Of a stretch of DNA of 64,000 nucleotides, positions 1 to 64,000 are shown piece after piece. The position numbers and the translations under genes were made by a program. The notes under the pieces were generated by a model. The model did not search any database. It was not told where the DNA came from and saw only the letters and a list, made by a program, of their open reading frames with translations. Each line of letters opens with the position of its first letter. The first letter of the stretch is position 1. This DNA is from Neoechinorhynchus agilis (Eukaryota > Animalia > Acanthocephala), in the NCBI GenBank assembly GCA_051530055.1, contig CM121341.1:9712784-9776783 (forward strand). Reading direction: 5' to 3'.

Positions 1-2875
1 ACTAGGATTTCGGTCGAAGAAACACGAAATTGCAAATGCGCGTCGTCGGGCATTTAATGAGATACAAAGGCGATTAAGAAATCTAGCCGCATTTTTTAAA
101 CAATCGCGTTATTTTCTTGCCACTGTCTAAAGGAGGACTAGGATTTCGGTCGAAGAAACACGAAATTGCAAATGCGTCGTCGGCTTTAATGAGATACAAA
201 GCGATAGAAATCAGCCGCATTTTTTAAACAATCGCGTTTTTTCTTGCACGTAAAGGACTAGGATTTCGGTCGAAGAAACACGAAATTGTAATGGTCGTCG
301 GGCATTTAATGAGATACAAAGGCGATCAAGAAATCTAGCCGCATTTTTTAAAAAATCGCGTTGTTTTCTTGCCACTGTCTAAAGGAGGACTAGGATTTCG
401 GTCGAAGAAACACGAAATTGTGAATGCGCGTCGTCGGGCATTTAATGAGATACAAAGGCGATTAAGAAATTTAGCTGCATTTTTTTAAAAATCGCGTTAT
501 TTTCTTGCCACTGTCTAAAGGAGGACTAGGATTTCGGTCGAAGAAACACGAAATTGTAAATGCGTTCGTCGGGCATTTAATGAGATACAAAGGCGATCAA
601 GAAATCAAGCCGCATTTTTTAAACAATCGCGTTGTTTTCTTGCCACTGTCTAAAGGAGGACTAGGATTTCGGTCGAAGAAACACGAAATTGCAAATGTGC
701 GTCGTCGGGCATTTAATGAGATACAAAGGCGATCAAGAAATCTAGCCGCATTTTTTAAAAAATCGCGTTGTTTTCTTGCCACTGTCTAAAGGAGGACTAG
801 GATTTCGGTCGAAGAAACACGAAATTGTAAATGTGTGTCGTCGGGCATTTAATGAGATACAAACGATAAGAAATTAGCCGCATTTTTTAAACAATCGCGT
901 TTTTTCTTGCCACTGTAAGGAGGACGGATTTCGGTCGGAAACACGAAATTGTATGTGCGTCGTCGGGCATTTAATGAGATACAAAGGCGATCAAGAAATC
1001 TAGCCGCATTTTTTAAAAAATCGCGTTGTTTTCTTGCCACTGTCTAAAGGAGGACTAGGATTTCGGTCGAAGAAACACGAAATTGTAAATGCGTGTCGTC
1101 GGGCATTTAATGAGATACAAAGGCGATCAAGAAATCAAGCCGCATTTTTTAAACAATCGCGTTGTTTTCTTGCCACTGTCTAAAGGAGGACTAGGATTTC
1201 GGTCGAAGAAACACGAAATTGTAAATGCGCGTCGTCGGGCATTTAATGAGATACAAAGGCGATCAAGAAATTTAGCTGCATTTTTTTAAAAATCGCGTTA
1301 TTTTCTTGCCACTGTCTAAAGGAGGACTAGGATTTCGGTCGAAGAAACACGAAATTGCAAATGTGTGTCGTCGGGCATTTAATGAGATACAAAGGCGATC
1401 AAGAAATCTAGCCGCATTTTTTAAAAAATCGCGTTGTTTTCTTGCCACTGTCTAAAGGAGGACTAGGATTTCGGTCGAAGAAACACGAAATTGTGAATGT
1501 GTGTCGTCGGGCATTTAATGAGATACAAAGGCGATCAAGAAATCTAGCCGCATTTTTTAAACAATCGCGTTGTTTTCTTGCCACTGTCTAAAGGACTAGG
1601 ATTTCGGTCGAAGAAACACGAAATTGTAAATGTGTGTCGTCGGGCATTTAATGAGATACAAAGCCGATCAAGAAATCTAGCCGCATTTTTTAAACAATCG
1701 CGTTGTTTTCTTGCCACTGTCTAAAGGAGGACTAGGATTTCGGTCGAAGAAACACGAAATTGTAAATGCGTGTCGTCGGGCATTTAATGAGATACAAAGG
1801 CGATCAAGAAATCAAGCCGCATTTTTTAAACAATCGCGTTGTTTTCTTGCCACTGTCTAAAGGAGGACTAGGATTTCGGTCGAAGAAACACGAAATTGTA
1901 AATGCGTTCGTCGGGCATTTAATGAGATACAAAGCCGATCAAGAAATCTAGCCGCATTTTTTAAACAATCGCGTTGTTTTCTTGCCACTGTCTAAAGGAG
2001 GACTAGGATTTCGGTCGAAGAAACACGAAATTGTAATGCGTTCGTCGGGCATTTAATGAGATACAAAGGCGATTAAGAAATTTAGCTGCATTTTTTAAAA
2101 AATCGCGTTATTTTCTTGCCACTGTCTAAAGGAGGACTAGGATTTCGGTCGAAGAAACACGAAATTGTAAATGCGTGTCGTCGGGCATTTAATGAGATAC
2201 AAAGGCGATTAAGAATTAGCCGCATTTTTTTAAAAATCGCGTTATTTTCTTGCCACTGTCTAAAGGAGGACTAGGATTTCGGTCGAAGAAACACGAAATT
2301 GCAAATGCGCGTCGTCGGGCATTTAATGAGATACAAAGGCGATCAAGAAATCAAGCCGCATTTTTTAAAAAATCGCGTTGTTTTCTTGCCACTGTCTAAA
2401 GGAGGACTAGGATTTCGGTCGAAGAAACACGAAATTGCAAATGCGCGTCGTCGGGCATTTAATGAGATACAAAGGCGATTAAGAAATCTAGCCGCATTTT
2501 TTAAAAAATCGCGTTATTTTCTTGCCACTGTCTAAAGGAGGACTAGGATTTCGGTCGAAGAAACACGAAATTGTAAATGCGTGTCGTCGGGCATTTAATG
2601 AGATACAAAGGCGATCAAGAAATCAAGCCGCATTTTTTAAACAATCGCGTTGTTTTCTTGCCACTGTCTAAAGGAGGACTAGGATTTCGGTCGAAGAAAC
2701 ACGAAATTGCAAATGCGCGTCGTCGGGCATTTAATGAGATACAAAGGCGATGAAGAAATCTAGCCGCATTTTTTAAAAAATCGCGTTATTTTCTTGCCAC
2801 TGTCTAAAGGAGGACTAGGATTTCGGTCGAAGAAACACGAAATTGCTAATGCGATCGTCGGGCATTTAATGAGAT
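1..2875. repeat. 136-bp tandem satellite, ~21 copies, runs off window start
   Basis: Unit ACTAGGATTTCGGTCGAAGAAACACG...CTAAAGGAGG recurs at 1, 137, 660, 796 (136-bp spacing); array ends mid-unit at ~2875. Confidence 0.97.
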
Positions 2876-3545
2876 GCGTGGTTGGAGGCTGTTCCTCTGG
2901 CATCAGTGGGAACTCTTCTTACTGATGAGGTAACGAGGATCTCAGTATCCTTAAGACTTGGTCTCCCGATATGCACGCCCCATCGCTGTCGATGTGGGTC
3001 TTTGGTTATGCTTTCGGGCGACACGGTCTCGTCTGCAGAAGGTCAGGAGGAAGGTTCTCACGCCATTCTGAAATCAATAACGCAATTTCTCGGGCGTTGA
3101 GAACGACGAACTTCCCGGACATCCTGGAACCCGCCCACCTTTGTCGACTAGACGTCCGTAGGCCCGATGGAATTTCGGTCTTCCCGTGGCGGGAGGGCAA
3201 ATGCCTTCTCTGGGACGCCGCGTGTGTGGATACCCTTGCAGCCAGCAACATCCGCTACTCCCTCGAAATCGCCGGTGGTGCCGCCAGTGCAGCGGAAGGG
3301 AGGAAAATACGGAAATATATTCAGTTATCGAGGGCTCACTATTTTGTCCCCTTTGAGGTAGAGACGTATGGAGCGCTCGGCAGCTCGGCACTCTCTCTGC
3401 TCCAGGATGTCTCGAAGAAATTGATGGAAGCAACCGGAGACTCAAGAGCAGGTGTATTCCTTCGACAAAATATCTCGCTGGCAGTACAACGAGGCAATCT
3501 GACAGCGTGATGGCGACGGTCGAGGAAGGACAAAAGCTGAAATTC
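2876..3545 (+). mobile_element. 5'-truncated CRE-like non-LTR retrotransposon (CCHC knuckle + restriction-like endonuclease), frameshifted
   Basis: AWLEAVP..RISVSLRLGLPICTPHRCRCG, then RHSEIN..RRPDG..WDAACVDT..FVPFEVETYG..QRGN across ORFs 2882-3100 and 2971-3510. Confidence 0.85.
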
Positions 3546-3886
3546 GGCGGGAGGTGGTGAGTGTGTTAATTGTCGAGAAATGAAGATTGATTGAATTTCA
3601 AAAATCTTCAAACGAAAAAAAAATCTGAAAAAAATCTTTTATCGCAATGGTGTTCGGTCCCAATTCACTCGGATGAACGACGTTCTACTGTATTTATAAA
3701 CAATGGGTGTCAAGCTCGTGATTCATAAAGATTGCACTCTCACAGGAAACTGTTCATGGGTATATTTTGTTTGGTGATTGAGAAAATACTGATTAATTTT
3801 ATTAATTCAATACTTCGTCCGTCTCTTCGGACTTATAGCCACTGTAACCTACCTTTTAGAAGTGAAGAAGTCGGACGATACGGACG

Positions 3887-4167
3887 AAATATTGAATTAA
3901 TAAAATTAATCTTTTTAGAAATACGTTCATCTGGACCATTGGTACTGTTGAAAATCCGCTGAAGCAAACACATTCCAAATAAAAGAACTTTCAATTCCAA
4001 AGGTCAGAGTGGGAAACGAAAATCCTTATTTTGTCTTATCTCCGCCTCGAGACGAACAAAATATTGAATTAATGAAATTAATCCTTTCAGAAATATGTTC
4101 ATCTGGACCGTTGGTATTGTTGAAAACCCGTTGAAGGAAACGCATTGCAAATAAAAGAACTTTCAAT
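3887..4167. repeat. Pair of ~108-bp diverged direct repeats (3887-3994, 4058-4167)
   Basis: AAATATTGAATTAAT..GTTCATCTGGACC..AAATAAAAGAACTTTCAAT present twice, ~171 bp apart. Confidence 0.8.
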
Positions 4168-4716
4168 GTTTTGTACATTCCGTAAGATTAAATGGCTTTA
4201 CAATCCACAATCGCCGATGATGCATAATCAAAAGAAACTCACTGATGAGTCCCGTTTCCTCGGGATTTACCGAATGGCTCAGGACATACCGAAATCGATT
4301 GGCCGAGTGCCAAAGAAATCAGCAGTGTAATAATTACTTCAACGATTTAAATTTAACCGGCAAGTTACACACAAACGATAAAATTAACGGTCTTGAGTTT
4401 TTTGAAGTGGTTATTACACGGCTGATTTCTTGGGCACACAGCCAATTGATTTTGGTATGCCCTGAGCCATTCGGTCCCTCCCCTCTCCTTAACGGTCGCC
4501 GATGACTCATAACAAAAATTGATTAAATATCGCTAAGGAGTGAAGGGAACTCACTGATGAGCTCTGCTTCCTTGGGTTGTATTTAAGGACCTGTGGGAAT
4601 AAATTGCCTGACCAATGAATCGGTGGGCTGTGAGTCGAATTAAAATAATAAGCCGTGTAAGGGATATTCACTTGAATACTCAAAAAAGCAAATCCTTATA
4701 TTCATACATATTTCTT

Positions 4717-4920
4717 TATTCTCAACGGCCAATTGTAACACACTCAAGTTTTATTGAAGTCAACCTTGCGAATTTTCAAGGCCTCAGCCTCCTTCTCAAG
4801 CATCTAAAAATGGATTGGTAGCCTCCATTTCTAGACGCTTGGGAAGGAGGCTGAGGCCTTGAAAATTCACAATGAAGAGTTCAATAAAACTCGAGTGTGT
4901 TACAATTCGCAATTGAGAAT
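4717..4920. repeat. Long inverted repeat (~95-bp arms, 9-nt loop)
   Basis: 4717-4814 is the near reverse complement of 4824-4920; loop TTGGTAGCC at 4815-4823. Confidence 0.9.
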
Positions 4921-7900
4921 ACACATCCACTCGAAGGGCTGAGGCCTTGAAAATTCGCAATGAAGAGTTCAATAAAACTCGAGTGTGTTACAATTCCCCA
5001 TTGATAATACACATCCACTCGAAGGGCTGATGCCTTGAAAATTCGCAATGAAGAGTTCAGTAAAACTCGAGTGTGTTACAATTCGCTATTGAGAATACAA
5101 GTCCACTCGGAGGGCTGAGGCTTGAAAATTCGCAATGAAGAGTTCAATAAAACTCGAGGGTGTTACAATTCGCTATTGAGAATACACATCCACTCGAAGG
5201 GCTGAGGCCTACAAAATTCGCAATGAAGAGTTCAATAAAACTCGAGTGTGTTACAATTCGCCATTGAGAATACACATCCACTCGAAGGGCTGAGGCTTGA
5301 AAATTCGCAATGAAGAGTTCAGTAAAACTCGAGTGTGTTACAATTCGCCATTGAGAATACACATCCACTCGAAGGGCTGAGGCCTTGAAAATTCGCAATG
5401 AAGAGTTCAATAAAACTCGAGTGTGTTACAATTCGCTATTGAGAATACACATCAACTCGAAGGGCTGAGGTATTGAAAATTCGCAATGAACAGTTCAATA
5501 AAATTCGAATGTGTTACAATTCGCCATTGAGAATACACATCCACTCGAAGGGCTGAGGCTTGAAAATTCGCAATGAAAAGTTCAATAAAATTCGAATGTG
5601 TAACAATTCGCCATTGAGAATAGACATCCACTCGATGGGCTGTGGCCTTGAAAATTCCCAATGAAGAGTTCAGTAAAACTCGAGTGTGTTACAATTCGCT
5701 ATTGAGAATACACATCCACTCGAAGGGCTGAGGTATTGAAAATTCGCAATGAACAGTTCAATAAAATTCGAATGTGTTACAATTCGCCATTGAGAATAGA
5801 CATCCACTCGATGGGCTGTGGCCTTGAAAATTCGCAATGAAGAGTTCAATAAAATTCGAATGTGTTACAATTCGCCATTGAGAATACACATCCACTCGAA
5901 GGGCTGAGGCTTGAAAATTCGCAATGAAAAGTTCAATAAAATTCGAATGTGTTACAATTCGCCATTGAGAATAGACATCCACTCGAAGGGCTGAGGCCTT
6001 GAAAATTAACAATGAAGAGTTCAATAAAACTCGAGTGTGTTACAATTCGCTATTGAGAATACACATCCACTCGAAGGGCTGAGGTATTGAAAATTCGCAA
6101 TGAACAGTTCAATAAAATTCGAATGTGTTACAATTCGCCATTGAGAATAGACATCCACTCGATGGGCTGTGGCCTTGAAAATTCGCAATGAAGAGTTCAA
6201 TAAAATTCGAGTGTGTTACAATTCGCTATTGAGAATACACATCCACTCGAAGGGCTGAGGCTTGAAAATTCGCAATGAAAAGTTCAATAAAATTCGAATG
6301 TGTAACAATTCGCCATTGAGAATAGACATCCACTCGATGGGCTGTGGCCTTGAAAATTCGCAATGAAGAGTTCAATAAAACTCGAGTGTGTTACAATTCG
6401 CCATTGAGAATAGACATCCACTCGATGGGCTGTGGCCTTGAAAATTCGCAATGAAGAGTTCAGTAAAACTCGAGTGTGTTACAATTCGCCATTGAGAATA
6501 CACATCCACTCGAAGGGCTGAGGTATTGAAAATTCGCAATGAACAGTTCAATAAAATTCGAATGTGTTACAATTCGCCATTGAGAATAGACATCCACTCG
6601 ATGGGCTGTGGCCTTGAAAATTCGCAATGAAGAGTTCAGTAAAACTCGAGTGTGTTACAATTCGCTATTGAGAATACACATCCACTCGAAGGGCTGAGGT
6701 ATTGAAAATTCGCAATGAACAGTTCAATAAAATTCGAATGTGTTACAATTCGCCATTGAGAATAGACATCCACTCGATGGGCTGTGGCCTTGAAAATTCG
6801 CAATGAAGAGTTCAGTAAAACTCGAGTGTGTTACAATTCGCTATTGAGAATACACATCCACTCGAAGGGCTGAGGCTTGAAAATTCGCAATGAAGAGTTC
6901 AATAAAACTCGAGTGTGTTACAATTCGCCATTGAGAATACACATCCACTCGATGGGCTGTGGCCTTGAAAATTCGCAACGAAGAGTTCAGTAAAACTCGA
7001 ATGTGTTACAATTCGCTATTGAGAATACACATCCACTCGATGGGCTGTGGCCTTGAAAATTCGCAATGAAGAGTTCAGTAAAACTCGAATGTGTTACAAT
7101 TCGCTATTGAGAATACACATCCACTCGATGGGCTGTGGCCTTGAAAATTCGCAATGAAGAGTTCAGTAAAACTCGAGTGTGTTACAATTCGCCATTGAGA
7201 ATACACATCCACTCGAAGGGCTGAGGCCTTGAAAATTCGCAATGAAGAGTTCAGTAAAACTCGAATGTGTTACAATTCGCCATTGAGAATAGACATCCAC
7301 TCGATGGGCTGTGGCCTTGAAAATTCGCAATGAAGAGTTCAGTAAAACTCGAGTGTGTTACAATTCGCTATTGAGAATACACATCCACTCGAAGGGCTGA
7401 GGCTTGAAAATTCGCAATGAAGAGTTCAATAAAACTCGAGTGTGTTACAATTCGCCATTGAGAATACACATCCACTCGAAGGGCTGTGGCCTTGAAAATT
7501 CGCAATGAAGAGTTCAGTAAAACTCGAGTGTGTTACAATTCGCTATTGAGAATACACATCCACTCGAAGGGCTGTGGCCTTGAAAATTCGCAATGAAGAG
7601 TTCAGTAAAACTCGAGTGTGTTACAATTCGCCATTGAGAATACACATCCACTCGAAGGGCTGAGGCCTTGAAAATTCGCAATGAAGAGTTCAATAAAACT
7701 CGAGTGTGTTACAATTCGCTATTGAGAATACACATCCACTCGAAGGGCTGTGGCCTTGAAAATTCGCAATGAAGAGTTCAGTAAAACTCGAGTGTGTTAC
7801 AATTCGCCATTGAGAATACACATCCACTCGAAGGGCTGAGGCCTTGAAAATTCGCAATGAACAGTTCAATAAAACTCAGATATTACAATTCGCCATTGAG

Positions 7901-8797
7901 AATACACATCCACTCGATGGGCTGTGGCCTTGAAAATTCGCAATGAAGAGTTCAGTAAAACTCGAGTGTGTTACAATTCGCCATTGAGAATACACATCCA
8001 CTCGGAGGGCTGAGGCCTTGAAAATTCGCAATGAAGAGTTCAATAAAACTCGAGTGTGTTACAATTCGCTATTGAGAATACACATCCACTCGAAGGGCTG
8101 TGGCCTTGAAAATTCGCAATGAAGAGTTCAGTAAAACTCGAGTGTGTTACAATTCGCCATTGAGAATACACATCCACTCGAAGGGCTGAGGCTTGAAAAT
8201 TCGCAATGAAGAGTTCAGCAAAACTCGAGTGTGTTACAATTCGCTATTGAGAATACACATCAACTCGAAGGCTGAGGCCTTGAAAATTCGCAATGAAGAG
8301 TTCAGTAAAACTCGAGTGTGTTACAATTCGCCATTGAGAATACACATCCACTCGAAGGGCTGAGGCCTTGAAAATTCGCAATGAAGAGTTCAGTAAAACT
8401 CGAATGTGTTACAATTCGCCATTGAGAATAGACATCCACTCGATGGGCTGTGGCCTTGAAAATTCGCAATGAAGAGTTCAGTAAAACTCGAGTGTGTTAC
8501 AATTCGCCATTGAGAATACACATCCACTCGAAGGGCTGAGGTATTGAAAATTCGCAATGAACAGTTCAATAAAATTCGAATGTGTTACAATTCGCCATTG
8601 AGAATAGACATCCACTCGATGGGCTGTGGCCTTGAAAATTCGCAACGAAGAGTTCAGTAAAACTCGAATGTGTTACAATTCGCTATTGAGAATACACATC
8701 CACTCGAAGGGCTGAGGCTTGAAAATTCGCAATGAACAGTTCAATAAAATTCGAATGTGTTACAATTCGCCATTGAGAATAGACATCAACTCGAAGG
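4845..8797. repeat. 88-bp tandem satellite, ~45 copies
   Basis: Unit GAAGGGCTGAGGCCTTGAAAATTCGCAATGAAGAGTTC..ACATCCACTC; GAGTGTG at 4981 and 5069 gives 88-bp period. Confidence 0.97.
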
Positions 8798-9128
8798 AAC
8801 AATAGGATAGAATATTTCTTTATGAAAAATCTGGTTTATTGCAGATATGACTAGAAATTATCCACGTAGTTGGCATATTGCAAACCAGGGCAATCCACTA
8901 ATTGAACCTCATTGCTTCAATGTTTTTAATTTAAATCAGAAATATACTGTTGAATATCCTAACAAAACAATTATATTGAGGAATACAAAAAAAAGGCGTT
9001 CGAACTTTTAGGTAAAAATCAATTTTACCATCGTTTACCGTTACGCACTTTTCCCCAAAAATAAAAGCTGTCAACGAATGTGAGTTTTACTGTATCCTGA
9101 GGAGCAAAAATCGAGATTTAAAGTCCTT

Positions 9129-9617
9129 TTAAGTTTTTTTACGAATTTTTCCTTTTTGCGGACTATCAGAGGTATCCACTAATTGATTAGCACTTTTCCA
9201 AGGAACGACAAGAGCGTTGTAGGCAACAAATAAGAAGCGAGCTGGAACGAATATCCACAATATCCATGCGTATATGGTTACCATTGTCAATGAATGAACA
9301 GCCAGATTCCATATAATCACGTCCTTGAAGAAATCGCCAATAAAAGAATCCGACAGATCAACGTTATGACTTGATGCCGGATTTCCTAGCCATCTTAGGA
9401 ATAAAAACGATAACCAACAAGTTATCGCGGTTGAACCATAGAGACCTTTTTCAAATGGTGTTACTCCAGCCTTGAAGTAGGTGGCCCATCCAATTTGAAG
9501 CACCAACAGTAAACTGTCAATGCATGAGAGAATGAGGTAAAACTTACAAAACTCCAAGTTTATCTTAGCGATTTGACGATCACTTCGTCTCGGTTGTTTT
9601 TTACGAGCAGTCGCCAT
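9129..9617 (-). CDS. TMEM208: Transmembrane protein 208 (SND2) homolog, intronless
   Basis: Basic N-terminus, KQIAKIN..KFYL-like segment, DL..KDVI..AV..L..YAWILW..PAR pattern and basic C-terminus match the TMEM208 layout. Confidence 0.85.
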   Translation of the reverse strand: MATARKKQPRRSDRQIAKINLEFCKFYLILSCIDSLLLVLQIGWATYFKAGVTPFEKGLYGSTAITCWLSFLFLRWLGNPASSHNVDLSDSFIGDFFKDVIIWNLAVHSLTMVTIYAWILWIFVPARFLFVAYNALVVPWKSANQLVDTSDSPQKGKIRKKT

Positions 9618-10006
9618 CTAAATCAACAAAATCGGGGTATGTTTATCAGATTTAAAGCGAGGTGAATATTAGAAGGTTTTTTAGATGCAGATCAAATTGA
9701 CAATATTCGGAAAAACGTGTTAAAAAACTTGCATAAGGAAAAACCTCCGGATCAATTTTGACGACTCCTTTAGCTGTTACACGATTTAAATGCAAATACT
9801 TAATATCCCTTTGAATGTCGGAATTAGCGACAATCAAGATAACAATGAGAAATAGTAATTGCGCTTCTGATCATAAATCCCGCAATACGAAAACGAAAAA
9901 AATGGAGCGAAATACTCATTTGTAAATGCAAACAAGAGTAGGTGTGCTCATAACCGATGTTTATCTCATAATATGAGATTCCTCAGTTTTCGAAATACTG
10001 CGTGGA

Positions 10007-10620
10007 ATGAAATCAAGGATCGCAGTGTCCTTACGACTAGGTCTCCCGATTTGTGTCCCACACTACTGTCGTTGTGGGGCCCTTGTGGATTCTTTGGGTA
10101 GACACGGTCTCGTCTGTCGCCAGTCCGGTGGCAGGTATGCTCGCCACGCTGAGATTAACTCGGTTATTAGTCAGGCCTTAAACACGATACACGCACCGAA
10201 TCTGCTCGAACCGAGTCACCTCTGCAGACTCGACGGTCGGAGACCGGACGAGATAACTGTGTTCCCGTGGCCAGAAGGGAAATCCCTTCTCTGGGGTGGA
10301 CACCCTTTCCCTGTCCCCTCAAGGCGCGAAGGAGGTGCTGCAATTGCCGCAGAGGAACGCAAGCGCGGGAAGTACGCGGAGCTCTTGAGGGCACATCACT
10401 TCGTCCCTTTCGGCGTTGAGACGCTCGGTGCCTTCGGTGCTGAGGCCAAGAACTTTACGGCGGATCTTTCAAGGAAGATGAGGATCGCAACCGGAGACCC
10501 AAGAGCAGGAACGTCCTTCCTGCAAAACATAGGTCTCGCGATCCAGCGCGGCAACGCTGCAAGTGTCCTTGCGGCGGTTCCGGGTGGTGAAGAGATGGAT
10601 CTGGGAAGTTTGTGTAATAG
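10007..10620 (+). mobile_element. 5'-truncated CRE-like RLE retrotransposon fragment
   Basis: RIAVSLRLGLPICVPHYCRCG..RHAEIN..RRPDE..FVPFGVETLG..IQRGNAASV; small internal deletion at the WDATC motif. Confidence 0.88.
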
Positions 10621-11144
10621 AACAAAGAGGAACTACACAGGTGGATTTTAAAACTTCATATCGATAATCAAAGTTATTGGTCTAAAAATTGAAAGACGAA
10701 TAACTTAAGAATCATAATTGAAGGTATTTAAAAATTGCACGCCAAAATATCCAACAATGCCCATTGTATTGTCTTTCTAAGGTTTTGGTCCTTGCGACTG
10801 ACCAAACGAGAAGACGAAATTTGATTTTTTATGCAAGTGAAATATCGTTGGTTCACCGATATTTTATACAGCTTTCTAAACTTAGAGTTAAAACTGTTTA
10901 GCTCGGACGACGAGTCGAAATTTTTGCAATACTTCAAGCGTAAATAATACCTTCATTGATTTAGACTAGAAAGATTCCAGAGTGAAACGCTGAATTATTG
11001 TTTAATCGACCTTCAAAAAATAAGTCCACTTTAAAGCTCCACGGTCAACTGGCGACAAACATCCTTCACATAATTTTCCGACTCGCCTATATGATTTTTT
11101 ATTGAGGATTACATTCGAGTGGTGGTTAGAGATATTGTTGTTTT

Positions 11145-11283
11145 GGTCGCTTGTCGATAACCGGGAGAGATCATTAGAGACGAATATTTTTCGAGGTCGA
11201 AACAATTGAATTGATAATCATTGATTCAATCAGTCGAAATATATTCGTCTCTTATGATCTCTATCGGGTGTCCACAACTGACC
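11145..11283. repeat. ~135-bp foldback (palindromic) element, copy 1
   Basis: GAGAGATCATTAGAGACGAATAT pairs with ATATTCGTCTCTTATGATCTCT; homologous to 23886-24015. Confidence 0.8.
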
Positions 11284-12187
11284 TACCGATTTATTTTCGA
11301 GTCGCCTTGTGGATCAGTACACCGAATATGAACGCCAAATACCGAATTCTATATTAGAATATTCGTGTTTAACTGGTTTACGGATCCGTCCCCATCCAAT
11401 GCATCTATATTTTTCTTATTATTCAAATTGACCATACCAAATCTTTTGAATGTGATCTACTTTCTAAAAACAATTCTAACCTAGACTCTTCTTAATTTTA
11501 GTGATTGAAACGTAAATTAAAGAAACAATCGGGAAAGTATGTTTACTTTAAGTATAGAGACTAAGATGCACCATTGTAAATTCAAATAAAAGACGACATA
11601 AACTATAGATAGGAAAACTCTGCACAACAATCCTCAATCCAATCTTCTGGACCTTATAATCCGAATTCCAAAATACGGGATGATGGCTCATTGAGTGTAA
11701 TAAATTCCCAGCATGACTTCGATGATCGCTCTGGCATGTAAGGCTATTTTTATCGCATTATCAATCGATGAGGAGCACCTTAAATTTCGCCTTTGAAATC
11801 TCAAGAACTTGTGACAATGGAACTCTACGAGGAACATGCGACTGAGCATCGTATGGCACTTCGTGTATTATCAATCGGCAGCAATAACACCGGACATAAA
11901 CAATGAGTTCTAAATTGTCTTCGTTTCTTCAATACATCACCTCTAGTACGGAATACGTACGGTGACAAAACCTAGTGTAATATTGGGGATGAAAACACCG
12001 AGATATTGACAAATTTGTGGTTTGAATGGTAAATAGTTTATCCATAAACTGTTTGCCAAATCTCCTGAAAACATAAGTCAAAACGACCTAAGATGAGTGT
12101 GTTGTTATCCCCTCTCAATTCACAAACGGTTCAAATCTTCTTTTATCTCTTTAAAACCATTGAAAGCTCCAAATTCTTGAAAACAAT

Positions 12188-12727
12188 ATGCCGAGACATA
12201 ATGCGTGGGGAGATATAAGCATTTCCGAAATAGCCAGGTTGGCGATCAGCAACGCTCCTAATCGCACACTGCCACTACAAAAGATTTACGATTATTTTAA
12301 ACAGAATTATCCCTATTTTGCCGCAATAACTGACGAGAAGGAAGTAAAAAGTTGGCAAAACTCAGTTCGCCATACATTATCTGTGAGCAATAAGTTTATA
12401 CGGGTAAGAGTATCTCACGGTCCTAGAGGAATGCACTGGGCTGTCAATGGATGCTATCAGGATGGTCGTCTAAGGAACAGGGACGAATTTCAAGCTCAAA
12501 ATCTTACCTACGATGGTGCCGTACCATATGCTGTTGCGGCTGGTGGAAATGGAGCCGCTGTTATGGCACCGTATGCTCAAGGAAATTTCTACAACCCGAA
12601 TGTGCAAGGGCATTTCCAACAAAATTTGGGTCCGATAACCAATGCAAATGCCTTCCAAAACCAAAATTTCCAACAATTGGCCCAGTATGGAAAAAATAAA
12701 CATATCTATAAAAAGACTACCAGCTGA
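12188..12727 (+). CDS. Divergent FoxO-like forkhead transcription factor
   Basis: RHNAWGDIS..AISNAP..L.LQKIYDY...PYF..WQNSVRHTLS..KFIRV..HWAVN; NAWG is the FoxO-class signature; N/Q/A-rich C-terminus. Confidence 0.8.
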   Translation: MPRHNAWGDISISEIARLAISNAPNRTLPLQKIYDYFKQNYPYFAAITDEKEVKSWQNSVRHTLSVSNKFIRVRVSHGPRGMHWAVNGCYQDGRLRNRDEFQAQNLTYDGAVPYAVAAGGNGAAVMAPYAQGNFYNPNVQGHFQQNLGPITNANAFQNQNFQQLAQYGKNKHIYKKTTS

Positions 12728-13619
12728 GCAACACATAGGAATGCTATTCTTGAGAAATATCTTCGATGGACTAGAAAATGCAAGTATCGAGGTGCGGGGG
12801 GAAAGGTGCGTTGTCGCGGCTAAACAAATTCAAGATTTGGTCCTGTAACGAATATTTTTAGAATTCGGGCACTTTTCCGAGACGTGGTTATCTTCGGCAC
12901 AGTGGCAAAATTTAGGAAAATGAACTCTGTGAAGACTGTGAAGATCTCGTGGTGGGTTTGGAATTTAGTAAGTCGTGAATGAGTGAGGGCCTTTTTTTGT
13001 TGTTAGGTAGAACCTCATTGTTCCAGAGATGAAATGATTGATTCTTTTTTAGACCGTCATTTTTGTAATGATTGTTTAGGTAAAACCGGTGGCCATTTTT
13101 CAGTGGGATAGGAGAAATATGCTTTCCGGTTTAAGTTTTTGAAATGTCGACTAGGCACGAGGTTATTCGAATTAAACATCCTTTTCCAGGAGATGATAGT
13201 TTGTATCCGAGCTCAGGAGCGAGAGAACAATTTCTGCTCCTAGGTTAAGTGCACTTTTACAAAACATTGGCAGGCGGTTTGACACTTTCCGTTTCAACGT
13301 TAGGTTGCAATTCCGTTTTTTACTTTTTTAAAGTAAAATTGTTTTTAAAATTTCTGGCCACGACCCAAAGCGGTCCATGTGATTAGGATAAAAAGCGTTA
13401 TTTGTTAATTTTGGATTGTGCTGCGATTTATGAACTGAGCTAAGCGAACGAAGCGGCTTAAAAATCGATTGTTAGTTTCTATTCTAGGAAACCTGCAACT
13501 ATCCATCGGTTCAATGTTGAACTTTTAAACAGTTCATATGCAACCGCCTAGAAAACGAATAAAATCACCGTTAATTTAAAAACACTTCGAGCAAGAGGAC
13601 TAAATGGCAACTTCACAAA

Positions 13620-13915
13620 TTAATTTTTTCGACATAAATGACGACAATTTTTTAAACGGGCGCCAAATCATTACACAGAGCTTGAATTCTTCAATTTTTT
13701 TGTACCTTCTAAATCGCTGCCCACTTTCTCTCGATGCACTCTGGTTCCCCACTTCGTTCTTTTTGTTCTACGATGAATCGAGCGATTTTGGAGCGAATAA
13801 TAGATCAATCGTAACAAGGTCGGGCGCTTCAATGTGAGTAATATTTCTCGATATTATTGGAAACGTCGATATTCCAATTTTCGTTTAAAAATGTACATTT
13901 ATTTCTGCAATTGAG
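13620..13915 (-). repeat. ~290-bp dispersed repeat, copy in - orientation
   Basis: Reverse complement matches 41146-41530 (AAACGAAAATTGGAATATCGACGTTTCC; AGCGATTTAGAAGGTACAAAAAA). Confidence 0.8.
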
Positions 13916-15049
13916 TCAAAAATGTTTATCCATGAAAAGTAAAAATTGAGCTGCTTCCCTTTGTGGACGCTTTATCCTACTTTAAAAACGCGATTTTTAC
14001 GATGTTTCATTAAGCGCAATCATTAACTTTCCAGTTAGTTTAAATGCCATATCACTCGCTAATTTTTCCATAAAATCTTGATCGATATCTTTCTTAGTTA
14101 CAGAGGATAACAAATCTATGATTCTGGGCCAGTGTCCCAACTTCGACGTTTCGATTTTCCAATTCCTTTTCTGTCACCAGGAGACTGATAATACGACAGG
14201 TCTTTGTCCAATCATTAATGGATTTAAATTTCCACTTCAAGACAAAGAGCCATGCCCTTCCAACAGCTAATTTTATTCTTGATTTGCACGGTTTAAGATA
14301 GGGACAAAAAGAAATTAACAAATTTAAATATGGCGATGAAGATCAAAAACAAACTAGGTTGTCATACATCAGCAGTAGCACGAGGGGCTTGATTTCTTCT
14401 AGTGGTAGGACCTCTACGGCCATGACCACGGCCGTACTTGACCTGGATTTCAACGTGAACATCTAATACCCTTGACGATTCTACCAACGGGAGAATACGG
14501 AGAAGGCTACGTCGGCAAGTGGTTCGGCACCACGTGACGAACGCAAAGCGTTTATTGCGTCCACTCGCATGCGACGCGAGGCATTTTCAGAAAGGCTGAG
14601 ATTTGACCTATCTTCATTTGCAGACGTTTTGTATTCGTTAAAATCTTTTGTTGACGTCTACGCTCGTTGCCTCACCCATATCTAAACCAGTAGAATGTAT
14701 GCACGATACCCATCGCGTTCCCGCAGCAAACTCTGTGGAGCCTCGATTATTTTTGGTACTGTGTGATCGTCCAAGAGATGCGCTTCATTTGTTGGGCTCA
14801 GTTATGCATCTTCGGTATACTTGAATATATGGTATATTTGTTGCAATATAACTTCCTTTGTTCCATTTTAACTTGACAGGGCCACCTTCGAGAACAGGAA
14901 TCACCGGGTTTTCTTCGATGCTCAAAAATGGTGTAGTTCCAATAATCAGTTTTCTGTTCACATAAGATTATTCATTTTGACTCGGGACCCGGGATCGTCA
15001 ACCCCGTAGACGAAGACCAGCTTCCCTGAGTGTGTTTAGGTCAACAACA

Positions 15050-15260
15050 GGAAGTTGGAAGGAAACTTTTGCTTTGTCCCCTTCCATTTTGTTGGACATC
15101 TCGATATATATCGACTCTTATCAGTCGTTGGAATTTTCTCTTTTCCGTGCACAGGACGTCGGTCTTGTCAAATCCGATTGAGTGTGTGGTTAAGTGAGCG
15201 TGATTAAGAATGGCAGACGTAGTGTCGCCACTTTTTTTTATATTACGGCGTGTACAAAAT
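15050..15260 (-). mobile_element. Penelope-like element 3' fragment (post-GIY-YIG region)
   Basis: SAILNHAHLTTHSIGFDKTDVL..E..FQRLI resembles the PLE C-terminal SAI.EH..H.IDFD..IL..E motif. Confidence 0.6.
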
Positions 15261-15444
15261 ATTTCTCGATATATCCTAATTTTTATCCGAATTTCGGTTG
15301 CAAATGTTTTAGGTAGTTGTTTTTGTTCTTCCCTCTCTCCATCAGCTTTATGATCGATCTCAAGATCCAGCCACATGTTAGAGAGTAAAGAACTAAAACC
15401 TTTTCATATAAGGACTCCATTTTTGTCGATTGATTTGGAATGTG

Positions 15445-16821
15445 TCAGGTTTTTAATAATAAGCTTTTTCTATCCTTCTTCATGTCTTTCATCCATTCTT
15501 TTAACCAATTTGTTTCTTCAATCTTTAGACGTGACATTCCGTGTGTGTATTCAAAGTAGTAATTTGCTTGCTCTATTTGTATTCGTGCTTTTTTCTTGGC
15601 CATTGAGTACTTCCATATGTTTTGTACAAAAATACGTTTGAGGAATGAGTTTATTTCCATGGCTGCCTTCTCATTCACTAATCGGCAGAATGCAGTTATC
15701 CGTTTAATCAAGTTGGTTGCAAAGTGAAGTCCCATATCCGGTGGCCTTCCTCTGCCGAAAAAACAGAAAGATGATGCAGCCATAGTTTTCAAAATTTGAA
15801 TTGGAAAACATTTCTCGATCCCGAGATGCTCCATTCTTTTACAGACCATCTTTATCTTTTTGTATGTAGATCCAAGTGCTGAGTTTATAATCGTACATTT
15901 GTTTGAAGCGGGAAAGTTTATCCCCAGAATTCGAGTCCTTGTCATGATTTTTAACCCTTCCAAATTTTTGTCCTCACGCATCGTTTTTAGAAGTTTTGGT
16001 CTCGCAGCGCTTGAGTCCGTTATTGGGATGAGGTTTGTCTTTACTCTGTTGATCGCTAGATTCGCCATTTTCATTGCTTCATTAATTTTACAAATTCCGT
16101 ACTCAATCATTCTACGTACACGCTCTTTGATTTTATGATGAATAGAAATAAAGATATCGTCTGCGTATACCAAACAATTGAAACCTTTCAGCTCCCTTTT
16201 GAGATCTTTCATGATTTTTATCATCCCAATCAGAAACAGAGTTGGTGATAGGGGAGATACCTGGGGTACTCCATATTTAGTGTAAAAAATTTCAGATCTG
16301 GGATCCACCTCTACAAAATGAAATTTAGATTCCACAAGGAATTTTATTTGTTCCAATAACTTTCTCGGAAGCTTCAAGTTGCGGCATGCTTCATATATAA
16401 AACCTCTATCTATAGTATCAAATGCTCTGCTAATATCTAATTGAACTACTGCTTTGTGAACCTTTGAGTGAGTACTGTTCAATCTATGAAGTTCTGTCAA
16501 TAAAGTGTTCACGCTTTTGCCCTTTATAAAACCATGAAAGACATTTGGGATCTTTTTTCTTTTCGATAATAAATCCATAAGGGTATTATTCAAGCACCTT
16601 TCCATAATAGAAATAACTGGGTTTTGAATTGCAATAAAACGCACCTCCGTTGGAGGCATTATTCTGTTCTCATTTTTTGGAATTATCACCTTCACTATGT
16701 TAAATTTCAATAGTTCAAAAAAGGACAGGTCCTTATCCACTTTGGTCCAAAATAAAACTTTATTTCTTTCATCTAGCATATCCATTACCTTGGGAGAGAC
16801 ATCTTTTCCGTTCATGGCCAA
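15445..16821 (-). CDS. Non-LTR reverse transcriptase (458-aa open frame)
   Basis: RFIAIQN, FHGFIKGKS, QLDISRAFDTI, GVPQVSPLSPTLF, VYADD, NLAINRVKT. Confidence 0.9.
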   Translation of the reverse strand: MAMNGKDVSPKVMDMLDERNKVLFWTKVDKDLSFFELLKFNIVKVIIPKNENRIMPPTEVRFIAIQNPVISIMERCLNNTLMDLLSKRKKIPNVFHGFIKGKSVNTLLTELHRLNSTHSKVHKAVVQLDISRAFDTIDRGFIYEACRNLKLPRKLLEQIKFLVESKFHFVEVDPRSEIFYTKYGVPQVSPLSPTLFLIGMIKIMKDLKRELKGFNCLVYADDIFISIHHKIKERVRRMIEYGICKINEAMKMANLAINRVKTNLIPITDSSAARPKLLKTMREDKNLEGLKIMTRTRILGINFPASNKCTIINSALGSTYKKIKMVCKRMEHLGIEKCFPIQILKTMAASSFCFFGRGRPPDMGLHFATNLIKRITAFCRLVNEKAAMEINSFLKRIFVQNIWKYSMAKKKARIQIEQANYYFEYTHGMSRLKIEETNWLKEWMKDMKKDRKSLLLKT

Positions 16822-18234
16822 GGAGGAGTTGCCCTTCCAACTTTTAAGTACCTGTTCTATATTTATATTCCCGAAGGAACATTTTTCCTTCTCAGGTCAT
16901 ATGTATGGGTTTTTGGCCCCAAAGATATGGTGGAATAAAATCCTTTCTATTACATTAGTGTATGAAATTTCCCCTATCCAAGAGGCTGCTTTCATTTTCC
17001 AGTCAGTTCTCTTTTTCTCTAAAATTATGTCCCAGAATTTTTCTTCAGAATGCTTGAAATTGATAGATTTAATCTATCGTATTCTATATTCTCCCAATAT
17101 AAATTTTTATAAAATTTCCCCATCCAGTACTGAGAACCCAGAGAATCTCCTTTGGCTTCGCAAATTCGTGCGATGCGGTAGTTCGCTGCATTTGGTCCAA
17201 AAGCACGATTACTCCTAACTGGCCTAACAGTAATTTGTAATTTTTTTGCAGCAATCGATATCATGCTGTTAAATGTCCCCATAGAAACCATACCTTTATC
17301 ATTTATCAGAGATGATAGGGTTTCATTAAAAAGCTTAATGGCCTCAGGACTATAAAAATCGACTTTTGTTCTCAGTCCATAGGAACCTAGAATGTATATT
17401 AGCATGTCATGGCCCATTTTTTTGTTATCAAAAAATTGTCCGGTAACATTTGCCACCAAGTTTAATTCCTTCCTGGAGAACATAAGGTCTAAATAAGAGT
17501 GGGAGTTTTTCGAGTGGAAGGTGGGTGAGCTCGACATATGAACGTTATAGTTCGAAGACTAGTGATTCAGTGCCACTGCTCCATTTGAGTTAAAGTCCCC
17601 CAGTATCAAGTCCGGTTTCCATTCTAGCAACCATTTCTCTACGTTTTTTTGAAGAAAGATATTTTTTGGGCGATATATAAGTTGCCTAGAATGAGTCTCG
17701 CCTGGTTAAAGCCTTCTTCCTTTAAAAAATTACTTATAGAAATTATTTGTATTGCATAGTTTACGGTTTTGGATTGCACTAATAATTTTGGACAGAGGGA
17801 CTTATGAACTGTTGTTTGTAATCCTCCCGAAACCCCATTTTATTATTAGGGGCATTACCATTATTTATAGGGGCTAATACTACAGTAATGTAATCCAAGT
17901 TTTCAATCAGGGGTTGTTCTCCTGTCTCCTGCATACAAAAAATTTTCGTAGAGTCCCAATTTATCGCCTGTTTCAAGAAATTAGATAATGTTGAAATTTT
18001 CGAAACATTATGTTATAATATTAAAATTATGACTTAGGTAATTTATGGGCCTTATCATATTTTGTTTGATCATGAGGTTTTCCCCCTCTTACCTTTCGTG
18101 ATTCCATTTCTATTTGATATTATGTACCCTCCTCTGCTCTTTTTGTAATTTGCTTTTCTGGTTGCGCCACCTTTCCACTGTTACCAGATGTAATTACTAT
18201 TTCCTCTATGTCTGAACTTGATTCTAATGAAACT

Positions 18235-19638
18235 TCACTGCCTTCTCGCTTTCTTAGTTCCGCCTTTAAACTCCCGTTTTCCTTCTGCAGTTCGTCTATT
18301 TTTTTTATCTTTTTTGTCTATTTCACCCATTAATACTACCATTTTTTCGTTCAATTCTTTTATCTTACTTGCTAGGGACTGCACCTCTCTCTCTAAATAC
18401 CTATCTTCATTGATTTCGGGCCAGGAAGTCTGATTGTGCTTAAATCCTACCCAGTCATTCCCTGAAGATGTATCCTTGTTGACACTTTTCCAATATCTTA
18501 TAGCGACAGGACATACTCTCCTGAAACCTTGATGCCCTCCTCCGCACTTGGGGCAACACAGTCTATTATTGCTACTACATTGTTCCTTACCATGGTTTTC
18601 TGAGCAAAACATACATTTGATTTCGTTATTGCACTCCCAGGTTCTGTGCCCCCATTGACAACACTTTTCGCATTGGGTTAGAATGAAATCATGTATTGAT
18701 GTTTTATTTTGACTTGGAAATTCTATCCAGTAAGCCAAAAACGGAAAATTGCGCCCTTTAATTTTATTAATTGTGTCTTGTGTTCTCGCAACTAAAATCG
18801 CATATGAATCCATTGTTGGATTTTTTCTTAAATATTTAATTGGGTCAACGCCAAACACCTTTTTTATCTCCTGGAACTTTTCCTTACTAAGGTCTGGGGG
18901 TGGATTAAGCATAAGAAGAGTAGACCTCCGAGATATATCGTCAAATGTAATTTTCTTTTCCTCAAAAATTCCTTTAAAACTTTTTAAGCCCTCCATTCCG
19001 AAGAAAAAAATCAAAACTACCCATTTGGTGTTCACCACATTTTTAATTTGGGATACCTGCTGTTTCTTAAGCTTACTAGGTTCTAAGAACTTTTTATAAG
19101 ATTCCTTTATTAGACAGTTTATCGTTAAAGTTCCCAAGTTTTCTCTTTCTACTCTTATTCCAAAGTTCTCTTTTAGTCTAGGCAATCTCTGGAATGCTGT
19201 TCCCATCCTCAAGTTACCCAAATCATGGTCGGGGGCAGAAAACCCATTATTACTGAGACCCACTGTTTCATATTCACCCCTTTGCCGACTGTAGACTTGG
19301 TGGGGGTTTGCAAAAACGTTATCCGTCATAACCACCCCTTCTTTATTTTCTGAGCAGTTTTCCTTCAGATTCCTTCTTTGGTGGGGGGCCAGAAAAACAT
19401 TATCATCAATAACCACTTTTTTTTGCGGGTAACTTGGATATCGCACGCACTCATAACTAACCTCAGCAGGATCTTCACCCACTTCCATTCCTCTTTCTAT
19501 AAAAGGTTCCTTCGCATTATCATAATCAACCTCCATCTGACCCGCTCCTCGGTCATCCAGAGGATCGGGGTTCCATAAATCTCGATTATTCGAACTTTGT
19601 GTCAGAGCGCAGTTTTTTAACAAAAAATTGCGCGACAT
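18235..19638 (-). CDS. LINE ORF1 gag-like protein with three CCHC knuckles
   Basis: CEKCCQWGHRTWEC, CMFCSENHGKEQC, CPKCGGGHQGFRRVC. Confidence 0.88.
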   Translation of the reverse strand: MSRNFLLKNCALTQSSNNRDLWNPDPLDDRGAGQMEVDYDNAKEPFIERGMEVGEDPAEVSYECVRYPSYPQKKVVIDDNVFLAPHQRRNLKENCSENKEGVVMTDNVFANPHQVYSRQRGEYETVGLSNNGFSAPDHDLGNLRMGTAFQRLPRLKENFGIRVERENLGTLTINCLIKESYKKFLEPSKLKKQQVSQIKNVVNTKWVVLIFFFGMEGLKSFKGIFEEKKITFDDISRRSTLLMLNPPPDLSKEKFQEIKKVFGVDPIKYLRKNPTMDSYAILVARTQDTINKIKGRNFPFLAYWIEFPSQNKTSIHDFILTQCEKCCQWGHRTWECNNEIKCMFCSENHGKEQCSSNNRLCCPKCGGGHQGFRRVCPVAIRYWKSVNKDTSSGNDWVGFKHNQTSWPEINEDRYLEREVQSLASKIKELNEKMVVLMGEIDKKDKKNRRTAEGKREFKGGTKKARRQ

Positions 19639-19639
19639 G

Positions 19640-20400
19640 TCGATCGTGACATCGTAATGCGTATTTGTGTTCGCTTAGACGTGTAGTTAAACACCGCATT
19701 GTTTCACCTACGTAGGTCATTTCTCTATAGTTGCAAGGAATGCGGTAGACTAGATTCGCAACCGTTTTTTTTCGGGTTTTTTGAAGATGAACGCGATAGT
19801 CGGGGATCTCTTGTGATAGAGTAGAACTGGGCACTTTGAATTTCCTAGGGCCCTGCGAATCAGATTCGAACAAAAAATCGTCTACAAATTCGGTCCTGAT
19901 GATTGTCGATTTGGTCTTGAATATCTCTCTTTCTTAAGTGCCTGTCGGATCGCCCAATATGGGTAATCCCTTTTTTCCAGAATCTTCCAGATATTGTCGA
20001 TTTCACGTTCGCCGCCCCTGCGAATGTTGATGGTTTTGATGGCCCTCCCTAATAAAGATTGTGCTGTTCTGATTTTAAAAGCTCCGCCCCATCCATGATC
20101 ACTACTGTTTTACCTTTGTCTGATTTGGTGATGTCGATGGAGTCATCATGTCTAAGATCGTTGATTATTTTCTGTTGTGCTGGCGTGATTGACGATCTAA
20201 CGTTTTTGCATGCCTCCTAATGATAGCATCCTGAGAGTTCAGCTCTTAGCTATGGGAAGCGTTTAATTATACACATCCGATGTTGATCTCGTCGATTTTT
20301 GTTAAAGGGAAAACAGAGATCCGAGAGATAGAACTTCCCGTTCGGCATCAGTAAGCGGTCTTTTGGATCCAGTTTTATTTTACCCTCCCGTACCTACGGC
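19640..20400 (-). mobile_element. Internally deleted Penelope-like element (RT N-terminal, thumb and GIY-YIG remnants)
   Basis: Minus-strand SIDITKSDKGKTVVIMD (~20090-20150), EIDNIWKILEKRDYP (NGYP-like), NLVYRIPC..TYVGET.R.L.TRLSEH. Confidence 0.8.
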
Positions 20401-20521
20401 TATCCCGTCCTTTGCAACTTTTGCTAATCACACACCCGTCGCCTTGAAACGTTTCATAGATCTTCTAAAATTTGAATAGTTGATTTTCCCCCGCACGCCA
20501 AATGCTATTATAAGATTTTAA

Positions 20522-20903
20522 TCAAACAATCAAAAGCCTCTCAACTCTACCACCACAATTTAAGCACAACACTCGTAATCCTAATTCTTTTCATCCTCTA
20601 TCGACCTTGCACCTTCCTCTACCTCCGCTCGTTTTTCCACACTGTCCAATCTTCTCGGATATCGAAATCCAAAATTAACCTGAGGATGGGCCCAACCTCA
20701 CGATCTCTCCTGCAAAGATAACCAACAATCCTCACAAGAAAGGACATCCCTTACATTATATTGCCTCCCGACCGAACCCATAATCCACTCCAAAAACAGC
20801 AACCGCATTAAATGAACAAATCTGAACTCAAATGTTTTTCCGAGGACCCAAAGGTACATGAGTCCTATTCTTTGTTAATTAACAAATAAACGTGTTATTA
20901 TTA
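20522..20903 (+). mobile_element. CR1/L2-like LINE 3'-end copy (3' UTR, stem-loop, (TTA)n tail)
   Basis: CACAACACTCGTAATCCTAATTC shared with 21825, 61727 and minus copy ~25460; ends AATAAACGTGTTATTATTA. Confidence 0.8.
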
Positions 20904-21089
20904 CCGGAGTCTACGTGATTGAATCACTTTCCTGATTCAAGATATCAGTTGGATGTGTGCCTAAAGGAAAAAGTCGAATGAGAGATGCTCTAACATTTAA
21001 ATAATATACCGACTTACCAGTAGACATAAAAAGGTAACATTTATTTTGTTTATGGATGTTTCTTTAGCTTTATCACTTCTTTAGTTAAC

Positions 21090-22220
21090 TATTATCTCTC
21101 ATTACTGTATAACAAATCATTTTAACATTTAATTTCCGCTGCGTCTAAGTTTCCTAAACAATTTAAACCTCTCTCCTCTCACTTTAAACTCTTCTTATAC
21201 GCCGACGATATAACCCTCATCACCAATTCACCACCCCACCTCTCCCTCTCCTTAACCTCTAACGAAACCACACACAAAAAATTTCTGCACCAATCACAAT
21301 CCCCACCTGAATTTCTCTAAATGCTTCGAAATTATCTCCTCTCTCTCCCGCAACACCACATCATCCCCTGAGCTTTTAAATGACATCCTACGAGTAACCT
21401 CCCTAAGAATTCTTCGTCTTAAACGCCTCCGACATTTTGGAATCCTATCGAGAAAATCCATCGGGATGTTAACTTTTGACTTGTGGTGAAGATACTCACG
21501 GTTAAAAGTCACTTTATTCTTCTGAAATACTACGCGGGCTTCACCACAAGTCAAAATTTAGGAATCCCTTCACCCGATTTATCCAAACTTTATTTCTGCT
21601 GTATTTTAGCCTCCCTCACCTACGGTTATCCGGTCTTTTGCAACCCATCCAAATCTCAAATCCGTCCTCTTGAAATGTTTTATAAAAGCGTTACTAAAAT
21701 TTGCACAACTGACTTTCCTCCTCTCACCAAATGCCTTGATGCTATTTCATAAAACAATCAAAGCGTCTCTCAACCCCACCACCACAATTTCTTCCACATG
21801 TCGTCCCCTTTTCACACAAGCACAACACTCGTAATCCTAATTCGTTTCACCCTCCATCGACCTCGCACTTTTCTATACCTACACTCCTTTTTTCATGCTG
21901 CCCAATCTTCTCGGATTTCATAACTTGAAATGAATCAGAGGAAAGACCAACCCTACAAGCGCTCCTGTAAATAATAATCACTAATTCCCACCAGAACGGA
22001 CCCTCCGACCCAACCGGATATTCTCAAACGAACGGACACATTCTCACCCGAACGGACATCCCCCGACTGGATAGTCCCACCCGAACGGATATCCCTCGAA
22101 TGGATATACCCATCCCAACTGATACGTTTTTTTGAACAACTATGAACTCACGTGCTTATGAGAACCCAAAGTTACATGGGTCCTATTCTGTATTTTTTAC
22201 CAATAAACGTGCTATTAATA
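21090..22220 (+). mobile_element. 5'-truncated CR1/L2-like LINE (RT C-terminus + 3' UTR)
   Basis: KLFLYADDITLI at ~21190; ORF 21483-21752 (LYF..ILASLTYG.PVF); same 3' end. Confidence 0.85.
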
Positions 22221-23176
22221 TTTATCAGGAATGATATGTGCAATTTAGAAGACTGGACAAAATTGATTGAATCTCCTGCTGCTTTAAATTTAAGAAGTCC
22301 ATAAAGAGTCGCTAATGTTATCAATGAAAATATACCACAAGGACTAGAAAAACACCTACTCTGTAAAGAATAAAATGATTAAACAATCCTTGCAATTTAA
22401 TCAACAATGAATGTTTGTATTCCTTTACTATCATTGACATAAACGAACAAAAATACAAAAACGTCTAGGAGAAATTATAAAACTGAGGTAAACTAATCGA
22501 GACACAAATTTAACGGACCAGTGTAGATAAATTGGAAAAACCAATTAGGTTAGCATTAAATAGAATAATTCATTGGATTATTTTTTATCATTAATTGCCA
22601 TATATGGAAAACTATGACAAAAATAAAAATGTTAACTCCTTAATGGGCGAAATAGTCCGCAATCCATCTCGGGTTCAATAATACTCAGGAAAATGTTTAT
22701 TATTTGATTTTTGATTATTGCACGAACTAGTAAACCCACTTGACTTTGAATCTTCATTTTAAATCATCTGAAAATAATCATTCCTCGTCTAATATTTATG
22801 ACCAATCAGATGTTCTTAATTTACTTTTCAATGGCCTGTTTCCCAATCGATTTCCGTTCGTAATTGCTGACAGGTAATCGTTATCTTGGACCTGGAACTT
22901 ATGAAACGAGTATCCTTGCTACCGGCGTCCTGTGAACATAATGAGATAATTACACCTTAGCCCAACCCATTAGAACCAAAAGGAATGAGAAGCAGCTGAG
23001 CTAATTAAATGCAATATAATAAGCCAATCAGATTCCATTCTACCCTTCCTTTACATTAAAAGGAGCATAAACACTGTGAACGCTCTCCTAGAAATCATCC
23101 TTAACCAAAAACAATCATTCTGAGTAACTCTCACTGTAAGAAGCGCTTTCTCCTAAAAAACAGATTTCAGACAACA

Positions 23177-23788
23177 ATGAATGATTTAATTCCTCAAACG
23201 CGAGTCTGTAAAGTGAATTTACATACTGAACATCCAAAGCATCAACAAACAGTTCAAAAAGATTCTGCGTTTCGACCATACAAACAAAATTCTAAACAGT
23301 CACAAAATAGTCACATTATTGAGATCGGCACAAGAGACGATCAGAACAATTCGTCCAACGACGCCAATGCGATTTTGAAGCACTTTGCTTTCTTTGTGCT
23401 TATTTGCCTACTTTTTATCGTAACACAAAATGGAGTCCATGTTGGAAAAATTGTGAAAATATTCAGTACTTCAAATGAGAGAATCTCATTGGACAAAATT
23501 CTTAATTCAACAAATGAATTAAATTTGAAGGCAGAACTCGAAAATTATATTTGGAAAATTCACAGATTGAGATTTACAGTAGAATTTGCTTCTGCGCTTC
23601 TTACAATTTTGATTGTGATATCTTTGTGCTTCTGCATAAAGCTTTTTAACTTACTGAGGAATGTAATAAGACGAAGTTTCAATGCTGACAACATCCAGCA
23701 ATTAAATTTTATTGTAACTAACACTTTACTTATCATTATTCCCGCTAATGTTATCGCTCTGTCGTTTATAAGCGTTGTGTTTGATTAG
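23177..23788 (+). CDS. Orphan membrane protein (about 3 hydrophobic segments), intronless
   Basis: 203-aa ATG ORF in AT-rich DNA; hydrophobic stretches FAFFVLICLLFIV, FASALLTILIVISLCFCI, TLLIIIPANVIALSFISVV. Confidence 0.55.
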   Translation: MNDLIPQTRVCKVNLHTEHPKHQQTVQKDSAFRPYKQNSKQSQNSHIIEIGTRDDQNNSSNDANAILKHFAFFVLICLLFIVTQNGVHVGKIVKIFSTSNERISLDKILNSTNELNLKAELENYIWKIHRLRFTVEFASALLTILIVISLCFCIKLFNLLRNVIRRSFNADNIQQLNFIVTNTLLIIIPANVIALSFISVVFD

Positions 23789-23885
23789 AAACTTCAAAGC
23801 CAAAAATAAAAGCCAACATTACTTTTAAGAATGGGATTTTTGTGAATTTTTTGTTGTAAATTGAAATGATAATGTTGTTAGTCAA

Positions 23886-24015
23886 GTCACTTGTCGATAC
23901 CTGAGAGGGATTATTAAAAACGAATATATATAGACTGATTGAATTGATAATGATTGACTCAATCAGTCTAAATACATTTGTCTTTAATGATCAATCTCGG
24001 GTGTCGACATGCGAC
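23886..24015. repeat. Foldback element, copy 2
   Basis: TGTCGATACC..GACTGATTGA..TCAATCAGTC..GGTGTCGACA palindrome; same family as 11145-11283. Confidence 0.8.
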
Positions 24016-24385
24016 CGAAATAATATTATATCTAACCAACGAGAATGCAAATCCTCAATATGAAATGATAATCGACTAATAATAGACTAAATAGCGAGCG
24101 AAAGTTTTTGCACTCAAATTTTTCATTTTACTCTTATCAATAAATCACAACAAAATGTTGATATTTGAGGAAGTACGGGGGTATATAATTCGATTGCGGT
24201 AAATAATTTTTTTATTAAAAGCGTTATGAGAACTTCGTCGGGATCATCATCAGTTGCACCGGATTTGGGTATAACGGATCGACTCAACAGAGGTTGCACA
24301 TTAGTCATCTTTTTGATTCAACTGGAAATGATCTGAGTAAACATAGACGACAACTAGAGAATCGAATGATCATTTCTCCGCAGGA

Positions 24386-25150
24386 ATGGGGGAGGCATCT
24401 GAACAAGATATGAATACAATTCTCCACGATTTCATCTGGATGATTTGCAAGGAAGAAGAGTTCATAATACGTAAACGACATTGTGGGAAATTAGTTGCAC
24501 TAACAAAGAGACATTACTTTGATGCACGCATATCAAATGGCTTAGTGTTCAATTTCTCACGAATTGTCTTAACACCTTATATTACGGAGCCGCTCAATGA
24601 TGGGCCTGACTTCATTCCTTTTGGCAAACTCTACAACATCAGATTACACGTTGAAATTGAGAAGATTATGTCTAATACTAATTTTGTTGGAATCACAATT
24701 CCATTATGGAAAGCGGAGGCATCGCTACATAAAGGAAACAGAATTAAACGGACTAACTTGCCCCAACGACTGATCATAGCTATGAATAACCTTAATCGAT
24801 TTTAAGGAGATACGACTCATGAAGTTAGACCAAGTCAGAGGATTCTGTATAGTAGATGAAGAATACCACAGAATGGCTGTGGATATCCTACCAAGTCCAG
24901 AGTTCCGATCTAATGATGAATGTCCCACTACAAAACGAAAAAAGATGTTAAATCTATTCTTGCGCTGAAGAAACGTGGAAGGATTGATCCTGAAATATAC
25001 CAAAAACATCGTTCCAGTAACGGAATGACATCAATTATGTACTTATTGGCCAAAGTTCATAAGTCCCCATTAAAGGCTGGCCAATTATTGCATCGCATTC
25101 TGCATATAATACGAAAACAGCTCGAAGATTGGTTACCATGTTATATATAA
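24386..25150 (+). mobile_element. Penelope-like element N-terminal/RT fragment
   Basis: LVFNFSRIVLT..LNDGPDFIP (PLE N-terminal VVNLS..LT..GLNF.P-like) and MYLLAKVHKSP (Y.LPKIHK-like). Confidence 0.7.
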
Positions 25151-25152
25151 CA

Positions 25153-28100
25153 CGTTTATTGAATACAAAGAAAGGTTTAGGAGGACCCATGTACCTTTGA
25201 GTCCTCATCCGTTAATATGGATATATGCAGTCGAGGGATGTCCGTTCGGGAGGTAAAGTCTGCTCAGAGGGATGTCTATTCGGGTGGTAACTATCCAGCC
25301 GTGGACGGTTCGTTGGGGTGAGGATGTTTCCGTTCGATGAAGCGCTTGTAAGGTTGGTCTTTCCTCAGAACGATTTCAGGTTATGATATCCGAGAAGATT
25401 GGGCAGCATGGAAAAATGAACGTAAATATATGGAGGCGCGAGGTATAGGATCGTGAAACGAGTTAGGATTACGAGTGTTGTGTTCGTGTGAAAAGGGAGC
25501 GATCTGTGGAAGAAATTGTGGGATTAGGGTTGAGAAGCGTTTTGATTGTTTTATGAAAATAGCATCAAGGTATTCAGTGAGAGGAGGAAAGTCAGTTGTG
25601 CAAATTTTAAATGCTCTTTTGTGAAGAATTTCAAGGCGGTAGATTAGGGATTTGGAAAGATTGCAAAATACGGGGTTACCGTAGGTGAGGGATGGTAAGA
25701 TAAAACCGAATTAAAATTTGAAGAGGTCGGGTGAAGGGATTCCTTAATGTCCGAAGCTTTTGAGGAGATAAATTTTAAGTGTTGTGCTTGATAGAGTGAT
25801 GTGCGAGTCCCATTTCAAATTTGATTGAAATTCGATAACCAGAATTCTTATGGAAGTTACTCGTAGGATGTCATTTAAAAGCTCAGGGGATGATGTGGGG
25901 TTGCGGGCGAGAGGGGATCATTTCGAAGCATTTAGAGAAATTCAGGTGGGGATTGTGATTGGTGCAGAAATCTTTTATGTGTGTGATTTCTTTAGGGGTT
26001 AAAGAAAGGGAGAGGCGGAGTGGTGAATGGGTGATGAAGGTGATATCGTCGGCGTATAAGAAAAAGTTTAGAGTGAGAGGAGAGAGGTTTGAGGTTGTTT
26101 AGAAAAATATTAAAGATAAGTGGTGACAGAACAGCACCTTGATGTACGCCTTTGGTGAAGGATGGGCTGATAGAGGAGGTAGAACGGCAGTGAATGTATT
26201 ATTTGCGATTGTGAAGATAAGATTCGAGCCCATGGATCTGCCACATGTTGAGACCAAAATCGGAGCAGGCCGGAGGAGTGAATGGTCCACTGAGTCGGTT
26301 GTAGAAAATCCGGGTCGGAAGCCAAATTACTTTCCGCGGAGTAGTGAAAGAAGGCGAGACTTGAAACATTTTTTGATAATTTTTGAAAGGGCGGGTAGAA
26401 TGGAAATTGGAAGGAATGATTCGGCCGAAATAGGATGCCCTTTTTTGGAACGAGTAAAACTTTGGCAGTTTTCAGGCAATAGGGGTAGATGCCATATAAA
26501 AAGCTGAGGTTTATAATGTGGGTAAGAGGGTCGAGAAGTTCGGGGATGATGCATCGAAGAGCCCAGTTTGGGGTTTCGGATTGAGAGAACGAATTTGTAG
26601 GTAATTTCATGAGATATTTTAGTACTTCGTGTGACGAAACTGAGGGGAGTATCGGCGAGTTGACCAAAGCTTCAGATGTCGGCCTTAAATTTAGTGTGGA
26701 TACTGATGTTGATTATTGATTGTAAATTGAGTTAGGGCAGAGGTTCTGATTAATAGAATCTAGAACCTTTTTTAATTCAGTGAAGGACAAATTAGGGAAG
26801 GGATCCGGGTGGCGTAGACCAAGAGAGTCCTTGACAGCCCGCCACCATGTTGAGTTGCCACCTTATCGAATTTTTAGAGAAAAGGAAGTTTTTGCGGGCG
26901 ATAAGTATTTTGTTTGCAATAGGCCTTAGAAGCTTGCCTTTTTAGAAGTTTCAGAATGGGGTTATCTATGGAGGGTCGCGGTTGGAGATCCTAATGAATT
27001 TCTTGGAAATTGCTGACGCTAGGGAATTTTTTATGATTGAGGTCAGAGAGGACATGGCCAAGAAAGGGTCGTTTGTGTTGTCAGAGTGGGGCGTGCGAAT
27101 GTTAGAGTTGAATATTGTTATAAAATTATGGATGTGACGATCACGTTTATCCCAGACGGGTAAACGGGGAGATTTCATTTGCAGAGGTGGGGTGGAGGGA
27201 GTGATAAGGACAGAGGAATGGTCCGAGTTCGCGAGGAGGAGTTTATTAGCGGATGAGTATCGCCGATATTTGTGAACACTTTGCCAAGGTGAGCGTCAAG
27301 ACAAGTTGGGAATTCAATAATTTGACGCAACTCGGAGAAGGGTAGAAGAGGAAATAGATTATTGAAGTCCCCTGCAATTAAGAAATGGTGCGAATTTGTG
27401 GAGTTTATGAGCTCCATCATAGAGTCAATTTGAAGGAAAGAGGACTCAGGTTGAGAGGCTGGAGGGCGATAGACGCCAGCAACGGTGAATTCTCTAAGGC
27501 CGTTTTTCAGAGGAGCTATGAAATGGACTGCTATGAATTCTAAATGGGAGTTTTGAACAGGGCCTGTGAGAGATAAAGAGTAAGGTAGCTATTGTTGTAC
27601 GTAAATTGAGACCCCCTCCTGGGCTTTCATCGCGGTATGTATGGAAGGGGGAGTACCCGGGACGGATGGCTGAATCGCTGTTGAAGGGGGTAAGCCACGT
27701 TTCTATTAAGATGACTACGTCGGCTTTTGAGGTAGGTGAAATTAGTGAAATTTCATCTACTTCTCCACTCATGCTCATCTCCCACTGATAGAGCTCCCGA
27801 TCACATCTGTTGGCACGAGGCTGGATGACCAAGCCATCACCGTCGCGGTGGGACTTCGGTTGGGCATCGAGTTCTTAGGCTCATATACATGTCGATGCGG
27901 TGGGACAGTGAATTGGTCGGAAACTCACGGTCTTGACTGCAAGCGTTCAAATGCTCGCCACGCGTGACACTCAGCAGTCAACCGGATAATCAAGGAAGCC
28001 CTCTCAGCGGCCGGTTTTCCCGCTCGATTTGAACCAGTCGGACTCTCCCGGAACGACGGTAAACGCCCTGATGGAGCGACTCTCCTCCCATGGTGCTCCG

Positions 28101-29570
28101 GGAAAATACTGGTTTGGGATTTTACCTGCCGGGATGCCACCTCAAAATCGGGAGTAGTCGCCGGTTTCAGCGAGGAAAAGAAGCGGCATAAGTACTCCTC
28201 GCTCGATGAGCATCAATATATGTTCATCCCGATTGCGGTGGACACACTGGGATGCCTCGGAAAAGAAGGCTATTATTTCCTCTCCCGACTAAGAAAATGC
28301 TAAAACATGCCGCCGGCGATGTGCGCTCCAGCAGCTTCCTGCGGCAGCGAATCAACGCTGCGATCCAACGCGGCAATGCCGCGGCCATCAAGGAAGCTGC
28401 CGAACAATCATAACGTTTGGCTAATGCGGATTTTCTCTTTCGAATGAAGTTTTAGGAAAGAAATGATCGTTTAGGAAGGAGGCTACGAGTATTGGGGTAA
28501 AAAACGGTGGGAAAGGGAATTTTGGATTTTGGTAAATCGGGGCGGGAATGAGGGAGATTGAGGTTGCGTTGCTCGTCGCGGGTGGTGGATTAAGGGAGGA
28601 ATCGTTACAAGTTGCTGATAAAGAACGGTTAATTATCCCAAAGAGAGAAGTCGGGGAGCGAATCGAAAATTTGAGTTGTGACGAGTGATTGACAAGGATA
28701 GAAATGAGTTTAGAGTTGAGATCTTGTATGGATCAGCTACGTCTGGATGGACCGATTTGTACTGATTTTGAGTAGGGGTAGAGAGATAATTATTTACTTG
28801 ATTCGGGAAAAAGAGTATTTAACGTAGAACGGCTGGGAGATTGACCTTTCTTGCTAATCGGGCGCCGGTGGAGTTGCACGTAATCAAAGAAACTGGGAAA
28901 TCGCTTATTTTTCGATTTTTGGGACAAGGGAGATGTTCTCGGTTTTTTGCTGAGAGTGGCGGGTTACATTGGGAAGATGAGTTCTGGGTTGAGTTTGGAG
29001 GGCATGTGGAAAGATTTAGTGATGAGTTCTTATGTGGATAGATACGAACAGAAAGTTGTGAAATGAGGAGTCTGTGTCTCCTGTTAAGAAAGAGGGAGGC
29101 TACGAGTGGTGAAATAAAAGTTACTATGAGGAGACGTGGTCTCGAGCTAAAGGGATTTTTGGATGGAATGTGCATGACTGTTGATGGGGAGGAATAGTAC
29201 AGTGAATGTCGGGGAAAAGGAGTTGACCGATTCGAAGGATTTGGTGGCGGTTGTGTGCATCAGTGGCGACAGGATCTGTAACAGGGGCTTCCGGCGTACC
29301 AGAAATAAATATGGTGCGATTTCTATCCTCGATGGAGGAGTGCATGATGCAATGGGTCGAATTCAGAGCAACGAGGGATATCATTACCGAAATGAATCGA
29401 AGGGTTGATTGATTTCGATGGATTTCCTCCTTTTGCTCTTGTTTCTACTCGTTCAGGTGTTATTTCGACCTTTTGTTCGACCGTAGCTTTCATAGTAATT
29501 ACTTCAGCTGGATCGTGTTCGTTTTTCCTATCGTTACCTTTTATCCCAGTCACAATATCATACTCCACAG
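25153..29570 (-). mobile_element. Near full-length decayed CR1/L2-like LINE (ORF1, APE, RT, 3' UTR)
   Basis: ORF1 pieces (EDRNRTIFISGTPE; RPRLLIVTF), APE (ILIETWL, RDESPGGG, IAGDFNN), RT (LTHIINLSF, PISILPALSKI, GVHQGAVLSP, LYADD), 3' stem-loop and tail at 25153-25206. Confidence 0.88.
27790..28412 (+). mobile_element. CRE-like RLE fragment nested in the CR1/L2 element
   Basis: Manual translation: VGTRLDDQAITVAVGLRLG..CRCG..HGLDC..RH..GKRPDG..WDFTC..IQRGNAAAI; contains a stop and frameshifts. Confidence 0.85.
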
Positions 29571-29605
29571 TAATATTGGAATCGTGTTGAAAGGATGATT
29601 CATTG

Positions 29606-29781
29606 TTATTTGTCGGTAGGAGAAAATAAATGAAATTAAGATTTTATTGGATATTTCGATCTACTATCTCGGATCTTCTTCAGCGATTGTTAAAGTGTAA
29701 TCGCTGAAGAAGATCCGAGATAGTGGATCGAAATATCCAATCAAATCTTATTTTCATTAATTTTCTCCTATCGACAAATAA
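29606..29781. repeat. Inverted repeat (~83-bp arms, 10-nt loop), probable inverted Penelope pLTR
   Basis: TTATTTGTCGGTAGGAGAAAA..CAGCGATT / AATCGCTG..TTTTCTCCTATCGACAAATAA; directly upstream of PLE RT. Confidence 0.9.
29699..29741 (+). ncRNA. Minimal type I hammerhead ribozyme-like motif (mirror copy on - strand at ~29646-29688)
   Basis: CTGAAGA-A-[GATCC gagatagt GGATC]-GAA-ATAT-C; helix I imperfect (ATCG/CAAT). Confidence 0.6.
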
Positions 29782-29799
29782 TATTGGAATCATAAGGTA

Positions 29800-30700
29800 C
29801 TACAAGCTGAATATCCTCTAAATGTGGTACTAAGTCCCTAGTAAAGTCGAAATGTTCTCAGTCTTTAGAACACCGTTCTAAGTATGTTTCAAGCCTACCG
29901 GGTGTGAAATTCTGGCAGAGATACGTTGATGACACTTTTATCTTAATAGACAAGTCCATAAAGACGGAAAAGTTTTCTCACGTGCTGAATTTCAAGCACA
30001 ACAACATCCAATAGCCACCGTCGACTTGGAGAATCATAATGTGATCTCTTTTTTGGAAGTATCGATAACGCTAAAATAAGCTGAGTTTGAGACCACTGTA
30101 TATGCAAAGATTGGTGTACCGGCTGACATTGCCCTCATTCATTGTAATGGCACCAATTAAATATAAAATAACTAGATTAGAGTCACTATTTAATCGCGCC
30201 TATAACTATTGCTACAACCAAGACTCGGCGAGGAACTTGAATTTCTTTGGGACATGCTCAAACAAAAGGTCTATCCAATCTACATGATAAGAAGATATAG
30301 TTGAAAGAGCCTTCTATGCAAAGAAAACTGTGCTAGAAGTCAAAACAAAGCCTTCAATGGTTCACCATTCGTCGACGAGGAGTTATTTACTACAATTAAC
30401 AACCTGATCAGAGGAGCTGCATCCAAAGACATGGAAGGTTGTATCTACACCGAGAAAGTCAAATCATTCAGCTCCATAGTAAAGAAACGTGAGGAACATG
30501 AAAGCAACGCAGTGGTATACAGAATTACCTACACTGAATGCAGTAAATCCTACGTAGGCTAAACAATTTGGAAAGGAGAACAAAAGAAGACAAATATGCT
30601 CTGAGGAGAGATACTGATGCCAGTTTCGCGATACTTAACCATTTTGAACAACAATGCACCATTTCGCCAAGAAGTGAATCCAAATGTGATCGCGCGTTAT
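29800..30700 (+). mobile_element. Decayed Penelope-like element (RT + GIY-YIG)
   Basis: WQRYVDDTF (~29912), ISFLEV, TTVY, LFNRAYNYC, KVYP, VVYRI..CSKSYVG. Confidence 0.85.
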
Positions 30701-32136
30701 AATGGAGGCCGTATTTATCCGCCAAGTTTAACGGAAACGGGTGGAGAAAAAGGCGCGAGATTGTGCCAAAATATGGGGTTTAATAAATTGCGCCATAAAC
30801 AAGCCTGAATAGTTCAATCCTCATAAACGCTACAAATTTCATCACTTTTGTGTGCTGTTCTCTTCTTGGCATAAGGGTAAAAGAAAATATTTTACGGTTG
30901 ATATTATCGTTGTGATTGCCACACTAAATAAAAGGGTGTATTATATATTTAAAAAATAATTCCCCTTATCTTATATAGATTCTCGTTTGAACTGGAAATG
31001 GCGATTTTTTGCTAAGATTTATTCCCAGGAATCTTTCCTTTAATTTTCAAGTTTCATTTGTCGTGGCTTCTTCGCGGGACCAATCAGAGGCACAATAAAA
31101 AATTAAATCAGTGAATAGTTTCCGCCATTAACGAAAAAGGATTTTGCTCTCGTACGTTAAATTAATGTACGTTGAGATCGCTCTTCGCCATTTTAAGTTA
31201 AAAGTGCCAACCTTCACGAATCAATGCTGTACATTTTGTTAGCTTTACCTTGTCTTACAATATAACACCGTCCATAAAATTGTAATTGAGCGCTTCCTTC
31301 GCCTCCTTTTCTTCGTATTGGATCTCCCTAAGAGGTTATCACACCGATTTAGATAAATCGATAACTTCAGCAGTTTAAAATATGCGATAATCGATCGCTC
31401 TTAAGTTTTTACAGGTGAGACATCAAGAATCTGTACTTTACGCACAGTATTATAGCCGGAACTTTCCTTCATTTAAGAGAAAGCAGATTGTTGTATTTAA
31501 TTTAAAGTATTTGCGTTCCTTTCCAGCCCTTCGCTACGATTTTCATACTTTTTTATTTGTTCAACATTTTAGCTCTCGCTGCACTGTTCAATAATACGCT
31601 CGACCGAATTCTATTCATTATAAAGTTTAATTTTTAAATGCCTTGATAGCACCCTGAAGTAGTCATTGTTATAAATTAGATCAATCGACTTAGCATCCTA
31701 TGTTTCTCAGAATTCTAAGTGAAAACGTTTCGTTACTGAAAATACATTCTAAACTCAACCGAGTCAAACTTATGGTACTCAGACGTTTGTGATTTGTGTG
31801 GAAGGTTCTCTGTTTATAACAAGACTGTATTTAGTGCAGAAGTTTAATCATAAATGAATTTAGTTGTTCATAGATTAACCTTATCCGTCATATTCCGTAA
31901 CACCGAGTGGCCGCTTAACTCCTTTTTTCCACCTATGCGGCTATATTTGAATTAATGTGATTTTCAAGTACAAAAAGGAGGATAACATGTCGCATTGTAG
32001 TTTAGATTGCGAATAAAAGATACAATGCACTGCTACATTAGAATCAAGCATACATTTTCACACCTAAAAAATATAAAAACACAAACTTCAAGCGCACACA
32101 CAAACATTAGGGATTTAAAAACCTAGAAATGATCCA

Positions 32137-33369
32137 TCAGAGGAAATCTCTGCCTTCCTGTAGATTCATTACATACTCTACCATTCTCCTTTGTTCCTCT
32201 TCAGTTTCCAAATTTATCAATTTTCTCATTTCACTTTCAGCCTCTGTGCCGCCGTTACACCAAGCCTCAGTGATCCGCCGTTCGCTTTTCGAGACCGGAT
32301 ATCCGTCAAGAAACCGAAGATTTTTCTAAATACAAATAACCTCGGAATTGGCGAAAGCATTTAAAATCTAACAATATCGGAAATTAATCGGCGTCTATAG
32401 TCAACCATTCGGTTTCGGCATTCGTTTCCCATTAAATTCACGACACGCAAATCGTCTATCTCATTCAAGTACTTTAGCTCTTGCTCGTCACAAATGTTAT
32501 TGTAAGAAAGATCCACAGAATTAAGCTTGGACAAGTCTTGCAACGAAAATAATCCACTTGATACGCGATTATGTGATGCATCGAGAGATTCCAAATCTTT
32601 CAGGTTCTCTAACGTTTTTTAGAAATTACAAATTGTTTAACGTTTCACGGTTACTCACCTACACCTCGCAAGTCAGTAAGAAAATTATGAGCTATGCTTA
32701 AAATGCTTAAATTTATACAACATTCGATTCCGTCTAAGGATGAGATGCAATTATTTTGCAAAAATAGACATTTTAGATTAATAAGGGATGAGAGATTCTC
32801 AATTCGCGATATGGCGTTATTGTTTAACCAAATCGTGGTGAGGCCCGTATATTCCTCCAAATTTTCTATCCGGCGGAATCCTACAAAGTATTTGATAAAA
32901 GTGCCACTTTAATAGAATTACCTTTGTAATGAAGATAAATAACGCGATTGAGCTCTGGAGTTGAATAAAGACCGTTTTCCTTGCAGCTTTGCCTCAGGAC
33001 TTCTCTCGTGATCTCCGGCGGTTTGTATAAGTCTTCGTTTGGGCTTTCAACAGATGGAACGTCTTCGACCATCAAATTCACGCTTTGAATGCTAAAATCG
33101 TCAATCGAATTGTTGCATTCCTCAATAGGTTTTTGTTGTTGATACAAATCTTCAAGACTAAGCATCGACCGATTAGAATCCTTCTCTTCATGACCAAAAC
33201 GCTTCATTAATCTCTTAAAATAAATCCTATTTCTCACATCTTCATCCTGCATCAAACACATTGATGATTTTTTGGAACAACACGTTTCGTCCACGAGCTC
33301 AACTAACTCACAAATTATTTGTTCAACTGTTTCAACAACGTTGCACTGCTCAATCTCCATAATGAACAA
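32137..33369 (-). CDS. DNAAF1: Dynein axonemal assembly factor 1 (LRRC50/ODA7), 4 exons
   Basis: CKENGLYSTPELN..YLHYKG|FRRIENLEEYTGL, LRRs, LRVVNLMGN..YRRR, NLRFLDGYPV..ER..EAW..GG; GT-AG introns ~41-50 nt restore the frame. Confidence 0.9.
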
Positions 33370-33559
33370 CCGAATATTTTCGTTTTATAACCAACAAGTT
33401 GCTTGGCAACGTCAAAAATATTGTCAATCAAAGATTAGCGTTCGCATCGAGATTCAATTTCTTATTGGAAATTGTTTTGTGAGTTAGTTAACCTCGTCCA
33501 AAGAATCATCAATGTGTTTGATGCAAGAAAACATATTTTATTGAAAGATACGGGATCTT

Positions 33560-35340
33560 CAACTTTGCCATCACCCTGATACCAACTCACCGAAGATTGG
33601 AATGAAGTATGATGGTGATGATATTAGATTGCTTTTGATCCTGGATGTATTCTGGGATAACAAGATAAAGGTTGCGGTCACTATCAACCGTTGTGAGTGG
33701 GAAATGGTACTATGTACAGGAGCGGCAGTAACGGCGTTGAATAACGAACGGTGGATAAAATGAGGATGTCCAAAATTCGAGACGTCACCGAACCTAGTAA
33801 TATATGGAGGGGAACATTTGGATACTCTGGGTAAGGCTCAGTTTGAAGTCGAATACATGGGAAGAAGATCTAAGTTATGGGCTGTGATTGTTCGAGGGGC
33901 GAAAACATTATTATGCGGGTTACCTTGGACCCAAACACTGCAGATACAGATTACAGAAGATATATATCGGTCCCACAATTGGACAATTTAATTATGAAAG
34001 TATGGACGATTCTATAAGACAATACTGAGATATATTCTCAACCAATAAGAATGGTGGTATTAAGGGTTTCAAGGTAAACCTAAGGATTGATGAAAATGCG
34101 ACACCAAAGTTGTATTCGATTAGGAGAGTACCATTTGCTGTGATCGAACAGGTTTCGCAAAACTGATGCAACTTCTGTGCCAATTTCAAAGTTATTCTCA
34201 ATCCGGTGTTAAACAGAACTCTCACCTGATTCCGACAATCAACGAAATGCTGGGAAAGATAGCGCAGGGGAAAATTTATTCGAAACTGGACCTCAAAGCA
34301 GTCTATACACAACTCGAGATGAGTGAAGAATCAAAACGGTTGCTCAACATTTCTACGCCTGAGGGATATTATCGTTATCGAAGAATGCCTTTCGGTTTAA
34401 TATCTGCTCCATTTATTTTCCAACGTTTCATGGGTGAAAATTTGAATATTGACAATATCGGTATTTATCTCAATGACATCATAGTATTTGGTATAGACGA
34501 ACAAACTCACCTGAGGACACTCGAAGAAGTATTGAAAAGGTTGCGAAGTGCGGGATTAGTCCTTAGAAGAGATAAATGTGTATCAACGTAATAGGAATGG
34601 TTCTCAAACAAGGACGTCTTCCCATCACAGGAAAAGATTGAAGCGATACTCGAATGTGCCAACCTGAAAAATGCTAAAGAATTAAAAACATTTTTGGGCA
34701 CAGTTGGGTATCACGAGAGGCATTAATGGTAAAAGTCCGGTCGCTGAAGGTATTCGATCAGAAATCGGAGACGTTATTAACGTGTGATGCGAGCGAAAAT
34801 GGACTGGGGGTCTGTTTAATGCTACAAAGTAATAACGGATTATTTCCGATCGCTTATGGGTATGGAAGGAAATTCATTATTATGACTGATCACAAACCAG
34901 TAACACACATCTTGGGTCAAAAGATAAAATTCGCGAAAGTAAGCAGTAACCGTTTGATACGCTCGGTGTTGTGATTATTGGAATACGATTTTGTGATCCA
35001 AAAAGGAAAAGGGAATAGATATGCGGATATGCTATAGAGATTATCAAAGGATGATGCTATTACGGAAAATCACGAGAGCTCAATTAATGCGTTGACTGAG
35101 AGTTGAGACCAACGAAGGAAATATTGAAAGAAGAAACAAAAACCGACAGTATTTTATCAAAAATCCGCCAATACTTTAAATATGACTGGTCAAACTTTTT
35201 GGGAAAAAGAATTCAACACTTTCCATGGGAAAAGAACTGAATTTTCGTTGGAAGATGGCGTTTTTGTTTTGGTTGGGAAGGATGATTAAACTGACAAGTC
35301 TTATACAGGTGGTCTTAACATGAAATAATTGGGGACCGGA
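33560..35340 (+). mobile_element. Decayed Ty3/Gypsy pol (protease, RT, RNase H remnants)
   Basis: LCTGAAVT (DTG-like), YSKLDLKAVYTQL..TPEGYYRYRRMPFG..SAP.IFQR..YLND, LTCDAS..GLG, TDHKP. Confidence 0.88.
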
Positions 35341-35353
35341 AGGATAAGGGAGC

Positions 35354-35975
35354 TTATGTAAGGAATTTCAGGAGGTGTTCTGGCGGTCTGCCTCTAGAGA
35401 AGAAGACAAGGCCCGAAATGTCCCAAGAATTCCAGACCGATTTGATCGCGTTTAGTCCAAGACATAGACTAAACGCACTTTTGGCTTGGATTCTGGCAAT
35501 CTTCAGCAGTTTCTTGAGCTTAAATATGTCGTGCGTAATACTCAAATGAATACTGAAAGTATACCCCAGAATATCAATCTTATTATAATGGGGGAGGCTA
35601 TCCAGCTTAAAGAAGTCCGAGCAGAATTCTCTGGCTTTGCGTTTCCCTAGCACTGATTTAGATTTTAAAATAAATTTAGTTTTGTTGGGATTGAGCTCGA
35701 GACCCATCCGAGAAAGCTTCTCAGTGAGAAAGGAAAAATAGGCTGGATAATTTCGAGATCGCATCCATATAGTTAAGCTCCTTGATGATGACCGTCAGAT
35801 CTTCTGCATACCAAGTGACAGAAGGGCATATTGAACAGTTCTGGTTGACTCTGTCAAATGCTATCTTGATATCAAAGGAGATTAAGATATTCATAGGTCG
35901 GACACCGTTAGAAAAATTGCTAATTATTTCTCTTATTGCTGTGAGCACAGATTTCCCGAGTAAAAAGCTATGGCA
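35354..35975 (-). mobile_element. LINE RT fragment, same clade as the 15.4-19.6 kb element
   Basis: HSFLLGKS, SFDIKIAFDRV, WYAEDL, GLELNPNKT, ILGY; ends FFSRGRPP like FFGRGRPP in the 15445-16821 ORF. Confidence 0.82.
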
Positions 35976-37296
35976 GCGGTTATCGATGCATGGTGGTGCT
36001 CATCAGGCTTCGGATTCGTATTCTCTTTTAGACACATTCAATGCGGGAGATCCTACAAAACCTTTTCATGTGGTTACTCTCGAGTTGGATTCGAGAGAAG
36101 TCTCGGTTGTTAGACTGGATGTTTCGGCCGGCCATGGTGTAGGCGCGTTTCCTTATGATCCTATCGGGTTAAGCATCCTATCTAGAGGCAGTCCTTATGC
36201 TAACGATCTAACTATAGTCCCCCGGCAAAGATGGAGTGATGGAGCTATAGTGTCGACTTGTAATTGTAGCGCATCCCCAACCTTTATGGGTCGCTTCGAC
36301 TTGAAAAGGGTCGATGACGGCGTTAGGATACTCTACGATCAGGATTCGGCGTTCTATTTTCACGCGTTGGTAGAATTGCAGCTTGTACGAGTCGAGGAGT
36401 CGTTTGACTCTTATCGTTTACCAAAGGTGCTCGAATTAAAGGAGTTCTATTATCCCGATTGTCTAGCGGGGTTTTGAGTGGGGCTTAGTGCATTCAATGT
36501 TCTTATGGACCGGTGACAAGCCTCTGTACTCGATTTTCATCTTGACTCTAGACGCGCGTTGGGGAACCCTCCTGATGGTCGGGCAGGTATGACTACCACT
36601 ATATTCGGTTGTATAACCACTATGTGGGGTGAGGTGGCCTCATTTGCGCTAGCCAGAATGATGATGGTTGAGGGGTCTCTCTCTAAGCATGGGCGCAGAA
36701 CAATAGAGTATTGGCATTACCTCACCCACATATTCGATGATCCTTTGAAATTCTCAGGCTTGACTTATGATGCGGGCGGTGCCAGGGTGTCCATGTGTGC
36801 CCCTGAATATTTCAGGTTCACTCTCGATGATGAGGTGTTAGCTCGGAAATTCTTTAACACCAACTTAATTTGGTGCTTAATATCGGTAAATCGGGACTTC
36901 TTGATGCTTAATGAGCGTGAACCGCTACCTAGAACTTTCTAAACTCGTTTCATATGGTACCAGGTCGCAGGAGATGAACGACAGAATTACTCGATGCGCG
37001 GTGTCCCCCTCTGGAGGAATGTGCCTACCGGGTATGATGTCGTTAGCGTGCGTAAGGGTCCTGCATTGGATCTCAAAGCTCATTACGGGATACGCTATCT
37101 CCATGTTGCTGAGAAGGTCAGTTTTGTTGAACGACCTGGCTTTACTAGTCTCATCGGTAGTACTGTGGCATACGGTGAGGAATTGCGGCGGGAAAATTAC
37201 ACACATTTTACCCGACAAGCTCCTCAATCCTCTCACACGGTAAGCGACCGGGTAGAGGAGAAGGGCGAGCCGGTTGGCGAGGATGTCGATGCTTGA
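35976..37296 (+). pseudogene. Putative capsid ORF of an endogenous totivirus-like element (one frame, 3 in-frame stops)
   Basis: ORFs 35782-36477, 36559-36942 and 36994-37296 share one frame, broken by TGA ~36475, TGA ~36517 and TAA ~36940; capsid identity inferred only from position upstream of the RdRp-like ORF. Confidence 0.55.
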
Positions 37297-38420
37297 GGGC
37301 GTGGCAGTGGCGAACGGACACAGCGTTCGCTAGGTTGGTCCTTTCTTTCCATCGGGGTATGGTTGGGAGAAGACGCGTTAGGCCTTTGGGGCCTATTGCT
37401 AAAGATGTGCGCCCGCAGTCCACTTGGAGTGTGGTGTCAGAGTTGCTTCCTGCACCCTCCCCAAGTGAACTCGCTTCTGCTGTTCGCGTTATCAGAAAGT
37501 ATGATCTGCAAGCTTCCCCAACTGAGGTCGCAGCCCTTATCGGTCCTTATTGACGACAGAGGTTGTTGAAACCGATGGGCAGCTCTTGGATCATATGGGC
37601 AGACCTTCATGCCTATCCAATTTGATCATGGCCATTGAATGCATATATTGCTTCACTCGCTATTGTCGTGCCACGTATGCTGCGAGTGCTCTCGAGCTCA
37701 AACGTTGGTCTGAAGGGATTGGCCCCGATATTACGCTATGGAAGGATAGTGTCGTGACCGAAGTCATTTCGTGGTCTTTATTCAAGGATCGTTTGAGTGT
37801 TTCGAATTATAAACCGCTCTCACAGGGCACGCGATGCGTGGATTGGGTTGAACGTGAGGCGGATGTCTCTCCCAGATTCATTCCTCCTAAGACTAGATAT
37901 GGCGCTCGAGCCCGGGATCTATTTCCTGGTTGTCCTTGCTTCGTGCGTTGCGTAGATCTCGTTGCTCATTCTGGATACTGCCAGGTTCTGACATGGTTGC
38001 TCGACTCGTTATCTTCCTTTCATTATTTTGAAGACTGCATCGGGTGGTTAAAGTGGGTGTCGTCCGTCGCCAAAGCCAATGCGCGATCGTGTCCTGAAAT
38101 GGGCATGCTGGTAGATGTTCACCGTTGGTTTGGCCATTTTCCTTTTGAGGATAGGGAAGGGGCTCTCCGCTCCACTCGAGGCTGGTTGGGACGCTTGAAT
38201 GCACCAGCGTTGTGCTCTCGGCCTGATATGTGGGAGCGTATATGCTATGTTGAGGCCGTGGCATATTTGGAGGCTACGTTCCCGTCTACTAACGTTGATG
38301 AGGCCTTGGTCCTTAGAGATTACTTTTCTCTTCGTACGTGGTCTACCACGGGGGCTTCCAATAAACATACCTATGTATCCGCGCCTACGCTCCCTGGGGA
38401 TCGTCTTCCGAAGAGCCTCA
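37179..38420 (+). pseudogene. N-terminal part of totivirus-like (Ghabrivirales-type) RdRp, frameshifted and truncated
   Basis: LKWVSSVAK..LVDVHRWFGH (LK..S..K..L.E..L.GR-like motif 1 region), DYFSLRTWSTTGAS (W..R.W...GS motif 2), RLPKS; core SG/GDD motifs absent. Confidence 0.65.
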
Positions 38421-39500
38421 GACTTTCTGGCCAGTAATTCGGTCCGGACGGAATTTCTTAGCCGGTCCAACCACTTCCTGATACAAACTTCGAAGAACAA
38501 CATTATCTGCAACTGTTGGCATCCTTTTTGACTATCACTTCAATGAGGTGCTCGGTACCTGAATTGCAGTCGAGGGCTTGGACGCGTATGAAAGAGGAAT
38601 TTGGCGAGGGTCCAGTCGCTCCTCGCCAATCTTACAATGGGCACAACAATGCCCAAATCCGACGAGCACCAAATGCACTGATTGCGCACAAACCGACCAC
38701 TCGGCGGATAAATGCCCCAACAAAGGCAGCAACAAATGATATGCCAATTGTAGCGGAAAGCACTCTGCTTTCTACAGATGGTGTTCACACTTCAAGAAGT
38801 ACTGGACGTGGTTCCAAAAGCGTCAGGCGGAACATGCAAGCTCGTTTCTCTGAAGCGATCGCAACCATCGAGAGGAAGATTTGCACCCTCCTTAACAATA
38901 TATTCAAGCTTCCTGACCTTCTTGCTTCATGTGCCCCAATCCAAAAAATCCAAAAAACGTGTTCCTTCAACAAAAAGCCCCGGCCCGCAAAGGAAGACAT
39001 GAGACACGAAAATCAAGAAGCTTAACGATGTAGCGGAGGACAACAATGACTATCATATGGAGGTCGAGGAATCGGACAACGAGTTTGTTTCAGCTAACAT
39101 CGGAATCCAAAAGGATTTGATCAACATAGGCACAGCGGATCTAATCAGGAATGCCTCAGCCAGGAAACCCTGATGGCTCCTATCAGGTATTAGCGGGAAT
39201 ATTTGGGTGCTGCAATGGAACTGTGGTGGGACGACTAATCTCAGGAAGTTCGCACGTTTTCTACTCGGAGTGTCTATATTCCTTATTCAGGAAACGAACC
39301 GCATCTGCAATTTAGATTCTCTGTACCCTCATCTACCTAGTCGCATCGTCACTCACATCTAGTAATCAAAGCTTCGTCGAGGCGTCAAGCAAGGGTACCC
39401 GCTTTCGCCATATTTATTTGCATCCGCCATCGACCCGCTTATTCGCGAATTGTCAACATCGGGGGAGGGAGTCCGAATAAGATAACGGTTCGTGGTGTTC
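38420..39500 (+). mobile_element. Decayed LINE: ORF1 zinc knuckles, APE N-terminus, RT remnant
   Basis: Manual translation: CTDCAQTDHSADKC, ANCSGKHSAFYRWCSHFKKYW, VLQWNCGG..FLIQET, GVKQGYPLSPYLF. Confidence 0.8.
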
Positions 39501-40129
39501 GATCCGTTACTACTGGGTCATTAAATCTTAGGTGTATTGAAGAGCAGTGGATGTCAAAGCTGAAGAAACTCCTGAGCTTTTGAAATTGCTATAGGTCGGT
39601 TCGGTTTTTAGCCAAATGGACCATCATCACGGTAAAGAATGTCGGCACGCAAGATTTCGCGAATTGAGACAAATGACAGAAGAGGATGAGAGACGGTCCC
39701 ACCACCATGATTCGACAGTGCTGATAACCGAGCAGGAGGAAGAGATGCAAGTTCAGGAACAGGAACCCGCTGACCCATATGAAGGCCTTAGCACCCTCTG
39801 CTGTAAACAGCCCATTTTTAAAGGATGCTTTTGAATTTACGGTGGATCGGGGGAGATGGTTGTTGGAAAGGACTACTTCGTAAATCAATAATCGGTGACT
39901 GAAGAAAGAATATAAAGAATACACATTGAAAACGTCGGACTGAGGCAAAGAGGATGGTGTATTATCAATCTCGTGGAAAATCGAAGATCAAGATTTTATG
40001 GAAAAATTAGCTAATGATATCGCATTTCAACTAACTGGAAAACGGACGAATGCGCTTCATAAAACATCATTGTAATCGTGTTGTTAAAGTAGAATAAAGC
40101 GTCCACATTGGCAGGCAGCTCAATTTATA

Positions 40130-41146
40130 CTTTTCATGGAAAAACATTCGGAGGGATCGGTATTCGTGCCAGCTCAGCCATTGCGCTTCCAGCCTTTCTA
40201 TCGTCTCTTAGTAGGTCCAAGCGCCTTTCCAGATTGATTTTGAGACATAATTTTGAGGAGGACATCAGCCTGGAGCCCGCTCTTCATCTTTGGATGTCCC
40301 TGTCTAACCTCGACAAGATTCAAGACCTCCCGGAAAACAGAAATCGTGGGACATTCCGTTAGTGGAGCGTGTTCACACCTCACTTTTTGACTCGCTCTCC
40401 GACGTGGATAGAACGCGATTAACTGCAGTTTCCTGCAAAGAGTCCGGCGCCTGGTTGAAAGCTGTACCATCAGCAAATATCGGTTCGAGATTAGACGGCG
40501 AGGCTCTCAGAATCGCAGTGTCCCTAAGGCTCGGGCTCCCGGTTTGTATCCCTCACACCTGCCGATGCGGGACGGAAGTCGACCGCTCGGGTAGGCACGG
40601 TTTAACCTGTAAACGCTCAAATGGCCGTTTTGCTAGACACACCGAAATAAACGCATTGCTGAGCCGCGCTTTGAAAACGGCTAACTCTCCGAATATCCTC
40701 GAGCCTAGCAATATCTGCAGGATCGATGGGCGTAGGCCGGATGGAGTTACCGTTTTTCCTTGGAGCAGGGGCAGATGTCTAATATGGGACGCAACATGCG
40801 TCGACTCCCTTGCAGCCAGCAATCTGCGAGATGCATCCTCCGGGGCTGGGGGAGCCGCATCAGCAGCTGAGCTTCGTAAGGTTGCAAAATATGCTGATTT
40901 TACGAATTCTCATCATTTTGTCCCCTTCGCAGTGGAAACCTTAGGAGCTTTCGGGCGTGCGGCGAGGAGTTTTGTTTTCGAACTGGGGCATCGACTGATC
41001 AACTCGACCAATGACAGGAGGGCTCGCTCGTTCCTAGTGCAGAACATATCCTTGGCTATCCAGCGAGGAAACGCAGCGAGTGTCTTGGGGACGGTGAAGG
41101 ACAATTCAGAATAATAAATAATAATAATAATAATAACAATAAAAAA
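40130..41146 (+). mobile_element. CRE-like retrotransposon 3' part with intact 250-aa CCHC-RLE frame and (TAA)n tail
   Basis: GGIGIRASSAIALPAFLSS; ESGAWLKAVP..CRCG..HGLTC..RH..RRPDG..WDATCVD..VETLG..IQRGNAAS; TAATAAATAATAATAATAATAATAAC tail at ~41112-41138. Confidence 0.9.
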
Positions 41147-41530
41147 ATGGCGGAAATAAACGTACATTTCTAAACGAAAATTGGAATATCAACGTTTCCA
41201 GAAATTTTGAGAAATACTACTCGCATTGAACCGCTCGTCCTAAATGCGAAGGTTCCACCATTCGCTTCAAAATCGCTCGATTCATCTTAGAACAAAAAAG
41301 AACGAAGGGAGGAACGCGAGTGCATCGATAGAAAGCGGGCAGCGATTTAGAAGGTACAAAAAATAGAAAAATTCACGGTCTCTGTAATGATTTGGCACCC
41401 GTTTAAAAAAAATGTCCTCATTTTTCCGCGACGCAATGGCCGAAATAAACGTATATTTTTAAACGAAAATTGGAATATCGACGTTTCCAATAATTTCGAG
41501 AAATATTACTCACATTGAGGCGTTCGTCGT
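41146..41530 (+). repeat. ~290-bp repeat unit in 1.3 tandem copies
   Basis: AATGGC.GAAATAAACGTA..AAACGAAAATTGGAATATC at 41146 and 41436; homologous to 13620-13915. Confidence 0.8.
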
Positions 41531-43059
41531 TGACACACAATAGAACGCCGTAGCCTGAGCAATTGTCAATTTTGGACATTTGACCTTGCTTGAAGGGGCC
41601 TCGATGCGCGCTAAAATTGATAAAAATTGCGCTCTCCGTTCAAATAGGAATATACTTGAAGGCAAACCTCCCGATCCTTCGGGTTTTGGTGCAGTCAGTT
41701 CATCGTCCGATATGGATTGTGAACGAATTACCCGGGATCGAAAGGAAGTAATTGATCAAGGTTTGTTTCGATTCAATGACTCTAACTCTGTTTTTGATGG
41801 AGTTTTGGGATCATCATATTCTCAAGGTCAGGTGGATGATCATTAGGAATCTGGTAAGTTTTCTGTCGTCTCTGGTCGTGATAGAGACAAAAGTTCTGCC
41901 CACAAAAGTAGTTATGTCCTTCGTCCTGTAAGGAAAGAGGATTACATAATGATAATCAAAAATGAAGATCTTTCATCAAAAAAGTAATATCAAAAAGTCA
42001 TCAAAGATTTTGGAAAGTCGTTCCCTATGGAGTGTAAAATATTTAAAAACATTTTCTCCAATCAGTTCTCGCAAAAAATTGTGATTTTCTCCGAGAAATA
42101 CAAAAGAGCTTTCATTATATATTTAACAGAAGCATTTGGAACTCTTGGGCAATCTCGGGCCTAGTTTTTTACTGTAGAGGAAGACTCCCAAAGTACATTA
42201 GCACTTTCTTAAAGGCTCTGAGCAAACTCCGTTACTCCTGGAAACAATGGAACGGTTGGGCCGACAAAGCGCTTAAATAGACAGCGATGACATAACTTTA
42301 TTACTATCGAATTATAATTATTCCTACACATAAACTGTTGGTTAATCATCTAATGTCTTCCTTCAAATAAATCTTATGCATATGTATGATACCAGTCGTC
42401 CGACCTGAACTCCATTGTGGAATAGCTAATAATTCGTTTGACAAACGATGTTACGATCCTGCGATCTTCAGCGTTTGTAACTATCGTTTTTTGACTTTGA
42501 ATCGCTAGTAAATGTTGCATCGTCGTTAATTTTGGCGAGTATGATCGCAAGAGTGAATTGTTAGTAAATGCTTCTGGAAATGATCTATTGTTCATCAAAC
42601 GTTTTTCTTTGCTAAGATTAACGGTATTGTAGGTGATTGGAGTTCGAATCATTTTTCAAGCAATGAGGCGGGTTTTTCAATAAACTTGAGAATAATAAGC
42701 GAATAGATATACGTATTCCTAGTTTTCTTATCTTTGGGGAGAAGATTGTGTTTCATTTGAACAATTACATGTTGATATTGCAACCAATTAGAGTAGATCT
42801 TCGGTCTGTTCGCAATTAATATTGAACGCTTTGTAGGTGGGCGAAAAGTCAATAGTTTTCGTAGACCAATGATGAATTCCTTTTGGCCGACAGCAACATG
42901 CTCGTGACACAAAAAGTTTTAGGTGGATTTCTTGCATCATTCGATAGTATAAGATTGATAGTTCGCTTCAAGTTGGCGATTTGCGAGTGCAACAAATATA
43001 ACAAAAATAACGAGACTACCGGTTAAGCAGAATGATTAACTCGACGAGGTTCGAAGCAT

Positions 43060-43340
43060 TTCGCAATTTTGTTGACAACGTTTTGTGGTCAGAAAGATGA
43101 GTTCAACAAGGGGATCTTTTGGGCCCAATAGCCGTCTAACTCGTAGTCAATCCCGTCGCACATTCTCTCCGGTCCAGATTTAACGACTGGTACCTGGATG
43201 ATGCCACGCTGGGAGGTAATCCTTTTGTTGCACTGCGCGATTTGAAGACACTCGTGAAGGAAACTGTGAAAATTGGCATTGAATGCTGCGAAATGCGAAA
43301 TTTTAGTGATGAGCGTGGAAGATGAGGCGTCCAGGCAAAC
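43060..43340 (+). mobile_element. CRE-like RT core fragment
   Basis: VQQGDLLGP, VNPVAHSLRSRFNDWYLDDATLGG, KCEILV. Confidence 0.8.
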
Positions 43341-45243
43341 TACCTTGAAAGATTTTCAGAACTTGATCCCGGGATAGAATAGATAACCCTTTAGTTTCAG
43401 ATTATCGCAACCATGTGAGCCGAACTCGATTGGCAGTAGTTTCTACTGCAGGATTGAATGCTTGGCCCAGCGCTCACCCAGTAGCTTCTATTGGTAACTT
43501 TAGTTTTCGAAAAACTACTTTAAACAATAACTTGTAGGTGATTTGAAAATATTTCACCCGAGTGTGCCAAGAATCAGTTTTGTTCATTCAACGCATTCAT
43601 AGATTTTCAAACTGATCAATCAATTCAAACCTTAACGTGTTCGCTTTTATAAATTATTGGTGAACTAGGATCACCCAAGTAAAAGTCTTGTGTTTAGTAA
43701 TCTTGATTTTAAATCAGAACCGAATGGAGCTTTCTCAAATTCCATTATTTCAGCCTCAAAGACAATAGCAGATGGAAAACATGAAGATGTAACAGCGATG
43801 GAGTTCGCTGGTAAGGAAATAGACTGCCAAAATAACCATAAAGATGCATTCGGAGAAACGGAAATTCAGAGACGGCGACTTATGCATTCATTCCATAGAT
43901 CTTATTTCAAGCGGATATATCAATTAACGTTGTGGGAAATTTAGTTGCTAGTTGCTGTCATCTCTCACTGTCTCCATCTATGACCATGTATTTTTTAAGC
44001 CATGTTCTTTTAACAAATTCGGAAATCGGAATTCCTGTTCTAAAGTATTGAAATCTGAGAAGATGATAATGTTTTCGAAAAATGCGTAAAATTAACCTTT
44101 CTTAAAGATTCATCTTAACGCCAATTGATATTTTCGTTTTGCGCCCATAGCTCTCATCATAAACATCGGTATCTTAGTTTAAATAGAAAACGTTTGCATG
44201 ATCTCACATTTCTAGCGTAAATCCAAAAGTTGTAATATTATTCCACATAAAAGACCATGTTAATTAAGCTAAATATTGAGTTGCTTATTGCTTCATTCTA
44301 AAACTTCGACCAAAGATTTTTAAAAAAATTATTATAGCAGTATTAAAAAATTTATAAAGAGGTTATTGAATCGAAAAATTAGGCAGCGCTTCTAAACAAA
44401 TATTATTTTAATCAGATCCTCATAAATTCCTAACAGGCTTTGAATGCTGCGATTGAGTTTATTCACAAAATCTTATCTCCTTTAAATTTTGTAATTGCAT
44501 TTTTCTAAACTCAAGGGGTTTGTTATCCACTAAGGCGTCACCCAAACCCAAGAAAACGAATATTAAAACTTTTGGAAGGAAAAATACCCGTAGGATTATA
44601 TAGATCGGAGAAATCAAATACCCTGATCCAGTGTAAGAAATATTATACGCATTGTTCCACTAACTAATCAGTAGAGTTGTTCACGCTGATACTCTTAAAG
44701 GGCCAATTTTGTTCCTTACTTTCCATTTTTTATCTTAGATTTGATTTCTTTTTTCATCATCCAAACCCTTATTCGATTGCGTACACCAGCAAGCACGGAT
44801 TAGTTGTAATTGAAAGCTGGCAATTCACTCGGCTTTGGGGTAAGTACCAAAATACTTTACCAAATGCTCTGCAAATGACATTTGTTTGATCGTTAATACA
44901 CAAAAGCTGCTATAAACCTGAAAGGATTGATAGTTCAAAGGTAAAGGTATAGATTAGGTAGCTGAATGGCTCAAATATAACGGCGCACGTTGGCATTTGC
45001 TGTGGAAAAAGATTTTCTTTGGCAAAGAAAAGAACTTTGCGGCGAGAAGGCAGCCCATTACTACTTTTTCAATACCCCAATCCTGTTTCAATCGCAATCG
45101 GCTCTTCTGGAAACCAGAACTCTCAAACGACTTAACTGCGCTCCAGATTCACCCGGCGGTTAAATTGATTTCGCTAACGCGATTTATTCATCATATTCCG
45201 TATTCCCGTGCTTTTGGAGTGTAACGAAGAAATACTGAGGGTG

Positions 45244-47600
45244 ATGTACCTTCTCTTCTTAATTTCAACTCGATTGGTCATTGGACAATGGAAAAATTTA
45301 ACACCAATCGTTAACACAACCTCTGGGCGTATTCGAGGACAAGTGAGGGAACTGAATACAATATCATTTAGTTTAAACGAGTCTCTTGAGAACAAGAGAT
45401 TGGTGGTTTATCAATATACTGGAATAAGGTATGGGCGAATAAATCCGCGATATGGAAGATTCATGCCTGCCATGCCTGAGTCATATTCCGAGCAACTTAT
45501 CATGGCAACGGAAACAGCAAGGTCTTGCTGGCAACCAGTTGATCAAAACTTTAATAGATTTCACGGAGTCGAAATGTGGAATGCTGTTGAAAGTGAAATG
45601 GAAGAAGATTGCCTCCATTTGAATATTTTTACGCCATCGGGACGGAAAAATGACCTTTATCCAGTTGTCGTTTGGGTCTTCGGAGGATTTTTCAATACGG
45701 GATCAATCAGTCTTAAAGTGTACGATGGTGCCTACTTAGCAGGTCTTAATGATCTTGTCGTGGTAAGTATAAATTATCGATTATTGACGAATATGGTGTA
45801 TTTGGGTAAATTCTGAAATCACCATATTCTCAGAAGGACCTTTTGGTTTTCTGTATCTTGATTCAAATCGAGCTCCGGGGAATACTGGTCTAAATGATCA
45901 GTTACTAGCCTTTCAATGGATTCATGATAACATTTACCAGTTTGGTGGAGACCGAACTCAAATAACGCTGATGGGCGAGAGCGCAGGCGCTATGAGCATA
46001 TCTTATCATTTGCAAGCTCAAAAAAGTTGGCCCTACTTTCAAAGAGTGATTCTACAAAGTGGGAATTTCTTCACCCCTCAAGCCTTTTCATCTCCATCTA
46101 AAGCACTTGAACAATCTCTTGAACTGGCTTTTGCAGTCGGTTGCCAATATGATGAAATCGACAACATTATTGAATGCCTTCACCATGTCCCTCCAAAAAA
46201 ATTGGTCGGAGAAATGGGTAACCTTAAATGTGACAATCTTCTATGCATGCCATTTGTACCGACTCAAGAGTGTTCAAATGGGCCGCTCATACAGACGGAC
46301 CCACGAACATCAAAGTCAAAGGAGATAAGACCAGAAGTTGAAATCATGATGGGTACCAATAATAACGAAGCTTCAGCCTTTCTGGTTTATGCTCTCAATT
46401 TCTTTTATAAACTTGAAAATATTAGTTTTCATTTATTTGACTATCGACCTCGATCTATGAGCAAGGAAGCTTTTAAGAAATTTATGAAGTTCCTCGTTTC
46501 ATTAAATGACGACAACGGCGATGCGATTGATTTTTATTGCCAGAATATAGCTTTGGATGGAAAGAGCACAATGAGGCGATACTCATATTTTGATCGAATC
46601 GAACACTGTGTAGCGGACTATCTAATCAACTGCCCGACTAGACGACTAATGGATTATTTATGCTAGTAGTGGTTAACAGAAGCAAAACGAAGGCAGTGGG
46701 TGGTTTTGTGTAGATTGGACATCTCAGAAATAGGAGGGGTTTTCTTAGACCTTTAGAGAGCAAGTACGACACCGAAGTGATCAAAAATCGGAATATGTCA
46801 ATGCTACACATCGTTTTCTTACAAATGCGATGCTTAGTCGAAATAATATACCTTTCCTTGGTAACGGCAATTCTTAGCTTTTCCCTTAAGGTTGCTAATT
46901 ATTTACTCCCAGCTCAGGAACGTATTTTCGAATCGACCAATGGGATTAAATGTTACGTAGAGTATTGTTCACAGTACGATTTCTTTTATTTATGCCACAT
47001 TTAGGATTTAAAAATAGCAAGAAGATCGTTCGAACTTAAAAAATGTAAATTGAAAAGTTGTTCAAAAATTCACCCAAAATAAAAAAATTCCGTCGATCTA
47101 TTTTTGGCATAAATCGTTTTATCCTTAAAATCAACATTTTATCGCTGACCACTGTACTGGCCAAACGACATCCAAGAACGTTCCTGTCTATATGTATGCA
47201 TTCGACTACCGCTCGTTCCAAGGAAATCCTTGGCCTCATTGGATGGGAATAATTCATGGTTACGAAATTGAATTTGTATTTGGGAAATATCTGGATGCAA
47301 ATCGCAAGTCCGATGTTGATGACATATTGGTAACCAATCGTTTAATGCGCTATTACGTTAACTTTTTTCGATCTGGGTAAGTTTATAACGAATGTAGTAA
47401 AAAATGCATCATTTGATTTTTCAGTAATCCGAATGCGCAGAATCGGACGGAAAATGAGTTGTTAAAATGGCCTCGTTGGGCTGATAATTTCGAGTATTTA
47501 AAAATAAACAAGGGGCTGAGTATTGAAAAAGATTTTAAGCCCACTGAGTGCTTCTGGTGGAACAACATCTTTGATGCTATTAGGATCAAGAGAGGTTAGA
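45244..47600 (+). CDS. ace: Acetylcholinesterase-like cholinesterase, multi-exon, two junctions irregular
   Basis: Signal peptide, EMWN (W84), EDCLHLNI, GESAG Ser (45980), NNNE Glu, WMGIIHGYEIEFVFG His (47255), GNPN, C-terminal C..W. Confidence 0.85.
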
Positions 47601-48356
47601 ATGAAGTAGGGGAGGGTTCGGTCGATTCATTAATCAATATATCCAGAAAAACCAGAGGGTAATAACCGAACACGAACGGGATGTTTAAATAATCTAGCTA
47701 ACAAGATTTGGATTTCTTTCAAATGCCTGGCGATCACAGTGTATATTGTTATTGTTTTATGATCCTAAAATCAGATAGAATAAATCGTATCTATTTTCTC
47801 GATCGACAGTAAGCGGATAAAAGAAATTTTAATACATGGCATATTTCGATCCAAATTGAATTTGTTAAAGCCATGAAGTCTATTCTGAATCATTTAGCAT
47901 CGACATTTAGACTTTTTGAATATCAAAGCGCTCAAAGTTCCGATATGAACGGCGAAACATCTTTATCCTCCATTGCAACCTCGGGTTTCAGTATTCTTCG
48001 AGTAAAATAGTTGGCTGTGTCCCAAATTGAACCAGAAAAAGGCCTTGTAGTTTATTCACGATCAACATTTTCACGCGTTCGTCTTCGGGAGAAAAAATAT
48101 TTCCTTTCATTGTACGAGAAAGCTTTCAAACAATGACAAACCCTGAGGAAATGTCGGAATTATCCGACGTGAAATATCGGGGAAACAAATAAGTAAATTT
48201 AAATCTGGAGTGGCAAAACTACCAAAAGAAAGTATTTGTCTATTTTTCTCATGAAGAGAAAAGGAGCGGAAGACTTAAAAAGGGATTCGTCCAATGTGGA
48301 TCTAATTATCAATTAAGTCCGCAAAAACGTTTTCATTTCGTTTCAGATTGGTGCCG

Positions 48357-50665
48357 ATGATAAAATCAATTATCGAAACAATTGAACGTCGAGTTTGTGC
48401 CAAATGCACAAATCTGCTAAGTGGCACTTTCAAAATGGGTCCACTGAAACAACCCAGTCAGCAGCCTGCGTGTTTCCTTTGCCTCGGATTGCTTGATCCG
48501 ATTGTTCAGAAGAGATTCGAGCAGCAATTGGTTGATAGCCTGCAAAAATTTTCATCTCCGACCTTCAATCTAAGCCTTCGTCTTTGTTTCTACACGAGAT
48601 TTCGGGAGTCTCTTTTGGAAAGGTGCTTCTTAGAAGCGTTTCCCGATTCGGTTGCGCCTCAAATTGTGGGGATGGTCAAAACTGCATTTAAAGATATTTA
48701 TCTCGACGTAATAGCAAAAAAATTGAATTCGCGAGTTGATCATAAGGTCCGCGAGTATTCCATATGACTAAAAACTCATTTTGAGATATAGTCGAAATTT
48801 ATTGTGGTTATTAAAGGAAAATGTCAAATCAAGGAAAACGATATGAAGGAATTGTAAGTTATTTCCATTAATTTGATGGATTATTTTCTCGGTTTCAGGT
48901 TTTCTATTTACAAAAATAAAATGAAAAAGGTTACCAATCGAACATCGGTGTGTGAGAATAAAACGAAAAATTTAGAATCTTAAATTCAAAACTGATGAAG
49001 TAGAAAGCATTTCAGCTGGAGAAATAGAAAAGATTTTATCGGATTGTAGTGAAAGTGAATTAATTAGGTACTTATTACCTAATCAATAAGTTCGAATAAC
49101 GCTATAAACATAGATTTATTCAAGAACAAGTTGTCGACCATTCGGATTTCAGTATGGAGTTTCAAACGCCGCCAGTTTTTATTGCTGGTAAGTTCTTGAA
49201 TTCGTTTTGCCTTAACCACAAAATGCTGCTGTAAAGGTCGATACTTAAAACTGTGTCGGACAATTCCACAAACTCCGTGGTTCGATAAAAAATCGAGAAT
49301 TGTTGAGTGTTCAGTGCAAGAAATTATTACGGCCCCAATAAAAGAAATACTTGACCATAAAGGTAAAAATGTGTTTCCTTGTTGAATTACTTTTTCCTGT
49401 ATTATAAACTTAGTTTCTCTTCAAGAGAAAAAACTGAATTACTCCCCTCTTTTTGTTATAGAAATGATATCTAAAATTTAAATCCTTTTTCATATTTCAT
49501 CATATGTATTTTTTCTTTTGCAGTTGATAGCTGTTAAAGGTTCAAGATTGTGATAGCTTCATTTTTATTTTTAATTAGAGTGAGAGATTCCTACACTGAA
49601 CCAACTCACTATTCTTAAAAGCGAATGGAGAGATCAGTTAAGTGAGCTACTAATCAAAAGCGCATATTTCTCGACCTTCAGAGTATCCGCGAACATCCCA
49701 CTAAATTTAGACATTTCATTCCTCTCCTCGGGAAGAGAAGACAGCGACGTTCTCATGCTTGGAAAAGGTAATTAAGCCTTAAAAATAATTTCTCATTAGA
49801 TGAGTTTCAGGTCGCCCATTTGTTCTTACCTTAAATAACATTCTGAATTCCAATTTACCGCATGCGTTGGAACTTCAAAAGGTATAATACATTTCTGATT
49901 ATTTTCAATACATTCTCCTTGTAGTCTATAAATGCCTCAACGAATCTTATAAAAGTTCGCGATCTTCAGTACAAAGAAGAGAGGTACTCTTTTACGCATA
50001 AATATGGTAAAATCTTTTCCTGGTTATTAAAAGTGAGGATTCATTGAGACGGATGAAAGAGGGAGAAATGTCTAAGATGAAGCTCTACACTGCTTATTGC
50101 TTATGCCGGTCGTCAGCGATCACAGAAGCGGATTTCGACTTGATGAATTCTATTCAGAATCTCAAAATAATACAGAGGACTCCTTTGCGTGTCTTACATC
50201 GGTACTTTAACCTTTGCTATGGCATAAAATGCAATATCTTTGCACAACTTCGATCAGGCGATCTTTAGTTGATCGAACACGCCAAATTTATTCGATGAAT
50301 GCGGAAAAGCTAACAGATAATTGTTTTATCCTGAGGTTAAAGACTCAAGCAGGAACGTAAGTAGATCTCTCGAATGTTAAAAACATTCATAATAAGCAGT
50401 CTGTGATAAGGTATATAAAAGAGTTTATTCATAGTGATATCGGGCGAACGGAGCCTTCCTTATCTTCTTTACTCGATAAGTCCATTGACATCATGTTTCT
50501 TGATGTTGATGTTAGTTAAATGCAACTCGATCGCACATAATCGCTATAAATCCCTAGGCTGTAGAATTTTCTTTTCCTGAATATACGGATGCTGATGATT
50601 TATTCAGTGAAGAGTGTAAAAAGTTGAGAAAAGAGACTATCAATAAACTGTTGTCATGTTTGTGA
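48357..50665 (+). CDS. PUS10: tRNA pseudouridine synthase Pus10, many short introns
   Basis: CxxC zinc pairs, FIAGRYLK..RTIPQTPW, SGREDSDV..LG.G, QRTPLRVLHR, LKTQAGTYIKEFIH.D.GRT.PSL, DIMFLDV; start codon uncertain. Confidence 0.88.
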
Positions 50666-51701
50666 AATGATTTTTAATAGAACGAGCCCTTTGGAACTTT
50701 GTGACACTCCTGGGGATGATCGTGGATTGGAAAAGATACTACATGTTTATGACGTAAAAATTAAAGGAATTTATTAAATCAAATATTTCGGCATAGTAAA
50801 ATTCACACTGTACATAGATTCAGTTTAAAGTCCCCCTTATTCCCCAGTTTACTATTTCAACTTAAATATAACCCCCATTATAACGCACGATCCCATTCGG
50901 ATTCACATCGTGCCCAAATAGTGGCTTAATGAATTTGGATTAAAGATGCTAATTTCTTAAAATACACAAAAATCATTCTTACACGAAAACAATTTCTTGA
51001 TTTTTCACACCGTACTTTAAAAACCTGCATTTTGCTTATAACATTTCGAGAACTGCAAATCACGACCGAGGGCGATCTTATGACTTTGTTTCAGGTTTGA
51101 TTGCCGATCAGCTATGAAATTGTCATTCAATTCCATAAACGCAGATATAAATTGGTGTTGCCTGAGCTAAACTGTCATTTTCTTAAAAGATAAACCTGAG
51201 GTTTGTACTTAAACTTCTACAAAATATTAAAAGTTATACCGGTGGCATTTATATTCAAGGTTTGGGCCGATATTATGAAAAGTAAATACCTTAATAGTGA
51301 AAATGACAATTGCTTAATACTGATTGCTTTTTGTACGAGCAACGAGAAGGCCAATTCGCAATAAGATTTCATCGAACGTTCTATAGTCCTTACGGTACTC
51401 ACTTTTTTGTGAAGAAAGCTTTCTATTTTTGTTTCAAAATGTAAATGTTCGCATTGCCGCTTGCAATTCAATAATGAAGTATTTTCGACTACAAAGAATG
51501 TTCTTGAACTCTAAAAAAATAGATATATAAATACGTGCTGATTTTAGACCAATTCTCGGCTAATTATGAAGTTTTGTGCGTGGACAACTTGAGATCGTGC
51601 GAATATTGCGGTTGATCTTTATTAATAAACAATCTTTAACACAACCATCAAATACATTAGCAGAAGTTTGTACTCGTACAGTCTCATTTCGATCGTTTGA
51701 A

Positions 51702-52580
51702 TCAGTGGAATTTCAGAGGAAATGCACCTGAGATTCTATGAATTATAGAGCGTATCCTGAGGAAAATATTTTGGCCGAGTCTCGCTGTTTGGTATTTGCA
51801 AGCACGATAATATGTTTGGAATGATGGTTTGTTTGATCCAGGAAATAACCACTGAACAGCATTTTCGATGAAGCTCTTGCACTTAATGGCAGTTGCCGAT
51901 ACAACCATCGACCGTTCTTTGTATCTTATCTCCATCTCGAGATCTTGACTCGTCTCGTGCATAAAATTTGATAGCTGGTCATTTTCAGTTTGAATCGCAT
52001 GGTACGGAACCTTCATCGAAGTATAAGTCTTTTCGAATTCCTTGATCCAAGTATTTAGGAGATCAATCTGACGATCTTTTCTAGCCAACATTCGTTCAAC
52101 TTCACCAGTATGTACATTCAAGTCATCGATTTCCACTTCAAGTTGCTGAGTCTGATTTTTTTCCTTCGTGAGCAATTCTCTCAAGTTATTATTTAAAACT
52201 TCCATGTCATCGATTTCATTTTTAAGCTTTGATAACATCACTGTAACTCGAGATTTTGTTTCGCGAGCCTTATTTTTACACTTGTTTTTATTTTCCTCCA
52301 CGCGTTGTTCCATCATTGTACGATATTTACGCAAATTCAGTCTAATTTGATTTATTTCATCTTTTACGATTTCGTCTTTATTCCGATATATTTCCAACTC
52401 TTTCTGACACTTCACAATATCCGTTTGTAAATCTATAATAAGTTCAGTTATTGGTTGTCTTTCTAACTCGCTGTGAGTTTCCGCTATTTGACTCTCTGAT
52501 AATGAATTGATCATTGGACTATCAAGCACAGGTTCGTCTTCGATTTCAATCGTTTGTTCAACTTGCTTTGGATTGCTCAT
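51702..52580 (-). CDS. Coiled-coil protein of unknown function, intronless
   Basis: 292-aa ATG ORF with heptad-like E/K/L composition; no family recognised. Confidence 0.7.
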   Translation of the reverse strand: MSNPKQVEQTIEIEDEPVLDSPMINSLSESQIAETHSELERQPITELIIDLQTDIVKCQKELEIYRNKDEIVKDEINQIRLNLRKYRTMMEQRVEENKNKCKNKARETKSRVTVMLSKLKNEIDDMEVLNNNLRELLTKEKNQTQQLEVEIDDLNVHTGEVERMLARKDRQIDLLNTWIKEFEKTYTSMKVPYHAIQTENDQLSNFMHETSQDLEMEIRYKERSMVVSATAIKCKSFIENAVQWLFPGSNKPSFQTYYRACKYQTARLGQNIFLRIRSIIHRISGAFPLKFH

Positions 52581-53563
52581 TTCGCTTTATTGTTGTACGT
52601 TTTTTTAACACACTAAGCGTGCTGAATCGGATTGGCCATATCAGAGTTCTAGTGAAATTTGGTAAATAAATTACTGGTTATTATGCCCTAACGAGCGTGC
52701 TTTTGAAAGCAAGTGAAAATCGATTTTATGGATATTTTCGTAAACATATTTTGCAATAGGTTAGGCGTGTGAGTTACTTTAAAACATAATTGAAATCTTC
52801 TTCTAAACAACAAAGAAGCATATTATTGCAATGCTGTCAAAAAATCTCGAGTGCAGACTTTAGTGATATATTCCCCTACCAATTGTATTTTGAGCAATTA
52901 AATCTCTCTAAGAAATTTTACCATGATAAGTTGCTTTTTTAGCAGTTGTTTCGACTGAGAAAAATAATTGTCTATATTCCGTTTGTATTTTAGTAAAATT
53001 ATAATGTCGATTATTACATTTTGTTCCATGTTACAAAAATATTTGCTTGTATTACCACTGGTTTTTAATTTTTTCTTTTTAAGAAGTCAAAATACCGCGA
53101 GTGCTGACTATTTTTTGATTGCTTTATCAATTGTTCTTTAATTGGAAAACGTTCTTTAGAAAGTTGTATATTAAGTGCCCTATCTATTTTTCTGTTTTTC
53201 GCCTTGGAAAAATCATTGTCGCTGTTCTGTTACCGTTTTTCCTTACCAATGGCCTTTTAACGGTAAAATATAAAACCGCACTGTTTTTAGCAGTGGCTTT
53301 CAATTAGAAAAATCAATATCTGTGTACTGTTTCCGTTTCCAATTTTGTAAATTAATCGATGGAATCGCTATTGGGAATTGAAAATAAAATTAGCCCGGAC
53401 TACAATAACGACAAATAAAAGTGAGGATCTAGTTTTCGATAATGACAATGCGACGCTTTGCTCACCTCAGTCTCACTTCAATGAGCAATGAAAAACTTTT
53501 GAGTCTTAGCAAAACCTCAGAAGTTCGTTCTTAGTCGAAAAAGAATACCTAGCATCAAGCGCG

Positions 53564-54220
53564 ATGTTCCCTGAATACACCCTTTATTACTTTGATCTCG
53601 AAGGACGAGCTGAAGTTATACGACTAATGCTTCATGCAATTGGTATACCATTCACGGACCTTAGATTTGAAACTGAAGATTGGCCTTTGAAATATAAACC
53701 CGTTATGCCATTAAACAAAGTTCCAGTTCTCAAGGTAGACGATGAAGTCCTGTGTGAAACAAGCTCGATAATTCGATTCCTCAGTAAAAAGTATAACTTG
53801 AATGGAAAAACGCGAATTGACGCTGCACGTTGCGATGCAGTCCTTTTGATCGTTGATGAATATTTCTCAAAACTTATACAAGCTTTTCAAGTCCCACCTA
53901 ATGAAAGCCCAGCAAGGCAGCAAACGTTTTACGACGAGGAAATACCGAAATCAATCGCTCTACTTGAAAAATTAGAGCAGCTCTATGGGAAAGGTGGTTA
54001 CATAATCACTGACCAATTGACTTGCGCAGATCTTTATGTCTACTACTATTTTCGAACAATTCATTCCTATTTACGCAAAGAAGCCAAAAGTGAATTTGTC
54101 TCTAGAAATAAGAGAACGGTAGAATCGGTTCCGATTTTGAAAGAGTATTTTGCAAATCGTTGGTCAATTGAGGATGTATGGAAGATCATTGATCGGGTTT
54201 ATTCGAGTTATTCTCAATAA
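53564..54220 (+). CDS. gst: Glutathione S-transferase (sigma-like class), intronless
   Basis: LYYFDLEGRAEVIRLML, P..KVPVL.VD, ETSSI.RFL..KYNL.GKT, LTCADL. Confidence 0.92.
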   Translation: MFPEYTLYYFDLEGRAEVIRLMLHAIGIPFTDLRFETEDWPLKYKPVMPLNKVPVLKVDDEVLCETSSIIRFLSKKYNLNGKTRIDAARCDAVLLIVDEYFSKLIQAFQVPPNESPARQQTFYDEEIPKSIALLEKLEQLYGKGGYIITDQLTCADLYVYYYFRTIHSYLRKEAKSEFVSRNKRTVESVPILKEYFANRWSIEDVWKIIDRVYSSYSQ

Positions 54221-55149
54221 ATTTTGAGTGGATTTCATTCTGTGGTCAAGTTGTCTTAATAATTTTGGATTAGTGAAAAATATAATACTCATATCTCGAG
54301 TTCCGTTAATATGAATCGTTGTTAATAATTATTGCGACAATCAATTTTTCAATCGTTTTTATAACTTCGAGTAGCGCACTATTAGTATACACCCACAAAC
54401 GCAAATGAATATTACGGTTCTTGATTGTTCTAAGAAAATTATCAGGTGAAAGAGGAGGTAATTTTTAGGGTTCTTGTAAAATATCAATCAATTTGGACGC
54501 TATGCTCTTTTGATAATTAATATTATCATGGCTTCTCGAGAGCGTATAAATAATGACGAAGAAACATAAAATTCACTTAAGTAATTCCTAACGCTATCGC
54601 AGGATTTAGAAATTAACATAATCTCAGTTAAAACGTTACAATGACAATTTTGAACAAAAATCGAATGCATTATTTTTTCCATCAATTAGTAAGAAATTCA
54701 TCGTTTAATCTTTAGAAGTTTTTTTTCAAAGATTTCTTACAGGATAATGTTTTCTAAACGTGCATCTTGATTAAACCGTTTTCTATTTGGTTACTTTTCT
54801 TTACATTCACCACATCTTTAGAATCAAACCTTTAGTGAAACGAGTTTCTTATTAAATGCAAAGAACTTTCACGACGTAATCCCAATATCAACTTTTAAAT
54901 ATGTATTTAAACCGATGAAACATGCGCATTCCGATCTTCGTTGTTCTCATCTCCCATTCGACGTCTTCGAATATTTCCGCTAAGTCCTCGTTTATAAGCC
55001 CTCACAATCACTACGCATCCAATTAATCACTTAAGTTAATCTATACCAAGAAATATACCTCGATAGATGTGAATACTTGGACAGAATGATAAGGATTTGT
55101 CTTTAATTCGTGAAATTTAATCGAAAATTGTATTGTATGCAACGGTACT

Positions 55150-58100
55150 TTCCTACGTTGCACCGTAGGTATAAGCCCGTCAAATAGAATTAGACTCCGC
55201 GAGGGATCTAAAATACACGACAGCAGTCCTGTTATGCCGGCAATTCGCGTCTCTTAAAATCAGGTCATCGTATGTACGACAGTTCCCTTTGCCTTTACGA
55301 TACAATGTCGTTGGCTTCGAGAAAAGGAACTGTTGCACGACCTGTGGGCAAGATGCCTCGGACCGGATTATATTGCCCGTGAACTGCAGTCGTCTGCGGC
55401 GCAAATATTCACGGGGCGGTTGGGCTCCGGCTTTCTTATACAGTGCTTTGTTGGTCACTTTATCTGACCATCTAACCTTGAACGCCGTACGTAAGAGAGA
55501 TGAATGATTATGGTCGAACTGCCTCGTCGCCGTTAGTGACAGTGTCCAGGTCTCTGCATTGAAGTAGAGAATGCTCTCAATTAGAGTCCTGAACAGCTGC
55601 GAACGGAGTTCATCTGGCAGACTGTCAAACAGTGGTTTAAGTTGCCCCATTGCTCTCCAAGCTATAGCTCTCCGTCGGCTGACATCCGCACTCACCTCAG
55701 GAACGACAGTTACCGCTCTATCTGTTTTAATTGCTCAACGCCATTCGGCCCTTCGCCAGAGACTGTATGCGCGACATGCGGAATCGTCAAGAATTCCGTC
55801 TTTTTCGAGTTGATGGTCAGACCAAGAAGAAATCCATCTTCATCATTCGGTAGTGCCCATCTCATTACCCAATCAAGCACAAAGATGAAGAGGAAAGGAG
55901 CCAATGTGTCGCCCTGCAGAACACCTGAAGTGGTGGAAAAGTATTCTGTCAAACCGCCAGCTGTCTTTACGGCGGACCTTGTGTTTTTATATAATGCCAT
56001 AACGGATGTGACAATGATCGGCGGCACTCCATACTCCTTTAAGATACCGCCAATCATCGTTCGATTTACCGAATGGAAAGCACGACGGAAATCAACAAAT
56101 ACCAGCGTCACGTCCGTTTGAAGAATTCGTGCCTCCTCGAGGATCCTCCTCAAAGCCAATATGTGCTCTGTGGTGCCTCGACCTTTCCTGAAGCCGTTCT
56201 GTTTAATTCTTAGAAACGGTTCGAGGATTGGCTGAATTCGGCGTCTCAAAATGCTGCTGAAAAGTTTTGCCGTGTTGGACAACAACGATATACCTCTGCA
56301 GTCCTCCACCTTTGTCGAGCAGCATTTCTTGGGGATCATTGTTAAATGCGCCGTTTGCCAGATTTGAGGTACTGAGCCACCATTCATTATGCCATTCATT
56401 GTCTGTATGATTTTTCTGGCAAAAAATTCAAACCTCAGTACCTCTGCCATTATCCCATCTGGGTCTGATGCACGTCCCGCACGTATCATTTTCGCCGCAG
56501 CGATCGCTTCCTTCACGGGAATCGGTCCAGTGAAGTATGCCTCAGTGCTTGGGACGATTGTGCCTTTTGGAAGTGCAGGACTCACTTCCAAAGACGATAA
56601 TGGTGAATTGAGAATTTCCGCATAATTTGCGATTCTCTTTTTTCTGATTTCCGGGAGGGACCTTCAATCAAAGTTGGCTGTCTTTGGAATCTTCCTGTGA
56701 GAGAGTATCGCTCTCCATGCTAAGGAGGTACGAACAACACCTTCCTTATATGCAATCCCGCGAACTGCATCCTCTATCGAAGCTTTTTTGCTTTTCATTA
56801 GAGGTTGGCAAGTTCAAGACTTGCAATGCGAGCCTCAGATCGTTTTCCTCTTTTTCTTAGAGTTTTGATCTGCTCAGCCATTGCCATAATTTCACAGTCC
56901 TCCTGCCATGTAACCTTTGCAACTTTTATACGCCTAATTTTTGGGAGGGTTTTCTCGGCCGCTTCGATCACTGCGTCGCAGATTGACTTGTAATAAAAAT
57001 CAATATCCGTTCCAGCAGCTGGCGTCGAGCTCAGTTGATTCTCTAGTTCGATATCGAACTCTTTCCTCTTCTCCTCATTAGCGAGGGCGCCATAGAACGG
57101 GCGTGGAGGATGCTGAGGCGTACGGAACAACGAGTCACTCATGCTCAACTGACACATCACCAACTTGTGGTCGGTTGGCAGGCCATCAACTGTGAATGTG
57201 CCAGCGCTTCTGACCCGACATTTTTCCCTACGTCTCAACAATATATGGTCAAGCTGAGCTAAGCGTCTTGGGATTTTTTCCCATGGCATGTTTGGACGGA
57301 TTCTTTTGACCCATAAACGTCGCAAAACGCCATGGACGCTTCCGGAAAAAAAGTGTTGACAGACACGAGACCATGCCGCTCCAGCGCCTCAACCAAGTAC
57401 CGGCTGTTCATTCTCGCCTTTAAACACATATAGCGATCTTTCGGAATGCGGTAAAATCGCGTTGAAGTCACCGGCTATTAGGAGGGTGTCTCTGTTCGGT
57501 ACATCATCTAATGCTTCGGCTGGATTTCGATAAAATCCTTTAACCGCCTCTTCATCCGACGAGAAGGTCGGTGAATATACGCCAAAAGCATAGAGATTTC
57601 TCGACCGAAGCTTTATGCTGACACGAAGGATTCGGTCAGTTATAATACTGCATAGTGCAGAGTTTCGGAGATGGGGTGATAAACAAACGTCTACACCTCC
57701 ATTTCCTCGACTGTCCGCAGATAGGTAAGATAATGACCAGCCTCCTCCTAAATCCTCCTGATTTACGTCTGTGCCTGACTGGCCTCTTATGCGCAATTCT
57801 TGTAAAAACACAAGATCCATTCTGGCGTCCCTTTGCTCTGAAATAGCTGGGCTAAGGGACTCACGGCTGTCAGCGCCACCTGAACAGTCCGTACCCACAA
57901 CGGTGATGAGCTTCGACTGACGCTCTCATTGCCTCCGGTGACAGTTTCGCTCATTTCGACGCTCAAGTCGTCGGCGAGAGCTACGACGCCCTCGCTTTTT
58001 CCCGTTGCACTGGTGGATTTTGTTGCTCCTGTTCGCTGCCGCATCACTAAGTGGAGCGGCACACCGACCCCGCGTTGAGAGGCTACTATCAGTAGCTGTC

Positions 58101-58170
58101 TGGCCGCCGTAACTGCTTCTTTTGCGTGACCGACAAGAATCAGTAACATCAAGTCCGATCATCGTGTAAG
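55150..58170 (-). mobile_element. RTE-clade LINE, near full length, decayed
   Basis: APE (FLQELR, GNGGV, YSPT, IAGDFNA, LDHIL, TDH), RT (CRGISLL, QNGFRKGRGT, FVDFRRAF, GVLQGDTLAPFLF), RTE-like C-terminus ESILYFNAETWTL; YADD segment missing. Confidence 0.9.
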
Positions 58171-58504
58171 AAAGTTAGGGACTGAAAGAAGTTGCACTTG
58201 TGCATTAGTTGTATCTCAGTTAATTGAAGCACGCGATTGTGCGATTCAATGCGAGAACAAGAGAAATTTTTGGAAGATAATGAGGGCAAAAGGTTGAAGA
58301 AAAATATATACTCGAGTTTATAGCAGTAATTCTTAGGAAAAAGTCAAACAGCTATAAATTAAGGTTGACGCTACTTTAGCACTATAAATTTTTGTCTTTG
58401 GAGTGAAACGAAAAAGACCACGGACTAAACGTGAACCTGTAAAAGTTCGCAGCTGGTAAATGTAGATTCGAAATATGAAATCAAAACGGCTTACAATTAT
58501 TTAT

Positions 58505-58747
58505 TCAGTGAAGAAATAAGTCAATCTTATCAATAACTTGGTCGATTGCCTCACGAATATCACAATTCAGCATTTCAAGTAATGTCTGGATAATCGGAAT
58601 TGCGATTAAAACGACAAAGAAGTCGGGAATCCATTCGGGTCCTAAAAGATACGCTTCGGTGTATATGGAAAAAACCGTTACAACAAACGAAATTCCAAGA
58701 CTTCCAAGAACTCCTTTTTGACTTAATATTTTCTTTAATTGCACCAT
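58505..58747 (-). CDS. Small orphan membrane protein (80 aa, two hydrophobic helices)
   Basis: ATG ORF; VLGSLGISFVVTVFSIY and FFVVLIAIPIIQTLL. Confidence 0.45.
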   Translation of the reverse strand: MVQLKKILSQKGVLGSLGISFVVTVFSIYTEAYLLGPEWIPDFFVVLIAIPIIQTLLEMLNCDIREAIDQVIDKIDLFLH

Positions 58748-58903
58748 TGGCTTCAGCTTTGAATAAACCCTGGTAATGTTAGTTGCTTATTGAAAAGTAT
58801 CATTGTATACCCAATTGATGATTGCCAAATAGTAACCATGGCTACCTTTTCTCGAAAAGTAGAGATATAAATTTGTTCAAAATTCGAAATCGCCTCTGCA
58901 TCT

Positions 58904-59110
58904 ATGGCGTATGATGAACTTAAAGGCAGATTCGTGCGGGTTAAAGAACGTAAAGATTATAATCAGAAGATAGCGGTTTCCGCTCGCCGACCTAACGATT
59001 CGAATGGCTACGTCCATCGAGACGTTGACTCCTTTATCCGTAATATGAAGGCGGTTGAAGCTACGACCGGGAACGTTGATGTCGCTATGCGAACCCACGC
59101 ATTTAATGAG
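58904..59110 (+). CDS. Probable first exon of an unidentified spliced gene
   Basis: ATG ORF with protein-like composition up to GAG|GTTAGT donor at ~59110; remainder of the listed ORF looks intronic. Confidence 0.4.
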
Positions 59111-60435
59111 GTTAGTCATTTTGGTTATTTCCACAATGAAACTTCGAAACATATTTCCCGTAATATTCCAGAAATGATCACGTTCCCCAATTTCCCCATT
59201 ATTATAATAATTATCGACAGAAAATCCTTCGGTTTAATCAATGTATACTTTTGAGTTTTTTTAAATAATTCAAAGCAACTTTCGTTTTTGGACGCCTCGT
59301 CTGAACAACGATGTTGTAAGGAAATAAAATGTTGTAGTTGAAATTCGGGCCGTTACGAAAACTGCGAAACTCAAAGTTTAATATTTTCACATTGAATTAT
59401 TGCGTGCTAAAAGTGAAGAATGTTTACTTCGTTGCGGTCACGAGTGATTTCTGGTTATGAAGCTAAAATACCGTGATTATGAGCATTAAAGGCACGAAGA
59501 GTTGGAAACTTCGACGTGGATCGATGTAGCATTTTAATTTGGCTACGTTCTAAAAGGACGCTTATTTAAAGAAAAAAGTTATTGGAAAATATTTATTTTT
59601 ATTGTTTATCTATTTTGATCCTTAATAAATCCGAGAACCTTAAAAATTATTTAAGTGTAAATATGCGCTTTATTGGATTTAAAGTGCCACTAAAGTAAGC
59701 TCCATAATCCTTAAAAATCGTTCGCGAGTTAAAACAATATTTAATCAGTGTTCTGAACAGCCGCAAAATAATAATGGGAATCTAATGGCACTATTTTATC
59801 TCTGACCGACTTTTAGAATTTAAGTTTATCGCAAAACTACACTAACAAGAATTAATTTTCGCTAAAACCACATCAAAGTCTTCAAAGCGATTCACATTTT
59901 TTGGTTTAAAATAACGTAAGTTTACGGTCTATAAGAGTAGACATCGTGTCCTTTGACTTAAAACGTTATATTACTTACCATTACTCATACTTCTAACTCT
60001 CCATAAATTTTCCGTGACTACACCTTAACAAATCAAAAGTTTTCAATCTTGAAAAGTCACCACCCGTTTCAAAGCACAATATGAATTCGTTGCTGATTAC
60101 GATCGCCTTATTGATAACCCAATCTCTATCGATGGTTCCGATAAGTAAGAAAAATTCAAAGCAGTCGAATGAATCCACAATTACATTTGACGTCCTTAAA
60201 GAAAGCATTTTTAATAAGAGTATAAACGTAGATCAATGATCTCAATATTTATCTAAAATATTGATGACCAATGATGAAGATCGATGTGGACGAAAACTAC
60301 GTAAACATGTACATTTCTGGATAACATACAGTAGTCCTGTAGAAGGAATTCATAACCTAAAATTTCGATACGATTTCATTTATTCTAAGCAAATACTTTC
60401 ATTTTTTCCTTTAAAATGAAAAGGTTTGTTTTCAG

Positions 60436-60700
60436 GGATACTCGAACGGGGTCATCTATACCCGAGACGTTCTAAAAGCGCCTACTCTTACATGGATAAA
60501 CAACAATTATCCACTCGACGAAATTCTAATCCTTATGAGGCGATATCCAGCTGCATATAAATACCTCGAGGCTTGTACGTTTAGAGATGCGGAGCAATCA
60601 ATTTTGAAGGAACATAATGTGGAAAGATGGACACCGGATTTTTTAACTTTTTATAGCAAGCTCGACTGCCCGGGCCTCAATAGGATCCCAAACTCGAAAT
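60436..60700 (+). CDS. Probable terminal exon of an unidentified gene
   Basis: TTTTCAG acceptor followed by ~88 open codons GYSNGVIYTRDVLKAP..DCPGLNRIPNSK*. Confidence 0.35.
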
Positions 60701-61669
60701 AATGATACCGTCAAGGCAAAATATTTTAAACCTAATAATAAAATGCTTCATCCATTAACAGTAATTGATAAGATGTTTTTCTTCTTAAACGATTTTTATT
60801 TTAAAACACGTTCGAATTTACCTATAATTTTTTTAATTTTTGTTCTACCACAAGGGCTATTCGATTAATGTTCGTTTCGATAAAGAATTGATTTCTAGTT
60901 TATAGATTTATTGCTGGAAATGCTTGCAATTATAGAATTATTACGAATTTCAATTTATTCCCCGTTCTTAATTATTCATGCAATATTACTCTCGCAAACG
61001 TCTTCCTTTTCGAACTTAACTTTATTTGATAAATTCAAAATGATATTGGGATTTACAATTGCCTGTGAAAGCTAAGTTCCAACTGAAAAAAATCGCGCAA
61101 TAAATTAAAATATTTCTCCGACGTAAAGTACTTTTGCACAACATCTTTGCTTTTAATTTACGTAAAAGAAAAACCGAAATGAAGTTCGGACTGAACCCTT
61201 TCACTTTTCATGCCGTTTACATAGTGTCTTATACGAGCGAAAACGAATGTGCATTAATTTAATTAAGCTCGTCTAGATACATCATGATTTCAACTGAAAA
61301 AATAGCAAATTGGGTTGCGAAAGCTAGAGCAATTTTGCGTGCTGACAAGATTTCTCCTTAATGCAAATGTATGTTTATTCATGCGGCACGGAGCTTAGCT
61401 TCCAGTGAAACAGTGAGATAAATTGGCTATATATTGTTATTGGATATAATGAATACAATAGCAAATTGCAATATAGTTTGTTGTTGTTTTTGAGCCAATG
61501 AAGTGTTGAAAATCTTATATTTTTTCAAAACGTACGATTAATATCTCAAATTCAAAATACGGCCTTATTATTTGTTATCCCGTCCAATCCTTTGGGACAA
61601 CATCATGGTAATAAGGGCCCGTTAAAGATAAAACGACCTCGAACGCCATTGACATAGCTGACCAGACCA

Positions 61670-62160
61670 CCAATCAACCCTACCACCACAATTTCTTCCA
61701 CATATCACCTCCTTTTCATACGAGCACAACACTCGTAATCCTAATTCGTTTCACCCTCCATCGACCTCGCACCTCTCTATACTTACGCTCTTTTTTCCAT
61801 GCTGCCCAATTTTCTCGGATATCATAACCTGAAATGATTCTGAGCAACGACCAACCTCACAAGCTCTCTTGTAAACGAGAACCACCGAATTCCGGACCAG
61901 AACGGACCTTCCAACCCAACCGATATTTTCAAATGAATGGGCACATCTTCACCCGAACGAAGCTCCCCCGACTGGTTATTCTGATCCGAATAGACATCCT
62001 TCCGACCAGATATTACCACCCACACGGGCTTCCCTCGACTGGATGTTCCCATCCTAACGGATACGCTTTTTTGAACAATTGTGAACTCGAATGCTTATGA
62101 GGATCCAAACGGGCAAGTGGGTCCTCCTATTCTTTATATATAAACACGTTTTATTAATTT
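61670..62160 (+). mobile_element. CR1/L2-like LINE 3'-end copy
   Basis: Same 3' UTR as 20522/21780 copies; stem-loop at 62099-62126; TAAACACGTTTTATTA end. Confidence 0.8.
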
Positions 62161-62169
62161 AAGAAAAGA

Positions 62170-63620
62170 ACGATCCATACACTTGCCAGCATCTATCTTT
62201 GCTGAAGGTGTCTGGACGGCGGATGTTGAAAGCAAGGGAGGTGGGACTTGTCTTTGAAGGAGTTTTAATGTGCGATCGGAGACTTTGTACAGGAGATGAC
62301 CGATTGGGAGTCTTTCCTTGTTCTCCGGTTGTTAAGGAAAGATTGGGCTTGGGCGAGGAAAGATTTTTGGTGGAGGGTGGTACGAGCGAGGGGAATGAAA
62401 AAAATCTCGGTTACGGGTGTTTACGAAGAAAGAGTATTTAGAGATGAAAGAAGAAAATTGTGGAGGGAGTTGAAGAAGACGGAGGGCGTTTTTGGAGAAA
62501 ATGGAGCGGAGGTGGGTGTCGAGGGGAGGGAGTGAAGTCTCGCATATTCTCGCTGCTCTCTTGTGAAGGGCTTCAAGGGAATGGAGAGCATTTGCGATAG
62601 GGAGGATGGCAGAGAGATAAAAGTAGGCAAGGTGTTTAGGGGATACGCTAAGGCGCCGGAGGAGGTAAAGACGAGGGTTTGTTTTAGAGAGTGTAAATGA
62701 AATGTGGGCATCCCATTTATGGTTTTCTTATAAAATCATGCCCAGTATTCGACGAAAAGGGGAGCATTGGATTGGGAGAGGGAGAGGCGCGGGGATAAGA
62801 TTGCGTTTGGAAATGTGGGGGACAAGCTCAAAAGATTTCGATAAATTTAGGGTGGAGAACGAGGAAATGAGATGGCTGAGCTCGTCCATGGTCGTGGAGA
62901 GGGAGAAAAAGAGAGATGCAATGGTAATGGCTGTGAGGTCATCAGCATAGAGAAAATAGGGAATGAAGGTCATTTAGAAAAATGTCAAGGAGGAGAGGGG
63001 AAAGTACGGCGCCTTGGGGGACCCCTTTAAATATGGGCAGAGAAGAGGAGCAAGAAGTTCCACATTGGATATATTGTTTGCGCTTGGAGAGGAAAGAGGA
63101 AATCCAAGCGAGTTGCCAGGTTGGGAGGCCAAAGGAAGCACATGATTTGAGGAGAAGGGAGTGATCGACCGACTCGAATGCCCTGGAAATATCCAGTTGC
63201 ACGAGATGGACGGTCGATGCTGGATTGGAATCTAAGTTGCGGACAAGCGTATCGTAAATGCAAAGGGGGGCGTTCGAACAAGAGTAATTGGGACGGAAAG
63301 CGAATTGGGAAGAGGAGAGGTTTTTGAGGAAGTAGGGAAGTAGACGGGTTTTAAACATTTTCCTAAAATTTTAGAGAAAGGTGAGAGGATAGAGATGGGA
63401 CGAAAGGATGTGGGGGAAATGCGTTTATTATTTTTGGGTAGGGGGACGACACGGGCTTCCTTAAGACACGATGGGAAAGAGCCCAATAGAAAGCTAAGGT
63501 TCGTTATGTGCGTTAGAGGATTGATAAGTTCCGGGATGATGAAGCGAATGGCCCAATTTGGGATAGTCGAATTAGGGGAAGAATGGCGGGGCACACGTTT
63601 AAGGATCTCTAGGACTTCTT
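62170..63620 (-). mobile_element. CR1/L2-like RT fragment
   Basis: FRPISILSPFSKIL, SQFAFRP, LDISRAFESVDH, GVPQGAVLSPLL, LYADD. Confidence 0.9.
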
Positions 63621-64000
63621 CTGAACAATAAACGTGTTATTATTATAACTTTAGAATAGAAAGCATTTTCAATACTCTCTTAAATTCTCGAGGTAATGAT
63701 CAATGGCCTAGAACTGACATCTTAGATGAATGGACAGATGGCAGAGCAGAGGTGGTAACAACTGAAGATGTCTCCTGCGGTTTTTAAACAAGGAAAAAGT
63801 TAAAGTTATTAAAGCCACGGAGTTGTTTAAAATAACAGATAAGCAGTCTGAGATCACAATCAAAGAAAATGATCACCGGGTTGAAGACAACACTTCAATG
63901 AGAACGTCATTATTTGCACTACTGCCATAGAAGTTCACAAAAGTATCAAGTACCAATTGGGGAAGATTACCCAAACAGACTGATTCAAGGCTTCAAATCA

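Follow-up and report, generated by a model that had tools for sequence, protein, structure and literature searches.

The window, by which we mean the whole 64,000-nucleotide stretch of DNA that was analysed, comes from the acanthocephalan Neoechinorhynchus agilis, and an NCBI gene model of this species is identical to it (100%) over 247 aa. Host genes in the window include a divergent forkhead factor (12164-12727), an acetylcholinesterase-like esterase (45178-46666), a PUS10-like gene (48306-48767) and a glutathione S-transferase (53510-54220). A leucine-rich-repeat gene lies on the minus strand at 31900-33400; spliced contigs confirm its introns of 41-50 nt, the 3' part of the gene occurs in many copies in the DNA reads, and we take the gene to resemble the dynein assembly factor DNAAF1. 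Next to it on the plus strand, at 33545-35200, is a decayed Ty3/gypsy-type pol (RVT_1 E 1e-20, RT_RNaseH E 3e-8) that is also found in low-depth RNA contigs. The minus strand also carries two longer elements of LINE-like type, at 15445-19674 and 55180-57925, both containing RT domains. Three 3'-end copies of a high-copy retrotransposon (2929-3510, 9977-10651 and 40308-41114) carry a CCHC motif and a PD..D nuclease-like region, presumably of the restriction-like endonuclease type. The depth of this retrotransposon reaches 10,000 in the DNA run X1, and its copy at 40308 has no match in Pfam.

Among these elements, at 35991 to about 38416, lies an insert of different composition. The GC content of 35991-38430 is 50% compared with 39.5% in the remainder of the window, in agreement with the GC-balanced stretch described in an earlier reading made from the sequence only, and 0.50 is the highest value among the 2.44-kb windows measured across the window. 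That sequence-only reading placed the element at 35976..38420. Homology stops at about 38414-38425, and the true left end is 35991, as everything up to 35990 belongs to a multi-copy repeat.

The downstream frame of the insert, ORF2 (37526..38416, plus strand), encodes the pre-palm N-terminal part of a toti-like RNA-dependent RNA polymerase (RdRp), as identified by phmmer, a virus-only profile and Foldseek against BFVD. Free of stops between 37526 and 38437, the frame spans 303 codons, a length reproduced by none of 20,000 shuffles, and it contains all the peptides that had been quoted as polymerase-like. Its counterpart in toti-like RdRps is the N-terminal ~40%, to which it is homologous. A phmmer search of 1.84 billion proteins gives nine matches at E<=1e-3, namely three N. 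agilis gene models, five toti-like RdRps (E 6e-13 to 2e-4) and one repeat protein. The viral matches are a 963-aa protein (E 6e-13), toti-like virus 3 of S. solidus (SsTV3, E 1.5e-10), Triaenono virus 1 (E 1e-6) and a pair of Molossus totiviridae 1 proteins; PF02123 (RdRP_4) is present in four of the four full-length RdRp matches. The best non-host matches are PF02123-bearing toti-like RdRps and not a retroelement or cellular protein, which bears out the proposed viral origin. A profile built exclusively from the five viral RdRps finds ORF2 with E 4e-33, while the runner-up among the 1,601 ORFs of the window has E 2.9. ORF2 is 25-30% identical to the exogenous viral RdRps over the region they have in common, and it has no match in Pfam, PDB sequences or word-index homolog searches. 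A further word-index search covered proteins of 1,687-4,815 aa, and its lack of a match is uninformative. Two matches were rejected as chance: the repeat protein, which is of low complexity (E 6e-15), and a tblastn match of a LINE piece at 37494-37607 on the minus strand (E 5e-4, 5-kb database).

A Foldseek comparison, one of the checks proposed for the element, points in the same direction. An alignment-guided model of ORF2 (pLDDT 57, core 76-91) has one match in BFVD at E<=0.001, a viral protein of 953 aa (E 1.6e-4). This is also the polymerase length of MN803435 in the available text of PMC10819564, an agreement in length that is suggestive only. Against solved structures the best Z of the same model is 5.1, which is helical noise. 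The single-sequence fold of ORF2 has a pLDDT of 36 and no Foldseek matches at E<=0.001, and in the ESM Atlas ORF2 finds weak clusters only, below the threshold for recognition.

In the alignment, ORF2 and its relatives share the block AKA...LVD..RW.GH...WL...RxWxTxG. The L.GR motif, typical of classic totivirus-type genera, had been expected, but it is not conserved here and the common block has LVD..RW.GH instead. The palm motifs A-C (DxSxFD, SG and GDD) are absent from the insert, which ends at the KTKN motif of the relatives, about 130 aa before their motif A. The assignment to RdRp thus holds for the N-terminal part but not for the palm. As the palm was lost by truncation, the fragment is not a functional member of the toti-like viruses, and its placement in the order Ghabrivirales rests on its relatives. 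Judged from its sequence, the fragment is unable to encode an active polymerase and unable to replicate. A C-x-x-C at 37630-37650 (ORF2 residues ~37-41) is common to the N-termini of most relatives, which bear further Cys/His about 60 aa beyond it; together these could form a metal-binding element upstream of the RdRp core.

The sequence-only reading could name no family for the element. However, its relatives can be named: they are the unclassified, cestode-associated toti-like group of SsTV3 and its kin, in which the N-terminal RdRp region is homologous and shows the conserved blocks given above. Where their genomes are described in the available text of 10.1101/803247 and PMC10819564, they have two ORFs with the RdRp second, and one Molossus virus genome encodes proteins of 1,456 and 1,042 aa (PMC10819564). 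In our tree, SsTV3 from a cestode and the Molossus viruses from bat liver come out together (support 98/97), a grouping also found in PMC10819564 as far as its text is available, and this suggests a helminth host rather than the bat. The tree has 173 columns and 8 rows, with 3 near-duplicate rows left out. As it includes neither a wider Ghabrivirales sample nor the palm, it does not fix the rank or the sister group. SsTV3 and its kin differ from the window copy in being exogenous and having a complete palm, while the window copy is truncated and decayed DNA in a different host group. The SsTV sequences are not present in the genome of their host, according to the accessible part of 10.1101/803247. 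We would not place the element in Totivirus, Victorivirus or Giardiavirus, as no classified member is among the nine phmmer matches and there is no Pfam coat match. For cestode and trematode Ghabrivirales, two new families have been proposed (PMC9241645, available text). Planarian toti-like viruses, described in the accessible part of 10.1101/551184 as using a +1 frameshift, are not found among the nine ORF2 matches.

Upstream of the polymerase frame is a second long frame, ORF1 (35991..37296, plus strand), which has three premature stops and is probably the C-terminal part of a capsid protein. It runs from 35992 to 37293, 434 codons, with a TGA at 37294 and internal stops at 36475, 36514 and 36940. 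The ~440-codon frame with three stops that had been reported is therefore real, and none of 20,000 shuffles gives such a frame with at most three stops. ORF1 is 5'-truncated and has no start of its own because the ATG at 35986 belongs to the flanking repeat. As had been said of it, the protein resembles nothing recognisable: it has no match in Pfam, among PDB sequences or, in a word-index search, among proteins of 784-2,235 aa. A search for a related locus in viral contigs and metagenome contigs gave no match. One minor X1 contig lacks 329 bp within ORF1 (36275..36603, joint 36274>36604). Its depth is 14.8 compared with 112 for the contig of the full insert, and it is likely a deletion allele.

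Could ORF1 be an unrelated neighbour, such as a decayed transposon or host gene, with only ORF2 viral? The lack of an ORF1 homolog fits this, as does the homology across 37300-37550, which is not significant. However, the composition of ORF1 is that of ORF2. Only two of the 13 frames tested, ORF1 and ORF2, combine T>A on the coding strand with a third-position A of at most 0.18, and both differ in composition from the 11 host and transposable-element frames. A codon model trained on ORF1 chooses the ORF2 frame in nine of ten windows over 37510-38320. Further, ORF1 and ORF2 lie within one single-copy contig without a repeat boundary between the frames, the second frame likely begins in -1 relative to the first, and the relatives have two ORFs with the RdRp second (10.1101/803247, available text). 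We therefore consider an unrelated ORF1 unlikely. From its position and composition, ORF1 would quite probably be about the last third of a capsid ORF.

The two frames do not join directly. The second frame had been described as overlapping the first, but the motif-bearing frame (37526-38437) does not overlap ORF1; instead, a third frame bridges the two. This middle frame (37179..37553, plus strand), recognised by its codon periodicity, is -1 to ORF1, overlaps the end of ORF1 and is likely where ORF2 starts. At 37330-37510 it is the frame chosen by the codon-position model that was trained on ORF1. As the middle frame bridges ORF1 and ORF2, it is most likely that ORF2 began in the -1 frame and that a frameshift has occurred near 37530-37550. 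In a targeted profile comparison the middle frame could be aligned to the N-termini of the relatives, but with E 44-50, which is not significant, and neither BLASTP nor Pfam gives a match for it. Signals for translating ORF2 in the parent virus were sought around the overlap. There is no canonical in-frame slippery heptamer (the sole heptamer, at 37190, is out of phase), no AUGA or UAAUG was found at the ORF1 stop, and no stable hairpin is present downstream of the overlap (fold z -1.3).

The insert is single-copy in host DNA. In X1, a 2,500-base contig covers 35961-38460 with no differences at depth 112, while the unique neighbouring sequence 32813-35076 has depth 129; both ends of the insert contig run into repeats. 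X3-X5 come from a second study; no record lists them as RNA, but they are RNA, because spliced contigs of the neighbouring host gene are present in them. The right junction is crossed, unspliced, by contigs from X4 (37733-38688, no differences) and X5 (37776-38697, with a single difference that lies in the flank). Read support for both junctions had been asked for: the right one is thus crossed by contigs of the second study, whereas the left one is supported by X1 alone, where the overlap is 30 bases, under the 31-base bridging rule, and X1 is possibly the source of the assembly. Near-identical insert sequence occurs in five runs from two studies, one possibly the source of the assembly. The element is thus present in separate individuals or samples, as an inherited element is. 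No joint marking an empty insertion site is among the joints listed.

To the left of the insert, just beyond the left LINE, the X1 (depth 129) and X5 contigs join 35111 to 35319 in opposite strands, and X1 also joins 32254>35122. This suggests an inversion, a duplication or a local mis-assembly at 35111-35320 and 32254-35122, outside the insert.

An assembly chimera, or contamination by sequence of the fish host, of its gut contents or of another organism sampled together with the worm, would have to be weighed since the worms come from fish intestine (PMC12256650, available text), the reads contradict the assembly close by (35111>35319, 32254>35122) and two paralogs of the element sit on small contigs of 59-61 kb. 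However, the depth of the insert matches that of single-copy host DNA, and an RNA virus would be absent from DNA reads. Contigs of the second study also enter the host repeat across the right junction with 0-1 differences, and the locus sits on a 19.4-Mb scaffold. Such an origin is therefore highly improbable. With its three stops, both ends cut and the deletion variant, the insert shows marks of decay, and we conclude that 35991 to about 38416 is very probably a toti-like endogenous viral element (EVE) of an acanthocephalan.

The RNA contigs of X4 and X5 run on into the host repeat, which shows that their source is the EVE and not a live virus. No contig of X3-X5 covers 36012-37415, which proves nothing, and X2 has a contig at 36369-36775. 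In the same RNA runs the Ty3/gypsy remnant close by is covered too, at depth 3-7, and the signal of the EVE may therefore come from read-through or from carry-over of DNA. Among the contig ends listed, none extends from ORF2 into a palm domain; there is thus no sign of a live virus, although this is not proof that one is absent.

In the annotation, ORF2 is part of the hypothetical protein ACOME3_002283 (37595..39025, plus strand; its protein maps to 37595-39022), in which it is joined to an ORF of the right flank through a predicted intron at 38334-38495. This intron is not supported, as the X4 and X5 contigs run unspliced across it and no matching joint is among those listed, and the splice is likely an annotation artefact. 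Besides ACOME3_002283, three gene models of N. agilis match ORF2: ACOME3_010426 (78% identical), ACOME3_010452 (38%) and ACOME3_010467. They are alike in holding the same RdRp N-terminal region in the same host, and the window copy, ACOME3_010426 and ACOME3_010452 form a clade (support 95/94) that is 23-30% identical to the exogenous viruses. Since frames are open at 38% identity, it is likely that at least two distinct parent viruses were captured in N. agilis, rather than one insert decaying. ACOME3_010452 and ACOME3_010467 are each on a 58,976-base contig and are identical for about 350 aa, after which they differ; both lose their likeness to RdRp about 20 aa after RxWxTxG, nearly at the end of the window copy. 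ACOME3_010426 contains frame changes and gaps. As far as 38414, its tail can be matched to a different frame of the window (E 0.19, weak), beyond which it runs on, and this copy may extend further than the window copy.

These open frames raise the question of whether the element is a domesticated gene, with the RdRp N-terminal domain expressed as a protein, for instance a dominant-negative antiviral factor. In favour, ORF2 has 303 codons without a stop and ORF1 contains three, RNA contigs lie over ORF2, and the 38%-identical paralog ACOME3_010452/_010467 likewise has an open frame, whose end is only a few residues away from the same motif. However, the contrast between three stops over 434 codons and none over 303 is not significant, a frameshift is likely at the start of ORF2, and ACOME3_010426 is frame-changed with gaps and may run further. 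We find domestication very unlikely. If the element plays any part today, it would be at the RNA level. PIWI and ping-pong piRNAs are retained in N. agilis, which has no cellular RdRP (PMC12256650, available text), and this makes the EVE a plausible candidate source of piRNAs.

The sequences on the two sides of the EVE are different elements in opposite orientation. The left flank (35320..35990, minus strand) is a degraded, multi-copy fragment of a non-LTR, LINE-like RT. It is recognised by weak Pfam RVT_1 matches (E 0.07 and 0.03), by tblastn matches to the LINE RT of the window at 15445 (E 7e-4 and 0.004), the first of the two longer elements being related to it, and by a summed contig depth of 800-1,600. 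Five contigs of other copies of this repeat diverge directly after 35990, and by hand reading of a loose-end consensus these copies run past 35990 in frame with the RT. As the other copies continue, the break in the LINE here falls within the RT and coincides precisely with the viral junction; this LINE also has internal deletions relative to them. The right flank (38431..39550, plus strand) was defined by depth and six-frame reading as a mosaic of repeated LINE-like pieces, including an ORF at 38462-39025. Depth climbs from 112 to 185-1,300 starting at 38431. Two ORFs of this flank have no match in Pfam, but we assume its LQWNC start to be endonuclease-like and its motif RRGVKQGYPLSP to be RT-like. 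There is no target-site duplication, the longest word common to both sides being 5 nt, and no A/T run of seven or more within 34900-39700.

Viruses of the toti-like kind are RNA viruses without a DNA stage, and a host reverse transcriptase would therefore have made the DNA copy. We suggest that the RT of a host LINE copied the viral RNA in a germ-line cell, and that a template switch during target-primed reverse transcription would have joined the copy to the 5'-cut end of the left LINE, leaving the viral part antisense to it. The parent would have been a monosegmented dsRNA virus with ORF2 in the -1 frame. With neither target-site duplication nor 3' poly-A present, the likely mark of a LINE-mediated retrocopy is this direct join to a 5'-cut LINE, and because of it we lean slightly towards the template switch as the route of capture.

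Alternatively, the same EVE could have entered the genome when viral cDNA was used in double-strand-break repair, or through the RT of an LTR element, with the LINE pieces inserted or fused later in this repeat-rich region. This would account for the lack of target-site duplication and poly-A and for flanks that are unrelated and opposite in orientation; these differing flanks, together with the deletions in the left LINE, mean that a later rearrangement could have made the junction. A Ty3/gypsy remnant is close by (33545-35200), and EVEs without a signature of retrotransposition are described for an isopod in the available text of PMC4231630. The coincidence of the cut in the LINE RT with the viral junction, past which the other copies continue, speaks against this route, and we hold it to be the less probable one, though a real contender. 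Taken whole, the reading as a toti-like EVE, including the capsid nature of ORF1 and capture by an RT, is probable.

Elements of this general kind have been described before. According to the accessible part of PMC4231630, the toti-like EVEs of the isopod Armadillidium vulgare are partial, have decayed ORFs and are in some cases near a non-LTR RT. Those EVEs are IMNV/Artivirus-like and nearly all single partial ORFs, while here two ORFs are found in order and, unlike in the isopod, one end adjoins a cut LINE directly (PMC4231630). For the acanthocephalan Pomphorhynchus laevis, rhabdo-like RdRp EVEs are reported among 'hypothetical' proteins (PMC12548735, available text). They are from negative-strand Mononegavirales and are located on unplaced contigs with uncertain host assignment, in contrast to the window EVE, which is toti-like, on a 19.4-Mb scaffold and supported by reads (PMC12548735). 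We found no toti-like virus or EVE for Acanthocephala in the accessible text of the open literature; relevant records may be contained in the supplementary tables of PMC12548735 or of PMC9241645. In the available text of two N. agilis genome and transcriptome papers (PMC12256650, PMC12690905), viruses occur at most in the titles of references.

That fragments of RNA viruses lie amid retrotransposons in invertebrate genomes is already well known. Here, however, the host group is apparently new for this toti-like lineage. Almost nothing has been published on the viruses of thorny-headed worms, as the accessible text of PMC12548735 says for P. laevis, and the element provides genomic evidence of a toti-like lineage infecting the germ line of an acanthocephalan. 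An EVE ties the virus to the worm and not to its fish, which metagenomes cannot do. ACOME3_002283 and three other 'hypothetical proteins' of N. agilis are viral fossils, and the EVE can be used as bait for the live virus in existing RNA-seq. It can be speculated, as a tentative extension, that acanthocephalans have an undescribed toti-like dsRNA virus lineage of their own at the level of genus or family, related to the cestode group, that at least two distinct members of it were captured by LINEs in N. agilis, that the captured RdRp segment is transcribed from the flanking retroelement sequence into piRNA precursors, and that the virus against which these are directed may still circulate. If true, this would amount to an antiviral memory passed on by inheritance, in a parasite with PIWI/ping-pong piRNAs but no cellular RdRP (PMC12256650, available text). 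In this lineage, with both piRNAs and small-RNA data, immunity from EVE-derived piRNAs is directly testable.
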